Of a DNA stretch of 64,000 nucleotides, positions 1 to 64,000 are shown in pieces. The position numbers were made by a program, and so were the translations under genes. Under the pieces are notes generated by a model that had not been told where the DNA came from, did not search any database, and saw nothing but the letters and a program-made list of their open reading frames with translations. The first letter of the stretch is position 1; each line of letters begins with the position of its first letter. Origin of the DNA: Candidatus Latescibacterota bacterium (GTDB lineage: Bacteria; Latescibacterota; CBDEFO01); contig OZ252149.1 in NCBI GenBank assembly GCA_965248755.1, forward strand, positions 576,001 through 640,000, written 5' to 3'.

Positions 1-3000
1 GATGGATTGGGCAATATCTATATTGCAGATACGGGTAGTCACCGGTTACATAAGGTGGATACGTTAGGCATCATCTCCACCGTGGCAGGAGATGGCACTG
101 CTGCATTTTCCGGTGATGGCGGTCCAGCTACCAGTGCGTGGTTGAGCCTGCCTCGTGGCGTATTTGTGGATGGATCTGGCAATATCTATATTGCGGATTA
201 TAACAATCAGCGGATACGTAAGGTGGATACGTCGGGCATCATCAATACTGTGGCCGGAAATGGCACTGGTGGATTTTCCGGTGATGGAGGTCCGGCAACC
301 AGTGCGAGCTTGAATTTTCCTGTTGGCGTATTCGTGGATGGATTGGGCAATATCTATTTTGCGGATAGTAGCAATCATCGGATACGCAAGGTGGATACGT
401 CGGGCAACATCTTCACCGTGGCAGGAAGCGGGGGTACTGGTTTTGGCGCCGGTGGATTTTCCGGTGATGGAGGTCCGGCAGCAAGTGCGAGCTTGAATTT
501 TCCTAATGGCGTATTCGTGGATGGATTGGGCAATATCTATATTGCGGATAGCAATTATCGGATACGCAAGGTGGAGCCTGCGCCCGATATAGCTGTGAGT
601 CCGGGTTCTCTGAATTTCGGTCTTGTAGAAGCGGGAGTCCAGAAGTCAGATACTTTGACGGTGAGCAACGCCGGTTATGATACGCTGAGAATCTCCAGCA
701 TTACTACAAATACGTCCCCTCAACCGTTTGATGCATTCCCAGTTGGTCCATTGCCGGCAGCTGTCCCTCCGGGCGCATTAATGAAGATCGTGGTTCAGTT
801 CCGGCCTCCTTTTGTAGCTACCGTTAGCACCTTTACCGATACTGTGAAGATTACCAGCAACGACCCGGACACTGGTATTTTTAGAGTTCCTCTGATCGGA
901 CAGAGCCCTTCACCTAATATAGTTGTTAATCCGACTTCCCTGAACTTTGGTCCTGTGGACGTGGGCGCTTCCAAATCAGATAGTGTGGTGGTGACAAATA
1001 GCGGAACGGATACACTGAATATCTCCACCATCTCTACCTCTCTGCCGTTTAGTGCGCTCCCAATTGGCCCATTAGTTGTCCTTGCGGGCGGATCGTCCAC
1101 GATCGAGGTTCGCTTCGAACCCGGTAATGTGGGGGTATTTAGTGATAGTTTAACTATCAACAGCAATGACCTGGATAGTCCTGTTGTTAAAGTCCCTCTG
1201 CTTGGATTTGTCCCTCAAGCTGCTGAACCGAGCATCATCACCACCGTGGCAGGAGATGGGTTCAGTGATGTGTTTGGGAACGGAAGGTTTTCCGGTGATG
1301 GAGGTCCAGCTACCAGTGCGAGTATGTTTAGTCCTAAGGGCGTAGCTGTGGATGAATTGGGAAATCTCTATATTGCGGATGAGAGAAATCACCGGATACG
1401 TAAGGTGGATACGTCGGGCAACATCTCCACCGTGGCGGGAAGCGGAACTGCTACTTTTGGTGGATTTTCCGGTGATGGTGGTCCAGCTACCAGTGCGAGC
1501 TTGGCGTTTCCTAATGACGTATTTGTGGATGGATCTGGCAATATCTATATTGCGGATACAGTCAATAACCGGATACGTAAGGTGGATACATCTGGCATCA
1601 TCTCCACCGTGGCAGGAAATGGTATTCTTGCATTTTCCGGTGATGGTGGTCCAGCTACCAGTGCGAGCTTGTTTTTCCCTAATGACGTATTTGTGGATGG
1701 ATCTGGCAATATCTATATTGCGGATACAGAAAATAATCGGATACGTAAGGTGGATGCGTTGGGCATCATCTCCACTGTGGCAGGAAGTGGCACTTTTGGA
1801 GATCTCGGTGACGGGGGTCAAGCTACCAGTGCAACTTTGAGAGTTCCACGTGACTTATTCGTGGATGGATTAGGCAATATCTATATTGCGGATAATAGCA
1901 ATCAGCGGATACGTAAGGTGGATACGTCGGGCATCATCTCCACTGTGGCAGGAGGTGGCACTTTTGGAGTTCTCGGTGACGGGGGTCCAGCTACCAGTGC
2001 GTACTTGGGGGGTCCTGTTAGCGTATTCGTGGGTGGATTGGGCAATATCTATATTGCGACTGTGAACGATAACCGGATACGTAAGGTGGATACGTCTGGC
2101 ATCATCTCCACCGTGGCAGGAAATGGCATTGCTGCATTTTCCGGTGATGGAGGTCCAGCTACCAGTGCGAGCTTGGATCGCCCTACTGGCGTATTCGTGG
2201 ATGGATTGGCCAAAATCTATATTGCGGATTCGGTAAATAACCGGATACGTCTGGTGAGGTTTGGGCCCATTATAGCTGTTAATCCTCCTTCTGTGAACTT
2301 CGGTAATGTGAAAGTGGGAGGTGGCAAGGTAGATACTGTGGAGGTGAATAATACAGGGATTGGCACCTTGAGTATCTCTAGCTTCTCTACCTTTGCACCG
2401 TTCAGTGCAGTCTCAATTGGCCCAGTATCTGTGCCTCCGGAAGGATTGTCCGAGATCGAGGTCACATTCCAACCCGGTTCTGTGGGCGCATTTAACGATA
2501 CATTGACTATCAACAGTAACGATCCGGAAAGTCCTGTTGTCAAAGTCCCTCTGAGCGGAATAGGCTTTGTCCAGCCTCCTGTTGGTGATCTTTCCAACAC
2601 TAAGATCGCCTTTCGCTCAGACCGCGATGGCAACAATGAAATCTACGTGATGGACGCAGATGGCAGAAACCTGATCAAGCTGACCAACGACCCGGGGAGT
2701 GACGGGGGGCCTAGTTGGTCACCTGACGGAACGAAGATCGCCTTTGTGTCAGAACGCGATCTCAACAGCGAGATCTACAAGATGGACGCAAACGGGACAA
2801 ACCTGCTCAATCTGACCAACGACCCGGCCAGTGACGGGCGGCCTAGTTGGTCACCCGACGGGACAAAGATTGCCTTTAATTCAGACCGCAATGGCAACAA
2901 TCAAATCTACGTGATGGACCCTGACGGGCTAAACCAAACAAGACTGACAAACAACCCGGATAATGACAGGCATCCTAATTGGTCACCTGACGGAACGAAG

Positions 3001-5397
3001 ATCGCCTTTGTGTCAGACCGCAATGGCAACAATCAAATCTACGTGATGGGTGCTGACGGCTTGAACCAAACAAGAGTGACAACCAACTCGGCCAATGACG
3101 GGGGGCCTAGTTGGTCACCTGACGGAACTAAGATCGCCTTTGACTCAGACCGCGAAGGCAACACACAGATCTACGTGATGGACCCTGACGGGCTAAACCA
3201 AACAAGACTGACAAACAACACGGCTAATGACGGGCAGCCTAGTTGGTCACCTGACGGAACGAAGATCGCCTTTTTCTCAAACCGAGATGGTGACGAGGAG
3301 ATCTACGTGATGGACCCTGACGGGCTAAACCAAACAGAACTGACAGGCAACTCGATCCGTGACGATCAGCCTTCTTGGTCGTCGTTCCTGCCTTCTCCTG
3401 GGCCCAAGATAGCTGTAAATCCGGATTCCGTGAACTTCGGCACTGTGTCAGTAGGTGGTTCTAAGTTGGACACAGTGATGGTGAACAATGCAGGAGGTGA
3501 CACGCTTGATATAACTGGCCTTTCTCCGGCACCGCCTTCGCTGCCGTTCAGTGCGTCCTTGATAGGCCCAAACAGAATCGCTCCGGGCGGATTCACTAAA
3601 ATCGAGGTTAAGTTCCAACCCGATTCTGTGAGGGTATTTAGCGATAGTTTGACTATAATCAGCAACGACCCGGATAGTCCTGTCAAAGTTCCTCTGACTG
3701 GAGAGGGCGCACTTAATCCTGGACCCGATATATCCAATGTATTCCCTTCCAGAGATCTCGTTCCAATCGGCGCTCATGTGCGGATCTTCGCTGATGTGAC
3801 CGATGAAGACGGCGTAGCCTCGGTGACAGCCAATATCTTCGACGCGAACGATGCGGGCTTTACTCCTGCGCAGTTGACGCTCTTCAATGACGGGGAGCAT
3901 AAAGATGGGCTACCCGGAGACAGGTTGTGGGGAAGCGAGCCCTGGCCTACTCCCGCCGATCGTCCCCGTGAGTTCCTTGTGAACATCTTGGCGGCTGACA
4001 GCTTGGGCGCAGAGAGCCATGCAGACAGCGCCGCCTCGTTTGCGACAGCCGACTCCTCAATCTTTGTCACTGTGGGAGCGGGAGATGAAATCGCAGGCCC
4101 CGGCGGTCAAGCGGAAGTTTCTATCTTTGCTTCTAATCTAACAGGTCAAAACGTGCTATCAGGCGAGATAACGCTCGGTTTCGATCCAGCCCTTGTGCAA
4201 TTTGTGAGAGCATTTCCGGGACAACAACCTATCGAAGGTTTCGACTCTAACTCCCCAGAGCCCGGTAAAGCTATAGTAGTCTTTGCCTCAACGTCCCCGC
4301 TTCTTGATACTCCAGATAGTACCTTAGCAGTTGTGCTATTCCAAGTAAACCCCAATGCACCGTTAGGTTCAAGCATGCGCGTATCTGTGGAACAAGCCAA
4401 CCTGAACGAGGGATTTCCTCCTATAGTCACGTTTGATGGAACTGTCACCGTTAAACTTGTTGGAGACCTCAGCAGAAACGGTGAGGTTAAGGCTTTCGAT
4501 GTTTCACTAATGCTGATGCACCTGGTTGAAATTAAAAATGTAATAGATGAATTCTTTGGCGGTGATGTAGGACTATTCGTTGCGATCTCCGACGTGACTC
4601 GCAATGGGGGAGTAACGTCTTTTGACGCTGCTCGGGTACTCCAATTTTTGGTCGGAAAGATCCCGGGACTCCCATTCCACGGGCACGATAGTATTCCGAA
4701 AGCCGTGGATGTTGCTGCTCGTACAGTTAGCATCTCGGATCGATTTGAATTATCTGATGACACTATAAAGTTCCCTCTCTCCATAGACGATATGTCAGGA
4801 GTGCTCGGAGCGGATATATCCCTAAGCTACGACGCATCGAGACTGAAGCCAGTAGGTGTATCTCCTTCAGATATGTTGTCCTCATTTATGTTCCAAAGCA
4901 ACATAGAGGACAACGAGGTTAAGATAGCCTTTGCCTCCGCAGAAGGAGTAGAAGGCAGCGGAGACGTAGCCTACATCGAGTTTGAGATCATCCCTGGTGC
5001 GGGTGACAACCTAGGTGATGACCTGTTGAAGATCTCAGACGTCCAACTCAACGAGGGGTTGATCCCCGTAGTAATTGAGCAGACGGAACTATCGTTGGCT
5101 GTCATTCCCGAAGTCTACGCCCTCTCTCAGAACTATCCTAATCCCTTCAACCCTGAGACAGTGATACATTATGATCTCCCTGTGAGAAGCCGCGTTGACA
5201 TCTCTGTCTTCAACCTGATAGGGCAGAAGGTAGCAACGTTGGTGGCCGTAGAAATGGATGCGGGGAGTCACTCTGTGGTATGGAACGCTAAAGATAGCAA
5301 CGGTGAGAACCTTGCCAGCGGAGTTTATCTCTATCGCATGGAAGCGGGTGGATCGGAAACATTTGTTCGGACGAGGAAGCTGATACTGTTGAGATAG
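1..5397 (+). CDS. Large secreted modular protein (5' partial): NHL repeats, ASH/choice-of-anchor-D Ig domains, TolB-like PD40 repeats, choice-of-anchor-X-like motif, cohesin-dockerin-cohesin, FlgD-Ig/T9SS-like C-terminal domain
   Basis: Open frame from base 1. Repeated GNIYIADxxNxRIRKVD...FSGDGGPATSA (NHL), PSWSPDGTKIAF repeats (PD40), dockerin-like GDLSRNGEVKAFD...DVTRNGGVTSFD, and C-terminal QNYPNPFNP...ASGVYLYRM...RKLILLR. Confidence 0.9.
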   Translation, partial: DGLGNIYIADTGSHRLHKVDTLGIISTVAGDGTAAFSGDGGPATSAWLSLPRGVFVDGSGNIYIADYNNQRIRKVDTSGIINTVAGNGTGGFSGDGGPATSASLNFPVGVFVDGLGNIYFADSSNHRIRKVDTSGNIFTVAGSGGTGFGAGGFSGDGGPAASASLNFPNGVFVDGLGNIYIADSNYRIRKVEPAPDIAVSPGSLNFGLVEAGVQKSDTLTVSNAGYDTLRISSITTNTSPQPFDAFPVGPLPAAVPPGALMKIVVQFRPPFVATVSTFTDTVKITSNDPDTGIFRVPLIGQSPSPNIVVNPTSLNFGPVDVGASKSDSVVVTNSGTDTLNISTISTSLPFSALPIGPLVVLAGGSSTIEVRFEPGNVGVFSDSLTINSNDLDSPVVKVPLLGFVPQAAEPSIITTVAGDGFSDVFGNGRFSGDGGPATSASMFSPKGVAVDELGNLYIADERNHRIRKVDTSGNISTVAGSGTATFGGFSGDGGPATSASLAFPNDVFVDGSGNIYIADTVNNRIRKVDTSGIISTVAGNGILAFSGDGGPATSASLFFPNDVFVDGSGNIYIADTENNRIRKVDALGIISTVAGSGTFGDLGDGGQATSATLRVPRDLFVDGLGNIYIADNSNQRIRKVDTSGIISTVAGGGTFGVLGDGGPATSAYLGGPVSVFVGGLGNIYIATVNDNRIRKVDTSGIISTVAGNGIAAFSGDGGPATSASLDRPTGVFVDGLAKIYIADSVNNRIRLVRFGPIIAVNPPSVNFGNVKVGGGKVDTVEVNNTGIGTLSISSFSTFAPFSAVSIGPVSVPPEGLSEIEVTFQPGSVGAFNDTLTINSNDPESPVVKVPLSGIGFVQPPVGDLSNTKIAFRSDRDGNNEIYVMDADGRNLIKLTNDPGSDGGPSWSPDGTKIAFVSERDLNSEIYKMDANGTNLLNLTNDPASDGRPSWSPDGTKIAFNSDRNGNNQIYVMDPDGLNQTRLTNNPDNDRHPNWSPDGTKIAFVSDRNGNNQIYVMGADGLNQTRVTTNSANDGGPSWSPDGTKIAFDSDREGNTQIYVMDPDGLNQTRLTNNTANDGQPSWSPDGTKIAFFSNRDGDEEIYVMDPDGLNQTELTGNSIRDDQPSWSSFLPSPGPKIAVNPDSVNFGTVSVGGSKLDTVMVNNAGGDTLDITGLSPAPPSLPFSASLIGPNRIAPGGFTKIEVKFQPDSVRVFSDSLTIISNDPDSPVKVPLTGEGALNPGPDISNVFPSRDLVPIGAHVRIFADVTDEDGVASVTANIFDANDAGFTPAQLTLFNDGEHKDGLPGDRLWGSEPWPTPADRPREFLVNILAADSLGAESHADSAASFATADSSIFVTVGAGDEIAGPGGQAEVSIFASNLTGQNVLSGEITLGFDPALVQFVRAFPGQQPIEGFDSNSPEPGKAIVVFASTSPLLDTPDSTLAVVLFQVNPNAPLGSSMRVSVEQANLNEGFPPIVTFDGTVTVKLVGDLSRNGEVKAFDVSLMLMHLVEIKNVIDEFFGGDVGLFVAISDVTRNGGVTSFDAARVLQFLVGKIPGLPFHGHDSIPKAVDVAARTVSISDRFELSDDTIKFPLSIDDMSGVLGADISLSYDASRLKPVGVSPSDMLSSFMFQSNIEDNEVKIAFASAEGVEGSGDVAYIEFEIIPGAGDNLGDDLLKISDVQLNEGLIPVVIEQTELSLAVIPEVYALSQNYPNPFNPETVIHYDLPVRSRVDISVFNLIGQKVATLVAVEMDAGSHSVVWNAKDSNGENLASGVYLYRMEAGGSETFVRTRKLILLR

Positions 5398-5431
5398 GCT
5401 CCTTTCCTGCATGTCTCCAAATCTCTAAATT

Positions 5432-5460
5432 AGGCTCAGTCCATTCGGACTGGGCCTTTT
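5432..5460 (+). terminator. Rho-independent terminator
   Basis: AGGCTCAGTCC-ATTC-GGACTGGGCCT hairpin followed by a T tract, 35 bp after the stop codon. Confidence 0.8.
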
Positions 5461-5548
5461 CGTTTGTCCATAAGCTTGATTTTTGCGCTATGTATCGTTA
5501 CATTTTTGGGCGGAATACCGCTTTACTGAATAGCCCCGCCATTTTAGC

Positions 5549-5577
5549 TTGACACAATTGCGTTAATTGATTAACTT
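5549..5577 (+). promoter_or_regulatory. Sigma70-type promoter for dapA
   Basis: TTGACA-17 bp-TAACTT upstream of dapA. Confidence 0.6.
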
Positions 5578-5643
5578 GAATACTGTGAAAATTCCTCTTT
5601 AATAAATGCCCTTCAATTCTTATTAGATAAGGCAGGTGAAAAG

Positions 5644-6525
5644 ATGCTGAATCTGAGAGGATCGTTTGTCGCCCTCGTCACGCCCTTTAAAGATGGAAGG
5701 CCGAATGAAAAGAAGCTCGGGGAACAGGTCGAATTCCACATCGAAAACGGGACGGACGGCATAGTCCCCTGCGGGACAACGGGCGAATCTGCCACTATGA
5801 CTCACGAGGAGCACCACAGGGTGACGGAAGCCATAATCGAGGCTGCCAACGGCAGAATATCCATTCTCGCCGGAACGGGCTCCAACAACACGGAGGAGGC
5901 CCTGACCCTCACAAAGCACGCCAAAGCTGCCGGAGCCGACGGGGCGCTTCTGGTCAGCCCATACTACAATAAGCCCACGCAGGAGGGCATCTTTCAGCAC
6001 TACAAGAAGATCAACGACGAAATCGATTTTCCTTTAGTCCTCTACAACGTCCCCGGCAGGACGTCCAGCAACATACTCCCTGAGACCACAGCCAGGCTCT
6101 CTGTTCTTTCAAACATAGTCGGCATAAAAGAGGCCAGCGGCGATTTGAACCAGATCTCCACGGTGGTGCTAAAATCCTCGTCCGACTTTGCCGTTATCTC
6201 CGGCGACGACATGCTCACTTTGCCCATACTCTCCGTCGGAGGCAGTGGCATCATTTCAGTTGTCGCCAATATAGCTCCCAAAGAGGTTGCCGATATGGTC
6301 AGGCACTGGGAGAACGGAAAGTTCGACGAAGCCCTTAAACTCCACAAGAAACTCCTTTCACTTTCACAGGCAATGTTCTTCGAGACCAGCCCTGGCCCAG
6401 TCAAAACAGCAATGAACCTTTTGGGGATGGACGCCGGAGAACTGAGACTTCCCCTTTACAGGATGTCTGAGGATAATCTCAAAAAACTCAAAGCCGCAAT
6501 GAGAGAATTCGGCTTTTCCATCTGA
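5644..6525 (+). CDS. dapA: 4-hydroxy-tetrahydrodipicolinate synthase
   Basis: ALVTPF, GTTGES, PYYNKPTQEG, LYNVPGRT and GIKEASG (Schiff-base Lys) motifs. Confidence 0.97.
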   Translation: MLNLRGSFVALVTPFKDGRPNEKKLGEQVEFHIENGTDGIVPCGTTGESATMTHEEHHRVTEAIIEAANGRISILAGTGSNNTEEALTLTKHAKAAGADGALLVSPYYNKPTQEGIFQHYKKINDEIDFPLVLYNVPGRTSSNILPETTARLSVLSNIVGIKEASGDLNQISTVVLKSSSDFAVISGDDMLTLPILSVGGSGIISVVANIAPKEVADMVRHWENGKFDEALKLHKKLLSLSQAMFFETSPGPVKTAMNLLGMDAGELRLPLYRMSEDNLKKLKAAMREFGFSI

Positions 6526-6553
6526 TAACCTCAGGGAATCAGATTCAAGACAC

Positions 6554-6596
6554 AAAAGCGTCAGGTTCTTGATGAGACCCGGCGCTTTTGGCTTTT
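6554..6596 (+). terminator. Probable terminator hairpin after dapA
   Basis: AAAAGCGTCAGGTTC...GACCCGGCGCTTTTG inverted repeat followed by T-rich sequence. Confidence 0.55.
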
Positions 6597-6756
6597 AAGA
6601 TAAGAAGGAGAGATGGAAGTTGGCCACCAACCCCCCTTTAATTCCCCCCTTGTTAAGGGGGGATATAGGGGCGTGGCTTGCTACCTCCCCATCAAAGCGG
6701 CCACGCCGCCTAATTTTAATAGCTTTGTGCCTTAATAGCTGAAAGGAGAAGTCCCG

Positions 6757-7560
6757 ATGACAAGAGTGGTCGTCTGTGGGGTAGCCGGAAGGATGGGTGT
6801 GAGGCTGTCCAATCTCATCCTCGAAAGCGACGACCTGGAACTTGTGGGCGGGACGGAAACTCCAGGTCACAGCGCTATAGGCGCCGACATCGGAGAGACC
6901 GTCGGCGCCGGTAATTTAGGGATAAGTGTCTCTGACAATTTGGAGGAAATTACATCCCGGGCCGACGTAGTCACCAACTTCACCGCGCCCCGTGCCACAG
7001 TCGAAGCCGCCGAAATCTGCGGGAGAACTGGTGTGGCCATGGTGGTCGGCACCACGGGACTGGACGAAAGCCAACTTTCGCAGTTTAAGAGGGCCGTATC
7101 CAACATCCCATGCGCCTTTGCTCCCAACTTCAGCGTCGGAGTCAATCTCCTTTTCAAGCTCGTAAAAGAGGCATCGCAGATACTTGGTGACGCCTACGAT
7201 GTTGAGATAATAGAGACGCATCACAACCTCAAGAAGGACGCCCCCAGCGGCACTGCCGCCAAATTAGCCCAAATAGTCGCAGAAGCATTAAAAAGAGACC
7301 TTTCCGACTCTACTGTCTACGGTAGAGAAGGCATGATAGGTGAGCGCACCCAACAAGAGATAGGCATCCACGCTGTAAGGGCAGGAGACATAGTCGGCGA
7401 ACACACTGTCCTCTTCGGAGGCACAGGTGAGAGCATCCAGCTTCTGCATAGAGCCCAGAGCAGAGACTCCTTCGCCACAGGAGCTTTAAGGGCTGTGAGA
7501 TTCGTGGCAAGAGCAGAACCCGGACTCTACGATATGACAGATGTGTTAGGGATAAAATAA
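6757..7560 (+). CDS. dapB: 4-hydroxy-tetrahydrodipicolinate reductase
   Basis: GVAGRMG, VVGTTG, APNFSVG, ETHHNLKKDAPSGTA and RAGDIVGEH motifs. Confidence 0.97.
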   Translation: MTRVVVCGVAGRMGVRLSNLILESDDLELVGGTETPGHSAIGADIGETVGAGNLGISVSDNLEEITSRADVVTNFTAPRATVEAAEICGRTGVAMVVGTTGLDESQLSQFKRAVSNIPCAFAPNFSVGVNLLFKLVKEASQILGDAYDVEIIETHHNLKKDAPSGTAAKLAQIVAEALKRDLSDSTVYGREGMIGERTQQEIGIHAVRAGDIVGEHTVLFGGTGESIQLLHRAQSRDSFATGALRAVRFVARAEPGLYDMTDVLGIK

Positions 7561-7602
7561 GTAGGCAGCAACGAGGGCATCCCTCCTCCTTCCCAATTAA
7601 AA

Positions 7603-7677
7603 AACAGACAAGAATGTCTGTTCTACCAATTACATTATCAACACACTCTTGTGGTGGGTCAGACATTCCTGTCTGAC
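7603..7677. repeat. REP-like palindrome pair (family A, GGTAG/GGTGG-AACAGACATTCTTGTCTG)
   Basis: AACAGACAAGAATGTCTGTTCTACC and GGTGGGTCAGACATTCCTGTCTGAC; related pairs at 40888-40950 and 59354-59417. Confidence 0.75.
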
Positions 7678-7718
7678 GAGGGAAGGGAAGCGGTGCCACT
7701 GTCCACTGACTACTGATT

Positions 7719-8996
7719 ATGATGGCAGCCTACAAAGACACAGCCTTCTTCGCAGTTGTTATAGCGCTATTTGCGGTCTATCTCACGGTATCTTTTCTCC
7801 TGAAAGACAGGAAACTTCCGGCAGGGATTCAGGATCTGATAGATTCTAAGATTCACTATGCCGCGATCGGGGCCCTCCTAATGGCGCTCCTGCCGGAGCC
7901 TATCCGACCATATTTTGGGCAGGGACGTGATTATATTCTCACGATTCTGGTAGGATGGATAGGATTCGATCTCGGAAGACATATCGAGCTCAGACGCCTC
8001 ACAAAGATATCGGGCTGGCTCTTTTCGACGATTACATTCCAGGCGCTATCAACTTTTACCCTCATCTTTCTGGCTCTCTACATTCCTATGCCTCAACTGC
8101 CCGGTGTCTTTGCACAACTGCTACCGTACAGGACTCAGATCGCCCTCGTCCTGGCTGCCGCCTCCTCCACAATGGCCGTCAGGAGAACTTTCCACGTCGA
8201 TTCCACAGGACCGGTCACCTCTTATCTGACAGAGGCTCCGCCTTTGGCAAACTGCTTGATAGTGCTGATTCTGACGGTATACACAGTCCTTTCACAGGAA
8301 AGGGGAGACATCATTATCAAAGAGATAGTAGTGTCTGGTTGGGTCGCAAAAATGGGGGTATCTGTGATCCTGGGCTTCGGTACAGGGATACTACTGGACA
8401 TGCTCTCCAGAGACGATCTGGACTACAAAAGGAAGACAGCACCGATGCTCGGCGCCCTCATCTTGGGATGCGGCCTTGCGGCTGCTCTCCGACTGCCCGT
8501 CATACTCATCGGACTCGTCTCAGGGGCCTGGCTTATCAACACTACGCTCAGGCGAAGAGAGGTCATTAACCTTGTAAATCCCCCGTCAACTTTCCTCGAA
8601 GGAATATTCATGATCCTTTGGGGGACCCTGATCGGTGAAAAAAGCGCGCCAAACCTTTACTTGGTCCTCGTTATGTCACTGCCCCTTTTTGCCGCAGCGG
8701 CAGTCGCCAAGATCCTAGGAGCCCACATAGGGGCATGGCTGTTCACCAGAGAAATTTCCAAAGGCAGAGAGGTCTTTGGACTGGGTCTCCTGCCCTGTGG
8801 GAGTATTTCGCTTGTTCTGGTTCTAATAGGCACAGATGCTCTGCCCATTCTCCCTCAGAACATAGCCCTAATCTCTATACTCACAGCGACGATACTCAGC
8901 CGGCTTGCTGCTCCTTATTCCATATTGACAGCTTTGACCAGGACCGGAGAGGTCAAAACGCAATATCAAGCTTCCAGACAAGCAGGTAGTAGATAG
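7719..8996 (+). CDS. Multi-pass membrane protein, cation:proton antiporter (Na+/H+ exchanger)-like
   Basis: Many hydrophobic segments; GWIGFDLG and GLGLLPCG motifs resemble the CPA family. Confidence 0.6.
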   Translation: MMAAYKDTAFFAVVIALFAVYLTVSFLLKDRKLPAGIQDLIDSKIHYAAIGALLMALLPEPIRPYFGQGRDYILTILVGWIGFDLGRHIELRRLTKISGWLFSTITFQALSTFTLIFLALYIPMPQLPGVFAQLLPYRTQIALVLAAASSTMAVRRTFHVDSTGPVTSYLTEAPPLANCLIVLILTVYTVLSQERGDIIIKEIVVSGWVAKMGVSVILGFGTGILLDMLSRDDLDYKRKTAPMLGALILGCGLAAALRLPVILIGLVSGAWLINTTLRRREVINLVNPPSTFLEGIFMILWGTLIGEKSAPNLYLVLVMSLPLFAAAAVAKILGAHIGAWLFTREISKGREVFGLGLLPCGSISLVLVLIGTDALPILPQNIALISILTATILSRLAAPYSILTALTRTGEVKTQYQASRQAGSR

Positions 8997-9039
8997 TAGG
9001 TAGATCGAACCATAACCTTAAAGATAAGGACAGCCCCCT

Positions 9040-10350
9040 TTGAGAAGTATTATTGTATTTGTCATAACGATTAGTTTAGCCTATCTGGGAAAAGAGAGCG
9101 GACTTTCTGGGTCTGCCGAACCCCTGTGGTCTTTGGGATGTCTCCTCATATTGGCGTCTGCAGTCGGATCTCTCCTTGGGAGAGTAAAGCTCCCCTTGAT
9201 CGCAGGATATGCCGCTGTCGGAATCGTACTTTCTTTTGGACCTGTGGGTATTGTTTCAAGGGGCATTGCAGACTATCTATCCCCTCTACTGGCCCTGTCC
9301 GCAGGCTGGATAGCTATGCACATCGGAGCGCAGCTTTACGGATCTTTACAGATATTCAGATGGAGAAACGCTCTAATTTCTCTCCTCCCACCTGTCGCCT
9401 CTTTCCTTGTGACTACAGTGCTCTTAAAGCTCATTTTTGCGGAGCTTCCCACTCCTTTATTACTGCTCCTTGGGACGGTAGCTTCTGTCCTTGCCCCGTT
9501 TGCTATCTTCTCCTTGCAGTCAGGCGGAGCGTCCACCGCACTGCTTGCATTCATTTCCCTTGGAACAGTCACATCCTTCATCGTCTGGTCTATCGTCGTA
9601 GCCCTGGTGCGAGCTGAGCATATCCAGGGACTTTCGCCGTACCAGATTGCTCTCCCATCTGTCGCCATTTTCGGCTCGTTGCCTTTGGGGTTGATATTAG
9701 GAGAGATAGTGGGCACGTTCTACAGCAGCTTGAGGCGTCCTCCTGTCTATATTCTCCCATTTGTCGCTATCTTCCTCTCACAGATCCTATCGCAAATGAC
9801 AGGCACAGATCACATACTGGCATCTATGCTAGCTGGGATCTTTGCCGAAAGACGCTTAAGATCGGGAAAAGACGGAGGGATATCCTTGAACTCTGTGTTC
9901 CAAGCAAGCGAACCTGTGACGCAAACTTTTCTGGTCGTCACCTTTGGTGCACTTGGAGCCCAGATCCTTACTCCCAGCCCCCTGTACAGCCTCTGGAAAA
10001 TAGGCCTGGTCTATGTAATTTCCTCATCAGTTGGCAGAGCTGCAGGTGGCTTTATCGCAAGCAGGATGCTTACGTCCCGACCTTTGCAGGCGAGAGAGTT
10101 CTTGATCGGTTGTCTCCCACAGGGTGTTGTAGCGTTTCATCTCATTACGAAGACTCACGATACGATCTCTGAAATCTCCTCCTTGAGGGCATATTCAGAC
10201 ATATTTGTGACAACAGCCACAGCAGGTGTACTCATCGGAACCCTTATATTTTCCATCCCCGCGGGGTTTTTGATGAACTCAAGGTCGAACGTCAATTCCG
10301 TGAGGGACAAAGATGAGCTTCAGGAAGCCATGGAAACAGATAGGATATAA
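9040..10350 (+). CDS. Cation:proton antiporter-like membrane protein
   Basis: TTG start; KLPLIAGYAAVGI, IAMHIGAQL and LPQGVVA resemble CPA2/Kef-type exchangers. Confidence 0.65.
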   Translation: MRSIIVFVITISLAYLGKESGLSGSAEPLWSLGCLLILASAVGSLLGRVKLPLIAGYAAVGIVLSFGPVGIVSRGIADYLSPLLALSAGWIAMHIGAQLYGSLQIFRWRNALISLLPPVASFLVTTVLLKLIFAELPTPLLLLLGTVASVLAPFAIFSLQSGGASTALLAFISLGTVTSFIVWSIVVALVRAEHIQGLSPYQIALPSVAIFGSLPLGLILGEIVGTFYSSLRRPPVYILPFVAIFLSQILSQMTGTDHILASMLAGIFAERRLRSGKDGGISLNSVFQASEPVTQTFLVVTFGALGAQILTPSPLYSLWKIGLVYVISSSVGRAAGGFIASRMLTSRPLQAREFLIGCLPQGVVAFHLITKTHDTISEISSLRAYSDIFVTTATAGVLIGTLIFSIPAGFLMNSRSNVNSVRDKDELQEAMETDRI

Positions 10351-10384
10351 TAACGCAGTCAGTTCTTCTAAAATCCAAGACCTG

Positions 10385-11188
10385 ATGAAGATCGCAAGAT
10401 TCAAAAAAGTTATAATCATTCAAGGACTTGTCCTTATAACCACTTTTTTTCCCGATAGCTCTTCTGCTTTGTCCCCTCTTCCAGGAAAGTATGTCTATTC
10501 CATAAAATATGCCAACATCCCTGCCATAGAGGTGCAAGTTAACATCACGCCACTTATCAAAGGCGGTGCGGTCACTCCGTACAACAAAGGACATTCTGTC
10601 TACAGCATCCGAGCGAGCACAAAGTCCAACAGGTTCTTTTCTTCCTTCTTCAAAGTAGACAACACGTACGCATCTACGGCAGACCTGGAGAGCGGATACT
10701 CCATAGACTTCAGCAAGGACATCCGTCAGAGCAACATAACGCAGGAATTGAAAGTCCGATACGACCAAGAGAATCACAGAGCCGAGCGCGCTGACGGGAG
10801 CACTTATCCTGTCCTCCCGAACACGCACGATCTTCTATCTTTTCTCATATACACAGCCGCACAGCCTCTATCAGTTGGAGATAAGCTCCAAATGAGCATA
10901 GACGTGGAAGGAACCCCCTGGCACCTTGTGGCAGAGGTGATATCCAAGGAAAAGGTGAGGTCTCCCTGGGGAAGAATTGACGCAATACTTTTGAAATCAA
11001 TCTTTACAAAAGTGGGAGAAGGCAGACCTGATATCTGCAAGACAGACCTGCTCACCAACAACCTTATACGAGCAGATACAGAGCTAAGAGTATGGCTTTC
11101 AGACAACAAGGATAGAATCATACTCAAGATCGAATATGGCCGACCGCCCTTCAAAGTGTCTATGGAATTAAAAGAGATGATCAGATAA
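10385..11188 (+). CDS. DUF3108-like exported protein
   Basis: Signal-like N-terminus; FFKVDNTY, HDLLSFL, KEKVRSPWG and RVWLSDNKDRI pattern. Confidence 0.7.
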   Translation: MKIARFKKVIIIQGLVLITTFFPDSSSALSPLPGKYVYSIKYANIPAIEVQVNITPLIKGGAVTPYNKGHSVYSIRASTKSNRFFSSFFKVDNTYASTADLESGYSIDFSKDIRQSNITQELKVRYDQENHRAERADGSTYPVLPNTHDLLSFLIYTAAQPLSVGDKLQMSIDVEGTPWHLVAEVISKEKVRSPWGRIDAILLKSIFTKVGEGRPDICKTDLLTNNLIRADTELRVWLSDNKDRIILKIEYGRPPFKVSMELKEMIR

Positions 11189-11204
11189 AGCGATGCGATC
11201 TTAA

Positions 11205-12830
11205 CCCGCATTCCCCCTATTAAACCAGAACAATGCTTTGATAATATGTCATAACATGTTATTATGTGATAAATAACATTAGAAAATATATGGCAAGTAC
11301 TGGTCGCCCGGAGGGTGAAAGAATGAAAGTAGGTTTTGATGGAGGAATAAAGTTTGAATTTCATGGTGCAAAGGTGACATCAAACGGTGGGCTTCTTGCG
11401 TATCGTGACCTTGATTACGCACTGGGATTATTTGATTCGGTATCAGCGGTTTTTACCGATAAACGCACAGGCCGTAATATCCAACATGATATATCTACTC
11501 TCCTGGGTCAATCGATATACAGCCGTCTTGCAGGATATGAAGATGTAAATGAGGCCGAGCTATTATCCGTTGATCCCCTCATGCGAGCGATCACCGGAAA
11601 AAAGGCCAAAGGCAAGCAAGCCGCCAGCTCCAACACGATAGGACGTTTTGAAACTGAGACACTGACTCAGCACGACAATCTCAGAAACTTGTCAGATATC
11701 AATGGCAAGTGGGTTCAAGAAGCGATGAGTAAAACACATCATCAACGAATTATTCTGGACATGGATAGTTCGGAGAGTCCGGTACATGGCGAGCAGGAAG
11801 GATCAGCTTACAACGGTCATTTCGGGTGTACCTGTTTTCATCCAGTGTTCTGCTTCAATCAGTTCGGGGATTGTGAAGGAGTCCTGCTTCGCTCTGGTAA
11901 TGTCCACAGTGCTGATCTCCCCTATTGAATCTATCGGGGACGAATCGTCAAGAGATACGAGAGCAAAAAGAATAGGAAATACTTTCGAGGTGATGCTGCA
12001 TTCGCAAAGCCTGAGATTTATGATTATCTGGAGGAAAACGGCTATTTGTATCCATTCGGCTTCCCGCAAATGAGATACTCTATGAAAAGATTCGATTCCT
12101 GCTGACTCGGCCAGTTGGACGACCGCCGAGGAAACCGATTGTGTTGTTATATGAATTTCAATATAAAGCGGCCAGTTGGGATCAATCGAGGCGAGTGGTC
12201 GCCAAGGTTGAATGGCACCAAGGGGAGTTATTCCCAAGAGTGGGATTTATCGTGACCAGCATGAGCGCCAAGCCAGAAGGCGTGGTACACTTCTACAATG
12301 GCCGTGGGACAGCTGAGCAGTGGATTAAGGAGGGTAAGTATGCTCTGAACAGGACCCGACTCTCATGCAAGCGTTTCGTCTCCAATCAGGTGAGGCTCTG
12401 GCTGTTTGTTCTGGCTTACAACTTGGGCTACTTCCTGCGACGCTTTGTTCTTCCGAAGAAAATCAAACACTGGTCACTACGCAGCCTCCTCGTGAAATTT
12501 ATCAAAATCGGAGCGAAGGTTGTCAGACACAGCGGATATATTACGTTTCAGATGGCTGAGGTTGGGATAGACAAAAGGTTATTTGCCGAAATATTATCCC
12601 GCATTGAACGATTGCGATGTTATCTGTTTAAACTGCCACATTTTTTTGTGAGTCGATGGAGCGGTGTCTCTAATTAGAGGATTTACATACACAGAAAGTG
12701 ATAATTCAGAGGAAAATGCTATTTTGATTGAAAAAAGTACTTGTTGAAAAATATAAAAGTGATAATATTCATTCACAAACAAGATTGTATCGAAATAAAA
12801 TCCCTCATGAAAGTGATATGGGAATGTCGA
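11205..12830 (+). mobile_element. IS1380-family insertion sequence, degenerate copy 1
   Basis: IRL CCCGCATTCCCCCTATT and IRR ...GATATGGGAATGTCGA; highly similar to the intact copy at 42632-44257. Confidence 0.9.
11323..12677 (+). pseudogene. IS1380 transposase, frameshifted
   Basis: Three fragments matching the intact copy (VTSNGGLL, ILDMDSS, RG.AEQWIKEGK) with indels near 11915-11940 and 12050. Confidence 0.92.
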
Positions 12831-12893
12831 TTAGAATCTAAGCGCTGAGACTTCCCAGCGTCGTATTAGTGTCACGGAAGGAGGCATAGTTCA

Positions 12894-14394
12894 ATGTCAC
12901 CGAAGATACTCGCTGGCCCTCTCTTGGGCCTCGAGGGAGATACCATATATACCATCTGCTTCCTATCGAATCAGCACACTGCAGCTCCCGAGGTCGTTGT
13001 CGACGACATTACTTATCCGGCTACACGAGTTCAAAGTACACCAAGCGGCGTCTTCTAGCGTGCAGTCGTTCAGGTGCAGAAACCGGACCAAGGCAAGTTC
13101 TCTGTCTACCAGATCCGGTCCGGTGGCTCCCGAGTGCCGGATGTTCGTCGCCGCAGCCAGTGGGAGTTCTGGGTGCCTGGAAATGAGGAGCCGAGGATCG
13201 CCTACGCGTCGTGCAACGGTTTCTCAAGCGGCGATGCGAGGACCAAGCTTGCAGAGCCCTACGCTCTTTGGAAGCACATGGTCGAAGATCACAGGCAGTC
13301 GCCCTTCGCGCTGCTCATCATGGGGTGGCGACCAGCTCTATGCAGACGAACTCTGGGAGAGCCGGCGGGCACCTTCTATCGCGGCCTGGTCCGAGCTGGA
13401 TCGAAAGCAGCGTATTAAGCGGGCCGCGGGTCCCCGGTTGCACGGCCAACTCGATCGCTTTTACGAGGATCTCTATCTCCGCCACTGGAACCAGGAAGAG
13501 ATGTCGCTAATGATGGCGTCTATTCCATCGATCATGATGTGGGACGATCATGACATCTTTGACGGTTGGGGTTCGTATCCACGTGATTTACAGACCTGCC
13601 CCGTCTACAAGGCGGTTTTTGGAGCTGCGCGCAAATACTTCGAGCTTTTCCAGATCCGCTCGAACGCCAACACAGCGCTTCTGAACGGCGGTAGCGGACA
13701 CTACTCATTCGGCATTCGCTTCCGTGGCTACGGAATCCTGGGGCTGGACAATCGGTCGAATCGCACCGATAAGGTTGTGATGAATGCACAGAACTGGTCG
13801 GACGTGAAAAACTGGCTCAGCGCAAACAGCGGACGGCACCGCACACTGCTCGTGCTTTCGGCGGTACCGGTCGTCTACCGCGATTTCGGAAGGAGCGAGA
13901 CCATCTTAGAACTTACTCCGTGGGAGGAAGAGCTTAGCGACGATATCCGAGACCAATGGCGCTCGAAGCACCACGAAGGCGAGCGCATGAGGCTGATAAT
14001 GAATCTGCTCAACTTCAGGACGCGCTCCCAACCATCCGACGGAAAGACGGTAATTCTCTCAGTGGATGTGCACGTGGGCTGCCTCGACGTCATCCGTGAC
14101 CAGCGCAACCCCCTTGCGACACGGAGGATCTACCAGGTTGTCTCTTCGCCTATCGTGCACCCGGCGCCGACCTGGATCCAGTGGAGAGGGGTCGTCGCCG
14201 GAAGCAACGACGATCCGGAGAGCCTCGATGATGGTCAGATCGTCACCGAAATCATCATGCCTTACGGAGCTGACGACAAATTCCTTCGGACTCGCAACTA
14301 CGTCACACTACAAGAGGGCAATGATAGCAAACTCTGGGTCAACTGGATCTGCGAAAGCGGTATAGCACCGGTCTATGTCATTGAAGGGTCCTGA
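12894..14394 (+). pseudogene. PhoD-like (alkaline phosphatase D family) metallophosphatase, disrupted
   Basis: GGAGG RBS plus ATG at 12894. ASCNG, GDQLYAD, WDDHDIFDGWGS and S(G>V)DVH motifs are spread over several frames; TAG near 13056; GC higher than flanks. Confidence 0.8.
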
Positions 14395-14738
14395 TGACAC
14401 AGACCGTGATCTGTCCTCGGCCGTAGTACCATATCCAACGTATAATCTCAGGGTCCTCTTCGCAAAAGTGGAACGGAGTAACCCTGCACTGGCGGCCAGT
14501 CTTCGACGCACTAACATAGAATGTATTACAATTACTGGGGTAGGTCACTGCAGCTGGTTTGGAGAAGGACCAGCATGTGTATCGCTATCTCGCAAGGGAT
14601 ACAAAGAATAGCCGAATCGCTGTTGTATACATGGATAGCAAGCTGAGATAAAAATGAGCGCTTAATAGACTCTGCCTGCTCGTACTATACTAAGTAGCAT
14701 AACAGAAGTTGTGGGATATGTTAAGTCAGAAGATAGGT

Positions 14739-14836
14739 GAGATTGTTTCGGAGCTAACGCTCCTCGTAATGACCCAGGGTCGAAGCCAGGCAGTTGAAAG
14801 ATACAGATAAACCGTCATTGAAAGCGAAGCAATCTC
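14739..14836. repeat. GTCATTGCGAG...GAAGCAATCTC-type palindromic element (family B)
   Basis: GAGATTGTTTCG...CGTAATGAC and GTCATTGAAAGCGAAGCAATCTC; related copies at 26513, 57161, 61994 and 63088. Confidence 0.7.
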
Positions 14837-14864
14837 GTGATTTGTCCAGACTATTTTGACCTGA

Positions 14865-15346
14865 TACTTAATCTCTGGCTCCAAAGTAAAACTCATATAC
14901 TTTCCTGGCTTCGTCTTAGCATTTTCTTCCTATCTTTAAGGCGTCTTCAGCGTCTTTCACGTCAAATATCTCCGATGGACCCACTCCTGCAGATTCGTCC
15001 CATAATCTTATAAGAGATGGGGTTTTCTCCCCAAAAAGTTCTTCGATACTTTCTGGGGACCCCGATCAAATCCTAACTTATCGAACAGAGGTAGAGCTTC
15101 CTCGATCACTGCGACCAGGGACGCGTCAAGATTCCCATTTTTCAGCAACCGACGAATCTGATCGGACGGATTATGAGTTGTTTCGACCGGACTCATCGCT
15201 GCAATAATAGCTTTTGCCCCATTTTCAACCGACATTTGAGAATTATCTACATACGATCTTCACCGTGAAAGTTTGAAATCCTCCTCGGCCTCCTTTAAGA
15301 AACCCTCCGCCAACCTCAGCCGATATGCCGAATCAGTCCGAGGCAT
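14865..15346 (-). pseudogene. HEPN-domain protein, disrupted
   Basis: MPRTDSAYRLRLAEGFLKEAEEDF..R*..VDNSQMSVENGAKAII...THNP...DYGDE; internal TGA and a frameshift; coupled to the upstream nucleotidyltransferase; 3' end approximate. Confidence 0.75.
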
Positions 15347-15850
15347 CATAATATCCTCGCCAATCTATTCCCCATTCCACTTTAGGCTGAAACTTCCATT
15401 CCCAGTGTACCTCACCGTTTTCCTCGACTCTTTTTAAACCAGCCTCGGCTATAATCTCCCTGATCCTCTTCAATCTGTTCTCCATAAATCCATCAGTATC
15501 ATAGATCACGATGCCGTCCAACCCTAAATCCAGGAAAAAGGAGGGAAATTCCTCCTCAAACTCGTCCTTTGTCTTGACTATCAGATTTGCCCGCTCTTGT
15601 AGCTTTCCCGCCATACCCTCTCTGAGAGAATAAGCCGCTCCATCCTGCGAAGAGGGAGCTTTCTTGCAACTACAAAAAGGTCGTAATCGCTGTAGGTATC
15701 ACCCTGTCCCCTGGCTCTCGAACCGAAGAGCACAACGGCCACAAGGTTATCTCCTAAATGTTCCAAGAAGACGCGCTTTGCTCTATTGAAAAAGTCTTTT
15801 TCAACCCGTAGTGGGCGTACCACTTGAACTTTACGTTTAGCAGCGGACAT
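15333..15850 (-). pseudogene. Minimal nucleotidyltransferase (MNT) antitoxin, frameshifted
   Basis: VVLFGSRARG...SDYDLFVV motif; frame change near 15600 into the LDLGLDGIVIYD fragment. Confidence 0.8.
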
Positions 15851-15860
15851 CGGACTCTTA

Positions 15861-18602
15861 TCACTTTTCATCCAGCACGTGCACGCCTTCCCAATCATCA
15901 GCCGGAGGATCCTTCTTCCCGCTTTTAAAATCCTGGGCCCTTTTGAGAAATACCTTCGACGGACCATCTGTGCTGTTTATTTTCAGCACCCTTTCGAAGA
16001 ACGAAATGGCTTTGTCCCACTCCATCTGTCTATGCATCTCAATCCCACTTGCAAACAGTTCTACGACGTCCGCCTTCTTTTGATCCAGCTCGCCTTTTTT
16101 AGCCAGGACCTCATAAATCCCCCTCGAATCCTTCTTTCCAACCACCAGAACCCTGTCAATTTCTCGAGCCTCGATGACATCCTTTGCCGCTTCGTAGCAT
16201 TCATCGCTTATCATGATCGACGTGCCATACTGCTTGTTGATCGGCTCAAGTCGCGCCGCTAAGTTCACCGCATCGCCCATGATCGTATAGTCCATCCTCG
16301 ATCTGGAGCCCATGTTTCCCACGACCATAGCACCTGTGTTTATACCCATCCTAACCTGCATATTCACCACTACGTCTGACCAGCCTTCCACCTTCCACTT
16401 CCCTTTAAGCTCTAAAAGTTTCTTCTGCATTTCCAGGCAAGACAAGCACGCATTTTGGGCGTGTTCCTCAAAATATATGGGAGCGCCCCAGAAGGCTATT
16501 ATAGCGTCACCCTCGAACTTGTCCACTGTACCCCTGTTTTGCTCTATGGTGTCCGTCATATCGCCCAGATAGTCGTTCAAAAGCGCTACGAGCTTTGTAG
16601 GCGTCAAACTCTCAGAGATATTTGTAAATCCAGCCACATCGGAGAAAAAAGCCGTTATGACCCTTTCCTCACCACCCAACTGAGGCATATCCTTGTTTTC
16701 AACCATCTGCTCTACTACAGCAGGAGACAGAAAGTGTCCGAACGTCCCTTGAATGAATCTCTTTTCCTGTTCCTCATTTATATAGTTGTAAATAGTTATG
16801 CTCAGATAGCCCAACAGTAAAGTGGACACCGGACCTATCATATCCATCAGCGTCCCGAACCTCAGAAACATGGCAAAGTAAGAAAAGACTAAAAAGAGAC
16901 CTAAAGCGCAGAATACAAAGGCCGCTCCAAGAAATGGTGGTAATCTCGGTATCAAAAGACCTACTAGAACTCCGAAACCGAACATTATCAATATATTGGT
17001 AGACTTAGAAGTCCTTTCCAGAAAGTTGCCAGTTATGATAGTGTTAAAGGCATTTACGTGGAGGCCCACCATAGGATAGCGCTTTGAGTGGGGAGTCGGG
17101 TTCAGATCGTGAGTTCCAGCCGCTGTGGCACCCACGAAAAAGACTGTACCTTCAATATCCTCAGGTGTGATCTCCACTCCGTCGAGGACCCTTGGATAAA
17201 AGTAGAGCGGATGGTCTTCGGGCTTGATGCCACCGTTTTGAATCAGGCTTTTGATTTTGTGGTAGTTAGTCGCCATGTCTTTGACATTCTCTACGCCGAG
17301 TCTTTCGGCGGCCGCTTCCAGGATCAAAGTCGGATCTTCCTTCAGCATATCCGCCAGCGTAATATTAGTCTTTATCTGATTGAACATATCGACAGCCGGT
17401 TTGGGAATGCTAGCCACATCCACTCCCTGAAGCTCTGCAAACTTATCCAGCGTTATACCTGATTGTATCACACTCTCAAAGAACATAGAAACATCCACAT
17501 CGTTGTATATATCCTCCACAACCGTTGTGTCCCCCAGATCCTGCGACATCACGAACGCTTTAGCTTCTGCCGGTTTCTCCCTGAATTCAGGGTGCTCGTA
17601 AAGTATTTTCTTTATATTACTTAATATATCAACCCTCGGAAAGTCGACGACAAAATTATACGGGTAGTGAGAGAATGTCTCGTGATAGTCTCCAGCCCAA
17701 TTTACCATCATTTCACATTTTTCGTTGACCGGGATTGTAACATCCTGCACTGTTCCGTCCGGAAGATGGGCGTTCGGCAATCTTAGGTATTCTCCCGGAA
17801 CGATCTGCACGTTTTGCAACGGGACATCCAGAAAGTCACAGGCAGATATGAATCCTAAAGCGAAAAAGATCCTGTCGTCGTACATAACGATCAAACGGTA
17901 GCGTCTGACCACGCCGTCGCTGTCGGCATCGGGCGTAGCAAAGCCGACGCCCCTCACGGCCTTTACAAAAACCCTCAGGGGAACGTCTATGTCAGTCATT
18001 TTGAAGATCTGGGTCTTGTCGCCCTCTGGATAGTCAAGAGAAAAATCTTTCAACAGGCCGAAGATCTCGTCCTTTTCGCCAGTTCTTGCCTTCGTATTCA
18101 TTTTGATAAAATCTATATCTTGATTTTCCGACGGCTCGAACGTCTGAGCTAAATACACGTTCCCCGCTTCCTTCATCGCCCTTGCCATATCCTCATCGTA
18201 ACTGCTCAGGAGATTCCGTACAGCTTCTGCCGTGTACTCTACCCCGTCGCGCAGTACATTCTTAGGTATTGTACGGGGACTCGGCTCGTAGAAGAATACA
18301 TCAAATACCGTCAGTTTAGCTTTGTATCTGGCAAGAATGTCTACGGCCTTTGCGTGTTTATCCCTGGTCCATGGCCACTCTCCCTGGGTCTGAAGAGCTA
18401 CTTCGTCTATATCCATAGTGGCGACCTTGGGAAACTGTTCTATCTCCCCTCTGAACTTGAAGAAAGAGTCGTGCAACCTGAACTCCAACTGGTCATACAG
18501 ATGCGTCCAATGTGCTATTGCCACGGCTATGCTCACAGCTATTGCAAGAATAAGGTGAAGATAGCTGAACTTCCCCTTACTCTTTTCTTTTTTTTCTGGC
18601 AT
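15861..18602 (-). CDS. CHASE2-domain class III adenylate/guanylate cyclase
   Basis: DIDE...WPWTR and DSDGVVRR (CHASE2), three TM helices, then FSDVAGFT, DKFEGDA and DYTIMGDAVNLAARLE. Confidence 0.95.
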   Translation of the reverse strand: MPEKKEKSKGKFSYLHLILAIAVSIAVAIAHWTHLYDQLEFRLHDSFFKFRGEIEQFPKVATMDIDEVALQTQGEWPWTRDKHAKAVDILARYKAKLTVFDVFFYEPSPRTIPKNVLRDGVEYTAEAVRNLLSSYDEDMARAMKEAGNVYLAQTFEPSENQDIDFIKMNTKARTGEKDEIFGLLKDFSLDYPEGDKTQIFKMTDIDVPLRVFVKAVRGVGFATPDADSDGVVRRYRLIVMYDDRIFFALGFISACDFLDVPLQNVQIVPGEYLRLPNAHLPDGTVQDVTIPVNEKCEMMVNWAGDYHETFSHYPYNFVVDFPRVDILSNIKKILYEHPEFREKPAEAKAFVMSQDLGDTTVVEDIYNDVDVSMFFESVIQSGITLDKFAELQGVDVASIPKPAVDMFNQIKTNITLADMLKEDPTLILEAAAERLGVENVKDMATNYHKIKSLIQNGGIKPEDHPLYFYPRVLDGVEITPEDIEGTVFFVGATAAGTHDLNPTPHSKRYPMVGLHVNAFNTIITGNFLERTSKSTNILIMFGFGVLVGLLIPRLPPFLGAAFVFCALGLFLVFSYFAMFLRFGTLMDMIGPVSTLLLGYLSITIYNYINEEQEKRFIQGTFGHFLSPAVVEQMVENKDMPQLGGEERVITAFFSDVAGFTNISESLTPTKLVALLNDYLGDMTDTIEQNRGTVDKFEGDAIIAFWGAPIYFEEHAQNACLSCLEMQKKLLELKGKWKVEGWSDVVVNMQVRMGINTGAMVVGNMGSRSRMDYTIMGDAVNLAARLEPINKQYGTSIMISDECYEAAKDVIEAREIDRVLVVGKKDSRGIYEVLAKKGELDQKKADVVELFASGIEMHRQMEWDKAISFFERVLKINSTDGPSKVFLKRAQDFKSGKKDPPADDWEGVHVLDEK

Positions 18603-18618
18603 TTTGAAACCCCCTTGG

Positions 18619-18655
18619 CAAAAAACAAGAGGGCAATCCCAACCGAGACTGCCCC
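18619..18655 (-). terminator. Terminator-like hairpin immediately upstream of the cyclase start
   Basis: Minus strand GGGCAGTCTCGGTTGGGATTGCCC followed by TCTTGTTTTTT. Confidence 0.6.
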
Positions 18656-18741
18656 GAATCTGCGTCTTTTGCGGACATCATACTACGAAATGCCCGTTGC
18701 ACTACCCAAAATGCAAATCTGGCTCCCCCAAGCAGGAGCGA

Positions 18742-19689
18742 TTATCTAAAATAGTCAAACGTAAATACACCAATCATCATCAATATCACGAGTACAATCA
18801 GTACAATCCAGAACCTTTTGTTGCTCTGCTCCTCCGCGTGGCCGACCTGGATCTCAGGTTCAACTTCCGTTTCAGGTACGTCCTCTATAGCAGATAACTT
18901 GGCTGTCTTGTCCACGTTTTCTTCGTTCCCGTCCTCTTCATCTACCTCCTCATCCCCCATCACAGCTAAAATGGCAGAAACGTTATCGTGTCCCCCGTTC
19001 TGATTCGCCATTGAGATAAGCTGCCTGCACACAGCGCTCGGATTCCCGCTGTCCAGAATAGCTCTCAAAATGTCGCTATCTTCAACTGGCCCGGAAAGCC
19101 CGTCACAACACAACAAAACACGGTCTCTCTTCTTCAGCGTGCCTGTATAGATGTCCACCTCCACTTCCGTATTTATGCCCACACACCTGGTGACTATGTT
19201 TCTTTCAGGATGATGTCTGGCATCCTCGGGACTTAATGTCCCGCCGTCAACCATCTCCTGAACTAACGAGTGATCCTTGGTGATCTGAGTTATACCCCCA
19301 TCGCGAATCAGATATGCCCTGCTGTCCCCCACGTGACTAATGATGTAGCTTTCACCTTTGATCAGCATCGCTGTAACTGTAGTTCCCATTCCCTTTTTGG
19401 CAGGCTCGTCTTCTGCCATCTGGAATATCATGCGATTAGCTGACTTTACAGCATCTTTCAAAATCTTTCCGTACGCGCCTTCATCCCCCTCCTGGACCTC
19501 CTGTATCTTTGAAACCACATCCTGGTTTATAGATTCCACAGCAGCGGTGCTGGCTACTTCTCCTGCGGCGTGCCCACCCATTCCGTCAGCCATTATGAGC
19601 AGGCTCTGATCTTTATCTATGGAGAAGCTATCCTCGTTGTGATCCCTGATCACCCCTACATCTGTGTCCCCTGCAACGTTTATCTTCAT
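18742..19689 (-). CDS. Stp1/PrpC-type PP2C Ser/Thr phosphatase with C-terminal TM anchor
   Basis: TDVG..RDHNED, ADGMGGHAAGEVAS, MGTT, HVGDSRAY, CCDGL and GGHDN motifs. Confidence 0.95.
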   Translation of the reverse strand: MKINVAGDTDVGVIRDHNEDSFSIDKDQSLLIMADGMGGHAAGEVASTAAVESINQDVVSKIQEVQEGDEGAYGKILKDAVKSANRMIFQMAEDEPAKKGMGTTVTAMLIKGESYIISHVGDSRAYLIRDGGITQITKDHSLVQEMVDGGTLSPEDARHHPERNIVTRCVGINTEVEVDIYTGTLKKRDRVLLCCDGLSGPVEDSDILRAILDSGNPSAVCRQLISMANQNGGHDNVSAILAVMGDEEVDEEDGNEENVDKTAKLSAIEDVPETEVEPEIQVGHAEEQSNKRFWIVLIVLVILMMIGVFTFDYFR

Positions 19690-19844
19690 AATTTTACTCC
19701 CACGCGAGGGCCTAAAACTCGAAGAGGTTATTAAATCGTCAAAATAAGAGCGATCAGCTTTGAATTACTCGCTACTGCCTGTATCTTCCCCTTTTACTAT
19801 CTGATTGCAGGTAGACACGAGAAGGAGGATACTCTGTCCACTGT

Positions 19845-22004
19845 TCATTTACTTTTGGCGCATCGGAAGCCGTAAGTGTTATCTTTCCTTCCAGGGTTAT
19901 CCCTATATCTGTAAGTCGTCCTAAGGTCTGAACTGGCATAGTACCACGAACCGCCCCTCAGGACTTTCTCCCGGCCCGAGGTAGGTCCTTTGGGATTGCG
20001 ATTTGACGTATCTTTATAGTATTCCTCAGAATACCAGTCGCTTACCCATTCCTTCGCATTTCCCGCCATGCCCAAAACCCCGTAGGGGCTCTTATCGTCT
20101 GCAAAGCTTAAAATCGGAGCGGTGAATCTATATCCATCTTCATCGTAACTGCCAGGATCATAGTTGGCTCTGTACTTCCCTCCAGCATCGGGGGCTGAGT
20201 TTCCCCACGGGTACTTCTGTCCACCTGTGCCTCTTGCCGCCTTTTCCCATTCTGCCTCTGTAGGCAATCTCTTGCCCGCCCACTCACAATAATCGTTGGC
20301 GTCCTGCCCGCTGACGCCAATAACAGGATGATTGGAGCCGTTGAATTTGGAATCGTCCCAATATCTCGGGTCTCTCCGTCCAGTATCCAAAATGAACTTT
20401 TCGTAATCGGACACGGTAACTTCGTTTTTGTCTATATAGAAGGAGTTCAGATAGACCTTATGCGCCGGGCCCTCGTCCGGGTCACCGTCATTAGCTCCCA
20501 TCATAAATTCACCGGAGCCAATCAAGATCATATTAGCGGCAAGCTGTCTTTGCCTGTTCACCTCAGCTGAGCTACGGGCCTCTGCCTCCTGCTGCCTTCT
20601 AAGTTCAGCCATCCTGGCTTTTTCCTCTCCCTCTTTGGCCTTCCTTTCTGCCTCTGCCAGTTTTACACTGTCCTGTCTTGCCTGCTCAAGACGCTCTGCT
20701 TCACGCTTTGCAAACCTCAAACTGTCCTCCCTTGCTTGCTTTCGTGTCAGAGCTAAACTTACCGCTTTTTCTTCAGCTTCCTTCTGCTGATTCCATATAT
20801 AAAAGCCTGCAATGGCTAAGACCGCCACTATCACCGCGCCCGCTATGGCGAAGAGCTTGGTTTTAGACTTCTCTTCGACCCTGACTCTCCTAGTGGGAGT
20901 TGTCGGCGCCCTCCTTGGAACAGCAGTCGTCGTTGCGGCTTCGGTCTGCTGAATGACCACAGGACCTTCGCCCGACTCTATGATCTGGAAGTCTGCAGTC
21001 TCCAGGGAGTTTGAAAGATCGTCTGCGTTCTGGAATCTGTCCTCCGGCTTCTTCTCAAGGCACTTCATCACAATCTTGTTCAGGCCGTCCGGCAGTGATG
21101 GATTGATCTTTTTAGGCTCGGTAGGAATGTCGTGGACGTGCTGGTACATAAGCGCCGTAGCATCGTCACTCTTGAAGGGGACCTCCCCGGTCAGCATCTC
21201 ATACAGAGCAACTCCTAAACAGTAGATATCACTCCTGCCATCTACGGGCTTTCCTCTGGCTTGCTCAGGCGACATATACTGAGGCGTCCCGATGGCCACC
21301 CCTTTTGGGGTCGTAAGCTGTACACCGGACGCCGCCTTGGCGATGCCGAAATCCGTCACCAGCACCCTGTGCTGGCTGTCCAGCATGATGTTATCGGGCT
21401 TTATGTCCCTGTGTACTATCCCCCCGCTGTGAGCGTACGAGAGGGCTTTGCTGACTTCCTGAGCGATGAAGACAGCCTCGTCTATGGACGAGATCTCCCC
21501 GTCTTCGATCATCGAGGACAGCGATTTTCCGTCCACAAACTGCATTGAGAAGTAGTTAATCGGACCTGCCTGATCCACATCGTATATCCTGACGATGTTC
21601 GCATGATCCAGGCTGGCGGACATCCTGGCTTCATGATGGAATCGCTTTACGAACTCCTCGTCAAAGGAGTACTCCTGCGGGAGGATCTTCAGTGCATCCA
21701 TCCTGTCAAGACCTAAATGTCTGGCTTTATACACGACAGCCATTCCGCCCCTACCCAGCTCAGTTATAATCTCGTATTTATCCGAAAGATGACGCTTCAG
21801 GAGTTCATCTAAATCCTCCTCCCCTCCTTCTACAGGCTGCGCGAACAGCTGAGTCGCTCCCGTATCCTTGCCCTGACCTCCCATCTTGCCTGCCCCAGGA
21901 GCATCTATGCTTTCAAGTCCGTCCTTAGGCGTGTCAGAGGACTTTTCCCCACTTTCCGAACTATCTGTCCTCCGCACTCCGTCCTTAGGCGTATCCGATC
22001 CCAT
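19845..22004 (-). CDS. Hanks-type Ser/Thr kinase with TM, coiled coil and C-terminal FGE/SUMF1-sulfatase-like domain
   Basis: LGRGGMAVVY, HRDIKPDN, DFG and GTPQYMSPEQ; C-terminal FMMG, EVT, RLPTEAEWEKAARG, RGGSW and GFRC. Confidence 0.95.
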   Translation of the reverse strand: MGSDTPKDGVRRTDSSESGEKSSDTPKDGLESIDAPGAGKMGGQGKDTGATQLFAQPVEGGEEDLDELLKRHLSDKYEIITELGRGGMAVVYKARHLGLDRMDALKILPQEYSFDEEFVKRFHHEARMSASLDHANIVRIYDVDQAGPINYFSMQFVDGKSLSSMIEDGEISSIDEAVFIAQEVSKALSYAHSGGIVHRDIKPDNIMLDSQHRVLVTDFGIAKAASGVQLTTPKGVAIGTPQYMSPEQARGKPVDGRSDIYCLGVALYEMLTGEVPFKSDDATALMYQHVHDIPTEPKKINPSLPDGLNKIVMKCLEKKPEDRFQNADDLSNSLETADFQIIESGEGPVVIQQTEAATTTAVPRRAPTTPTRRVRVEEKSKTKLFAIAGAVIVAVLAIAGFYIWNQQKEAEEKAVSLALTRKQAREDSLRFAKREAERLEQARQDSVKLAEAERKAKEGEEKARMAELRRQQEAEARSSAEVNRQRQLAANMILIGSGEFMMGANDGDPDEGPAHKVYLNSFYIDKNEVTVSDYEKFILDTGRRDPRYWDDSKFNGSNHPVIGVSGQDANDYCEWAGKRLPTEAEWEKAARGTGGQKYPWGNSAPDAGGKYRANYDPGSYDEDGYRFTAPILSFADDKSPYGVLGMAGNAKEWVSDWYSEEYYKDTSNRNPKGPTSGREKVLRGGSWYYASSDLRTTYRYRDNPGRKDNTYGFRCAKSK

Positions 22005-22084
22005 CGCAAACGTCCTTGAACCTTGTGTATATCTTGTTGTTGAATACTCTTGCTGACCAGAATACTTACTATCACTACTATGAC

Positions 22085-25000
22085 CTAACGCATCAGCATC
22101 AGTTTCCGCGTATATGCCTGTCCATTAGCCTTTAGCCGGGCTATATACATCCCACTTCCCACCAACTGGCCGCGATCGTCCTGTCCATTCCAGATGACTG
22201 AATGGGCACCAGGGCCAAACACCACATCGTCCAACAGCGTCCGCATCGACTGTCCCAGCAAGTTATAAATCACCATAGAAACATGGTCTGTCCGAGGTAA
22301 CTCGAAGCGTATCGTGGTGGTGGGATTAGCTGGATTGGGAAATGAACTCAGCGATACACGGGGCTCCGCTTTCTTTGCCCCACCCTGCACGAGTTTCCGC
22401 CCTTCAAGCTTGGCTTTCACCATTAGCGTCTCAGTCCAGTCGGGATAGGTAGCTGCAATCTGGGCGAATATCTCAGTGGCTCCATTTGCATCCTTGTAGG
22501 TATAGTCCAGAAGAAATGCCTTCTCTAGCAGAGCATACGGCACATAGGGAGAGGTTGGATGATCCCTAAGAATCTGATCTATCCTCGACAGTGCCTCGGC
22601 TGGTCTCCCCTGCGAGACGAGCCCACTTATAGAGACGTACTGCGCTGCTGCTTTGACCTCCGATGCTCTTTGATTCTGGAGATTATTGAGATAGGAAAGG
22701 GCTTCTTCTACCTCGTCAGGGGTCTGGGACGCAAACATGACCCAGTGGATAGCCGTCCGGGTTTCCTGCTGGGAAGTGGAGGATGCAATGATGGTCTTGA
22801 AGTCGGCCTTCGCGCCGGAGCGATCTCCTGACCTCAGCTTCTCCTGTGCCAGCGCCATAGGACTCGTGTCAACCACGATCTTTGCCGGTGTGGATCGGGA
22901 ATTCGCGGTGGTGATGTTATACCCAGGATGGGCGTGATCCACCACTGGATCTCGGAGTGGACCGCCAGTGTCGTAGCCCCAGAAGTCCCCATCAGCGTCG
23001 ATGTCACTAAAGACATCTGTATTCGCATACACATCGTACACTGAGTTATGCGGGGACGGGTAGGAAAAGTTGTTGTTAGGACCCAATACAGGATCTGCTG
23101 CGTTCACACAATAAACCCCAGTAGAATTGTCATAGATGTCGCTGGGAGAAGTGACGTTTGGACGGCTGTTGTTGGTGTTGATGCCGTAGTAACCCCCATG
23201 GAAACTGCAATCATCTAGGGTAGGCGGTGATGATCCTCCAGAGACGTAGATGCCAGCGTTGCCTGAAGTTGTGCCTCCTTGGAAATCGCAGTTACGGAAG
23301 ACAACACCGCTACCACTGTTGATCACCTCCACGGCGTTCTCAAAATACGCACCGAACGTGATGTCCTCGACTAGGACATCATTGACCCCACTCAAGGTTG
23401 CAGCCACTGTGAAAGTTGGAGGCCAGATCGTTACTGCCCCTGAGCCTTTCAGATCCACACCGCTTTTCATATTAAAGCTCTGGCTGTAGGTACCAGCTGA
23501 CACCTTTACCGTTGTCCCCGACAAGGCCGCCTTATCTACTGCTGTTGAAATAAAGCTATAGTTTCCAGGTACATAGATGTTACTTGGACCAATGCCATGA
23601 TCCCCGAATGCATCGATGATTTTCGTATCGTTGGGAGTACCGTTTGATAGGTTGCCATCGTTATCATCCGCCCGCAACATGTTATCACAAAACTCCACGA
23701 AAGTGTCTGGATGGGGGGTGATCTCCATCGCCTCTATCCAGAGATCATCCGCTGTCGTTTGTCCCACTTGCGTCCTTAAATCCCATAGAGCTCCTCCGAT
23801 TATCTCACCGTTGTGTTCGGTAGGATTCTCGCCTCCACTGGTTATAAAATCATCAGGATATTTCTTGCTGTTAAGCAAGAATAAAGTTTCTGCGTCAGAA
23901 CTCTCTCCCACAGTCATTTCGTTGCTAATAGTTCCAGCAAGATAGTTAGGGAACCCTTCATTCATGGCGTTACCCTGGCTATAAGGATCTCCAGCCGGAT
24001 CTATATTGTTACCATATATATCAAATATAAGGACATGCCCATACTCGTGGTATATGATATCCCTTTCCCCAGCGCCATCAAAAATTTTGTTAAATTTTAT
24101 CGTTCTGGGAAAGTCCGTTAGGGCTACTGCTCCTGGACTTATCGATGCATCTACGTGTGCGTCAACTTGGAAATCGATTTGTCTAAAGTTATTTACGTGA
24201 TCCCGGGCTAGGTTAAGGTGGTAGAAGACATTTGTTTCTTCATAATCTATATCCCATGTCCAATTATGCTGGATAGGGGGATCCGGTATTTCAGGACCCC
24301 ATTCGTGATAATTCTCATTGCCATCGTCGTCGAAGATCTCTACATATGGACCTTCAAGCCAGCTCTTTATCCAATAAGAATTATAACCGCCATTCCAAGT
24401 AATGTTATAATCTCCAGTGGTGTTGGTATTCCCAGAAGTTGCCTTACCAGTAATAGTCCACACCTCCACTTCCTCATGTCGAAAATTCTTAGTTACTAGC
24501 GGGTCAGTATCGTGTTCAAGGTACACCTTACCCTGCACTTTCCCGTAGAATTTCATCACATGACTTGTGGCTTTCCATTCCTCTACAACTGTTCCGTCCG
24601 TTGCATCTATAAAATATATCATACTCTTCGAGGGCTTCTGAGAGGACAGTCTAAGTTGCCGCGTCAGATGATATTCTATACTTCCATTGCTCTCCTTGGG
24701 AAAGACAAACAACAATGGTTGATCATTAACGGTGGCATCTAACGATCCTAATCTTTCCTTGGCTATATCTATGGTTCTATCCACACTAACAACCGGCGTT
24801 GTAGAGACATCTATGTGAGGATGAAAATCAGAGCCCATTAGGATAACGTTCCAGTTAGAGTCAACTGTGAAGCTGACATAGGCACCATACACGGGAACCC
24901 CTTGATGTGTCTGCTGAAAGGTAACATACCAATTTCCGGAACCTTGACTCGCCTCCTTAAACTCAATGTTAGACATCTTCACCTGAAGAACATCTTTGTA

Positions 25001-25270
25001 ATCGGCTATGAAACTTCTACTTATAGCTTCAACATTGCCCTTCTGAAGCGATACAGCACCCGACAAATATCTATCGATCTTGACCCCATGACCCATTATC
25101 CTGTGGGGGCTTCTGGTGATCGGATTCTGAAACGCGATAAGCTCGTTGCCATATCTGTCCACGAGCATCTGTCGTTCCAAGTCTGGCTGGGCATAGGAAG
25201 GCCTGAAAAAAGCAAGGAATAAGACTATGCCCAAGAATAAAGCCATGTACCTGCAATTTGAATATTTCAT
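22085..25270 (-). CDS. Secreted M4/M36-like metalloprotease with FTP propeptide, beta-helix, TPR-like segment and FlgD-Ig C-terminal domain
   Basis: Signal peptide; FQQTHQGVPVYG and YFIDATDG propeptide; YHEYGH, MNEG and EHNGEIIGGALWD; C-terminal FPNPANP...GSGMYIARL...RKLMLMR. Confidence 0.85.
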   Translation of the reverse strand: MKYSNCRYMALFLGIVLFLAFFRPSYAQPDLERQMLVDRYGNELIAFQNPITRSPHRIMGHGVKIDRYLSGAVSLQKGNVEAISRSFIADYKDVLQVKMSNIEFKEASQGSGNWYVTFQQTHQGVPVYGAYVSFTVDSNWNVILMGSDFHPHIDVSTTPVVSVDRTIDIAKERLGSLDATVNDQPLLFVFPKESNGSIEYHLTRQLRLSSQKPSKSMIYFIDATDGTVVEEWKATSHVMKFYGKVQGKVYLEHDTDPLVTKNFRHEEVEVWTITGKATSGNTNTTGDYNITWNGGYNSYWIKSWLEGPYVEIFDDDGNENYHEWGPEIPDPPIQHNWTWDIDYEETNVFYHLNLARDHVNNFRQIDFQVDAHVDASISPGAVALTDFPRTIKFNKIFDGAGERDIIYHEYGHVLIFDIYGNNIDPAGDPYSQGNAMNEGFPNYLAGTISNEMTVGESSDAETLFLLNSKKYPDDFITSGGENPTEHNGEIIGGALWDLRTQVGQTTADDLWIEAMEITPHPDTFVEFCDNMLRADDNDGNLSNGTPNDTKIIDAFGDHGIGPSNIYVPGNYSFISTAVDKAALSGTTVKVSAGTYSQSFNMKSGVDLKGSGAVTIWPPTFTVAATLSGVNDVLVEDITFGAYFENAVEVINSGSGVVFRNCDFQGGTTSGNAGIYVSGGSSPPTLDDCSFHGGYYGINTNNSRPNVTSPSDIYDNSTGVYCVNAADPVLGPNNNFSYPSPHNSVYDVYANTDVFSDIDADGDFWGYDTGGPLRDPVVDHAHPGYNITTANSRSTPAKIVVDTSPMALAQEKLRSGDRSGAKADFKTIIASSTSQQETRTAIHWVMFASQTPDEVEEALSYLNNLQNQRASEVKAAAQYVSISGLVSQGRPAEALSRIDQILRDHPTSPYVPYALLEKAFLLDYTYKDANGATEIFAQIAATYPDWTETLMVKAKLEGRKLVQGGAKKAEPRVSLSSFPNPANPTTTIRFELPRTDHVSMVIYNLLGQSMRTLLDDVVFGPGAHSVIWNGQDDRGQLVGSGMYIARLKANGQAYTRKLMLMR

Positions 25271-25812
25271 GGTAATTTCTCCTTTCTTGTCCCGCTCCAA
25301 ATTCCGGCATCAACTTGGTAACGATCTCCGTCTTTAATTCCAAATTCTTCATGTGATCCTTCTACCATATCGTCCATGATAATTCCTTTCATGAGCTTAT
25401 ATGTAATGAAGAATCCGTCAGCGCTAACAACGCCAAGCTCCAGGCCTAATCCCCACGTTAAGGAGAACCCTCCCCTAACTACTAAGGTATCTACTTGATT
25501 ATCTGATTGTATCTTGAATACCCCGTTGACACCAACTGGCAGGGCTGCGATTTTTGGACTACTCTCAATAAGATCCAAATAGTACGGAGGCATTATGTCA
25601 TCATTAAATCCATAAGACAATATAGCCTCATAGGTCTTTTCCTGCCCTGTGTTTTCGCTGATCAGGTTGCCTGTCCACAAACCATTTATGATCTCTCCCG
25701 GATCAGGTTCTTCATCTTCACCACACCCTGCTAAGAATACAGATATTATTACGACACTAGCTGGGATTGTGACAAAACATTTTCTAACCAAGCATTTTAT
25801 TTGTCTGTCCAT
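25267..25812 (-). CDS. Hypothetical lipoprotein
   Basis: Lipobox FLAGC; stop overlaps the protease start (ATGA). Confidence 0.65.
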   Translation of the reverse strand: MDRQIKCLVRKCFVTIPASVVIISVFLAGCGEDEEPDPGEIINGLWTGNLISENTGQEKTYEAILSYGFNDDIMPPYYLDLIESSPKIAALPVGVNGVFKIQSDNQVDTLVVRGGFSLTWGLGLELGVVSADGFFITYKLMKGIIMDDMVEGSHEEFGIKDGDRYQVDAGIWSGTRKEKLP

Positions 25813-25933
25813 TGCAATATTCCCTCTGATCAAGATTGAATTGGAGAATGTTGTTTGTAGCTATAGGCTTTGCTTTATTGTAAACCCTCCTCCTTTCCTT
25901 CGCCCGAAATAACTGCCGTTTGTTGCTATCTTC

Positions 25934-26472
25934 TCACCTCATCACGAAATAGGCCACAACTGCTATTATAATTATGACTACTACCACGATGGCGATTATC
26001 TTGCCACTTCCACCTTTCTCCGGCTCTCTGGGTGGTCTCCTTGCAGGCTGAGGTCTGCCAGGTGCAGCGGCGGGCTCTTCTTCCTCTTCATCCGAGGGTA
26101 CAGCCTGTCTCACCATAGTGGCTCCTGTATCCTCCGGGACAGCCTGTCTGACCATAGTGGCACCTGCATCTTCCTTTCCCGCAGCGACATCATCCACAAA
26201 GGCGAACTCCACCGTATGGAATTTGACCGTCTGACCATTCTTTAACACGTGTCTTGTGACCTTCTGTCCATCCACATAAGTCCCGTTTGTGCTCCCCAGG
26301 TCCGCACTATGTATCCGTCGTTCTCCTTTTTAATCTCAGCATGATTACGCGAGATTCCATCATCTGTCAGAACGATGTCATTTTCCTCATCCCTTCCGAT
26401 CTTATAACTTTCCGCCGTCAGTTCTAACTCTTGACCATTTAGACTCCCAGATTTGCAGAGAATCTTCGCCAT
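25934..26472 (-). pseudogene. FHA-domain protein with C-terminal TM anchor, single frameshift near 26300
   Basis: IGR...ISRNHA in one frame and DLGSTNGTYVDG in the next; could be a sequencing indel. Confidence 0.8.
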
Positions 26473-26490
26473 AGGAATACCCCCTAAAAT

Positions 26491-26665
26491 CAGTAGACAG
26501 TAGACAAGGCACCTCCCCTCACTCCTTGTCCCCGACCCCCAACTGAATCTATAGGGGGTTCAATCGGGGATTGCTTCGGGGATAGCGAAGCAATCTCGAC
26601 AGACAGTAGTCCGGGGTTGGGAAGACTACCCTGTTTGCTGTCTACTGCCTTTATGCTGTCTATTA
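26491..26665. repeat. Composite intergenic repeat: CAGTAGA heptamers plus family B palindrome and CCCCGA...ATCGGGG hairpin
   Basis: CAGTAGACAGTAGAC; GGATTGCTTCG...CGAAGCAATCTC; complementary TGTCTACTG heptamers on the far side. Confidence 0.65.
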
Positions 26666-26666
26666 T

Positions 26667-28178
26667 TTACCCACTTATAAGCTCAGTCACAAATCCACTT
26701 AGGTTGGATGCCGATATCTTCTTTTGATACTTTTTTGCAAAATCTCCAAATTCTCTGTCCAGAATCTTCTGTACACTCCTATTTATATCCTTTGCATTAG
26801 TTAAGTAGTCTGTCATAAGTCGTATCAAGCCATCCCGAACTGTCTCTATACGACCAGCCATCTTTACCGCTGCTGTGTTCGCGATAAACCTGTCCCCATC
26901 GAAGTTGAACCCATCTGGAGTCAGTCCCACCCCCTGGAAGAGATCAGGCAGCTCTGCATATGCACGGCCCAGGGCTCTGGCGCCCAACTGGGCAGCTGAC
27001 TCTCCGGATCCTTCTGCAGCCTCTGAGACTGTCCCAAAAGCGTCCTGACAAATTTCGACCATTGTGCCAATATGATCGGGCGGAATGAAGAATTCATCGC
27101 TCCAGTCGCCCTCTGTCAAGTCAGCATAGAACTCCAGGGTCATCTTCCCACCCTTTGCAGCGCCTTTGACGCCACTTATAAGTTCCTCCACAACGTCCCC
27201 ATCTTTGGAGGCCCTATCCGTAAGGTATAGATCTGAAGGCTGTCCGTCAGCAAGCTTTACCAGAGATAGAGTGTCCCCGGCTACGACGGATATGATGCCA
27301 GAAGAGGCTGATCCCATGATACTCTGCATAAGCTGATCCACAGAGTCGCCATCTACCACTTCTTTCCTATCTGCTGTCTCCTTAAACACCACACAGAGAA
27401 TGTCGAGAAGTCTACTTTCGGCGCGACACACAGCTACTTTTATCTGCGCGTTAGACTTTGATATGGAAAAGAAGGTCTGGAAATCTGTGGCCTCTAAAAA
27501 CCCGGCATGCTCTCTCCCGGCCCCTACCATCTTTCCATCCCTGAAGAGCATAAACAACTGATTGGCTCTCAGCGCAAGCTGGAGATAGCCGCAAAAGGTT
27601 TTGTCGGTCCTTGAGATATCGTGTACGATCAGGTCTAGGTTATGAGCTGGAAGTTCACTCCACTGGCACACAATGTTTTGATACGGCAGTCTTAAAAGCC
27701 CCATAAGCTCGGCTCTCATATCCTTTGTGCCGTCGTCGAAGTCGAACTCCCACTTATCGAACCTTAAGACGTCGCCGTTTTTTAGCCCCCCTACGGCCAC
27801 TTGCTGATCGTTTACGAACGTCCCGTTCGTGCTCCCCGAATCCGCTACTGTGTAGCTGTCGCCGGCCCTTTCGATCTTGGCGTGGCATCCAGACACAGTC
27901 TCTTCAGACAGCACCAGCTCACAGGAAGAATCCCTCCTCACAGTAGTCGTCTCTTTATCCAGAGAGGACTCCACCCCGCTATATCTGCCACTCCTTCCCA
28001 CGAGCTTGGCTGCTACTCGGGCTATTGTAAACTAAAACTGAACCAGATCGAATCTGATAGTCTGACCTGGCATCAATACTTGGCGGGATACTCTCTTGTC
28101 GTCTACAAACGTGCCGTTGGTACTACCTGCATCCACCACAACGTACGTATTCCCCTCAGTACGAAGCTTCGCGTGGCC
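26667..28178 (-). pseudogene. Tandem-FHA protein with C-terminal uncharacterised domain; 5' truncated, with in-frame TAG at 28032-28034
   Basis: HAKL...DAGSTNGTFVD...FDLVQF*FTIARVAAKLVGRSG...VSGCHAKI...DSGSTNGTFVN in one frame; upstream sequence switches to GC-rich foreign DNA. Confidence 0.8.
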
Positions 28179-28179
28179 C

Positions 28180-28502
28180 CCCACTTCGACGCCCGGGGGA
28201 ACGTTACGCGGGTGGACTTCTGGCTGTTCTTCAAGGCACTCGACTACCACGAGGGCTTCCAGCACGCCCACACCCTCAAGGTGCTCCGCTGGTCCCAGGA
28301 CGCCACCTATGAGCTGGACCTGGTCAACGACCGCCAGCGGCGCTTTCACGTCGAGCTGATCTTCCCGGACTTGGAGTCGGATCTGGCGGCCGACGGGGAC
28401 CGCTGGGGCGAGTACAAGGTGGAGAACCGGGAGATGTTCGAGCGGATCGATCAAGCACTGCTCGAGGAGCACATCGAGATCGCGGAGAACTGGCCATCCT
28501 GA
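28180..28502 (+). pseudogene. 3' fragment of a hypothetical gene
   Basis: GC3-rich open frame (VDFWLFFKALDYHEGFQHAH...AENWPS*) with no native start. Confidence 0.45.
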
Positions 28503-29029
28503 AGCTGAGATACATGGTCGAGTACGCGCTGCTCGACCGCATCCGGGCGCCAAATGGGTCGTCAACCGGCTGGTGGAGAATGAGGTCCAGTCAATGCCCG
28601 AGGATTTCCTGGCCTATCACCAGTCGACCGTCTCGCCCTACCGTGGCATGCGCGGGGCCGTGGTCGAGACCGACGAATACCCGTCAGCCGAGGTCTGCGC
28701 CAAGTCAATCCTGGGCAACATCGCCTCCGACCGCATCGCCTGATTTGGGACAGGGTGAAAACCTTTGCGCCGCAAGGAGATCACCGGCAGCGACATTCAT
28801 GCGCCCGCTCTCGGGCTCGTCCTCGTACTCCCCTATTTGTAATAGAGCGCGATATAGCCGTGAAAGAGGCCCAGGATGACCGTCAGCGCGTCCAGCATCA
28901 CGTGGATAATCCCCCAGGAGGCTGTGTAAGATCTGTTGTGAATCTTGATTCCAACGGGACTCGCCACTCCAACCACCAAGTTGCCCAGGAAAACCCAACT
29001 CAGCACGGCTAGGTACCCGTAGCCGATCT

Positions 29030-29443
29030 CTATGCTATGAACGTAATGCTATGAACGTAAAAGAGCGCCACGACAAACACGCCACTCCTTTGATGGAGCG
29101 CTATTAGGCGGCCGACCTTCCATCGCTTAAGCCGCGCCAGGAACAGGTACCACTGCCATCCGACATACAGGATCAGACAGGTGCCGGTGGCATATTTGAA
29201 GCCGTCGACCGCTTTGAGTTGGTAAAGCCACTCCCACCGAAGATCGATGGCGTCTTGGACAAGATATACGAAAACGAGAACGACGACCGCAAGCCTCCAT
29301 TTCCATTCGGACCGCCTCGATGATATGAGTCTGCTGGCACGGATTCGAAACTGGAATCTATTGCGACCTTCGGTGTTCTCAGAGGCGGCCACTGTGGTTA
29401 TCTTTCTTGGCTGATCGCCAGGATTTCGTGCACACGGAATCAC
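29030..29443 (-). CDS. Hypothetical membrane protein, probably truncated, in the heme-protein cluster
   Basis: Three hydrophobic segments with His (LHQRSG, YVH); co-oriented with cytochrome genes. Confidence 0.45.
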   Translation of the reverse strand: MIPCARNPGDQPRKITTVAASENTEGRNRFQFRIRASRLISSRRSEWKWRLAVVVLVFVYLVQDAIDLRWEWLYQLKAVDGFKYATGTCLILYVGWQWYLFLARLKRWKVGRLIALHQRSGVFVVALFYVHSITFIA

Positions 29444-29459
29444 TCCTTGGCTCGTTGAA

Positions 29460-30255
29460 GCGCAAGGAGCTTTCGTAATGTCCTGGGGGACGCTCTCCGT
29501 TCCGCTTCTCCCATAAAGACATCGGCGGACGGCAAGAAGTAACCATCGGCAGGCTAGTTGTCGCCGACGGCAGGGGGGGTGGAGAATGTCGCCGCCTTCG
29601 CCAGGTACTCTCCGTAGGCTTCGTTGAATCCCTGTCGCAACGCGTTCACCATGGAGAACGCTTCATCCATGCTGACCTCCGCCTTCGGGTAGGACCAGGT
29701 CGTCTCACCCATGATGTCGCCCAACATCCAGTCGGTCTTCGTCGTTTCCGGCTCATTGTTGTGACAGCTGACACAAGCTTCAGCGACCGCGATGTCCGAG
29801 AACATGGCGGTTTAGAATTTGATGTCGTCATCGAAAAAGAACTGTGGCTCGCCAGTTCTTTTGATCTCGTTAAAGTATGTGGTCTGTAGATCTGTGAACT
29901 TGTTAGCGTCGTTGATCGGAAAGGCGGAGCCCAAGAAGAGATAGAGAGGCACCGGGTTTCGCCGCAGGCTCTCCGCAGGCTCTCGGAAAAACAAGGCGGG
30001 CAGAGGACCGGCTTCGACGTCTTGTTCCCGCCAGTCCTTATCGAACTTCAGCCATATCTCTTGACCCGCTCCCACGATCTGCTTCGTCCACAGCTCGCGC
30101 ACCGCATCGTTCTCCGCTTCGAGAATCGCAAAGACACTCGCGATGGGAATGAGTGACCCGCCAGCGGATGTGTCGCTGTCCGGGGGTGGGGCGTTCACAA
30201 TGATAACGGTGACAATGATCACGACGAGAGCGGTGGCAACTACGACAGTCTTCAT
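29460..30255 (-). pseudogene. Tll0287/DUF3365-like monoheme protein with in-frame stops
   Basis: GPLPALF, FPINDAN and AVAEACVSCHN; TAA at 29812 (KF*TAMF) and TAG at 29554 (DN*PADGYFLP); 3' end approximate. Confidence 0.7.
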
Positions 30256-30965
30256 TGTGTCCGGCCTCCCTTCGTCTTGGACGGCTCAACGATCTTTTGC
30301 AGGGAGTACGGTGACGGAGCGCCGTTAAAGTAGCTCCAGACCCGCTCCTCGGACACACCTTCCTCGATGCGTTGAGGGGTAGTGATCTTGTGGTTTCCGT
30401 GGAAGTCGTGCCATTGGAGGCAGGTGTCCCAGGACTCACTACGCACGAGTTCCACATGCGTGGGCGAGATCGGATCGTTCTTGAGCTCGGTACCTTGGTG
30501 GCAGTGCGTGCAAAAGCCGATCGTCGGCAGCGTGACCCGTTTGCCCTGGTGCTCCGTGTGACAAGCCATGCACTCGTAGACCTTGATATGCCCACGCACT
30601 TAGGCAAACCGCGGCTCGAGAAAGCGGGAGATCGGATGCCGGTCGTGGGGGCGCTCATGGCACGCCAGGCAGTCCTTGCTGTCGACGTCTTCCGATCCGA
30701 AGCCAATGGTGGATTTACGGAGACCGAGCCAGTGGTAAACGTTGGAACTCACTTGCTGCGCGACGGTGCCTCTCACCGGCGCGTGGCATTCCTGACAGCC
30801 AAGCCCCTCGTGTCCCGTATTCAGCGGGCCCTTCGCAACCACGCTGTTCCTCCCGGGGAAATTAAGAAATCCCACTAATAGCAGGCCCAGCGCGATTCCG
30901 GCGAGCAACCCGATATACCGCCACTGTTTCAGTAGCGTTTTGAGGAGAGCCGTCTTCATAGGCAT
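30252..30965 (-). pseudogene. Membrane-anchored multiheme cytochrome c (c3-like) with in-frame TAA at 30600
   Basis: CQECH, CLACH, CMACH, CTHCH and degenerate CLQWH; the two ORFs share one frame. Confidence 0.8.
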
Positions 30966-31164
30966 GGATACAAATCAGGCTCCTACGAGGACGTTTATGC
31001 GCGGACGTTCCAACGACGCGATGGGTCCCGAAATTACGGTAAAGGATGGGTACGGCCTCGGTACGCGAGCCCCGGAAATAGCACCAGACTCCAAAAAACA
31101 TCTCTATAAAGAATCGATGGTCATTCGTTCCTCAGAGAGAAGTCAACGCCATTGTCGGGAAGCG

Positions 31165-31479
31165 GTGTCGATCAGGCGGGCTCGTAGCGTTGGACGCTGA
31201 CCTCACTTGCTCGGGCGCGCATCTGGCGAGACCTCGTACCAGGCCTGCATCCGCAGCAGCATGTCCATACTCACGCCGAATGCCTTCTCGATGCGTAGCG
31301 CCATCTCCGGCGACAGCGAGGCGTTGCCGTTGAGCAGGGCCGAGCGTCGCCCGGCGAATCCCCAGAATCTCGGCCGCCCGAGTCACGTTCAGGCCCAATT
31401 CCTCGATGACCTCCGTGCGGATGAAGTCACCCGGATGGGAAGGGGCCATGTTCACTTTGATGCCGTTGGTAGCCATCAC
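31165..31479 (-). pseudogene. higA: HigA-family antitoxin, frameshifted
   Basis: PSHPGDFIRTEVIEELGLNVTRAAEILG then LLNGNASLSPEMALRIEKAFGVSMDMLLRMQAWYE in another frame. Confidence 0.85.
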
Positions 31480-31630
31480 TGGTAATCCTCCAAGTTCAAG
31501 CGGTCGATGTAGCTGTCCTCTTTCTTCAAACGTGATCCACCAGTTTCTGGAAACCGAAACGCTCCATTCATCCTTCCTGCCGCCTGTGAGACGATGGAGG
31601 CGCCAGTCACGAGGTGCATCAGAAATAAGA
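31477..31630 (-). pseudogene. higB: HigB/RelE-type toxin, C-terminal fragment
   Basis: WRLHRLTGGRKDEWSVSVSRNWWITF...LEDY directly upstream of higA. Confidence 0.7.
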
Positions 31631-31783
31631 CCTCTTCAACTCCCCAGCGTCATGATCTTGCACACCCCTTGTGATCAAGTTGGGCAAGAACCGAGGTTTA
31701 AGAAAAGAGCCTATTGCGTTTCTCCCCTGGCCGGTAGAACCTCCCCCGGTCCACCGCCAGAGGCGGCGGGCTTGAGATGAGAA

Positions 31784-34489
31784 TTAAAATTCCATAAACA
31801 AGCGCGTGTACCAGAAGGCGCCGTTGTAGTCCCAGGGGGTGCTCTCCGGGCGCAGATTGCCCTGGCCCGCGGTCTCGTCGGGGTCGGCATCGGGCACCGA
31901 GTCGAGGATGTTCTGCGCCCCCAGGCCGATCCGGTAGCGCTCGCCTAAGGCATAGCCCACCTCGGCGTCGACGATGACGCCCCCGTCAAAGGAGTCGAGA
32001 TCGCCGCAATCGCTGGCCTGGAAGCGGCAGGCCTTCCAGGCGCTGAAGTAGCTGGGCCGCACCGTGGCGTCCCAGGCGCCCCGCTGGTGGCGGCCGGTGA
32101 GCACCAGGCGGTGCTCGGGGTTCATCTGCTCCAGCTCCACCTGGCGCCGGGGCGTCAGCAGGCTGACGTCGATCGGTTCGGCCAGGGGCGTGCCGAGGAA
32201 CTCGGTGACCTGTCGCACCTGGGAGAAGTCGTCGAGGTTGGACTGGGTCCAGTTGTAGGCGAGATCGACGTTTGACAAGGACTGGCTGTCCCACACCCGT
32301 GTCCACGACAACACCAGGTCGATGCCGCGGTTGCCGGTATCGAAGTCATTGGAGAAGAACTTGATCTCCTGGAGAACGCTGACTCCCTCCAGGGCCTCCG
32401 TCTCCCGGATGAGACTGGCGATCTCCTCGGTGATCTTGATGTTCCCCGTCAGGGAGATGCGGTCCTCGATGGAGATGTCGAAGTAGTCGAGGGTCAGATC
32501 GAGTTCGTCGGTGAGCTCCACGGCGGTGCCGACCGAAAAGCCCACGGACTTCTCCTCGGTCAGTGCCACGCCGCCCAGGGCCGCGGCGATGGGATGGGTG
32601 GGCGGTACCTGCCCCTGTTCGGTCAGACCGCCGATGCCGGAGAAGCCGGTGGTCACGGCGGTGAAGTTGGCCTGGCCGGGCGACGGGGCGCGGAAGCCGG
32701 TGCTGGCCGTCGAGCGCAGGATGACCCGGTCGCTGGCCCGCCACAGGGCCGAGAGCTTGCCGTTGAGGGTGTTGCCGAAGTCGTCGTAGAAGTCCTCGTA
32801 GCGCAGGGCCGTGCCCAGCTGCAACGCCGGCACCACGTCCGCCTGCACGTCCAGGTAGAAGGCGTAGTTGGGGCGGCTCCACGCGCCGGCGTTTCTCGGG
32901 TCCAGCCCCTGGTAGCCGTTGGAACCGCTGCTGAAGCCCTGCTCGGCGTACGGGCCGAGTACATAGGAGGCCTCGTCGCCGGCCACGGACTCGAAGGTCT
33001 CTTGGCGCCACTCGGCTCCCCAGGCGACGTCGAGGGGGGACGCCAGGGCCCCCACCTCCACCGCGTGGGAGAAGTCGAGGTTGGCCGCTACTTCGGTCTG
33101 GATGTAGTCGCGCGGGCGGAACGAGGTCGGCGTATCCGGCCCCAGCGAGGCGTTGATGGTGTTGAAGATGAAGAACTCGATGTTGCTGCGGGCGGCGCTG
33201 ACGCTAGCGTCCCACTTGAGGCCGCTGCCGCGTTCGCCGCGCAGCCCGGCCACCAGGCTCAAATCGCGGATGTCGGCGCCGAAGCGTGGTGTGAAACCGC
33301 CGGGGAAGCGCTCGTTGAACAGGAAAAGGTCGCCCTTGTAGCGTTCGACGAAAGCCTGGACCTCCTCGAAGCTGGCGTCCAAGGAGGGGACGTCCAGGTT
33401 CGAGGGGTCGACGTCGTCGCCGAGGTCGAGATCGGCTACCGCCCGCTCATCGCCGATGCGAAAGACGCCGCCGCGCGCCGAGGAGGTGCCCGGGGCGCGG
33501 AAGAAGAATCCCCCTTCGGTCCGGCGCTTGGCCCAACCGCCAAAGCCGTAGGCTTCGGCCCGGATGTCGAGATCGACCCCGGCGTTGAAGAAGGTGTTCC
33601 AGGCACCGTCGACGTCGGGGCTGCCCCAGATCTGCGCCGGGTGCTCGACGGGATAGCCTCGGTCGCTCAGGGTCGCGGCATTGGCGCGGGTGCCGCTGCG
33701 TATGGTCGGGTCGAGCTGGCGGTACTCGAGGCTGAGATTGAAGAACCCGTCCCGGGTGAGCGGCAACCCGACGTTGGCGGCGGCCTGGACCAGGCGGCCG
33801 TCCCCCTCGGAGTACTGGCCACCGCGCATTTCCACAAGCACGCCTTCGGAGGCTTCGCGCAATCTCATGTTCAGGACCCCGGCGATGGCGTCGGAGCCGT
33901 ACTGGGCGGCAGCGCCGCCCCGGAGAATCTCAATCTGCTCGATGGCGATGGTCGGAATCACGCTCAAATCCGGTCCTTGCGAGCCGGCATTGAGCGAGCT
34001 GCCCAGCAGGGCAATCACGCCGGAGCGATGACGGCGCTTGCCGTTGACCAGCACCAGGAGGTTGTCCGGGGGCAGGCCCCGGAGAGTGGCGGGGCGCACC
34101 AGGGTCGCCTCGTCGTCAATGCCGTGCCGCTGGATGTTGTACGATGGCACCAGGGTGCGCAGGATATCGTCCATATCGACAGCGGCCTGGGTGCGCAGCT
34201 CTTCCGCATTCAGCACATCCACGGGCGCGGCCGATTCCTTCACCGAGCGCGGCGCATGCCGAGACCCTACGACCACCACTTCTTCGAGTACGTGGACAGT
34301 GTCGATGTAGGACCCTCCTTTGCGGATACCCTCTTCCTCAGAGGCGGTCTCTTCCACCGTCTCCTCGGACCACACCACCGCCCCGGCGAGAAGCGAGGCA
34401 ACGAGGGCGAGACTCAGGGCAGCCGTCCAAAAGGGACGCATCAGACCAGCCAGGGATGATGCCATCTCTGCATATATTCTTCTCCGCAT
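31784..34489 (-). CDS. TonB-dependent outer-membrane receptor
   Basis: AGGAGG RBS; signal peptide; EEVVVVGSR, LRGL..., LVNGKRRH, IEILRGGAAAQYGSDAIAGVLN and STGFRAP; terminal Phe; very GC-rich. Confidence 0.93.
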   Translation of the reverse strand: MRRRIYAEMASSLAGLMRPFWTAALSLALVASLLAGAVVWSEETVEETASEEEGIRKGGSYIDTVHVLEEVVVVGSRHAPRSVKESAAPVDVLNAEELRTQAAVDMDDILRTLVPSYNIQRHGIDDEATLVRPATLRGLPPDNLLVLVNGKRRHRSGVIALLGSSLNAGSQGPDLSVIPTIAIEQIEILRGGAAAQYGSDAIAGVLNMRLREASEGVLVEMRGGQYSEGDGRLVQAAANVGLPLTRDGFFNLSLEYRQLDPTIRSGTRANAATLSDRGYPVEHPAQIWGSPDVDGAWNTFFNAGVDLDIRAEAYGFGGWAKRRTEGGFFFRAPGTSSARGGVFRIGDERAVADLDLGDDVDPSNLDVPSLDASFEEVQAFVERYKGDLFLFNERFPGGFTPRFGADIRDLSLVAGLRGERGSGLKWDASVSAARSNIEFFIFNTINASLGPDTPTSFRPRDYIQTEVAANLDFSHAVEVGALASPLDVAWGAEWRQETFESVAGDEASYVLGPYAEQGFSSGSNGYQGLDPRNAGAWSRPNYAFYLDVQADVVPALQLGTALRYEDFYDDFGNTLNGKLSALWRASDRVILRSTASTGFRAPSPGQANFTAVTTGFSGIGGLTEQGQVPPTHPIAAALGGVALTEEKSVGFSVGTAVELTDELDLTLDYFDISIEDRISLTGNIKITEEIASLIRETEALEGVSVLQEIKFFSNDFDTGNRGIDLVLSWTRVWDSQSLSNVDLAYNWTQSNLDDFSQVRQVTEFLGTPLAEPIDVSLLTPRRQVELEQMNPEHRLVLTGRHQRGAWDATVRPSYFSAWKACRFQASDCGDLDSFDGGVIVDAEVGYALGERYRIGLGAQNILDSVPDADPDETAGQGNLRPESTPWDYNGAFWYTRLFMEF

Positions 34490-34544
34490 ATAAACCTCCT
34501 GTTTGATGATCTTCTCGACTTGCAAAAATAACGGACACCTGAAA

Positions 34545-34656
34545 CCAATTCCTCGATGACCTCCGTGCGGATGTAGTCACCCGGATGAGAAGGGGCCATC
34601 TTCACTTTGATGCCGTTGGTAGCCATCAGTGGCAATCCTCCAAGTTCAAGCGGTCG
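34545..34656. repeat. 112-bp direct repeat of 31395-31506 (higB 3' end and higA 5' end)
   Basis: CCAATTCCTCGATGACCTCCGTGCGG...AAGTTCAAGCGGTCG with about 5 mismatches. Confidence 0.9.
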
Positions 34657-34691
34657 TGGCTCTTCTATATATGACACACTTCGCATCCTCG

Positions 34692-34891
34692 TCACATGTG
34701 CAGGAGTTCTATGCCCTTTCCGCAGGATCGGTCATCCTTGTCGAGAGCCGCAATGCCGGTCAGCGCGATGGGTGGACGGTCGGGGAATTCCGCCACCAAG
34801 CTCGATTTTCCGCCCATTGCTGCGACGTAGCCACCAAGCGTGGATATCAGCAGATCGCTACGCTTTTCGATACGGGATACGTTTTCCTGAT
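34692..34891 (-). pseudogene. XRE-family HTH antitoxin-like fragment truncated by IS1595
   Basis: QENVSRIEKRSDLLISTLGGYVAAMGG...AEFPDRPP. Confidence 0.7.
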
Positions 34892-35748
34892 GGTAATGCA
34901 TGACTAAAGTTGCACTAACTCGTGTCACTTAGAGCCTGTTGATGGAGTAGCTTTCTTATAAGAGGAAGTAGATTTTCGTGGCGGTGGTTGAAACACCACT
35001 TTACCTCTTTAAGGTAACGGTGGAAGAAGCTTCTGTCAACACCTCGATATTGATAGAGCCAGTGTTTGGCATACGACCAGAAGCCTTCCACTCCATTGAG
35101 GTGATCTCTTCCTTTAGCTATACTTTTGTGTTTTGGCATTACCACGTGGTTGCCGCTGATAGAAAGCGAGGCATAGGCTATCCAATTATCGGTGTAATAC
35201 AAGCTCCCTGGTCTGGTGTGTTGGGTAATCAGAGGCAGTAGTGAGTCACGACTCCTTGAGGGGACAGCAAAGGTCAACACCTTACCCCTTCTCTGATACA
35301 TTCCAAAGACAATAACTTTACCTTCAGCACCCCAACCTCGCTTACCTGGTCTTTTGCCACCGAACATAGCTTCATCCATCTCTATCTCTCCAGATAGGAA
35401 CCTCAACTCCTCCAGAGAATCCTGGTAGATAGCAAGGTGAACTATACGGTAGAAACGCTCAATAGTATGTAGGTGTATTGGAACTCGAAACCTTAACCGG
35501 TAAGCTGGAACCGCAAGACCAAAAAACTTAATGAGCCTCCCCTTCCAGTAGGGAGAAATCTTGCTCTTGGACCAGTAGCTATTGGTTCGAAAATGGTAGT
35601 CCCTGAGACACCCTTGACAACGATATCTACCACCCGATAATTTCCAAAATTTGGTGCACCTACAGTAGCTACATTTTCGCATAGCTCAATATACAGTAAT
35701 AATCGACTCTTCGCAAGATCATAAGGTGTATAATGTTGTAGTCTTACC
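34892..35748 (-). mobile_element. IS1595-family insertion sequence
   Basis: Both ends begin GGTAA (weak IR), bound the transposase, and coincide with truncation of both neighbouring genes. Confidence 0.7.
34915..35682 (-). CDS. IS1595-family (ISXO2-like) DDE transposase
   Basis: N-terminal CxxC...CxxC, GEIEMDE, GKRGWGA, YYTD, HLNGVEGFWSYAK. Confidence 0.92.
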   Translation of the reverse strand: MRKCSYCRCTKFWKLSGGRYRCQGCLRDYHFRTNSYWSKSKISPYWKGRLIKFFGLAVPAYRLRFRVPIHLHTIERFYRIVHLAIYQDSLEELRFLSGEIEMDEAMFGGKRPGKRGWGAEGKVIVFGMYQRRGKVLTFAVPSRSRDSLLPLITQHTRPGSLYYTDNWIAYASLSISGNHVVMPKHKSIAKGRDHLNGVEGFWSYAKHWLYQYRGVDRSFFHRYLKEVKWCFNHRHENLLPLIRKLLHQQALSDTS

Positions 35749-37584
35749 AAAGAAAAAATCGTTACCAAAGGTATTTTGGCCTGTGATTACTATACCCAGA
35801 TCACCATCGTTGTCAAAATCTCCCAAACCCACATCGCCATCCCACAATCCGAAGATTCCCACAGAGTCGTCCTTCTCCAGGATCCCATCGTAATTCCTGT
35901 AGAATATCGTCTGCGAGCGTCCATCAAAATTCTCACCCGCAAGGATCAAGTCCAAATCCCCATCGTTGTCCATATCGCCCCAGCCCGTAGCGCTACTACG
36001 CATGCCCTTTATGCGTTGGTTGGAATCTACAAACCTTTGGATCGTCAACTTTCTTGCTGGAGACCACTCAGATTTCCTGAACCCGCTGTCCACAGTCTGA
36101 ACGCTCCATAGGAAGTCCCCCTGCTCCAAGGCAGTAGAAAGGGCCTTGCTGTTATTCTTCCCTATGTTTCCTATCCCAACTCTGCTCAATCCGGAGATAA
36201 TCTTGTTCGGATTGGAGTCATCGCCCAATCTGAGGTTATAGGTCAGATCCCTTTCCGTAGTTATGTCGTCAGAGCCGCTGCCCCATACGAACGTCACCTT
36301 AGTGTCAGTCACAATAGCCCTCTCTAAACTGATCGGCTGATCAGGAGGGAGGTTTCCCGTATCCTCATCATTCCCGTATATTAGGGATACTCTCTGTCCA
36401 TCACTGCCCTCTCCGCTCGATATTAGGTCCAGATTTCCATCATCATTATAATCACCCCAGTCCCCACTACCCCCTACCAGTCCGATAAGGTTCTCTTGCG
36501 TTGCATCCTCAGCCAGGACTCCGTTGTCATTCTTGAGCACAAATACAGACTTTTGGGAAAACTGATTCTGCCCGATAGCAGACAGATCTAAATCTCCGTC
36601 GTTGTCGAAGTCTCCCCACGAAAGAGAACCGACTAGCCCTTTCGTAAACGTCCTTGAGAAGAATCTGTCCTCCACGAGTGTCCCCGTGGGATTATTTTTA
36701 TAGATGATTATCTTCGATTGCCAAAGATTGTTCCAACCTGAGAGGGCAAGGTCATCATCCCCGTCGTTGTCGAAGTCCCCCCAGGCTAACGAGCCCTGGG
36801 TGACCTTTTCTAAATTGACAGATATGTCTTCCAGAAAAGTGCCTAAAGGATCGTTCTTGTATACAAATGACGCCCGTGCGCCCTGCGCGCTAAATCCTGT
36901 GATAACCAGATCCAGATCACCGTCGTCATCATAGTCTCCAAAAGCGACATCGCCCTTGTTCAAATCTGCTATCGCCTCGCTGTTTGCCTGATCAATAACA
37001 AATCTTCCGTCTTCATTCCTATATATCGTAGTTGAAGCAAAGCCACGGTCATGCATACCCATTATTACCAGATCCAGATCACCGTCTCCATCGTAGTCGC
37101 CAAAGGCCAACGAACTGTACTTGAATCCTGTTCTCCCTTGATGCGTGTCGCCTATCTGATCCTGTATAATATCTTCTTCAAACCGTCCGTTGTTATTCTC
37201 ATATATCCTGGCTATCTCATGGTTGTCTTCATCCCAACCTGAAAGGGCTATATCCAGGTCCCCGTCGTTGTCATAATCACCCCATATAGCCGAACCGAAG
37301 TAGATCCCCCCATCCTCTAATTCCTGCATTCCACTGTTCGGAAATGCCCCACCGGTATTGGTATAGACCCTTGCTATTCTTCCAAATGCAGGATCCCCTT
37401 CAGAACCCGTCTGTCCCGTGATTAACAGATCCAAATCCCCATCGTCATCGTAGTCGCCCAGATCTATAGAACCAGCCCAGACCCCTGGTATATTCCCTAT
37501 ACCGGTATCTATCAGGTCTCCAGCCCAGATCGTTCCCGCCAAGGAAAAAAGGATGCTCAATGTCAGAATCGTTTTTGTTATCAT
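35749..37584 (-). pseudogene. Secreted FG-GAP/VCBS-repeat protein, 3' truncated by IS1595
   Basis: Signal peptide and many GDYDNDGDLD repeats; the ORF runs into the IS end mid-repeat and stops at 35719. Confidence 0.82.
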
Positions 37585-37683
37585 AAGAATACCAAACGTT
37601 TTAGCCCAGAGAGACTGTCTGTAGTTAATCTACATAAACATATGCCGGAGGAATTCACAACTGTCTAATTATGAACATCAAGT

Positions 37684-37712
37684 ATTATACAAAAACACCT
37701 CACCCTTGTCAA
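37684..37712 (-). promoter_or_regulatory. Consensus sigma70 promoter
   Basis: Minus strand TTGACA-17 bp-TATAAT, 100 bp upstream of the FG-GAP gene. Confidence 0.8.
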
Positions 37713-37727
37713 CACTTTTATTGACAT

Positions 37728-39515
<1,788 letters not shown>

Positions 39516-39675
39516 AGGGCAAACAGCGATCTTTCACAGTAGGGGCAAGGTAACCTCGCCCTTACCAAAATTTAGATGCAAATCCAAAACTTGTCTGTGA
39601 TGCAGAACACACCGAAGACTGCAAGTGCAACTAAAATATCAAATTCTGTGAAAAGAGTCAACAACTAAATCACAA

Positions 39676-40833
39676 TTACTGCACCCTTTTACGCTCAACT
39701 TTCTTCCCGGTCACTTCTTTTTCTTTCCACTGGAACTTCATAAGATATCCGAGCAGACCGAAAAGGGCAATATATGGAACGTGCAGTATCTCCACAAGTG
39801 GGAAGTATCTCAAAAGTCCCTTTACCCGAAATAGCCTTGTCACCTTCCAAAGAACCACAAAATCTAGGCACGCCTTCATTCCGAAGGCGTAAAGCGGGGC
39901 CGGGTACTTTGCTGGATTTACAATTGAAAGGGGGAGCAGTAGAAAAAGCAAAAGATGAAAAAGATATACGATAACCCCCAGAGACAAGATCGAAGTTGAG
40001 TAATAAGCGGCTTTGGAGGAGTGTCTGAGCTTCTGATTGAAGAGAGTATAAGGGTCTCTGGGGGGCGGTCCACATGGAACGAAGCTCCCAGGTGAGAGGG
40101 AGTGTATTATCTTCCAATCCGTCTTCTCTCTTAAAAGACGCATAAATAATACGTCGTCTCCCGATATAATCTCCCCTATCTTGTCGAATCCGCCCGCCTC
40201 TATGAACGCCTCTTTTCTATATCCCAAATTCCGACCCGTGCAGGAGATGGGGACTCCTACGCCTATGCTCCCTGCGGACAAGGCGGCGATATAGAGGGAT
40301 TCTAATGCGACCATCTTCTGCACGAGCGTTTTTCCCTTGTCTAGGGGCGAAAACCCTGCCACGAGTCCGACTTCCGGCTCGAAATGCCCTACCATATCCC
40401 CTATCCACGAACAAGGGGGGCGACAGTCGGCGTCAGTTAAAAGAATGATCTCTCCCCTACTCGATTCGATCCCCAAGTTCAAAGCGTTCTTTTTGGGACA
40501 GGCGTATAGTGGCTCCCCAGTAACGTTCAACAGTCGGAAGTTGTAATATCTATCCTCAAAAGAGCTTGCTATCTGCTCTGTGTCGTCGCTGGATCTATCG
40601 TTTACCACCACCACCTCATACATATCGTCAGGATATTCCTGAAGCGCCAGAGCCGACAGACAAGCCTCGATGTTCTCCTCTTCGTTCCTGGCAGCCACGA
40701 TTACGGAGACCATAGACAGAGTGGTATTTCGCCCCTTTCTATTTCTGAATAACCCCAAAAAGATCGCGCCCACAACTACACAGTACAAAATGCCCAGGGC
40801 GATCAAGACGTTAGAGATAATTTCATAGATCAA
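39676..40833 (-). CDS. Family 2 glycosyltransferase with TM segments
   Basis: VSVIVAARNEE, NDRSSD, KKNAL, TDADC, GGF and SGDD; start approximate. Confidence 0.92.
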   Translation of the reverse strand: MIYEIISNVLIALGILYCVVVGAIFLGLFRNRKGRNTTLSMVSVIVAARNEEENIEACLSALALQEYPDDMYEVVVVNDRSSDDTEQIASSFEDRYYNFRLLNVTGEPLYACPKKNALNLGIESSRGEIILLTDADCRPPCSWIGDMVGHFEPEVGLVAGFSPLDKGKTLVQKMVALESLYIAALSAGSIGVGVPISCTGRNLGYRKEAFIEAGGFDKIGEIISGDDVLFMRLLREKTDWKIIHSLSPGSFVPCGPPPRDPYTLFNQKLRHSSKAAYYSTSILSLGVIVYLFHLLLFLLLPLSIVNPAKYPAPLYAFGMKACLDFVVLWKVTRLFRVKGLLRYFPLVEILHVPYIALFGLLGYLMKFQWKEKEVTGKKVERKRVQ

Positions 40834-40887
40834 GAATCTTTTTCTTCCTTGTCTTTGTGGGCGAGGCAATCTCTTCCCAAAAAAGTT

Positions 40888-40950
40888 GGTGGGTCAGACA
40901 TTCCTGTCTGACATGGATACTTTGAGAACAGACAAGAATGTCCGTTCTAC
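40888..40950. repeat. REP-like inverted pair (family A)
   Basis: GGTGGGTCAGACATTCCTGTCTGAC ... GAACAGACAAGAATGTCCGTTCTAC. Confidence 0.75.
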
Positions 40951-41183
40951 TTTCGGTATTTTTGGTGTTCCAAGCCCCTACATTTCTGAATCAGTGTCAA
41001 GGTGAAAGATACCACATTTACAATTACAATTCAAGGGAAAAGTATTATTCTCCAGTGGGGACTGAGAGATTATTTGTTGACCTCCAGCAATTTCTTTTGT
41101 ATTTTCCTACGCAAGTACCTGACCAAAAAATCATGACATGCTGTGGTAAAGTTTTACCAACCCTAAAAAAGAGGAGGTTCAAA

Positions 41184-42631
41184 ATGCAACGTATAACCCT
41201 TTCTATTCTGATACTCCTGGTCGCTTTGAATACGACTGCCTCCGCACAAGTCCTGTTCGCAGCCAGGACCAACTATCTTGCTGGAAATGGTCCCACATCA
41301 GTTTCCAGTGCGGATTTCGATGGAGATGGAGATAATGACCTGGCTGTGGCTAATGAGTTCAGCAATAGTGTGTCAGTGTTGTTTAATAATGGAGATGGGA
41401 CATTTGCAGACTCTACCAGGGTGGACTATAGTCTTGGGTTTGATCCCACATCAGTTTTCAGTGCGGACATAGATAGTGATGGAGATAACGACTTAGCTGT
41501 GGCTAATGAGGGCAGCGATAATGTGTCAGTGCTGCTGAATAATGGAGATGGGACATTTGCACCCAGGGTGGACTACCCCGCAGGGGATGGTTCTCGCTCA
41601 GCGTTCAGTGCGGATTTCGATGGAGATGGAGACAATGACCTGGCTGTGGCTAATTTTAACAGCGATAATGTGTCAGTGTTATTGAATCTGTCTACCATGC
41701 CAGCTCCTCCTCCTGTAGACACAGCCTCAGTCAGCCTCCCGAACGTATCTACCTTGGTCGGCGATACAGTTTCAGTAGCTGTTGCTGTCCAGGAGGACGT
41801 GACAGGGCTTGGAATCTTCTCAGCCCAGATGAATATCAGTTATGATTCAGATCTAATAAAGGCAATAAATGTAGCGTTGGAAGGAACACTGACCCAGGGA
41901 TGGGTGATAGATGACACAGTTGTAACAGGCATCGGAACATCTATAGACACTGTCAAGATCGCAATAGCGACTCCGGGACCTGACACATTATCAGGGTCGG
42001 GAGATATAGTCCGTATCAAGTTTGCAGTCTCCGATTCGGCAGCCATAGGTGATTCCATACCATTAGTCTTTGAGGAATTCTTCTTCAACGAAGGCGATCC
42101 AGCGGCAAATGCACAGGACGGGTCTGTGCAAATTCTGGAATTAGGAGACATCAGCGGCAACGGAAGGGTGACGGCGTTCGATGCTTCTTTGGTGCTTAGA
42201 TCCACAGTAGGTCTCTTTGTAATCTCTGACACCCTGATAGCAGATGTCAGTGGAGACGGCACCATAAGCGCCTTTGATGCCTCCTTGATGCTCAGGTTCG
42301 TTGTCGGTAAAATAACTATATTTCCTGCCGAGACAGGAGGCACTCCTAAAATTGTGCTTGGCGAAAGGATTGTCAGTTTAGGTGATATAAAGACTTTGCC
42401 TGATGGCCGCTTTGTACTCCCTATTCTCATAGATGAAATGGACGGTGTCCTCTCAGGTCAATTTGAACTCTCCTTCAATCCGATCAAGCTAAAACCATTA
42501 GATGCTACGACATCCGATCTGACTTCTGATTATCTTTTCGTCCATAATGCTCAAGACGGCAGATTAAAGCTATCGTTTGCCGCAGCAGAATCGGTTGAAG
42601 GCAGCGGCAGGATCGCAGAGATTATATTTGA
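41184..42631 (+). pseudogene. 5' part of a secreted FG-GAP/cohesin/dockerin/cohesin/FlgD protein interrupted by the IS1380 unit
   Basis: GAGGAGG RBS; signal peptide; ADFDGDGDNDLAVAN x3; dockerin GDISGNGRVTAFD/ADVSGDGTISAFD; breaks at EIIF|. Confidence 0.9.
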
Positions 42632-42749
42632 CCCCCATTCGCCATATTAGACCCGAAAAATGGTTGTCAAAGTCGCCAGAACATGTTATATTACAATAAA
42701 TAAGACTCATAAATGGCGGATAAATATTGATCATCCAGAGGGTGAAAGA

Positions 42750-44057
42750 ATGAAAGTAGGTTTTGATGGAGGAATAAAGCTTGAATTTCATGGTGCAAAG
42801 GTGACATCAAACGGTGGACTTCTTGCGTATCGTGACCTTGATTACGCACTGGGATTATTTGATTCGGTATCAGCGGTTTTTACCGATAAACGCACAGGCC
42901 GTAATATCCAACATGATATATCTACTCTCCTGCGTCAATCGATATACAGCCGTCTTGCAGGATATGAAGATGTAAATGACGCCGAGCGATTATCCGTTGA
43001 TCCCGTCATGCGAGCGATTACCGGAAAGAAGGACAAAGGCAGGCAAGCTGCCAGCTCCAACACGATAGGACGTTTTGAAACTGATATACTGACTCAGCAT
43101 GACAATCTCAGAAACTTGTCAGATATCAATGGCAAGTGGGTTCAAAAAGCGATGAGTAAAACACAGCATCAACGAATCATTCTGGACATGGACAGTTCGG
43201 AGAGTCCGGTACATGGCCAGCAGGAAGGATCAGCTTACAACGGTCATTTCGGATGTACCTGTTTTCATCCAGTGTTCTGCTTCAATCAGTTCGGGGATTG
43301 TGAAGGAGTCCTACTTCGCTCTGGTAATGTTCACAGTGCTGATCGTTGGAAGGAAGTTCTGGAACCGATCGTCAAGAGATACGAGAGCAAGAAGAATAGG
43401 AAATACTTTCGAGGCGATGCTGCATTCGCAAAGCCTGAGATTTATGATTATCTGGAGGGAAACGGCTATTTGTATGCCATTCGGCTTCCCGCAAATGAGA
43501 TACTCTATGAAAAGATACGATACCTGCTGACTCGGCCAGTTGGACGACCGCCGAGGAAACCGATTGTATCGTTATATGAATTTCAATATAAAGCGGCCAG
43601 TTGGGATCAATCGAGGCGAGTGGTCGCCAAGGTTGAATGGCACCAAGGGGAGTTATTCCCAAGAGTGGGATTTATCGTGACCAACATGAGCGCCAAGCCA
43701 GAAGGCGTGGTACACTTCTACAATGGCCGTGGCAGAGCTGAGCAGTGGATTAAGGAGGGCAAGTATGCTCTGAACTGGACCCGACTCTCATGCAAGCGTT
43801 TCGTCTCCAATCAGGTGAGGCTCTGGCTGTTTGTTCTGGCTTACAACTTGGGCAACTTCCTGCGACGTTTTGTTCTTCCGAAGAAAATCAAACACTGGTC
43901 ACTACGCAGCCTCCTCGTGAAATTTATCAAAATCGGAGCGAAGATTGTCAGACACAGCGGATATATTACGTTTCAAATGGCTGAGGTTGGGATAGACAAG
44001 AGGTTATTTGCCGAAATATTATCCCGGATTGAACGATTGCGATGTTATTCTGTTTAA
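42750..44057 (+). CDS. IS1380-family transposase
   Basis: EFHGAKVTSNGGLL, AGYEDVNDA, LDMDSS, FRGDAAF and YNGRGRAEQWIKEGK. Confidence 0.95.
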   Translation: MKVGFDGGIKLEFHGAKVTSNGGLLAYRDLDYALGLFDSVSAVFTDKRTGRNIQHDISTLLRQSIYSRLAGYEDVNDAERLSVDPVMRAITGKKDKGRQAASSNTIGRFETDILTQHDNLRNLSDINGKWVQKAMSKTQHQRIILDMDSSESPVHGQQEGSAYNGHFGCTCFHPVFCFNQFGDCEGVLLRSGNVHSADRWKEVLEPIVKRYESKKNRKYFRGDAAFAKPEIYDYLEGNGYLYAIRLPANEILYEKIRYLLTRPVGRPPRKPIVSLYEFQYKAASWDQSRRVVAKVEWHQGELFPRVGFIVTNMSAKPEGVVHFYNGRGRAEQWIKEGKYALNWTRLSCKRFVSNQVRLWLFVLAYNLGNFLRRFVLPKKIKHWSLRSLLVKFIKIGAKIVRHSGYITFQMAEVGIDKRLFAEILSRIERLRCYSV

Positions 44058-44169
44058 ACTGCCACATTTTTTTGTGAGTCGATGGAGAGGTGTCTCTAAT
44101 TGGAGGATTTAAACACAAAGAAAGTGATAATTCAGAGGAAAATACTATTTTAATTGAAAAAAGTACTTG

Positions 44170-44197
44170 TTGAAAAATGTAAAAGTGGTAATATTAA
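44170..44197 (+). promoter_or_regulatory. Possible outward-facing IS promoter
   Basis: TTGAAA-16 bp-TATTAA in the AT-rich IS right end, pointing at the passenger genes. Confidence 0.4.
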
Positions 44198-44261
44198 TTC
44201 AGAAACAAGAATGTATCGAAATATAATCCCTCATGAATGTGATATGGGGAATGTCGGACTA

Positions 44262-44738
44262 ATGGTTGAGGTAAAGATAGCCACTCTTCTTATCGATCAG
44301 ACAGGACACATTGTTTTGTTGAAGGAGTTGAGCGGGGATCGAGTCCTTCCTATATGGATAGGTGAGGCGGAGGCAAGGGCTATAGCTGGGGAGGTCCAGG
44401 ATCAGAAGTACAAGCGTCCCTTATCTCACGACCTGCTGGAGATGCTCCTTGACACTTTAGAGGCAAAGGTAATTAAGGTGGAAGTGTCCAATCTTGTAGA
44501 CAGTACCTACTACGCTCAACTCTATCTTCAAAGGGAAAATAGGATTGTAAAGGTGGATGCCCGTCCAAGCGATTCCATAATTATGGCTTTAAAAACTCAC
44601 GCTCCAATATTTGTTGCCGGGGAGCTTCTAGAACGAGTTGAGGGTATCCAGATAGAAGATATAGAGGAAAGTGGAGAAAGTCTGAAGGACAGAGTACAGA
44701 GGATTAATCCTGAAGATTTTGGGAATTTTAAGCTGTGA
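44262..44738 (+). CDS. Bifunctional nuclease / DUF151 family protein
   Basis: VLPIWIGEAEA, RPLSHDL and VDARPSDSI; ATG 4 bp after IRR. Confidence 0.9.
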   Translation: MVEVKIATLLIDQTGHIVLLKELSGDRVLPIWIGEAEARAIAGEVQDQKYKRPLSHDLLEMLLDTLEAKVIKVEVSNLVDSTYYAQLYLQRENRIVKVDARPSDSIIMALKTHAPIFVAGELLERVEGIQIEDIEESGESLKDRVQRINPEDFGNFKL

Positions 44739-46597
44739 TGCCAGTCAGAGAATATAGAATATTTCTGCTATTTGCAGTGGTTCTCTATTTTGCCACAGAG
44801 GCTTTCGGAGAATCGGAAGATAAAGAGACGCGCCTTTTCGATCAAGAGGCTGAGGACGTCTTCCAAAGAGGAATAGAAAGGTATGTGAAGGGACACTTTC
44901 AAAGAGCGCGGCTCGAATTTCAGGAGGTATTAGAGAAATTCCCCATCAATCAGAAGTCATCCGCAGCAAAGTTGATGTTAGCCAAGACGGTCTACAAGCT
45001 GAGCGACTACGAACTGGCGATCTCTGTCGCCGAGGAATTGAAAAGTGAGTTCCCGTCGAGCAGGTACCTCTGGGACGCCGATTATGCGGCAGGCGATTCT
45101 TATTTTCGTCAGGGAAGGTTCGTCGAGGCTGTGTTCAAATACGCGCTTGTCCTGGTGGGGACACAGGAGACAGACTTAAAGTTGAAAGCAGCTGAGCGTC
45201 TGTCGGTCGTGGCATTGACAAATCTGTCCAAATCCGAAATCGAGGACATAAAAGAGAAGTTCGATCCAGGAGTTGTGGAGGAAGGACTTCTTTTAGGCGA
45301 AGCAAGATGGATTTTCAGGTGGGGCTATTCTCATCTGGCGGCTGAGAAGGTGGACAGCTACATTAGGAACTTCCCAGACGGTCTATTCTTGAATGAGGCG
45401 ATAGCTTTAAGGGAGGAGATAGAGGTGGGAGTGCAAGTAAGCTATCGTACAAGCTGGTCATCGGATAAGATAGGTGTCATCTGTCCACTTTCCGGCGAGG
45501 GAAGAATCTACGGCGAGGATCTAAGAGACGGGGCAAAGTTAGCCTTGGAACACTCCTCGCTTTCCCGTAGGGGGGCAATCGAATTAATAGTTGAAAATTC
45601 AAGAAGCGATCCGATAACTGCGGTGAAGGTGGTCCAGAAGTTGATAGAAAAGGACAGAGTCCTTGCTATAGTCGGACCTCTTTACAGTTCTACGACTATA
45701 GGGGCAGCAGCGGTGGCAAACTCCGAATCGGTTCCACTGATCGCTCCTACCGCTTCAGAGGGCCCGATAGCCTCAATTGGACCTTACGTGTTTCAGATCA
45801 ACTCAACTCCAGAGGTTCAAGGAAAGAGGATGGCCGAATACGCTGTGGGGACACTGAACCTGGAGACGTTTGCCCTAATCGCCTCTATGGATATGTACGG
45901 ACAGGAGATGTCCAGAAGTTTCAGATCGAGGGTGGAGGAATTGGGGGGAAGAGTCCTGCAGGAGGAGAGATATTTTCCGGGCACAAAGGATTTCAAAGAG
46001 CAATTACAGAGGATAAGGAACGCTGGGCTCTTGCTCCAGGATATACTATTGGCAGCGGATACCTCAAGGGTGGACACTACCGCTTTTGAGGAGGACCTCC
46101 CCGAGGAAGAGGAATTACAGCCTGTGGGGACTATTGACGGCGTTCTGATAGCGGGCGCTTCTGATGATGTGATATTGATAGCCCCTCAGATAGCTTTGAA
46201 GAGGATCGAGACCCAACTTTTGGGAGGAAGCCAGTGGAATTCTCAGAACATAATCAGAATGAGCGGGAGCTACGTGGAGGGAGCCCTATTCGTATCCGGG
46301 TATTTTGAAGATTTAGGATCACCGGCGATCAATCGGTTTATAAGTTCGTTCAGACGTAAATTTGGAAGGTCGCCCTCAACGGCAGCCGCTTTCGGCTACG
46401 ACGCTATGTCGCTGGTGCTGAGAGAACTAAGTATAGGTCACAGGACCAGGGAAAATTTGAAGAATACTCTTCAAAAGGTAAGGGACTTTGAGGGGGTTTC
46501 AGGGAGGATCTCATTCGGAAGCCAGAGCCATCAGAACGAGAACGTCTATCTTTTGAAGATAGATAAAAAGAGGATAGTTTCGCTCGGAAAACTCTGA
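44735..46597 (+). CDS. TPR plus periplasmic-binding (LpoA/LivJ-like) protein
   Basis: Signal peptide and TPR-like helices; IGVICPLSG, IVGPLYS, FGYDA and FEGVSGRISF. Confidence 0.8.
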   Translation: MMPVREYRIFLLFAVVLYFATEAFGESEDKETRLFDQEAEDVFQRGIERYVKGHFQRARLEFQEVLEKFPINQKSSAAKLMLAKTVYKLSDYELAISVAEELKSEFPSSRYLWDADYAAGDSYFRQGRFVEAVFKYALVLVGTQETDLKLKAAERLSVVALTNLSKSEIEDIKEKFDPGVVEEGLLLGEARWIFRWGYSHLAAEKVDSYIRNFPDGLFLNEAIALREEIEVGVQVSYRTSWSSDKIGVICPLSGEGRIYGEDLRDGAKLALEHSSLSRRGAIELIVENSRSDPITAVKVVQKLIEKDRVLAIVGPLYSSTTIGAAAVANSESVPLIAPTASEGPIASIGPYVFQINSTPEVQGKRMAEYAVGTLNLETFALIASMDMYGQEMSRSFRSRVEELGGRVLQEERYFPGTKDFKEQLQRIRNAGLLLQDILLAADTSRVDTTAFEEDLPEEEELQPVGTIDGVLIAGASDDVILIAPQIALKRIETQLLGGSQWNSQNIIRMSGSYVEGALFVSGYFEDLGSPAINRFISSFRRKFGRSPSTAAAFGYDAMSLVLRELSIGHRTRENLKNTLQKVRDFEGVSGRISFGSQSHQNENVYLLKIDKKRIVSLGKL

Positions 46598-46653
46598 TTG
46601 ATATTGCTTACTTTTGGTCATTGCAAGAGAGATGAAATCCCCCGACGCAATTT

Positions 46654-46680
46654 CAACGGCGATTTTGAAAATCGTCGTTG
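46654..46680. repeat. Intergenic hairpin
   Basis: CAACGGCGATTTT-G-AAAATCGTCGTTG. Confidence 0.6.
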
Positions 46681-46729
46681 TGTATGGCGGAAGGTATCAA
46701 GATCTATTTGTAGGAGAAGGAATTAAGCC

Positions 46730-47491
46730 GTGAGACTTCAAGATAAAGTTGCGATTGTTACTGGGGGAGCGTCGGGGATAGGTCGGGGGACAGCCCTCTT
46801 GATGGCAGGGGAGGGAGCAAAGGTCATAGTTGCAGACGTGGATGAGGAGGGCGCAAGAGAGACGGTTTCTATGATTGAATCGAAAGAGGGAAAGGGCGTC
46901 TCCTGTTACGCCGATGTGGGGACTGCAAAGGGAGTTGAAGAGATGATAGGAGTGGCTGTGGATAGTTACGGGAAGATAGACGTTTTGCACAACAACGCCT
47001 ACTGGCATTCCGGAGGGACGGCGATGACTATCTCTGAGGAGGATTGGGATCATACGCTGGACGTCTGTCTCAAGGCTGTATACATGGGATGTAAGCTTGC
47101 AATCCCCCAGATGCTGAAGACGGGTGGAGGAGCTGTCGTTAACACGGCATCTATTCACAGTCTTGTCTCCTTTCATAAGTATGCTGCGTACGATGCCGCA
47201 AAAGCCGGTGTCATAGGACTTACACGCTCTTTGGCACTGGATTTTGGACCCCAGATCCGGGCGAACGCAGTGCTCCCGGGGGCTATTCTGACTGCTGCCT
47301 GGAGTGGGATTGATCAAGAAGAGATGGACCACTGGGCCCGGATGACCCCAATGAAGCGTATGGGGCAGCCTGAGGATATAGCTAAGGCTGTGATATTCTT
47401 AGCTTCTGATGACGCCTCGTTTATTACGGGGACAAGTCTGGTAGTTGACGGTGGATGGACTATTGTGGGTCATCCCAGGACAGATGAATAA
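46730..47491 (+). CDS. Short-chain dehydrogenase/reductase
   Basis: TGGASGIG, NNA, YDAAK and ITGTSLVVDGG. Confidence 0.95.
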   Translation: MRLQDKVAIVTGGASGIGRGTALLMAGEGAKVIVADVDEEGARETVSMIESKEGKGVSCYADVGTAKGVEEMIGVAVDSYGKIDVLHNNAYWHSGGTAMTISEEDWDHTLDVCLKAVYMGCKLAIPQMLKTGGGAVVNTASIHSLVSFHKYAAYDAAKAGVIGLTRSLALDFGPQIRANAVLPGAILTAAWSGIDQEEMDHWARMTPMKRMGQPEDIAKAVIFLASDDASFITGTSLVVDGGWTIVGHPRTDE

Positions 47492-47551
47492 CGCGTTTTA
47501 GATCAAGTGACCGAACTGGATAAAGGGCCGGATAGTTCAGAGTTTCTGATT

Positions 47552-47586
47552 GAGGGGTTTCTTAACTGAACCCCTCTCCTTTTTAT
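47552..47586 (+). terminator. Terminator after SDR
   Basis: GAGGGGTT...AACCCCTC followed by TCCTTTTTAT. Confidence 0.6.
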
Positions 47587-47595
47587 CGCTTTACA

Positions 47596-47624
47596 TTGAC
47601 AGCCAACCTAAACTATGCTAATTT
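47596..47624 (+). promoter_or_regulatory. Sigma70-type promoter
   Basis: TTGACA-17 bp-TAATTT with TG extension. Confidence 0.55.
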
Positions 47625-47783
47625 TAGGATATGTGAAGTGCCTCCCAAAAGAGTAGACAACACCTCTGGGGAAGAGTCGGGATGCTGTCTAGCCACGATT
47701 GAACCCCTGATCCCCGATTGAGTCTATCGGGGATTCATATTGTGGGTTGGGGGATAGTATTTACTTATTTAGGGACATTAAGA

Positions 47784-48872
47784 ATGCAGATCAAGATAGA
47801 TAGACATAAACTGATTATGGGCATCGGGAGCAATGCGGTGGACGTAATCTACAGGGTGCGCAGGATCGCGGGCAAAGATGAAAAGACGTATATCCTCCCT
47901 AACAATGAAGGGAATATGGTAAAGGAGGTCGCAGGGGGAGTTGTACTGAATCATCTTGCATGGGCCAGGCTCTTGGGCGTCCGTACGGGTCTCTTTGGAT
48001 TTCAGGGGGACGATAGATTCGGAAAGTTCATAAGGGGTACTATGGACGTTCATGGGATCGAAAGGAGTTACGTCAAGGTTAAGGAGGGAAAATCGTCCAC
48101 TTTTGCGATCATAAACGTGGATACCCATGCGGAAAGGGCCATATACATGGCGTCGGCTCTGACGGGGACCACGACATCTGAGGACATAAAAAGGGAGTTC
48201 TCGGAGTGCATTTCGAACGCCGGGATGGTGACAACTGAGATCTCACAGCTCCCGTTAGATGCTGTTGTAGCTGTGCTGAGTATAGCCAAGGAAAGTGATG
48301 TTCCGACGGTTTTAGATGTGGACGTTCCCCCGAGTTTCGCTGTGGATTTGGCTGGCTTGGGAAGTAGAAAGGAGTTTGAAAAAGCTCTTTCTCTGGCTGA
48401 TCTTATCAAGCCTGCCAAGGCCGTTGCGGACCAGATAGTAGGGGGCGATACATCTGAGGATAAGGCGAGGGACATATTCCAGAAGTACAGCCCCAGGTTA
48501 GTAGCTGTTACGGACGGCGCAGAAGGGAGCGTTCTCTATGATGGGGGCTCTATCGTGAGGGTAAAGTCCAACAGTGTAGTTGCGAGAGATACGACAGGAG
48601 CAGGAGACGCTTTCCTGGGGGGCGTGATTGCCGGGATATATTATGGCTTGTCTTTAGAGGATATAGGAAAGCTTGCAAATGCGTGCGGGGCTGCGTGCTG
48701 TACTGTGGCTGGCGCGTTTCCCGTTATGGACAGTAGTCTGGAGTATGTAGGATCTCTCTACGATAGAGGGAGAGTAGATGCCCTTGAAGGTATATTGATA
48801 GGCCAGAGTGAAGGAGCGAACGATTGCACTTCCGTAGGCATAGAAACTGTGAGGAACCAGATAGATCATTAG
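47784..48872 (+). CDS. PfkB-family carbohydrate kinase (originally fused to an SIS domain)
   Basis: GDDRFG and DTTGAGDAFLGG. Confidence 0.88.
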   Translation: MQIKIDRHKLIMGIGSNAVDVIYRVRRIAGKDEKTYILPNNEGNMVKEVAGGVVLNHLAWARLLGVRTGLFGFQGDDRFGKFIRGTMDVHGIERSYVKVKEGKSSTFAIINVDTHAERAIYMASALTGTTTSEDIKREFSECISNAGMVTTEISQLPLDAVVAVLSIAKESDVPTVLDVDVPPSFAVDLAGLGSRKEFEKALSLADLIKPAKAVADQIVGGDTSEDKARDIFQKYSPRLVAVTDGAEGSVLYDGGSIVRVKSNSVVARDTTGAGDAFLGGVIAGIYYGLSLEDIGKLANACGAACCTVAGAFPVMDSSLEYVGSLYDRGRVDALEGILIGQSEGANDCTSVGIETVRNQIDH

Positions 48873-49437
48873 GGGCTCTCTATTTAGGGATGGGGGGGAT
48901 TATAATCGCGAAGCTATGGGGTTGATAAGAAACGTTCAGAGTAAGGGAGGCCGTATTTACGTGACGGTTTTGTGTAAACCGAGACTTTTAGCCGAGAAGA
49001 TCGCCCCTGCGTTGCAGAGTGTGGGAACTCCCGCCTATTTTCTCGACCCCGTTGACGTAAATCACGGTGAGAGCGATTAACTCAACGAAGGGGATGTGGT
49101 TATAGCTATCTTTCAGGGTGATGCCAAAAGGGAACTGTTGGATGGCATCAGGACGATCAAGCATAAATGAGCTTATGATATAGGGATTACGTTGTAGGGA
49201 TTACTTAAGGAATACAAATCTGAGCTTGCGAAGTTGAGCAATGTCCTTCTGCCTGTCCCAGCGCAGAAAGAGGCGATATCTTTTGAGTTGACACCTACTC
49301 CAAGCACAACGTGCCAACTCGTCCTTGAAGATTGCCTTGCAATGTCTTTAAATGACGCCAAGGAATTCACAAAGCAGGATTTCCACAAGTGCTATCCAGG
49401 TGGAAGTCTGGGAAAGATTCTGGACGACAGTGCGTGA
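48873..49437 (+). pseudogene. Decayed KpsF/GutQ-like SIS sugar-phosphate isomerase domain
   Basis: GRIYVT...AEKIA..LQSVGTPAYFL...HG...GDVVIAI...PTPSTT...FHKCYPGGSLG with several stops and frameshifts. Confidence 0.8.
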
Positions 49438-49476
49438 TTATTGTGAATTAAATTCGATAAACTTTTGGGAGGAAAA

Positions 49477-49991
49477 TTGGCTAAGTTAATCGCTTTTGAT
49501 CTGGACGATACTGCTTTAGCAGTGGACAGGGGATTCTCCGAAGATGGAATAAAAGTTTTAGAGGAAGCTCTCCAAAGAGGTATTCTAATAGCTTCTGTGA
49601 GCGGGAGAAATGTGGACAGGAGCAGCAGTCCTTTCAACGATAAGCTTCAATTGTTTGAGAGAATATATATTGTTTCCTACAACGGGGCTGTCGTCCTGGA
49701 ACCTGTGGATAGGAACGCAAGGGAGTTGATTTATGTGCAGAGGATGACGGAAGATAAGATGCTCGATCTTACAGATTATGTCCGGGACAATGGCTATGAT
49801 CTTGTCTATTATCAGTTTGAGATGGACGGAAACGGCCGGATGGATGAAAAACTTATAGTCCTTCGTCCTTCCCCATCTACGAGAATACTCGAGACCCAGA
49901 CAGGGGCAACGTACGAGTTTGATGAGGGTCTTACAGATAGGATAATGAATAAAAAACTAGGGCCTCCTCCCAAAATGATGGTGCTTCCGGG
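49477..49991 (+). pseudogene. Cof-like HAD hydrolase, 3' truncated at the transposition-unit end
   Basis: AFDLDDT, SGR and YNGA motifs; lacks the C-terminal GD...D motif. Confidence 0.82.
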
Positions 49992-50381
49992 TTTGAGCCT
50001 GTAGGTGAGACTATTAGTGGAATTGATATAGTCTCCGCTCAATTTAACGAAGGTCTCTTCAGTGTGGTTATATCCCAATTTGAAGGCATTTCCAAAGCCC
50101 CGGACAGCTTTTCATTGCATCAGAACTATCCGAATCCGTTCAACCCTGAGACTGTTATCCATTACGATCTTCCTATTCATAGCCACGTTGATATATCTGT
50201 CTATAATATAGCGGGGCAAAAGATTGCAACATTGGTAGACAAGGAGATGGACTTAGGCAGTCACTCCATAATCTGGGATGGAAAAAATAATAAAGGAGAA
50301 GGTCTTGCCAGCGGAGTGTATTTCTATCGGATGGAGACGGACAGATTTGTGCAGACAAGAAAGCTGATCTTGATGCGATAA
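49992..50381 (+). pseudogene. 3' part (end of cohesin plus FlgD-Ig domain) of the gene starting at 41184
   Basis: FEPVGETISGIDIVSAQFNEG...QNYPNPFNPET...RKLILMR, colinear with the C-terminus of ORF 1-5397. Confidence 0.9.
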
Positions 50382-50427
50382 GCTGTTTAGTCCTGTTTCG
50401 CAAAAGTCCACGGAATCTCGAACACCA

Positions 50428-50457
50428 AGCCCGTCAGCAATGGCGGGCTATTTCTTG
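50428..50457 (+). terminator. Rho-independent terminator
   Basis: AGCCCGTCA-GCAA-TGGCGGGCT followed by ATTTCTT. Confidence 0.7.
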
Positions 50458-50497
50458 CTTCATTTATAAGACTACCCCTGTAAAAAGAGTATTTTAA

Positions 50498-50526
50498 TTG
50501 ACAGTAAAGCGCAGGTGTTGTAAACT
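50498..50526 (+). promoter_or_regulatory. Sigma70-type promoter
   Basis: TTGACA-17 bp-TAAACT upstream of the Omp85 gene. Confidence 0.6.
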
Positions 50527-50640
50527 CATGTTTGATCTGCTAATATTTTATGAAACTATTCCTACACCCAGACATCTTTTGAACAGTGAACGATCTATCC
50601 AAAAAGCAGGGGCGAGGTCGGGGCGTCCCACTATAACTCT

Positions 50641-52170
50641 ATGCACAAATTAGCCTATTTAGTGATTGCGATCTCTACGATAGCCCAAGTTGCATCGGCA
50701 GACGAGGGACACGGAGATGGCGTCGGATCTGAATTTAGAGTTGGAAATATCAGCATACAAGGCGCAAAGGGCCTGTCCGAAGATCAAGCGCTAAAACTAC
50801 TGGGGATAGATCAGGGCGATCCCCTTTCGACCGAAGCCTTAAATGCTGGCATAGAGCGACTCCTCAGTTTCTACGATCAAAATGGAAAGCCGTTCTGTCA
50901 GATCAGCACAGGGGATTTCTCATTAAGGGATAAAGAGTGGATAGACTTTTCCGTCCGAATCGACGAAGGTCCCGAAGTCAGGATAGATCGAATAGAGATA
51001 TTCGGAAATAAGACAACCCAGGTGCAAGTTATACACAGAGAACTCAAAGTTGAAGAGGGAGATCTATATGATCAAAGGCAGATACAGGCATCCCACAGAA
51101 GACTTAAGAAACTGGGTTTCTTTGAGAGGGTCTATCCCCCCGAAATATCCTACGACAACGACTCTGAACAGATGGTGCTTTCGGTGGTAGTGGAGGAGGG
51201 GAAGACCAGCCGCATAGATGGCGCTGTTGGCTACATCCCCAGGACCGTATTCCAGAACGGCTACCTGACGGGGCACTTCGACCTGTCATTTGTCAATCTG
51301 GTCGGCACCGCAAGAGTGGCAAAGGCAAAGTGGGCAAGACTCGATCCAAAATCCTCCGATTTGCGCTTAAAATACCAAGAGCCCTGGATTTTCGGAATTC
51401 CCCTCACATCCGCAGGGGATTTCAAACAGACTGAAAGGCCCGGATATGTGCAGACTGTCTTGAAGATGTCTTTTAAGACTCCTATTTTAGACGACCTCTA
51501 TGGAGAACTTACAGCAGGATGGGAAAAGGTCGTGCCTGATTCTCTTGGAGGCTTTGGTATGGCAAGAACCAGGACCTGGACTGGGGCTTTTGCGCTCGGT
51601 TACGATACGCAAGACGACAGGAGCAATCCAAAAAGCGGCGGACTTTATCGGCTCTCTTTTCGCGCTGGAACGAGGCGGAACTTCACCACTACTAATTTTA
51701 CTCCCGACAAGGACAAGACTTCACTTGCCAACTTCAGAGTCGATCTAAGCCAGTTTCTGAGTACTTCATCAAGGCACGTAATCGCGCTCAGCCTGCACGC
51801 CTGGGGGATAAAAAGCAACGAACGCTTGGTTCCCCTGAGCGATAAGATCCGTCTAGGAGGTGCAAATACAATAAGAGGTTACAGGGAAGAACAGTTTACG
51901 GGTGTTCGGGCTATCTGGACAAATTTGGAGTATCGCTATTTACTATCTCCAAAATCCAGGGCCTTCGCCTTCGTGGATGCAGGCGCATACCTCGATAAGA
52001 AGAGGGATTCAAAGGGAAAGATAGAAACTGTAGATGAACGACCTATCGGATATGGAGCCGGAATACGAATACGTTCCAGGGCCGGAATATTAGGCATTGA
52101 TTACGGCCTGGGGAAAAAGGATAAAATAGATGAAGGCAAATTGCATTTCAGTCTGGCAAACGAGTTTTAA
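50641..52170 (+). CDS. BamA/TamA (Omp85) family outer-membrane protein
   Basis: POTRA motifs (GNKTT...RE, LGFF), LGGANTIRGY, GYGAGIR and terminal Phe. Confidence 0.9.
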   Translation: MHKLAYLVIAISTIAQVASADEGHGDGVGSEFRVGNISIQGAKGLSEDQALKLLGIDQGDPLSTEALNAGIERLLSFYDQNGKPFCQISTGDFSLRDKEWIDFSVRIDEGPEVRIDRIEIFGNKTTQVQVIHRELKVEEGDLYDQRQIQASHRRLKKLGFFERVYPPEISYDNDSEQMVLSVVVEEGKTSRIDGAVGYIPRTVFQNGYLTGHFDLSFVNLVGTARVAKAKWARLDPKSSDLRLKYQEPWIFGIPLTSAGDFKQTERPGYVQTVLKMSFKTPILDDLYGELTAGWEKVVPDSLGGFGMARTRTWTGAFALGYDTQDDRSNPKSGGLYRLSFRAGTRRNFTTTNFTPDKDKTSLANFRVDLSQFLSTSSRHVIALSLHAWGIKSNERLVPLSDKIRLGGANTIRGYREEQFTGVRAIWTNLEYRYLLSPKSRAFAFVDAGAYLDKKRDSKGKIETVDERPIGYGAGIRIRSRAGILGIDYGLGKKDKIDEGKLHFSLANEF

Positions 52171-52327
52171 CAGAACCAAGACAGGTCAGATGTGACCCCT
52201 CAAGAAGTGACAGAATCGTCCCCTCCTTACATTATAACAGACGACTTAGAAATAGACAACATACAACATGCATGCGTGCGGTGATGATGTTTTTTGTGAT
52301 TTTAAAAGAACAAAAAAGCAAATTCAG

Positions 52328-52372
52328 TCCGCAAAGCCGTAATCCGCGAAGCCGCAATCCGCGAAGCCGTAA
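52328..52372. repeat. 15-bp tandem repeat x3
   Basis: TCCGC(A/G)AAGCCG(T/C)AA three times, upstream of TTGACT-17-TATATT (52397-52425). Confidence 0.75.
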
Positions 52373-52487
52373 TAGGAAGATAGCAAATCCTGCGGCTTGA
52401 CTGATCTTTGGCTTTGCCCTATATTTATCTGCAATAGCAGTTCGAGCCTGTCAAATGCGTTTGACGGGACAAAGGAGAACGAACAAT

Positions 52488-55400
52488 ATGAACAGGAAGA
52501 ATAGAGTTTTAGTGGCGAGGAACTTCTTGCTTGCGCCTTTTTCCTACCTACTACCTACTGCCCTTTCCTTGTTGTTCTTTTCCCTATCTACTATCTTCTA
52601 CCTGCTACCTACTTCTGTTTACGGAGAATCGTTTGCATGTGCTGGAGATCCTAAAGCTCGCATAGAGGGCCTGGGCAAGGTCGCATACATCGAGCCCAAG
52701 GGCAAAAAGAAAGTCCTGGCAATCTTTGCCAAGTTCAAAGGCGAAGCCCCTGCCGATTCCCTGGCCCCCTCCTTTGCAAATGACATATTCGACCCGAACA
52801 GACAAGGGAGCTTCAGCCACTTTTACGAGAACATGTCTTCTGGGGCGTTAGAGGCGTCGGGAACTGTGCTGAGGAAGAGATACGAATCCGACTTTCCCGC
52901 CCAGGAATACGTTATAGCACCTGAACGACAGCTCGGAAAATTCGATCAGTTCAACTTAGAGATCTTGAGCAAGGTAGATAACGACATAGACTTCGGGGAG
53001 TTCGACAACGACGGCCCGGATAATATCCCCAATTCGGGAGACGACGACGGCTTTGTGGACTTCGTCACAATCAACTTAAGAAGCAGACCCACCGGCTTTT
53101 TCATAGGCACCGCGACGGGCATTGCATCCCTCGGATTTAAGAATGATTTTATCACAAACGACACAAAGAGCGGCGGCGGATTCATAAAGGTTCCCGGGAT
53201 ATTTACAGCGATGGGGGGCACTACGCAGAGGGTTAGAAATTTTGCCAGCACCGCGGGCACGATAGCCCACGAATTCGCGCACGTCTTCGGACTACCGGAC
53301 CTCTTTGACCAGACGTTCCTTTCCAATCCTAACCTGGACCTACAGGACGACGGCGCGGGAATAGGCAACTGGGGTATGATGGGTCGGGGAACCTTGGGAT
53401 GGTCAGGCACAGACGGCCCCAACCCCTTTTCGGCCTGGTGCAAGGAACAGTTGGGGTGGATCGGAAGAGAGAATGACAATCTGGTCGTTGTCCAGGAGAC
53501 GATGAGGAACGTAGTAATATCTGATTCAGAGATGGGAGGTAAGGTCTACAAAATCCATATAAGCAACGAGGAGTACTTTTTAGTCGAAAACAGACAAAAA
53601 TCGGGAGGATACTACGACAGGAATATCCCCGGTGGAGGCATCTTCATCTGGCATGTGGATATGACAGCTGACAACGATGAAGAAAGACACAAGCAGGTCG
53701 ATTTGGAGTGCGCAGATGGCCTTTTTAAGGCCGGATCTGAAGATCCTTCCAGCGGAGCGGATCAGCTCGACCGATGGTCAAGAGACGCTGACTTTGCGGA
53801 GACTAACGACGGCAACCTCGGAGATGCCACCGATCCTTTCGATGGGATAGCTTTCACATCGTTCGATTCTGAGTCGAATCCCAGCAGCAACGCCTACGGG
53901 GGATTCGTCCAGACTATAAGTACGGGGATCGCTGTGGAGAATATCAGAAAGAGCGGCAACGATATGATAGTGGATTTCGTGATCGGCTCTCCGGCGCCGG
54001 GACGAATTTCCCGGGACACTACATGGTCGGTGACGCATACTGTCAGGGGCGATGTTATAGTTGACTTCGGCGCTACGCTTACTATCGCAGCCGGCACCCG
54101 GGTCGATATCTCCAAGGGCGACGTCAGGAAAAGCGGTGTAGATCCAGATAGGTGCGAGCTTATAATCTACGGTCGCCTCCTGCTTGAGGGGACTCCTACG
54201 AATCCCATAAATATAGCCTCCTTATCTCCCTTTCCGTCCGAAACAGATTGGTACGGCATAAGACTTATAAACGATCAAAAGGATATAAATAGGGCAGGAG
54301 TAGTAATCGAAGGATCAGAATTTGGCTTCGTAAGACAGCGTCTTCCGGAAGATGCGACATGGTCAGGAACAGTCATTGTTCCTGAAGACATGACAATTCC
54401 CGAAGGCACCACGCTGACAGTATCTGCCGGGACGACTGTGCGCTTTGCCGATAGAGATTGGGCAGGTCGAGGAGCCAAGCCTCTGCGATGTGAGCTAATA
54501 GTGGAAGGTTCCCTGATAGCGTCCGGAACGTCGGCAAGCGGTGTATTATTTACATCCATGCTGAGTCAGATTAGAGACGCAGACCAAGCCTGGGGCGGCA
54601 TAAAGCTTGTGCCGGGTGGGGTACTGGATATGAGCTTTACACTACTTCAGTTTCCGGCTTTTGCCCTTAGTGGAGAACTCAAAGGAGCGCAGGCTTATCT
54701 GAGGGACTCCATAATCAGGTCTACTCCCGGAGGCGGCATCAGTCTCAGGATTAGTGACGGCACTTTGAACCTCGAAAGGACGACTATCGAGCAGAACGGA
54801 GCGTCGGGGGGCATAAGTGTGAGCGGAACTGGATCTGTGGTTTTGAAGGACTGCACCATCAGAAATAACGTAGGAGTCGGATTATCCACGGACAACTGCT
54901 CCGTTCAGGCTGAGGGGTGCACCTTTTCGGGAAACGGGGATATTCAAAGTGCACTTGGCAATATCAACCTCCAAAATCGGTCCGGAGTCGAGGGCTCTGG
55001 GGGCGAAGATCACATAATCGACCTCCGAGACTGCCTAATCGAAAGGAACGCCAAAGAGGGCATAGATCTCTCCGAATGGAGCGGTCAGGTGCACATATCC
55101 GACAGCATTATCAGGAACAACAGGGAAGTTGGACTTAGTTTATCAGAAACTTCAGGGGAAATCGTCCGTTCGTTATTTGCCGACCCTACGGGCATAGAAT
55201 TAAGGGACGTGGCATCTCTGGACATAGAGGAGAATACCTTCACTTTTAACCAGATCGGCATAGCCTCCATATCCTCATCTGCCCGGATAGCCTACAACAC
55301 ATTTCGGGAGGCATCCACGGCATTGAGGATAGAAGGAAGCAGAATTCCTGAGCGTATAAGCCGTAATTCCTTCCTCGGCAACAACATCTCGGTGGACAAC

Positions 55401-55697
55401 CGAACTTTCCTCAGGGTGAACGCCGAAGGCAACTGGTGGGGCACAGTTATTCTTGAAGAGATCGCCGCACAGATTCAGGGAAGCGTGGATTTCGAGCCCT
55501 TCCTCACATCAGAGCCGCTCTTGGGGGATTTCGACGGGGATAGCAAAGTAGGTCTCTCCGATTTTGTCCTTTTTTTAGATGCGTTCGCCACAACGACCAG
55601 TTCAACCGATTGGGATCCCCTATTCGATCTGGACGACAATGGAGAGGTCGGACTCTCCGACTTTGTAATCTTTCTAGATAACTTCGGGACGGCATAA
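52488..55697 (+). CDS. M6 (immune inhibitor A-like) metalloprotease with beta-helix repeats and C-terminal dockerin-like EF-hand pair
   Basis: FDNDGPD...GDDDG.VD, AHEFAHVFGLPDL, EYFLVENRQ and IWHVD; C-terminal GDFDGDSKVGLSDF/DLDDNGEVGLSDF. Confidence 0.9.
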   Translation: MNRKNRVLVARNFLLAPFSYLLPTALSLLFFSLSTIFYLLPTSVYGESFACAGDPKARIEGLGKVAYIEPKGKKKVLAIFAKFKGEAPADSLAPSFANDIFDPNRQGSFSHFYENMSSGALEASGTVLRKRYESDFPAQEYVIAPERQLGKFDQFNLEILSKVDNDIDFGEFDNDGPDNIPNSGDDDGFVDFVTINLRSRPTGFFIGTATGIASLGFKNDFITNDTKSGGGFIKVPGIFTAMGGTTQRVRNFASTAGTIAHEFAHVFGLPDLFDQTFLSNPNLDLQDDGAGIGNWGMMGRGTLGWSGTDGPNPFSAWCKEQLGWIGRENDNLVVVQETMRNVVISDSEMGGKVYKIHISNEEYFLVENRQKSGGYYDRNIPGGGIFIWHVDMTADNDEERHKQVDLECADGLFKAGSEDPSSGADQLDRWSRDADFAETNDGNLGDATDPFDGIAFTSFDSESNPSSNAYGGFVQTISTGIAVENIRKSGNDMIVDFVIGSPAPGRISRDTTWSVTHTVRGDVIVDFGATLTIAAGTRVDISKGDVRKSGVDPDRCELIIYGRLLLEGTPTNPINIASLSPFPSETDWYGIRLINDQKDINRAGVVIEGSEFGFVRQRLPEDATWSGTVIVPEDMTIPEGTTLTVSAGTTVRFADRDWAGRGAKPLRCELIVEGSLIASGTSASGVLFTSMLSQIRDADQAWGGIKLVPGGVLDMSFTLLQFPAFALSGELKGAQAYLRDSIIRSTPGGGISLRISDGTLNLERTTIEQNGASGGISVSGTGSVVLKDCTIRNNVGVGLSTDNCSVQAEGCTFSGNGDIQSALGNINLQNRSGVEGSGGEDHIIDLRDCLIERNAKEGIDLSEWSGQVHISDSIIRNNREVGLSLSETSGEIVRSLFADPTGIELRDVASLDIEENTFTFNQIGIASISSSARIAYNTFREASTALRIEGSRIPERISRNSFLGNNISVDNRTFLRVNAEGNWWGTVILEEIAAQIQGSVDFEPFLTSEPLLGDFDGDSKVGLSDFVLFLDAFATTTSSTDWDPLFDLDDNGEVGLSDFVIFLDNFGTA

Positions 55698-55810
55698 CTT
55701 TATGGTTGCAGCCAACAAGATAGAGGGCATCTATGGGATCGCAGACTCCGTAGATCTCGCAGATACCTATGCTCAATAGAGATCGATCGTCGGAAGGAGT
55801 TAGCGTCCTT

Positions 55811-56071
55811 ATGTCTGATAATCACCGTAACTTGGCTATTGCGCGGAACAAGATCAACAAGATAAACAGAGACATACTCAATTCTGTCGGTCTGACCCAG
55901 GACGAAATTAAAGTCGCTATCGAGGCTGGGCTTATTGATGAAGACCAGGCCTACTTCTGGACGGAGGAATGGCAAAAAGGCATGCGTGAGTCCGAAAGGG
56001 ATATACGTGAGGGGAGAGTGACCGGCTTCGATAACGCTGATGACTTCTTTAGACATTTAGATAAACTATGA
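55811..56071 (+). CDS. Small protein resembling the C-terminus of AbrB/MazE-type antitoxins
   Basis: IDEDQAYFWTEEWQKG.RE...DIREGRV motif; stop overlaps the pyrF start. Confidence 0.55.
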   Translation: MSDNHRNLAIARNKINKINRDILNSVGLTQDEIKVAIEAGLIDEDQAYFWTEEWQKGMRESERDIREGRVTGFDNADDFFRHLDKL

Positions 56072-57009
56072 AAGAGACAATGAACTTCACAGATAGGTTA
56101 ATTCAAGAAATAATCCAAAAGCAGAGCCACACAGTTGTGGGACTGGATCCGAGGATAGAGATGATTCCCGATTTTATAAGGGAGGAGAGCTGTGCAGAGT
56201 TCCAGGATCCCTTCCAGGCCGCCTCTGAGGCGATTTTGCGCTTTAACAGAGAGATCATAGACTCAATCGCAGATATAGTCCCCGCCGTCAAACCTCAGAT
56301 CGCCTTCTACGAAAGATACGGCCACTGGGGCGTCAGGGCCTTCGCCGAGACAGCAGACTACGCTAAGGATAAGGGCTTGATAGTCATAGGCGACGTTAAG
56401 AGGAACGATATAGGCTCAACGTCCGAGGCATATGCAGACGCCTACCTGGGAGATGAACTTTCTCCATATAATCTGGACGCCATAACCGTCAACCCCTATT
56501 TCGGCTCAGACGGCGTTCTTCCCTTCATCCAGAGGGCAAGAGATCGGGGAAAAGGCATCTTTGTACTTGTCAAGACATCTAACAAATCGTCAGAGGAACT
56601 TCAGGACTTAAAGACAGACGGCAGGCACATTTACGAAGTCGTGGGAGAGATGGTGGACAGATGGGGAGAGAGCACAGAGGGAAACAGGGGTTATAAATGT
56701 GTGGGAGGGGTAGTTGGAGCCACATTTCCAGGACAGGCGGACGATCTGAGACACATAATGCCCAGATCCTACCTCCTTGTCCCCGGATACGGCGCCCAGG
56801 GCGCCACCGCAGCTGATGTGATCTCCTACTTCAACCCGGACGGATTGGGGGCAGTGGTGAACTCCTCAAGGGGAATCATATTTGCATATAAAGATGAGTC
56901 AAACCTATACGGACCCCGTGAATTTGGAAAAGCTGCAAGGGCAGCTGCTCTTCGCATGAATCGAGAGATCAACGCTGCCTTAGAAAAGGCGCAAAAGCGC
57001 GCCTGGTAG
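56068..57009 (+). CDS. pyrF: Orotidine-5'-phosphate decarboxylase
   Basis: VGLDP, KPQIAFYE, DVKRNDIGST, VVGAT, PGYGAQG and NSSRGI. Confidence 0.95.
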   Translation: MKETMNFTDRLIQEIIQKQSHTVVGLDPRIEMIPDFIREESCAEFQDPFQAASEAILRFNREIIDSIADIVPAVKPQIAFYERYGHWGVRAFAETADYAKDKGLIVIGDVKRNDIGSTSEAYADAYLGDELSPYNLDAITVNPYFGSDGVLPFIQRARDRGKGIFVLVKTSNKSSEELQDLKTDGRHIYEVVGEMVDRWGESTEGNRGYKCVGGVVGATFPGQADDLRHIMPRSYLLVPGYGAQGATAADVISYFNPDGLGAVVNSSRGIIFAYKDESNLYGPREFGKAARAAALRMNREINAALEKAQKRAW

Positions 57010-57017
57010 CAGTAGAT

Positions 57018-57301
57018 TAGGGCGGACACACGGGTCTGCCCCTGCGAATGAACGTAGAGGAAAATCGTCAGAGCCGAACCCGCGAGTTCGCTCAGTTACG
57101 TATACTGTCTACTCATATTTAGCCCGATACTCAACCCGATTAATTCACAAACTTGGTGGAGTCATTGCGAGGAGCAAAGCGGTCCCCGATTGGGTCTATC
57201 GGGGAAGCAATCTCAAGGTTTTACAGTGGTATCCTATGAGAGCCGGAGAGTATTACATCTACCACAGAATCGAGATTGCTTCGCCTTCCGCTCGCAATGA
57301 C
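57018..57301. repeat. Cluster of REP-like hairpins and a family B element between convergent genes
   Basis: AGGGCGGAC...GTCTGCCCCT; GTCATTGCGAGG...GAAGCAATCTC ... GAGATTGCTTCG...CTCGCAATGAC with nested CCCCGATTGGGTCTATCGGGG. Confidence 0.75.
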
Positions 57302-57383
57302 ACCGAAGGTGGTTAAACGGCATAACTATAATATAATACAACCCCTTAATTAATACACGGCCTTTTTTGTGAATTATTCGGGC

Positions 57384-58559
57384 TTAATTCACTATGTCCG
57401 ACACCTTCACGAATTTAAATCCTCTCTTTTCCAGCTTTGGAAGGACAGCGCGAAGGGCGTGGAGCGTCTCTGCCTTATCGTGACCGACCGCTATAACCGT
57501 CCCTTCTGCAGCGGCGAGGTCGGCGGCCTGCATAAGCCTTTCTTCTATCGTCATGACGTCGTCGGGATTATCTATAAACAGTGACGCCTTAGCGCACTGT
57601 ATCCCCATCTTTTCTGCCAGATCATACGCTATTGAATTGGAGGACGTTCTGCTATCTACAAAGTAGAGTTTTTTCTCTTTAATCTCCGAAAGCACAGCTC
57701 TCATAACTCTCATGTCCTCGGTTGCCCTGGAACCCATATGATTGCTGAGTCCGAGGGCCTTCGGCATCGCCCTTATGGCCCTTTTTGTGATCCTTTTTAT
57801 CTCCCGGGTCGAATAGATGGTGTATACCGCCCCTTCTCCCGGCTTCTGCAGAGGGAAACCCTTCGGCTCCATGGGCAGATGGATCATAACCTCGTGGCCC
57901 CCATCCAGAGCCATTTGCGCTATCTTTTGTGAGTTGTCGGTGTCCGGAAAGACTGCTAAAGTCAGGCTCTGCGGAAGCTTACAGAACTCCCTTGCCAGCT
58001 CCATGCGCTGATAGCCAAAATCATCCAGTACAATTGCGATCTTTCCCTTTTTGCGGACTATTCTATCATTCCTTGAAAGGAGTATCAGATCCGTCTCCAC
58101 TCCGTCCATCCCGGCGCGGATCGATACCTTTGTTCCCTTCTCATTCTGCCGGGCTTCCAGTACCTCTCCACCCAGATCCTTTACAAGACGGGATACCTCC
58201 AGATTGCACACTAATAAGGACAGATCCTTAGGGACTCTCACCCGCGTCCTTTTAGGCCCCCTGTCGGATCGAGGATATTTGTTTATCAAATCACCCTCGA
58301 TGCCCAATCCCCAAAGGACACGATCTAAATAGACGTTCAGACTGTCGGAAAAGGCGCGGCTGTCGGAGGTAGCAGTGAGGGGGTAAGGTTCTTGCACAAC
58401 CCCTTGCGATGAGCCCCTGACTGTTAAGCTGCGGTATATGAGCGCTGCTCCCGCAGAAATAACAAAAAGGAGCACTAACGTCCATAGTAGAGGTTTAAGT
58501 GACCTCTTCCTTTTGGCCATGCTCCGAGCGCGCGGTCTGCGCCTTCTATCCTTGTCCAT
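57384..58559 (-). CDS. Divergent polysaccharide deacetylase family protein
   Basis: IAIVLDDFG, HLPMEP, NHMGS, FVDSRT and AVGH; N-terminal TM. Confidence 0.92.
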   Translation of the reverse strand: MDKDRRRRPRARSMAKRKRSLKPLLWTLVLLFVISAGAALIYRSLTVRGSSQGVVQEPYPLTATSDSRAFSDSLNVYLDRVLWGLGIEGDLINKYPRSDRGPKRTRVRVPKDLSLLVCNLEVSRLVKDLGGEVLEARQNEKGTKVSIRAGMDGVETDLILLSRNDRIVRKKGKIAIVLDDFGYQRMELAREFCKLPQSLTLAVFPDTDNSQKIAQMALDGGHEVMIHLPMEPKGFPLQKPGEGAVYTIYSTREIKRITKRAIRAMPKALGLSNHMGSRATEDMRVMRAVLSEIKEKKLYFVDSRTSSNSIAYDLAEKMGIQCAKASLFIDNPDDVMTIEERLMQAADLAAAEGTVIAVGHDKAETLHALRAVLPKLEKRGFKFVKVSDIVN

Positions 58560-58630
58560 ATCAGATCAAAAATATAGGGAAGAAAGGCTCAATCTTTCTT
58601 CCCCAAAGGTTAGATCACAAAAGGAGTCGC

Positions 58631-59275
58631 TTACCGGGTGAGAGGATCATCATCCCACCGAACTATCTTCCACAGGCCCTCTTCATTCTGTCTCAGCTTA
58701 AACGTCATATTCTGATTTACGCGGAAGCCGTTTTCCCCTGTCTCATCCACCATAAGCATATTCACAGGACCGAAGAAAACCTCCCAATCCTCGTCCTCAT
58801 GGGCGTCAGGGTCGCCCTCAAATGCTGGAAGCACAGTTCCCTTTGGCTCTGTGAACCTCCCGCGGGTGCCTCCAGCCTGTGTAAAATCGAAATCAAATAT
58901 CGTGAACTCCTTGAAGATTTTTGTTATAATTGTTACATCTCGATCCTTCCCCCAAGCAATATCCAGAGTGTCCGTCTCGCTCCGTTCTGTGAACCAATAC
59001 CTTTCATCGAGCAGGTCTTCATAGACCTCGATGTCCCTATTATCCATAGCAAAATCCAAGTTTTCAAGGAGGATCTCAGCCTGTGTGGCATCTGGTATAG
59101 GCCCTCCGTTGCCACTTTGGTTACCACCACCGTTACCACTTCCGGTGCCATCTCCGTCGACACCATTGCCATTGGGAGGCTTAGTTGTTGGAGGGGAAAA
59201 GGGATTTCCGCATCCAATCGTAAGCATAAAGACAACGCATACTGTTACAATACAAAGGACAGACTTCATCAACAT
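58631..59275 (-). CDS. Hypothetical lipoprotein (paralog A)
   Basis: Lipobox TIGC-GNPF; LLENL...Y..LL...WKIVRWDD. Confidence 0.75.
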   Translation of the reverse strand: MLMKSVLCIVTVCVVFMLTIGCGNPFSPPTTKPPNGNGVDGDGTGSGNGGGNQSGNGGPIPDATQAEILLENLDFAMDNRDIEVYEDLLDERYWFTERSETDTLDIAWGKDRDVTIITKIFKEFTIFDFDFTQAGGTRGRFTEPKGTVLPAFEGDPDAHEDEDWEVFFGPVNMLMVDETGENGFRVNQNMTFKLRQNEEGLWKIVRWDDDPLTR

Positions 59276-59353
59276 TTTCTTGTCGCCTCCTGTTGAAGAA
59301 ATTAAGGGACTTCGAAATAAATAGACCGGAGAGCCTCACCTAGAAAGAATTGC

Positions 59354-59417
59354 CAGATAAGAATGTCCGACCCACCTTGTTATGCATGTTGGTAGAACAG
59401 GTTTTCTTGTCTGTTCT
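59354..59417. repeat. REP-like pair (family A)
   Basis: CAGATAAGAATGTCCGACCCACC ... GGTAGAACAGGTTTTCTTGTCTGTTCT. Confidence 0.7.
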
Positions 59418-59458
59418 ATTTGGACCTCTATATTCTCCAGACTGTTTTGACTTGATAC

Positions 59459-60058
59459 TTAATTTAGAAACCTGGCTCTGAGTTCGCCCCAGGTGCTTTC
59501 TTCCTGACTTGTCTTGAAGTCCCGCCATCTGAATATTTCCCAGCTTCCTTCCTCATTTTTTCGCAAGGAGAGCCAGAACTCTCCGCTGATCCTACCTGGG
59601 GTGTCTTCTCGTTCCTCAAGATAGAATATTGTAGCTATATAATTGTCTCTGTATTCCTCCTGGTTCCCATCTGATGAAGCTTCAAAGAGCGTCGGAGGCC
59701 AGTTTCCAAGCATACTGATGGATCTGACCAGGAGGCTGTCGCTCAAAAAGAAATCGGCAAAACTCTCCTCTTTTTCTTTGTCCCAGAGATCGTCGTATAT
59801 ATGGCTAAAGTCGCTGGAGTCCTTCTCATCGGGCGTAAAGATGAAGTCGTCCGACAGAAGCTGAAGATAATCGGCCGGCCTCAGACTTTGCACAGCTTCT
59901 TTCAAATTCTCCAATAGTTCTTCCCCACGGACCGCAGTGCCGATAGATGACCTGCCTCCCGTGGGAGGTTGCACTTGGTCATCCCTGGTCGAGAAGGGAT
60001 TTGAACATCCCGAAGTCCAGATCGCCGCTATCAAGAATATGCAAAGGTGTCTTATCAT
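59459..60058 (-). CDS. Hypothetical lipoprotein (paralog B)
   Basis: Lipobox TSGC-SNPF; LLENL...Y..LL...WEIFRWRD. Confidence 0.75.
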   Translation of the reverse strand: MIRHLCIFLIAAIWTSGCSNPFSTRDDQVQPPTGGRSSIGTAVRGEELLENLKEAVQSLRPADYLQLLSDDFIFTPDEKDSSDFSHIYDDLWDKEKEESFADFFLSDSLLVRSISMLGNWPPTLFEASSDGNQEEYRDNYIATIFYLEEREDTPGRISGEFWLSLRKNEEGSWEIFRWRDFKTSQEESTWGELRARFLN

Positions 60059-60119
60059 ATATGGTGACTCTTCATCTCTACACCACTTTTCATCTTATCG
60101 TAACACGGGAAAGCGAATA

Positions 60120-61073
60120 TCAGGCTATGCTTATCGGAGCCGGCATAAAGCAAACTACAAAAATCCCCATAGATAAGTAGCCAAGGGCTCTGCGTCTATT
60201 ATCCAACACGATATACGAGTCATAAGGAGGTGGATGTCGCCTTCCGAAGACAAACAGAGACATAAACGCCCAAAGGAACCACCCGTACCACCCGGATACG
60301 AACCCCAAGACCACAAGTCCGACAATCGCTAGCTTCGATATGAGGCGGTGCCATCTCCCAAAAAGAGAGTAGGTTATATGTCCTCCGTCCAATTGACCTA
60401 TGGGCAGAAGATTCAGAGCCGTGACAAAGAGTCCGATCCATCCGGCAAAAGCCACAGGATGGAGATAAAGCTGCGCATCAGAGGCCAGCTCACCCACTAC
60501 GATCTTAGAAAGCAGCAAAAAGATTAATGAATCTCCCAATTCGATGGAAGGCCTTTCGACTGCCTCTGTAGCAAATACTGTCTCTGACATGCTGAGTCCG
60601 ATTACAGATACGATGATGGCCGCTACGAAACCCACAAGGGGTCCTGCGGCTCCGATGTCCACTAACGCTTTTCTGTTCGGTATGGGAGATTTTATCTTGA
60701 TCACAGCGCCGAACGTGCCTATGAACATAAGGAAAGGCTCCGGTATAAAATAGGGAAGCGTGGCTTTTACGTTCCAGCTCCTTGCGGCGAAATAGTGTCC
60801 GAACTCGTGAACACCGAGTATCAAAAGCAGACTCGCTGAAAACGGCAGGCCCTTATAAAACAGGAGAGGATTTGCAGCCAGATCGACATCGGGTCTCATC
60901 AAAGCTCCTGCAGTCGTCGTAGTAATTGCTGTAAGGATAAACAGCACGAAGTTAATGGCAGGATTGGAGGGCTTCGGCTGATGCGGAGTCCACATCTGAT
61001 ACGGAGGTATGGCTGGTTGAATCCATTCTTTACCTTCGGGCAAATTCACTTTTCCATTCCGCTTCCACAGCAA
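60120..61073 (-). CDS. Site-2 protease (M50) family intramembrane metalloprotease
   Basis: HEFGH, GTFGAVI, AAGP and NLLPIGQLDGGH. Confidence 0.93.
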   Translation of the reverse strand: MLWKRNGKVNLPEGKEWIQPAIPPYQMWTPHQPKPSNPAINFVLFILTAITTTTAGALMRPDVDLAANPLLFYKGLPFSASLLLILGVHEFGHYFAARSWNVKATLPYFIPEPFLMFIGTFGAVIKIKSPIPNRKALVDIGAAGPLVGFVAAIIVSVIGLSMSETVFATEAVERPSIELGDSLIFLLLSKIVVGELASDAQLYLHPVAFAGWIGLFVTALNLLPIGQLDGGHITYSLFGRWHRLISKLAIVGLVVLGFVSGWYGWFLWAFMSLFVFGRRHPPPYDSYIVLDNRRRALGYLSMGIFVVCFMPAPISIA

Positions 61074-61094
61074 GGTGACTCTCCTGCCTTTCCT

Positions 61095-62084
61095 TTAGTC
61101 TGCCATCAATCCTACTGCAAATCTGTGCGAATTTCCGAGCCCGAAGTTCAAGGGAACAAAGGCATAGTCCAGCCTCCATCTTCTAAATCTGAGTCCGAAC
61201 CCCGTGGAAATATCCATCGTGTCGCTCCCGCTTTGTCCTCCGAATCTCAAAGCAAATATCCTGCTGTACTCCCATTCGACCCCGGCGTGCAAACTAACAG
61301 CCGAGTCGTTCGGCACCCTTACGTCAGTCGAGGCTAATATATCTCCCCATTCTAAAGCTGATAACAGATAAGAGGCTCCGAACCTTACTTCTACAGGCAA
61401 ATCTACCGATTCTTCATTTAGCTTGTTCATCCCTCCGACGTTCTTCAATGAGAATCCCCCTGCAAAGTTCCTATATGTATAGATGGCTCCGAGATCCAGC
61501 GCCGCTCCGAGTGCGCTTTCCACATGTATCTTCTCGGCGAGCCATTTGACCGTCACGCCCACGCTCACATTATCGTGAACTCTTTGGGCGTAGGACAACA
61601 AGACCGCTGAATCATAGACGCTAAAATTCCCCAAAGGTTTCAAAGAAGCTCCTGTCCTCCTTTCCAATCCTCCGGCGGAGTTTATGATAGTACTCAGGGC
61701 AAACGCTCTGTCCTCTCCTCCAAAGGCGGCACCGGCGTAGTCGTGGCTTATATCCTGTATCCATTCGTTGTGAACAAGTAACACGTCTCTGCCCTTTACT
61801 CCAATAAGACCTGCGGGATTCCAGTAAGCTGATGATTGATCCTTCGACACGGAGGTGTAGGCAGACCCCATTGCGGCTGCCCTTGCGCCTACGCCTAACT
61901 TCAAGAATGAGAGTCCGGTCCTGCCGGCATCCGGATCTACCCCGGCGTAAGATACAGTAGACAGTAGACAGTATATAGAAGACAGTAGATAAAGGAGATT
62001 GCTTCTCCGATTTAATCGGGGGACCCGAAGCAATCTCAGAGACACAACATCGGCTCTCCCCCTCTGTTTAGTGTTCTTTGCCAT
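61095..62084 (-). CDS. PorV/PorQ-family outer-membrane beta-barrel protein
   Basis: FLKLGVGARAAAMG...YWNPAGL and C-terminal DYAF...LGNSHRF. Confidence 0.85.
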   Translation of the reverse strand: MAKNTKQRGRADVVSLRLLRVPRLNRRSNLLYLLSSIYCLLSTVSYAGVDPDAGRTGLSFLKLGVGARAAAMGSAYTSVSKDQSSAYWNPAGLIGVKGRDVLLVHNEWIQDISHDYAGAAFGGEDRAFALSTIINSAGGLERRTGASLKPLGNFSVYDSAVLLSYAQRVHDNVSVGVTVKWLAEKIHVESALGAALDLGAIYTYRNFAGGFSLKNVGGMNKLNEESVDLPVEVRFGASYLLSALEWGDILASTDVRVPNDSAVSLHAGVEWEYSRIFALRFGGQSGSDTMDISTGFGLRFRRWRLDYAFVPLNFGLGNSHRFAVGLMAD

Positions 62085-62113
62085 AATGTCTAAAAACTCA
62101 AAGCCCCATATAT

Positions 62114-63079
62114 CTAAAAAGTCAACGCAGTTGAGAAGACATGACTCCCCCCGGCGTCCATCTGATCCGTTATAAAAACGTACTGAAAATCTATCTGGCG
62201 TTCAAAGATTGGGCCAAGACCTATGCCGAACCTCTGGGAACTTTCGCCGATGTCATCTGAGGATATGTCCCCGACACCTGCTCTCAATCTCAAAAATTCG
62301 TTCAGCGCCAGCTCCCATCCCGACCTTACCTCCACTTCTCCATTGCTGCGCTCTACATCGAACGAGATTAAGACCCTCTCATCAAAGAATCTGTAGGATG
62401 CCCCCACGACGAGCGACTCAGGGATTTCGTCCTGGTAGGAGACCTCGCCGATGCCCCTTGAGATCTTCCAGGAAAGCTCTGTATTTATATTTCTGACCAC
62501 AAAACCTATGGACAGATCCTCCGTCGGCTTTACCATAGCCCCGACATCGAAGCCGAATCCCCTACCTGCTTCTCCCGCAAGAGAGTGACGCAGATATTTT
62601 CCGTTCAGCCCGATTGCCCCCTTGCCATCTACATCCTTTGCGAACGAAAAGTAGAAGGCATTGCGATTATCAGAAATCTCCCCCGTTTTTCGTCCATTTA
62701 TGTCCCGACCCTGGATATTCGCGGTTCCCGCATATATCCACATAAATCCGAATGCTGCTCCCTGTTCCGATCTCTGGCTGTAGGAAAGGACATTTTCCTT
62801 TCTGTCTAAAGAAAGCGATCTGTAAGTCTCAGACACCTGCCTTTTCTGAGTATAGATAAGTCCAGCGGGATTCCAGAACGCTCCCGAAGCATCGTCGGCT
62901 ATAGACACATAAGCCCCTCCCAGACCGATAGCTTTGGCTCCTACGCCGCTTCTGAGAAAGGCGCTGGCATCCCCCCCGCTTATCCCTTGGGATGAGGATA
63001 TTGAAGACATTACTAAAAGCCACAATACAGTAGACAATCGACAGCAAACAGTAGACAGGGGCATCGCCTCCCTTCCCAC
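62114..63079 (-). CDS. PorV/PorQ-family outer-membrane beta-barrel protein
   Basis: FLRSGVGAKAIGLGGAY...FWNPAGL and terminal SHVFSTALTF. Confidence 0.85.
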   Translation of the reverse strand: MGREAMPLSTVCCRLSTVLWLLVMSSISSSQGISGGDASAFLRSGVGAKAIGLGGAYVSIADDASGAFWNPAGLIYTQKRQVSETYRSLSLDRKENVLSYSQRSEQGAAFGFMWIYAGTANIQGRDINGRKTGEISDNRNAFYFSFAKDVDGKGAIGLNGKYLRHSLAGEAGRGFGFDVGAMVKPTEDLSIGFVVRNINTELSWKISRGIGEVSYQDEIPESLVVGASYRFFDERVLISFDVERSNGEVEVRSGWELALNEFLRLRAGVGDISSDDIGESSQRFGIGLGPIFERQIDFQYVFITDQMDAGGSHVFSTALTF

Positions 63080-63087
63080 CAGGTTGC

Positions 63088-63205
63088 TCCCCCCCCGATA
63101 GAGTCAATCGGGGGTAGAGTCAATCGGGGGCGCTCACAATGACGGTTTATTCGCTATTGAGTTCTTCGGTGGTCATTGCGAGGGGCACAGCCCCGAAGCA
63201 ATCTC
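63088..63205. repeat. Family B palindromic element with nested CCCCGATAGAGTCAATCGGGG
   Basis: CTCACAATGAC ... GTCATTGCGAGGGG...CCCCGAAGCAATCTC; duplicated TAGAGTCAATCGGGGG. Confidence 0.7.
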
Positions 63206-63233
63206 GCGGACAGTATCATAAAATTTTTCCTTT

Positions 63234-64000
63234 TCATTTAATCACGACTATCTTGCCGAACGCCTCATCACCTCTGTCGGTGCTTATGCGATAGAAATAG
63301 ACCCCGTTTGCTACGGTATCTCCCACCCCGTTCGTGCCGTCCCACTTCTGATTGTGATTCCTTGCACCCGCTCTCAGTTCCTCCTCCACTAAAACCTTAA
63401 CCAAACGACTAACAAAATCGTATATTTTAATAGTAACAGATGCGGGTTCAGATAGACTGTATTGGATTCTGACTGCCCTATCTTCGGAAGCCGAAAACGG
63501 ATTCGGATAGGCATAAGTTTTGATATTCTCCTTTTCTGCGGCCTCATCTACGGCTACACCCTTGTCAATCGAGAGCGTCCTTACGAAGGTCTTTAAAATC
63601 CTCCAACTCCCACCTGAATCTAATGACCTTCCGAGACCGTTTTCTGATCCTGTCCACAGTACAGAACCTACTCTTTCTACGCCCACGAATCTTCCCTCTA
63701 ACTCCTCCCTGGAGATAGAATCTACCACCTTTATTCTATCCCAACTTTTTCCCTGGTCGTCCGATGTAAAAAGTCCTCTATCCGTAGTAGGCCACACAGT
63801 ACCATCGGAAAAGACGAAATTCCACGCGGCAGTTTCAAAGGCGCTGTCCACCTGCGTCACCCCCCACGTTAACCCACCGTCAGATGAAAAACTTATGCCG
63901 TCTCTTTCCCAGGGATTAAGCGTCCGTTTTGTCCCCGCCCAGATTATCGTCTTCCCGCCAATTTGCTGTCTGGATAGGACCACAACCCAATTGCCGGAGA
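63234..64000 (-). CDS. BNR/Asp-box beta-propeller protein with FlgD-Ig C-terminal domain (5' partial)
   Basis: SSDGGLTW, SDDQGKSW and SLDSGGSW; YAYPNPFS...WDGTN...ANGVYFYR...GKIVVIK; frame open to the window end. Confidence 0.85.
   Translation of the reverse strand, partial: SGNWVVVLSRQQIGGKTIIWAGTKRTLNPWERDGISFSSDGGLTWGVTQVDSAFETAAWNFVFSDGTVWPTTDRGLFTSDDQGKSWDRIKVVDSISREELEGRFVGVERVGSVLWTGSENGLGRSLDSGGSWRILKTFVRTLSIDKGVAVDEAAEKENIKTYAYPNPFSASEDRAVRIQYSLSEPASVTIKIYDFVSRLVKVLVEEELRAGARNHNQKWDGTNGVGDTVANGVYFYRISTDRGDEAFGKIVVIK

Follow-up and report, generated by a model that had tools for sequence, protein, structure and literature searches.

An IS1380-family element in a Latescibacterota genome captures adjacent chromosomal DNA through surrogate right ends

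Capture of neighbouring DNA by a single insertion sequence (IS) is a known type of transposition, described for the ISEcp1 transposition units and for the transposable modules (TMos) of ISPme1 and IS1247, and the initial mobilisation of resistance genes from chromosomes is known to have run through IS1380 elements. In the TMos of Paracoccus, as set out in passages of a 2022 review (PMC9330008), a single IS moves variable 3'-side DNA and leaves 5-bp duplications. Partial accounts of ISEcp1 (ISEc9) describe a fixed IRL, weak alternative right ends with 3-12 bases matching IRR, an AT-rich 5-bp duplication, and segmental duplication within one genome; the events they report were mostly seen via resistance genes. 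Excerpts from two sources provide precedents for non-resistance cargo (PMC5737581, PMC9330008). One is Sphingobium herbicidovorans MH, with four chromosomal IS1380 copies, adjacent non-resistance genes and a variable end; it differs from the present case in having one cargo and a plasmid donor, and the passage concerned holds neither an end rule nor a census (PMC5737581). The review, in the sections on this family, calls the IS1380 transposition pathway unknown and the fate of the donor unstudied for ISEcp1 (PMC9330008).

The locus we describe lies in a window of 64,000 nucleotides from a Candidatus Latescibacterota genome and belongs with these systems: one IS is joined to DNA on its right side, a duplication surrounds the whole unit, and the distal end weakly resembles IRR. 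The transposases of IS1247 and ISKpn23, both of the IS1380 family, are about 55% identical to the one found here, and IS1247 is of similar length (1,672 vs 1,626 bp). Unlike in the TMos, a single closed chromosome here holds 26 natural events along with most of the donors, shows serial capture, and provides an end signature that can be counted; in contrast to the ISEcp1 events, the cargo consists of ordinary chromosomal DNA.

The unit in the window spans 7,360 bp, namely a 1,626-bp IS1380 element and 5,734 bp of cargo, the longest in the genome, with TTTGA on both sides (Table 1). The initial annotation had noted this pentamer before IRL and again beyond the cargo, together with a faint likeness of the distal end to the inverted repeat, and both observations hold. 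It had also read the locus as one-ended capture of the ISEcp1/IS1247 type, which predicts an empty allele in relatives, a donor locus with a full-length HAD gene, and distal 5-bp duplications at further copies of the IS. All three were found, and capture by surrogate ends is almost certainly what took place.

Table 1. Features of the captured unit and its surroundings (window coordinates).
Feature	Position	Strand	Remarks
5' part of split surface-protein gene (FG-GAP repeats, cohesin, dockerin)	41184..42631	+	Pfam; colinear with paralog
Target-site duplication TTTGA, left copy	42627..42631	+	Single copy in same-genus genome G001
IS1380-family element	42632..44257	+	1,626 bp; 47 full copies in genome, at least 99.9% identity
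IRL (CCCCCATTCGCCAT)	42632..42645	+	Same as left end in 47/47 copies
Transposase ORF	42660..44057	+	465 aa from first ATG; homologs begin at position of 42726
Candidate outward promoter TTCAGA-18-TATAAT	44198..44227	+	Consensus match only; through IRR towards cargo
True IRR (CCGACATTCCCCAT)	44244..44257	-	11/14 bases as in IRL; bypassed here
ACTAA	44258..44262	+	Relic of donor insertion's target duplication; overlaps DUF151 start codon
Captured cargo, 5,734 bp	44258..49991	+	Copy of donor flank, genome 6051-317
DUF151 / bifunctional nuclease domain gene	44262..44738	+	Intact, 158 aa; PF02577
TPR/YfiO + periplasmic-binding-protein gene	44735..46597	+	Intact, 620 aa; LpoA-like architecture
SDR oxidoreductase gene	46730..47491	+	Intact, 253 aa; family matches
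PfkB-family kinase gene	47718..48872	+	362 aa from ATG 47784; stop at 48872
SIS-domain pseudogene	48952..49341	+	Stops in donor, window copy and G001
Cof-type HAD gene, truncated	49465..49991	+	Cut after 176 of 293 aa
Surrogate right end (CCCGGAAGCACCAT)	49978..49991	-	8/14 bases as in IRR; A6, A7
Target-site duplication TTTGA, right copy	49992..49996	+	Single copy in G001
3' part of split gene (FlgD_ig / secretion C-terminal sorting domain)	49997..50381	+	Pfam; paralog alignment

The insertion split a surface-protein gene, whose 5' part now runs to a stop at 42650, inside the IS. With 42632-49996 excised in silico, positions 41184 to 50381 form one open frame of 610 aa. Against the paralog at 7-5397, its two halves align in order with residues 1377-1660 and 1674-1796; the rejoined cohesin-dockerin gene proposed at the outset is thus borne out. 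A genome of the same genus (G001) holds the empty target with one TTTGA, where the ortholog of the gene at 41184 continues in frame across the junction into the counterpart of 49997-50381, and also an empty donor site with one ACTAA. The donor itself is an IS copy at genome positions 7677-6052, at the contig origin, with its own ACTAA duplication. Downstream of it lie the same 5,734 bp, followed by the full 293-aa HAD gene, of which no more than the initial 176 aa are present in the window copy. The cargo of the window is a second copy of an operon native to the genome and did not come from outside. The expected DUF151, SDR and partial HAD genes are present, but in place of an intact PfkB-SIS fusion there is a PfkB gene and an older SIS pseudogene; since the latter carries stops in the donor, in the copy and in G001, SIS was broken before capture. 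The protein called LpoA-like has that architecture, its families being TPR/YfiO and periplasmic-binding, and no LpoA-specific family is among the family matches listed.

Surrogate-end capture is the main mode of this element in this genome. Its 47 near-identical copies comprise 17 with an adjacent duplication (15 of 5 bp, one of 6 bp and one of 4 bp), 26 units closed by a distant duplication, and four others. Put differently, 26 of the 30 copies that lack an adjacent duplication are closed by a distal one, always on the IRR side, so that a surrogate end was used in 26 of 43 resolved insertions. The cargoes, from at least 26 insertions, measure 58-5,734 bp and total about 37.5 kb. A second IS copy is absent from the distal junctions, where a composite transposon would have one. 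By chance alone, the distal 5-mer of one unit equals the left 5-mer of another in just 6 of 598 cross-pairs (1%). Flanking sequence is shared on the right in eight groups comprising 34 copies, and on the left by one pair, which lies inside a repeated element. Cargo and donor differ by 0-1 mismatches in all 16 pairs compared. Some units arose by serial capture out of earlier ones, and one 186-bp end is common to eight copies. Four of the 30 copies are not accounted for as units, one of them being a deletion of ~505 bp adjacent to the IS; another of the four has an end that fits the motif described below but no matching left duplication.

Comparison with G001 bears on these assignments. For 16 of the 30 copies the left flank reached the junction, within ~1.5 Mb of the ~4.6 Mb of G001, and in 14 of these the sequence resumes at the distal duplication, 13 of them as predicted beforehand; the other two are a deletion and an ambiguous case. 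The left flank of copy 1274927 was not found in the portion of G001 that was searched, and copy 3782900 matched paralogs only.

What, then, defines a surrogate end? Nineteen distinct ends share 3-8 of 14 bases with IRR, and the signature is confined to the outer 7 bases. A is present at position 6 in 19/19, A or T at position 7 in 19/19 (T in 16/19), and position 1 is variable, with C in 10/19. One end was re-read with a 6-bp duplication, having failed the motif with a 5-bp one; without that change A6 stands at 17/18. Matches to IRR average 3.6/7 at positions 1-7 and 2.1/7 at positions 8-14, against an expected 1.75. In a leave-one-out ranking the median over 18 used sites lies in the top 0.9% of all positions. 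The motif is not sufficient: as many as 303 sites of equal or higher rank were passed over. Target sequences are rich in A and T, 34 of 41 having T as their second base. The idea that surrogate ends are merely picked as target-like sites was rejected, as the donor bases past 17 located ends are patternless. The IRL of ISEcp1, as given in partial accounts, likewise reads A6-T7-T8; those accounts call its terminal G crucial, whereas here position 1 varies and position 6 is fixed. When two published ISEcp1 surrogate ends, taken from such excerpts, were compared manually, starting at the outermost base, A6/W7 fitted one and not the other. Our literature searches returned no genome-wide census and no A6/T7 rule, and primary papers may hold end alignments.

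The transposase places the element in the IS1380 family, with 385.5 bits against NF033539 (cut-off 180) and 428.5 bits against PF13701; it is a DDE enzyme encoded by the one ORF between short inverted repeats, and the duplications agree with the 4-5 bp described for the family. M31 was considered as the conserved start and rejected, as homologs begin 8 codons earlier. A sequence search against solved structures gave nothing useful. The predicted model (pLDDT 92) finds its best structural match in the Tn5 transposase (PDB 1MM8, 1MUH; Foldseek E 9e-10, TM 0.52), over most of its length (Z 22.5, rmsd 4.8, 345 aligned), ahead of piggyBac (Z 14.7) and the copy-out enzyme ISCth4 (Z 8.4). It also has a YREK motif, from query residue 332 onward, present in 58 of the 65 aligned rows that cover it; in Tn5, according to an excerpt of PMC2566895, its Y and R act in resolving the hairpin. 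Sequence identity to Tn5/IS50, an IS4-family element, is 12-14%, and IS4-family duplications are of about 7-13 bp vs 5 here. The element is not filed under IS4 on account of its duplication length, but it may still work like an IS4 member. The Tn5-like fold predicted for the enzyme, together with YREK, favours cut-and-paste with donor repair over copy-out.

The unit moved whole, with its 5,734-bp right flank and a weak surrogate end, and we consider it fairly probable that it did so by Tn5-like cut-and-paste and that the donor was restored from the sister. On this proposal the transposase would bind IRL tightly, probably in cis; the partner of IRL would be either IRR or any site further downstream that matches no more than the contacts at the tip. 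The whole stretch would be excised through a hairpin intermediate and inserted at an AT-rich 5-bp target. The source would be one copy of a replicated chromosome, and repair from the sister chromosome would turn the event into a duplication. The unit could then act as a larger element, to which further cargo may be joined beyond the old end. Both duplication copies are kept in each daughter and 9 of 18 donor-daughter pairs are in shared orientation, which is a misfit with direct intramolecular transposition of the cointegrate type.

A copying route (copy-out/paste-in or another replicative one) could achieve the same capture, a nicked end attacking near IRR or a surrogate and giving a circle of IS plus flank while the donor stays unbroken. 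Every identified donor is still in place, and the primary donors retain an adjacent duplication of their own. Copying would give this outcome without further steps, so the retained donors count against cut-and-paste, which needs the extra repair step proposed above. The strict asymmetry of the units, with IRL fixed and the right end variable, also resembles the asymmetric first step of copy-out, which is known for IS3 and IS256. For ISPme1, the review mentions hybridisation evidence for a replicative route in one of its passages (PMC9330008). Against copying stand the conserved YREK and a model far nearer Tn5 than ISCth4. A fold held in common does not by itself establish the reaction chemistry. 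An IRR-to-IRL back-joint was absent from the three read joints listed, which weighs little as contigs drop rare forms. On balance we regard copying as the less likely alternative to the Tn5-like excision outlined above.

Far less probable, indeed very improbable, is that the units are remnants of composite transposons minus their second IS, that they arose by recombination among copies of the IS, or that the assembler mis-joined sequence across a 47-copy repeat. All contigs crossing the element are shorter than it is, and some copies are clearly rearranged. The read contigs derive from a single sample, probably the source, sequenced in four runs that are not independent. Read support for the junctions, on which the initial reading had been made to depend, is secured for the right one, which one contig bridges; it fell short at the left one, where two contigs enter the IS by 28-29 bases, below the 31-base rule of the tool. 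None of the read contigs spans the whole unit or joins the left flank to the cargo. A joint skipping 42632-49996, as the empty allele would give, is not among the three read joints listed, and contigs drop rare variants. Cargo depth is above that of the flank in two runs and about equal in two. Two SNPs within the IS, at IS positions 121 and 854, contradict the donor-daughter genealogy (at position 121, for instance, the window copy has G and the donor C), hinting at polishing errors or gene conversion. The circular contig was also left with its 7.2-kb overlap between the two ends untrimmed, and 6 gap openings in this overlap lie directly at the donor; what had looked like a third cargo copy at the contig end is this overlap. 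Such artefacts, however, would not place a 5-bp duplication at the precise base where each cargo and its donor part, and they would produce neither the empty sites seen in G001 at the same offsets nor an invariant A6. The distal junctions also lack a second IS end. An IS3-type element with 49 full copies in this genome serves as a control: tried as a second one-ended system, it was rejected and found to form composite transposons. Its eight flank-sharing copies terminate at the end of a second element (seven at IS3 ends, one at an IS1380 unit), unlike the IS1380 units. Rolling-circle capture by IS91 or ISCR elements is rejected, as these lack target duplications and use a tyrosine, non-DDE transposase according to the corresponding passage of the review (PMC9330008), and here duplications are present and the enzyme is of the DDE type.

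A single IS burst has thus duplicated about 37 kb of host DNA, whole genes included, and the genome offers a natural catalogue, with 26 non-resistance events, donors, targets and an outgroup, of the capture process that spreads resistance genes. With its scale, an end rule and donors still in place, the catalogue is informative on the question of the IS1380 pathway. It supplies a rate, a range of lengths, a structural prediction and an end signature that can be tested. A more general proposal, which we advance tentatively and hold to be somewhat less than evenly balanced, is that IS1380 transposases require nothing of their second end beyond A6 and A/T7 within a tip rich in C and G, that capture is their usual behaviour and no rare error, and that a burst would act as a stepwise, mosaic-building machine for segmental duplication through Tn5-like excision and donor repair. 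If true, this would supply an end rule and a pathway for the family that mobilised the CTX-M and CMY genes. A practical warning also follows: IS1380 copies that lack an adjacent duplication are in most cases larger units.

The candidate outward promoter (Table 1) is one of 7 consensus matches, where 3.1 are expected in shuffles; its 18-base spacer is that of the outward promoter of ISEcp1, as quoted in a section of the review (PMC9330008). The end signature, for its part, recurs in other phyla. In an Acidobacteriota genome (G062), searched with 1.5 kb of flank, both ends were found for 24 of 26 copies, with three adjacent and three distal duplications; two pairs were excluded, one diverging in paralogous repeats and one fitting the motif only after a one-base shift. 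A6-T7 is present at all three duplication-closed ends of this genome, and at the single such end in a Dehalococcoidia genome (G061).

The initial annotation had read 41184-50381 as an ISEcp1-like one-ended transposition, in which an IS1380-family element carried adjacent DNA into a cohesin-dockerin gene. Our analysis supports this reading: the event is real, and its donor, its empty site and further units (element plus right-hand cargo, closed by a distal target duplication) were all found. The coordinates agree with those first described (see table), and taking out 42632-49996 restores a single 610-aa frame, the left half of which carries FG-GAP, cohesin and dockerin domains and the right half a C-terminal sorting domain. 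Both halves are colinear with the paralog at 7-5397, as had been claimed. The cargo contains open frames for a DUF151 protein, a TPR/periplasmic-binding protein, an SDR and PfkB; of the "PfkB-SIS" originally listed, PfkB stands as an open frame, whereas the SIS part had been disrupted before the capture, as the donor and the same-genus comparison genome, G001, show. Of the contigs derived from one sample (four runs), one bridges the right junction, those at the left junction extend 28-29 bases into the IS, and none spans the whole unit.

Features of the transposition unit in the window
Feature	Position
TTTGA target duplication, left copy	42627-42631
IS1380-family element	42632-44257
TTTGA target duplication, right copy	49992-49996

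The source genome (G000) is a single 4.54-Mb contig, of which the window covers positions 576,001-640,000. Its ends overlap by 7.2 kb, and the donor sits in this overlap: here the IS, directly flanked by an ACTAA duplication of its own, is followed by the same 5,734 bp, and the HAD gene, truncated in the window, runs on to 293 aa. The terminal overlap of this circular contig is untrimmed (G000 1-7206 and 4533530-4540735), and indel errors in its start copy disrupt PfkB and HAD. G001, about 95% identical in the target and donor regions, has neither insertion, with single copies of TTTGA at the target site, the empty allele that the initial annotation proposed to seek, and of ACTAA at the donor site; its ortholog of the split gene is open across the junction. 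This gives the order of the two insertions: the IS first inserted with the likely ribosome-binding site on one side and the DUF151 start codon on the other, and later re-transposed, together with the DUF151 operon region, into the surface-protein gene. G000 and G001, compared at 40 anchors, show about 95% identity but extensive rearrangement, and both are IS-rich. Relatives of the element in G001 are only partial (the best is 86% identical over 1.3 kb), and a different IS with a 466-aa ORF lies there exactly at the PfkB stop codon (G001:C7:821127-822647; L019, L020).

The same behaviour recurs throughout the genome, which holds 47 full copies of the element at 99.9% identity or more. An adjacent duplication is present in 17 copies and absent from 30, whose right flanks are mostly common to other copies; the left 5-mer reappears exactly where each shared flank departs from its donor. 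We count 26 such units, with cargo of 58-5,734 bp each and 37,458 bp in total, the window unit being the longest; cross-paired distal and left 5-mers of different units match in only 6 of 598 cases. G001 could be compared at 16 of the 30 sites, and resumes at the distal duplication in 14, while one of the 16 is a deletion of about 505 bp adjoining the right inverted repeat (IRR). Capture is right-sided, with eight groups sharing right flanks and a single pair, inside a repeated element, sharing a left flank. It is also serial: eight units have a common 186-bp end, and at least four gained extra DNA from the location of an earlier unit, growing from 186 bp to 274 or 1,177 bp and from 612 bp to 966 or 2,632 bp. 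Further cargo includes a methyltransferase with a PQQ dehydrogenase, a two-component pair, queA, a nucleoside phosphorylase and an integrase. Four copies fall outside this scheme, one being a deletion and another combining an end that fits with a left flank that has been replaced. As a control in the same genome, flank-sharing copies of an IS3-type element terminate at the end of a second element, which is ordinary composite-transposon behaviour.

Several individual loci deserve mention. The IS3-type element has 49 full copies, one end beginning CA rather than TG, and eight other copies share the right flank of the one at G000 1280495-1284343 (L157, L158), up to the second element's end. At G000 2701891-2717687, two inverted IS3-type copies 8 kb apart each carry a unit at the same base, one with a cargo of 186 bp and the other with a different one of 4,662 bp, reflecting either a hot spot or recombinational exchange of cargo. 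Unit 3746991 has a further IS1380 copy, with a duplication of 4 bp, nested in its cargo (G000 3750308-3751933). For copy 3782900, the 979-bp cargo (G000 3780296-3781274, L130) is 92% identical to the native locus of G000 and 95% to that of G001, the native loci being 96% identical to each other; from these identities it was probably imported from a third, related strain. The 612-bp cargo of copy 3849774 likewise lacks an exact donor in the genome.

The transposase matches the IS1380 profile and is about 55% identical to the IS1247 and ISKpn23 enzymes. Its AlphaFold2 model (pLDDT 92) most resembles Tn5 transposase (Foldseek E 9e-10; Z 22.5, with 345 residues superposed at rmsd 4.8), and the YREK motif is conserved. 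The left inverted repeat (IRL) is fixed and the right end variable, daughters are simple insertions flanked by both duplication copies, and donors are retained. The predicted Tn5-like fold and conserved YREK lead us to favour, with reasonable though not strong confidence, hairpin cut-and-paste over replicative routes; the unit would leave a replicated chromosome and the donor gap would be repaired from the sister. A copy-out or other replicative route seems rather unlikely, as the model is much less similar to the copy-out enzyme ISCth4 (Z 8.4) and YREK is conserved. Two SNPs within the element conflict with the donor-daughter genealogy and count against a simple reading (IS positions 121 and 854, window 42752 and 43485; G>C in 10 of 47 copies and C>T in 5); they could reflect either repeat polishing or gene conversion. 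More speculatively, the frequent bypassing of IRR might stem from cis binding at IRL, or from occupancy of a candidate promoter that points outward from 30 bp within IRR. In the region 42660-42752, the first ATG of the transposase ORF is followed by a promoter-like site (42664-42692), so translation may really begin at the ATT at 42726, where homologs have ATG, or at 42750, also an ATG.

The 19 distinct surrogate ends, used in place of IRR, share just 3-8 of 14 bases with it, mainly in the outer seven (3.6/7, against 2.1/7 for the inner; 1.75 expected). All 19 have A at position 6 and A or T at position 7, one end having been re-read as a 6-bp duplication; beforehand A6 held in 17 of 18 (P ~1e-9). 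In Tn5 the catalytic domain contacts the outer bases of the end and the N-terminal domain the inner ones; contacts of this type would account for conservation of the tip alone. The signature is necessary-looking and not sufficient, because many equal sites are skipped. It also holds out of sample, in 3/3 duplication-closed ends of an Acidobacteriota genome (transposase 75% identical) and the 1/1 of a Dehalococcoidia genome (65%). Of two published alternative ends of ISEcp1, read by hand, one fits (PMC6061673) and the other does not (PMC12116815).

We assign the element to the IS1380 family as a new member resembling IS1247; the transposable modules, or transposition units, that it makes are of the ordinary kind, and the single event in the window is nothing unusual for this family. 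There are precedents for both non-resistance cargo and multi-copy duplication (PMC5737581, PMC9601100; compared also with PMC4133298, PMC3281130, PMC2266710, PMC2566895, PMC13423793 and the two ISEcp1 sources), and a review describes the IS1380-family pathway as unknown and ISEcp1 donor fate as not examined (PMC9330008). The literature searched yielded no genome-wide IS1380 census or A6/T7 rule, a weak negative. What gives the case its value is the 26-event census, together with a minimal end signature confirmed in two further phyla and a prediction of the pathway that can be tested.

The split gene belongs to a secreted-protein family ending in cohesin-dockerin-cohesin plus a sorting domain, seen at 7-5397, at 41184-50381 and genome-wide (11 tblastn matches to this module). 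Short sequences at 40890-40950 and 47690-47750, one of them inside the cargo, recur many times in both genomes. A decayed relative of the element, 93% identical, with a broken transposase and lacking an adjacent duplication, lies at about 11200-12830.
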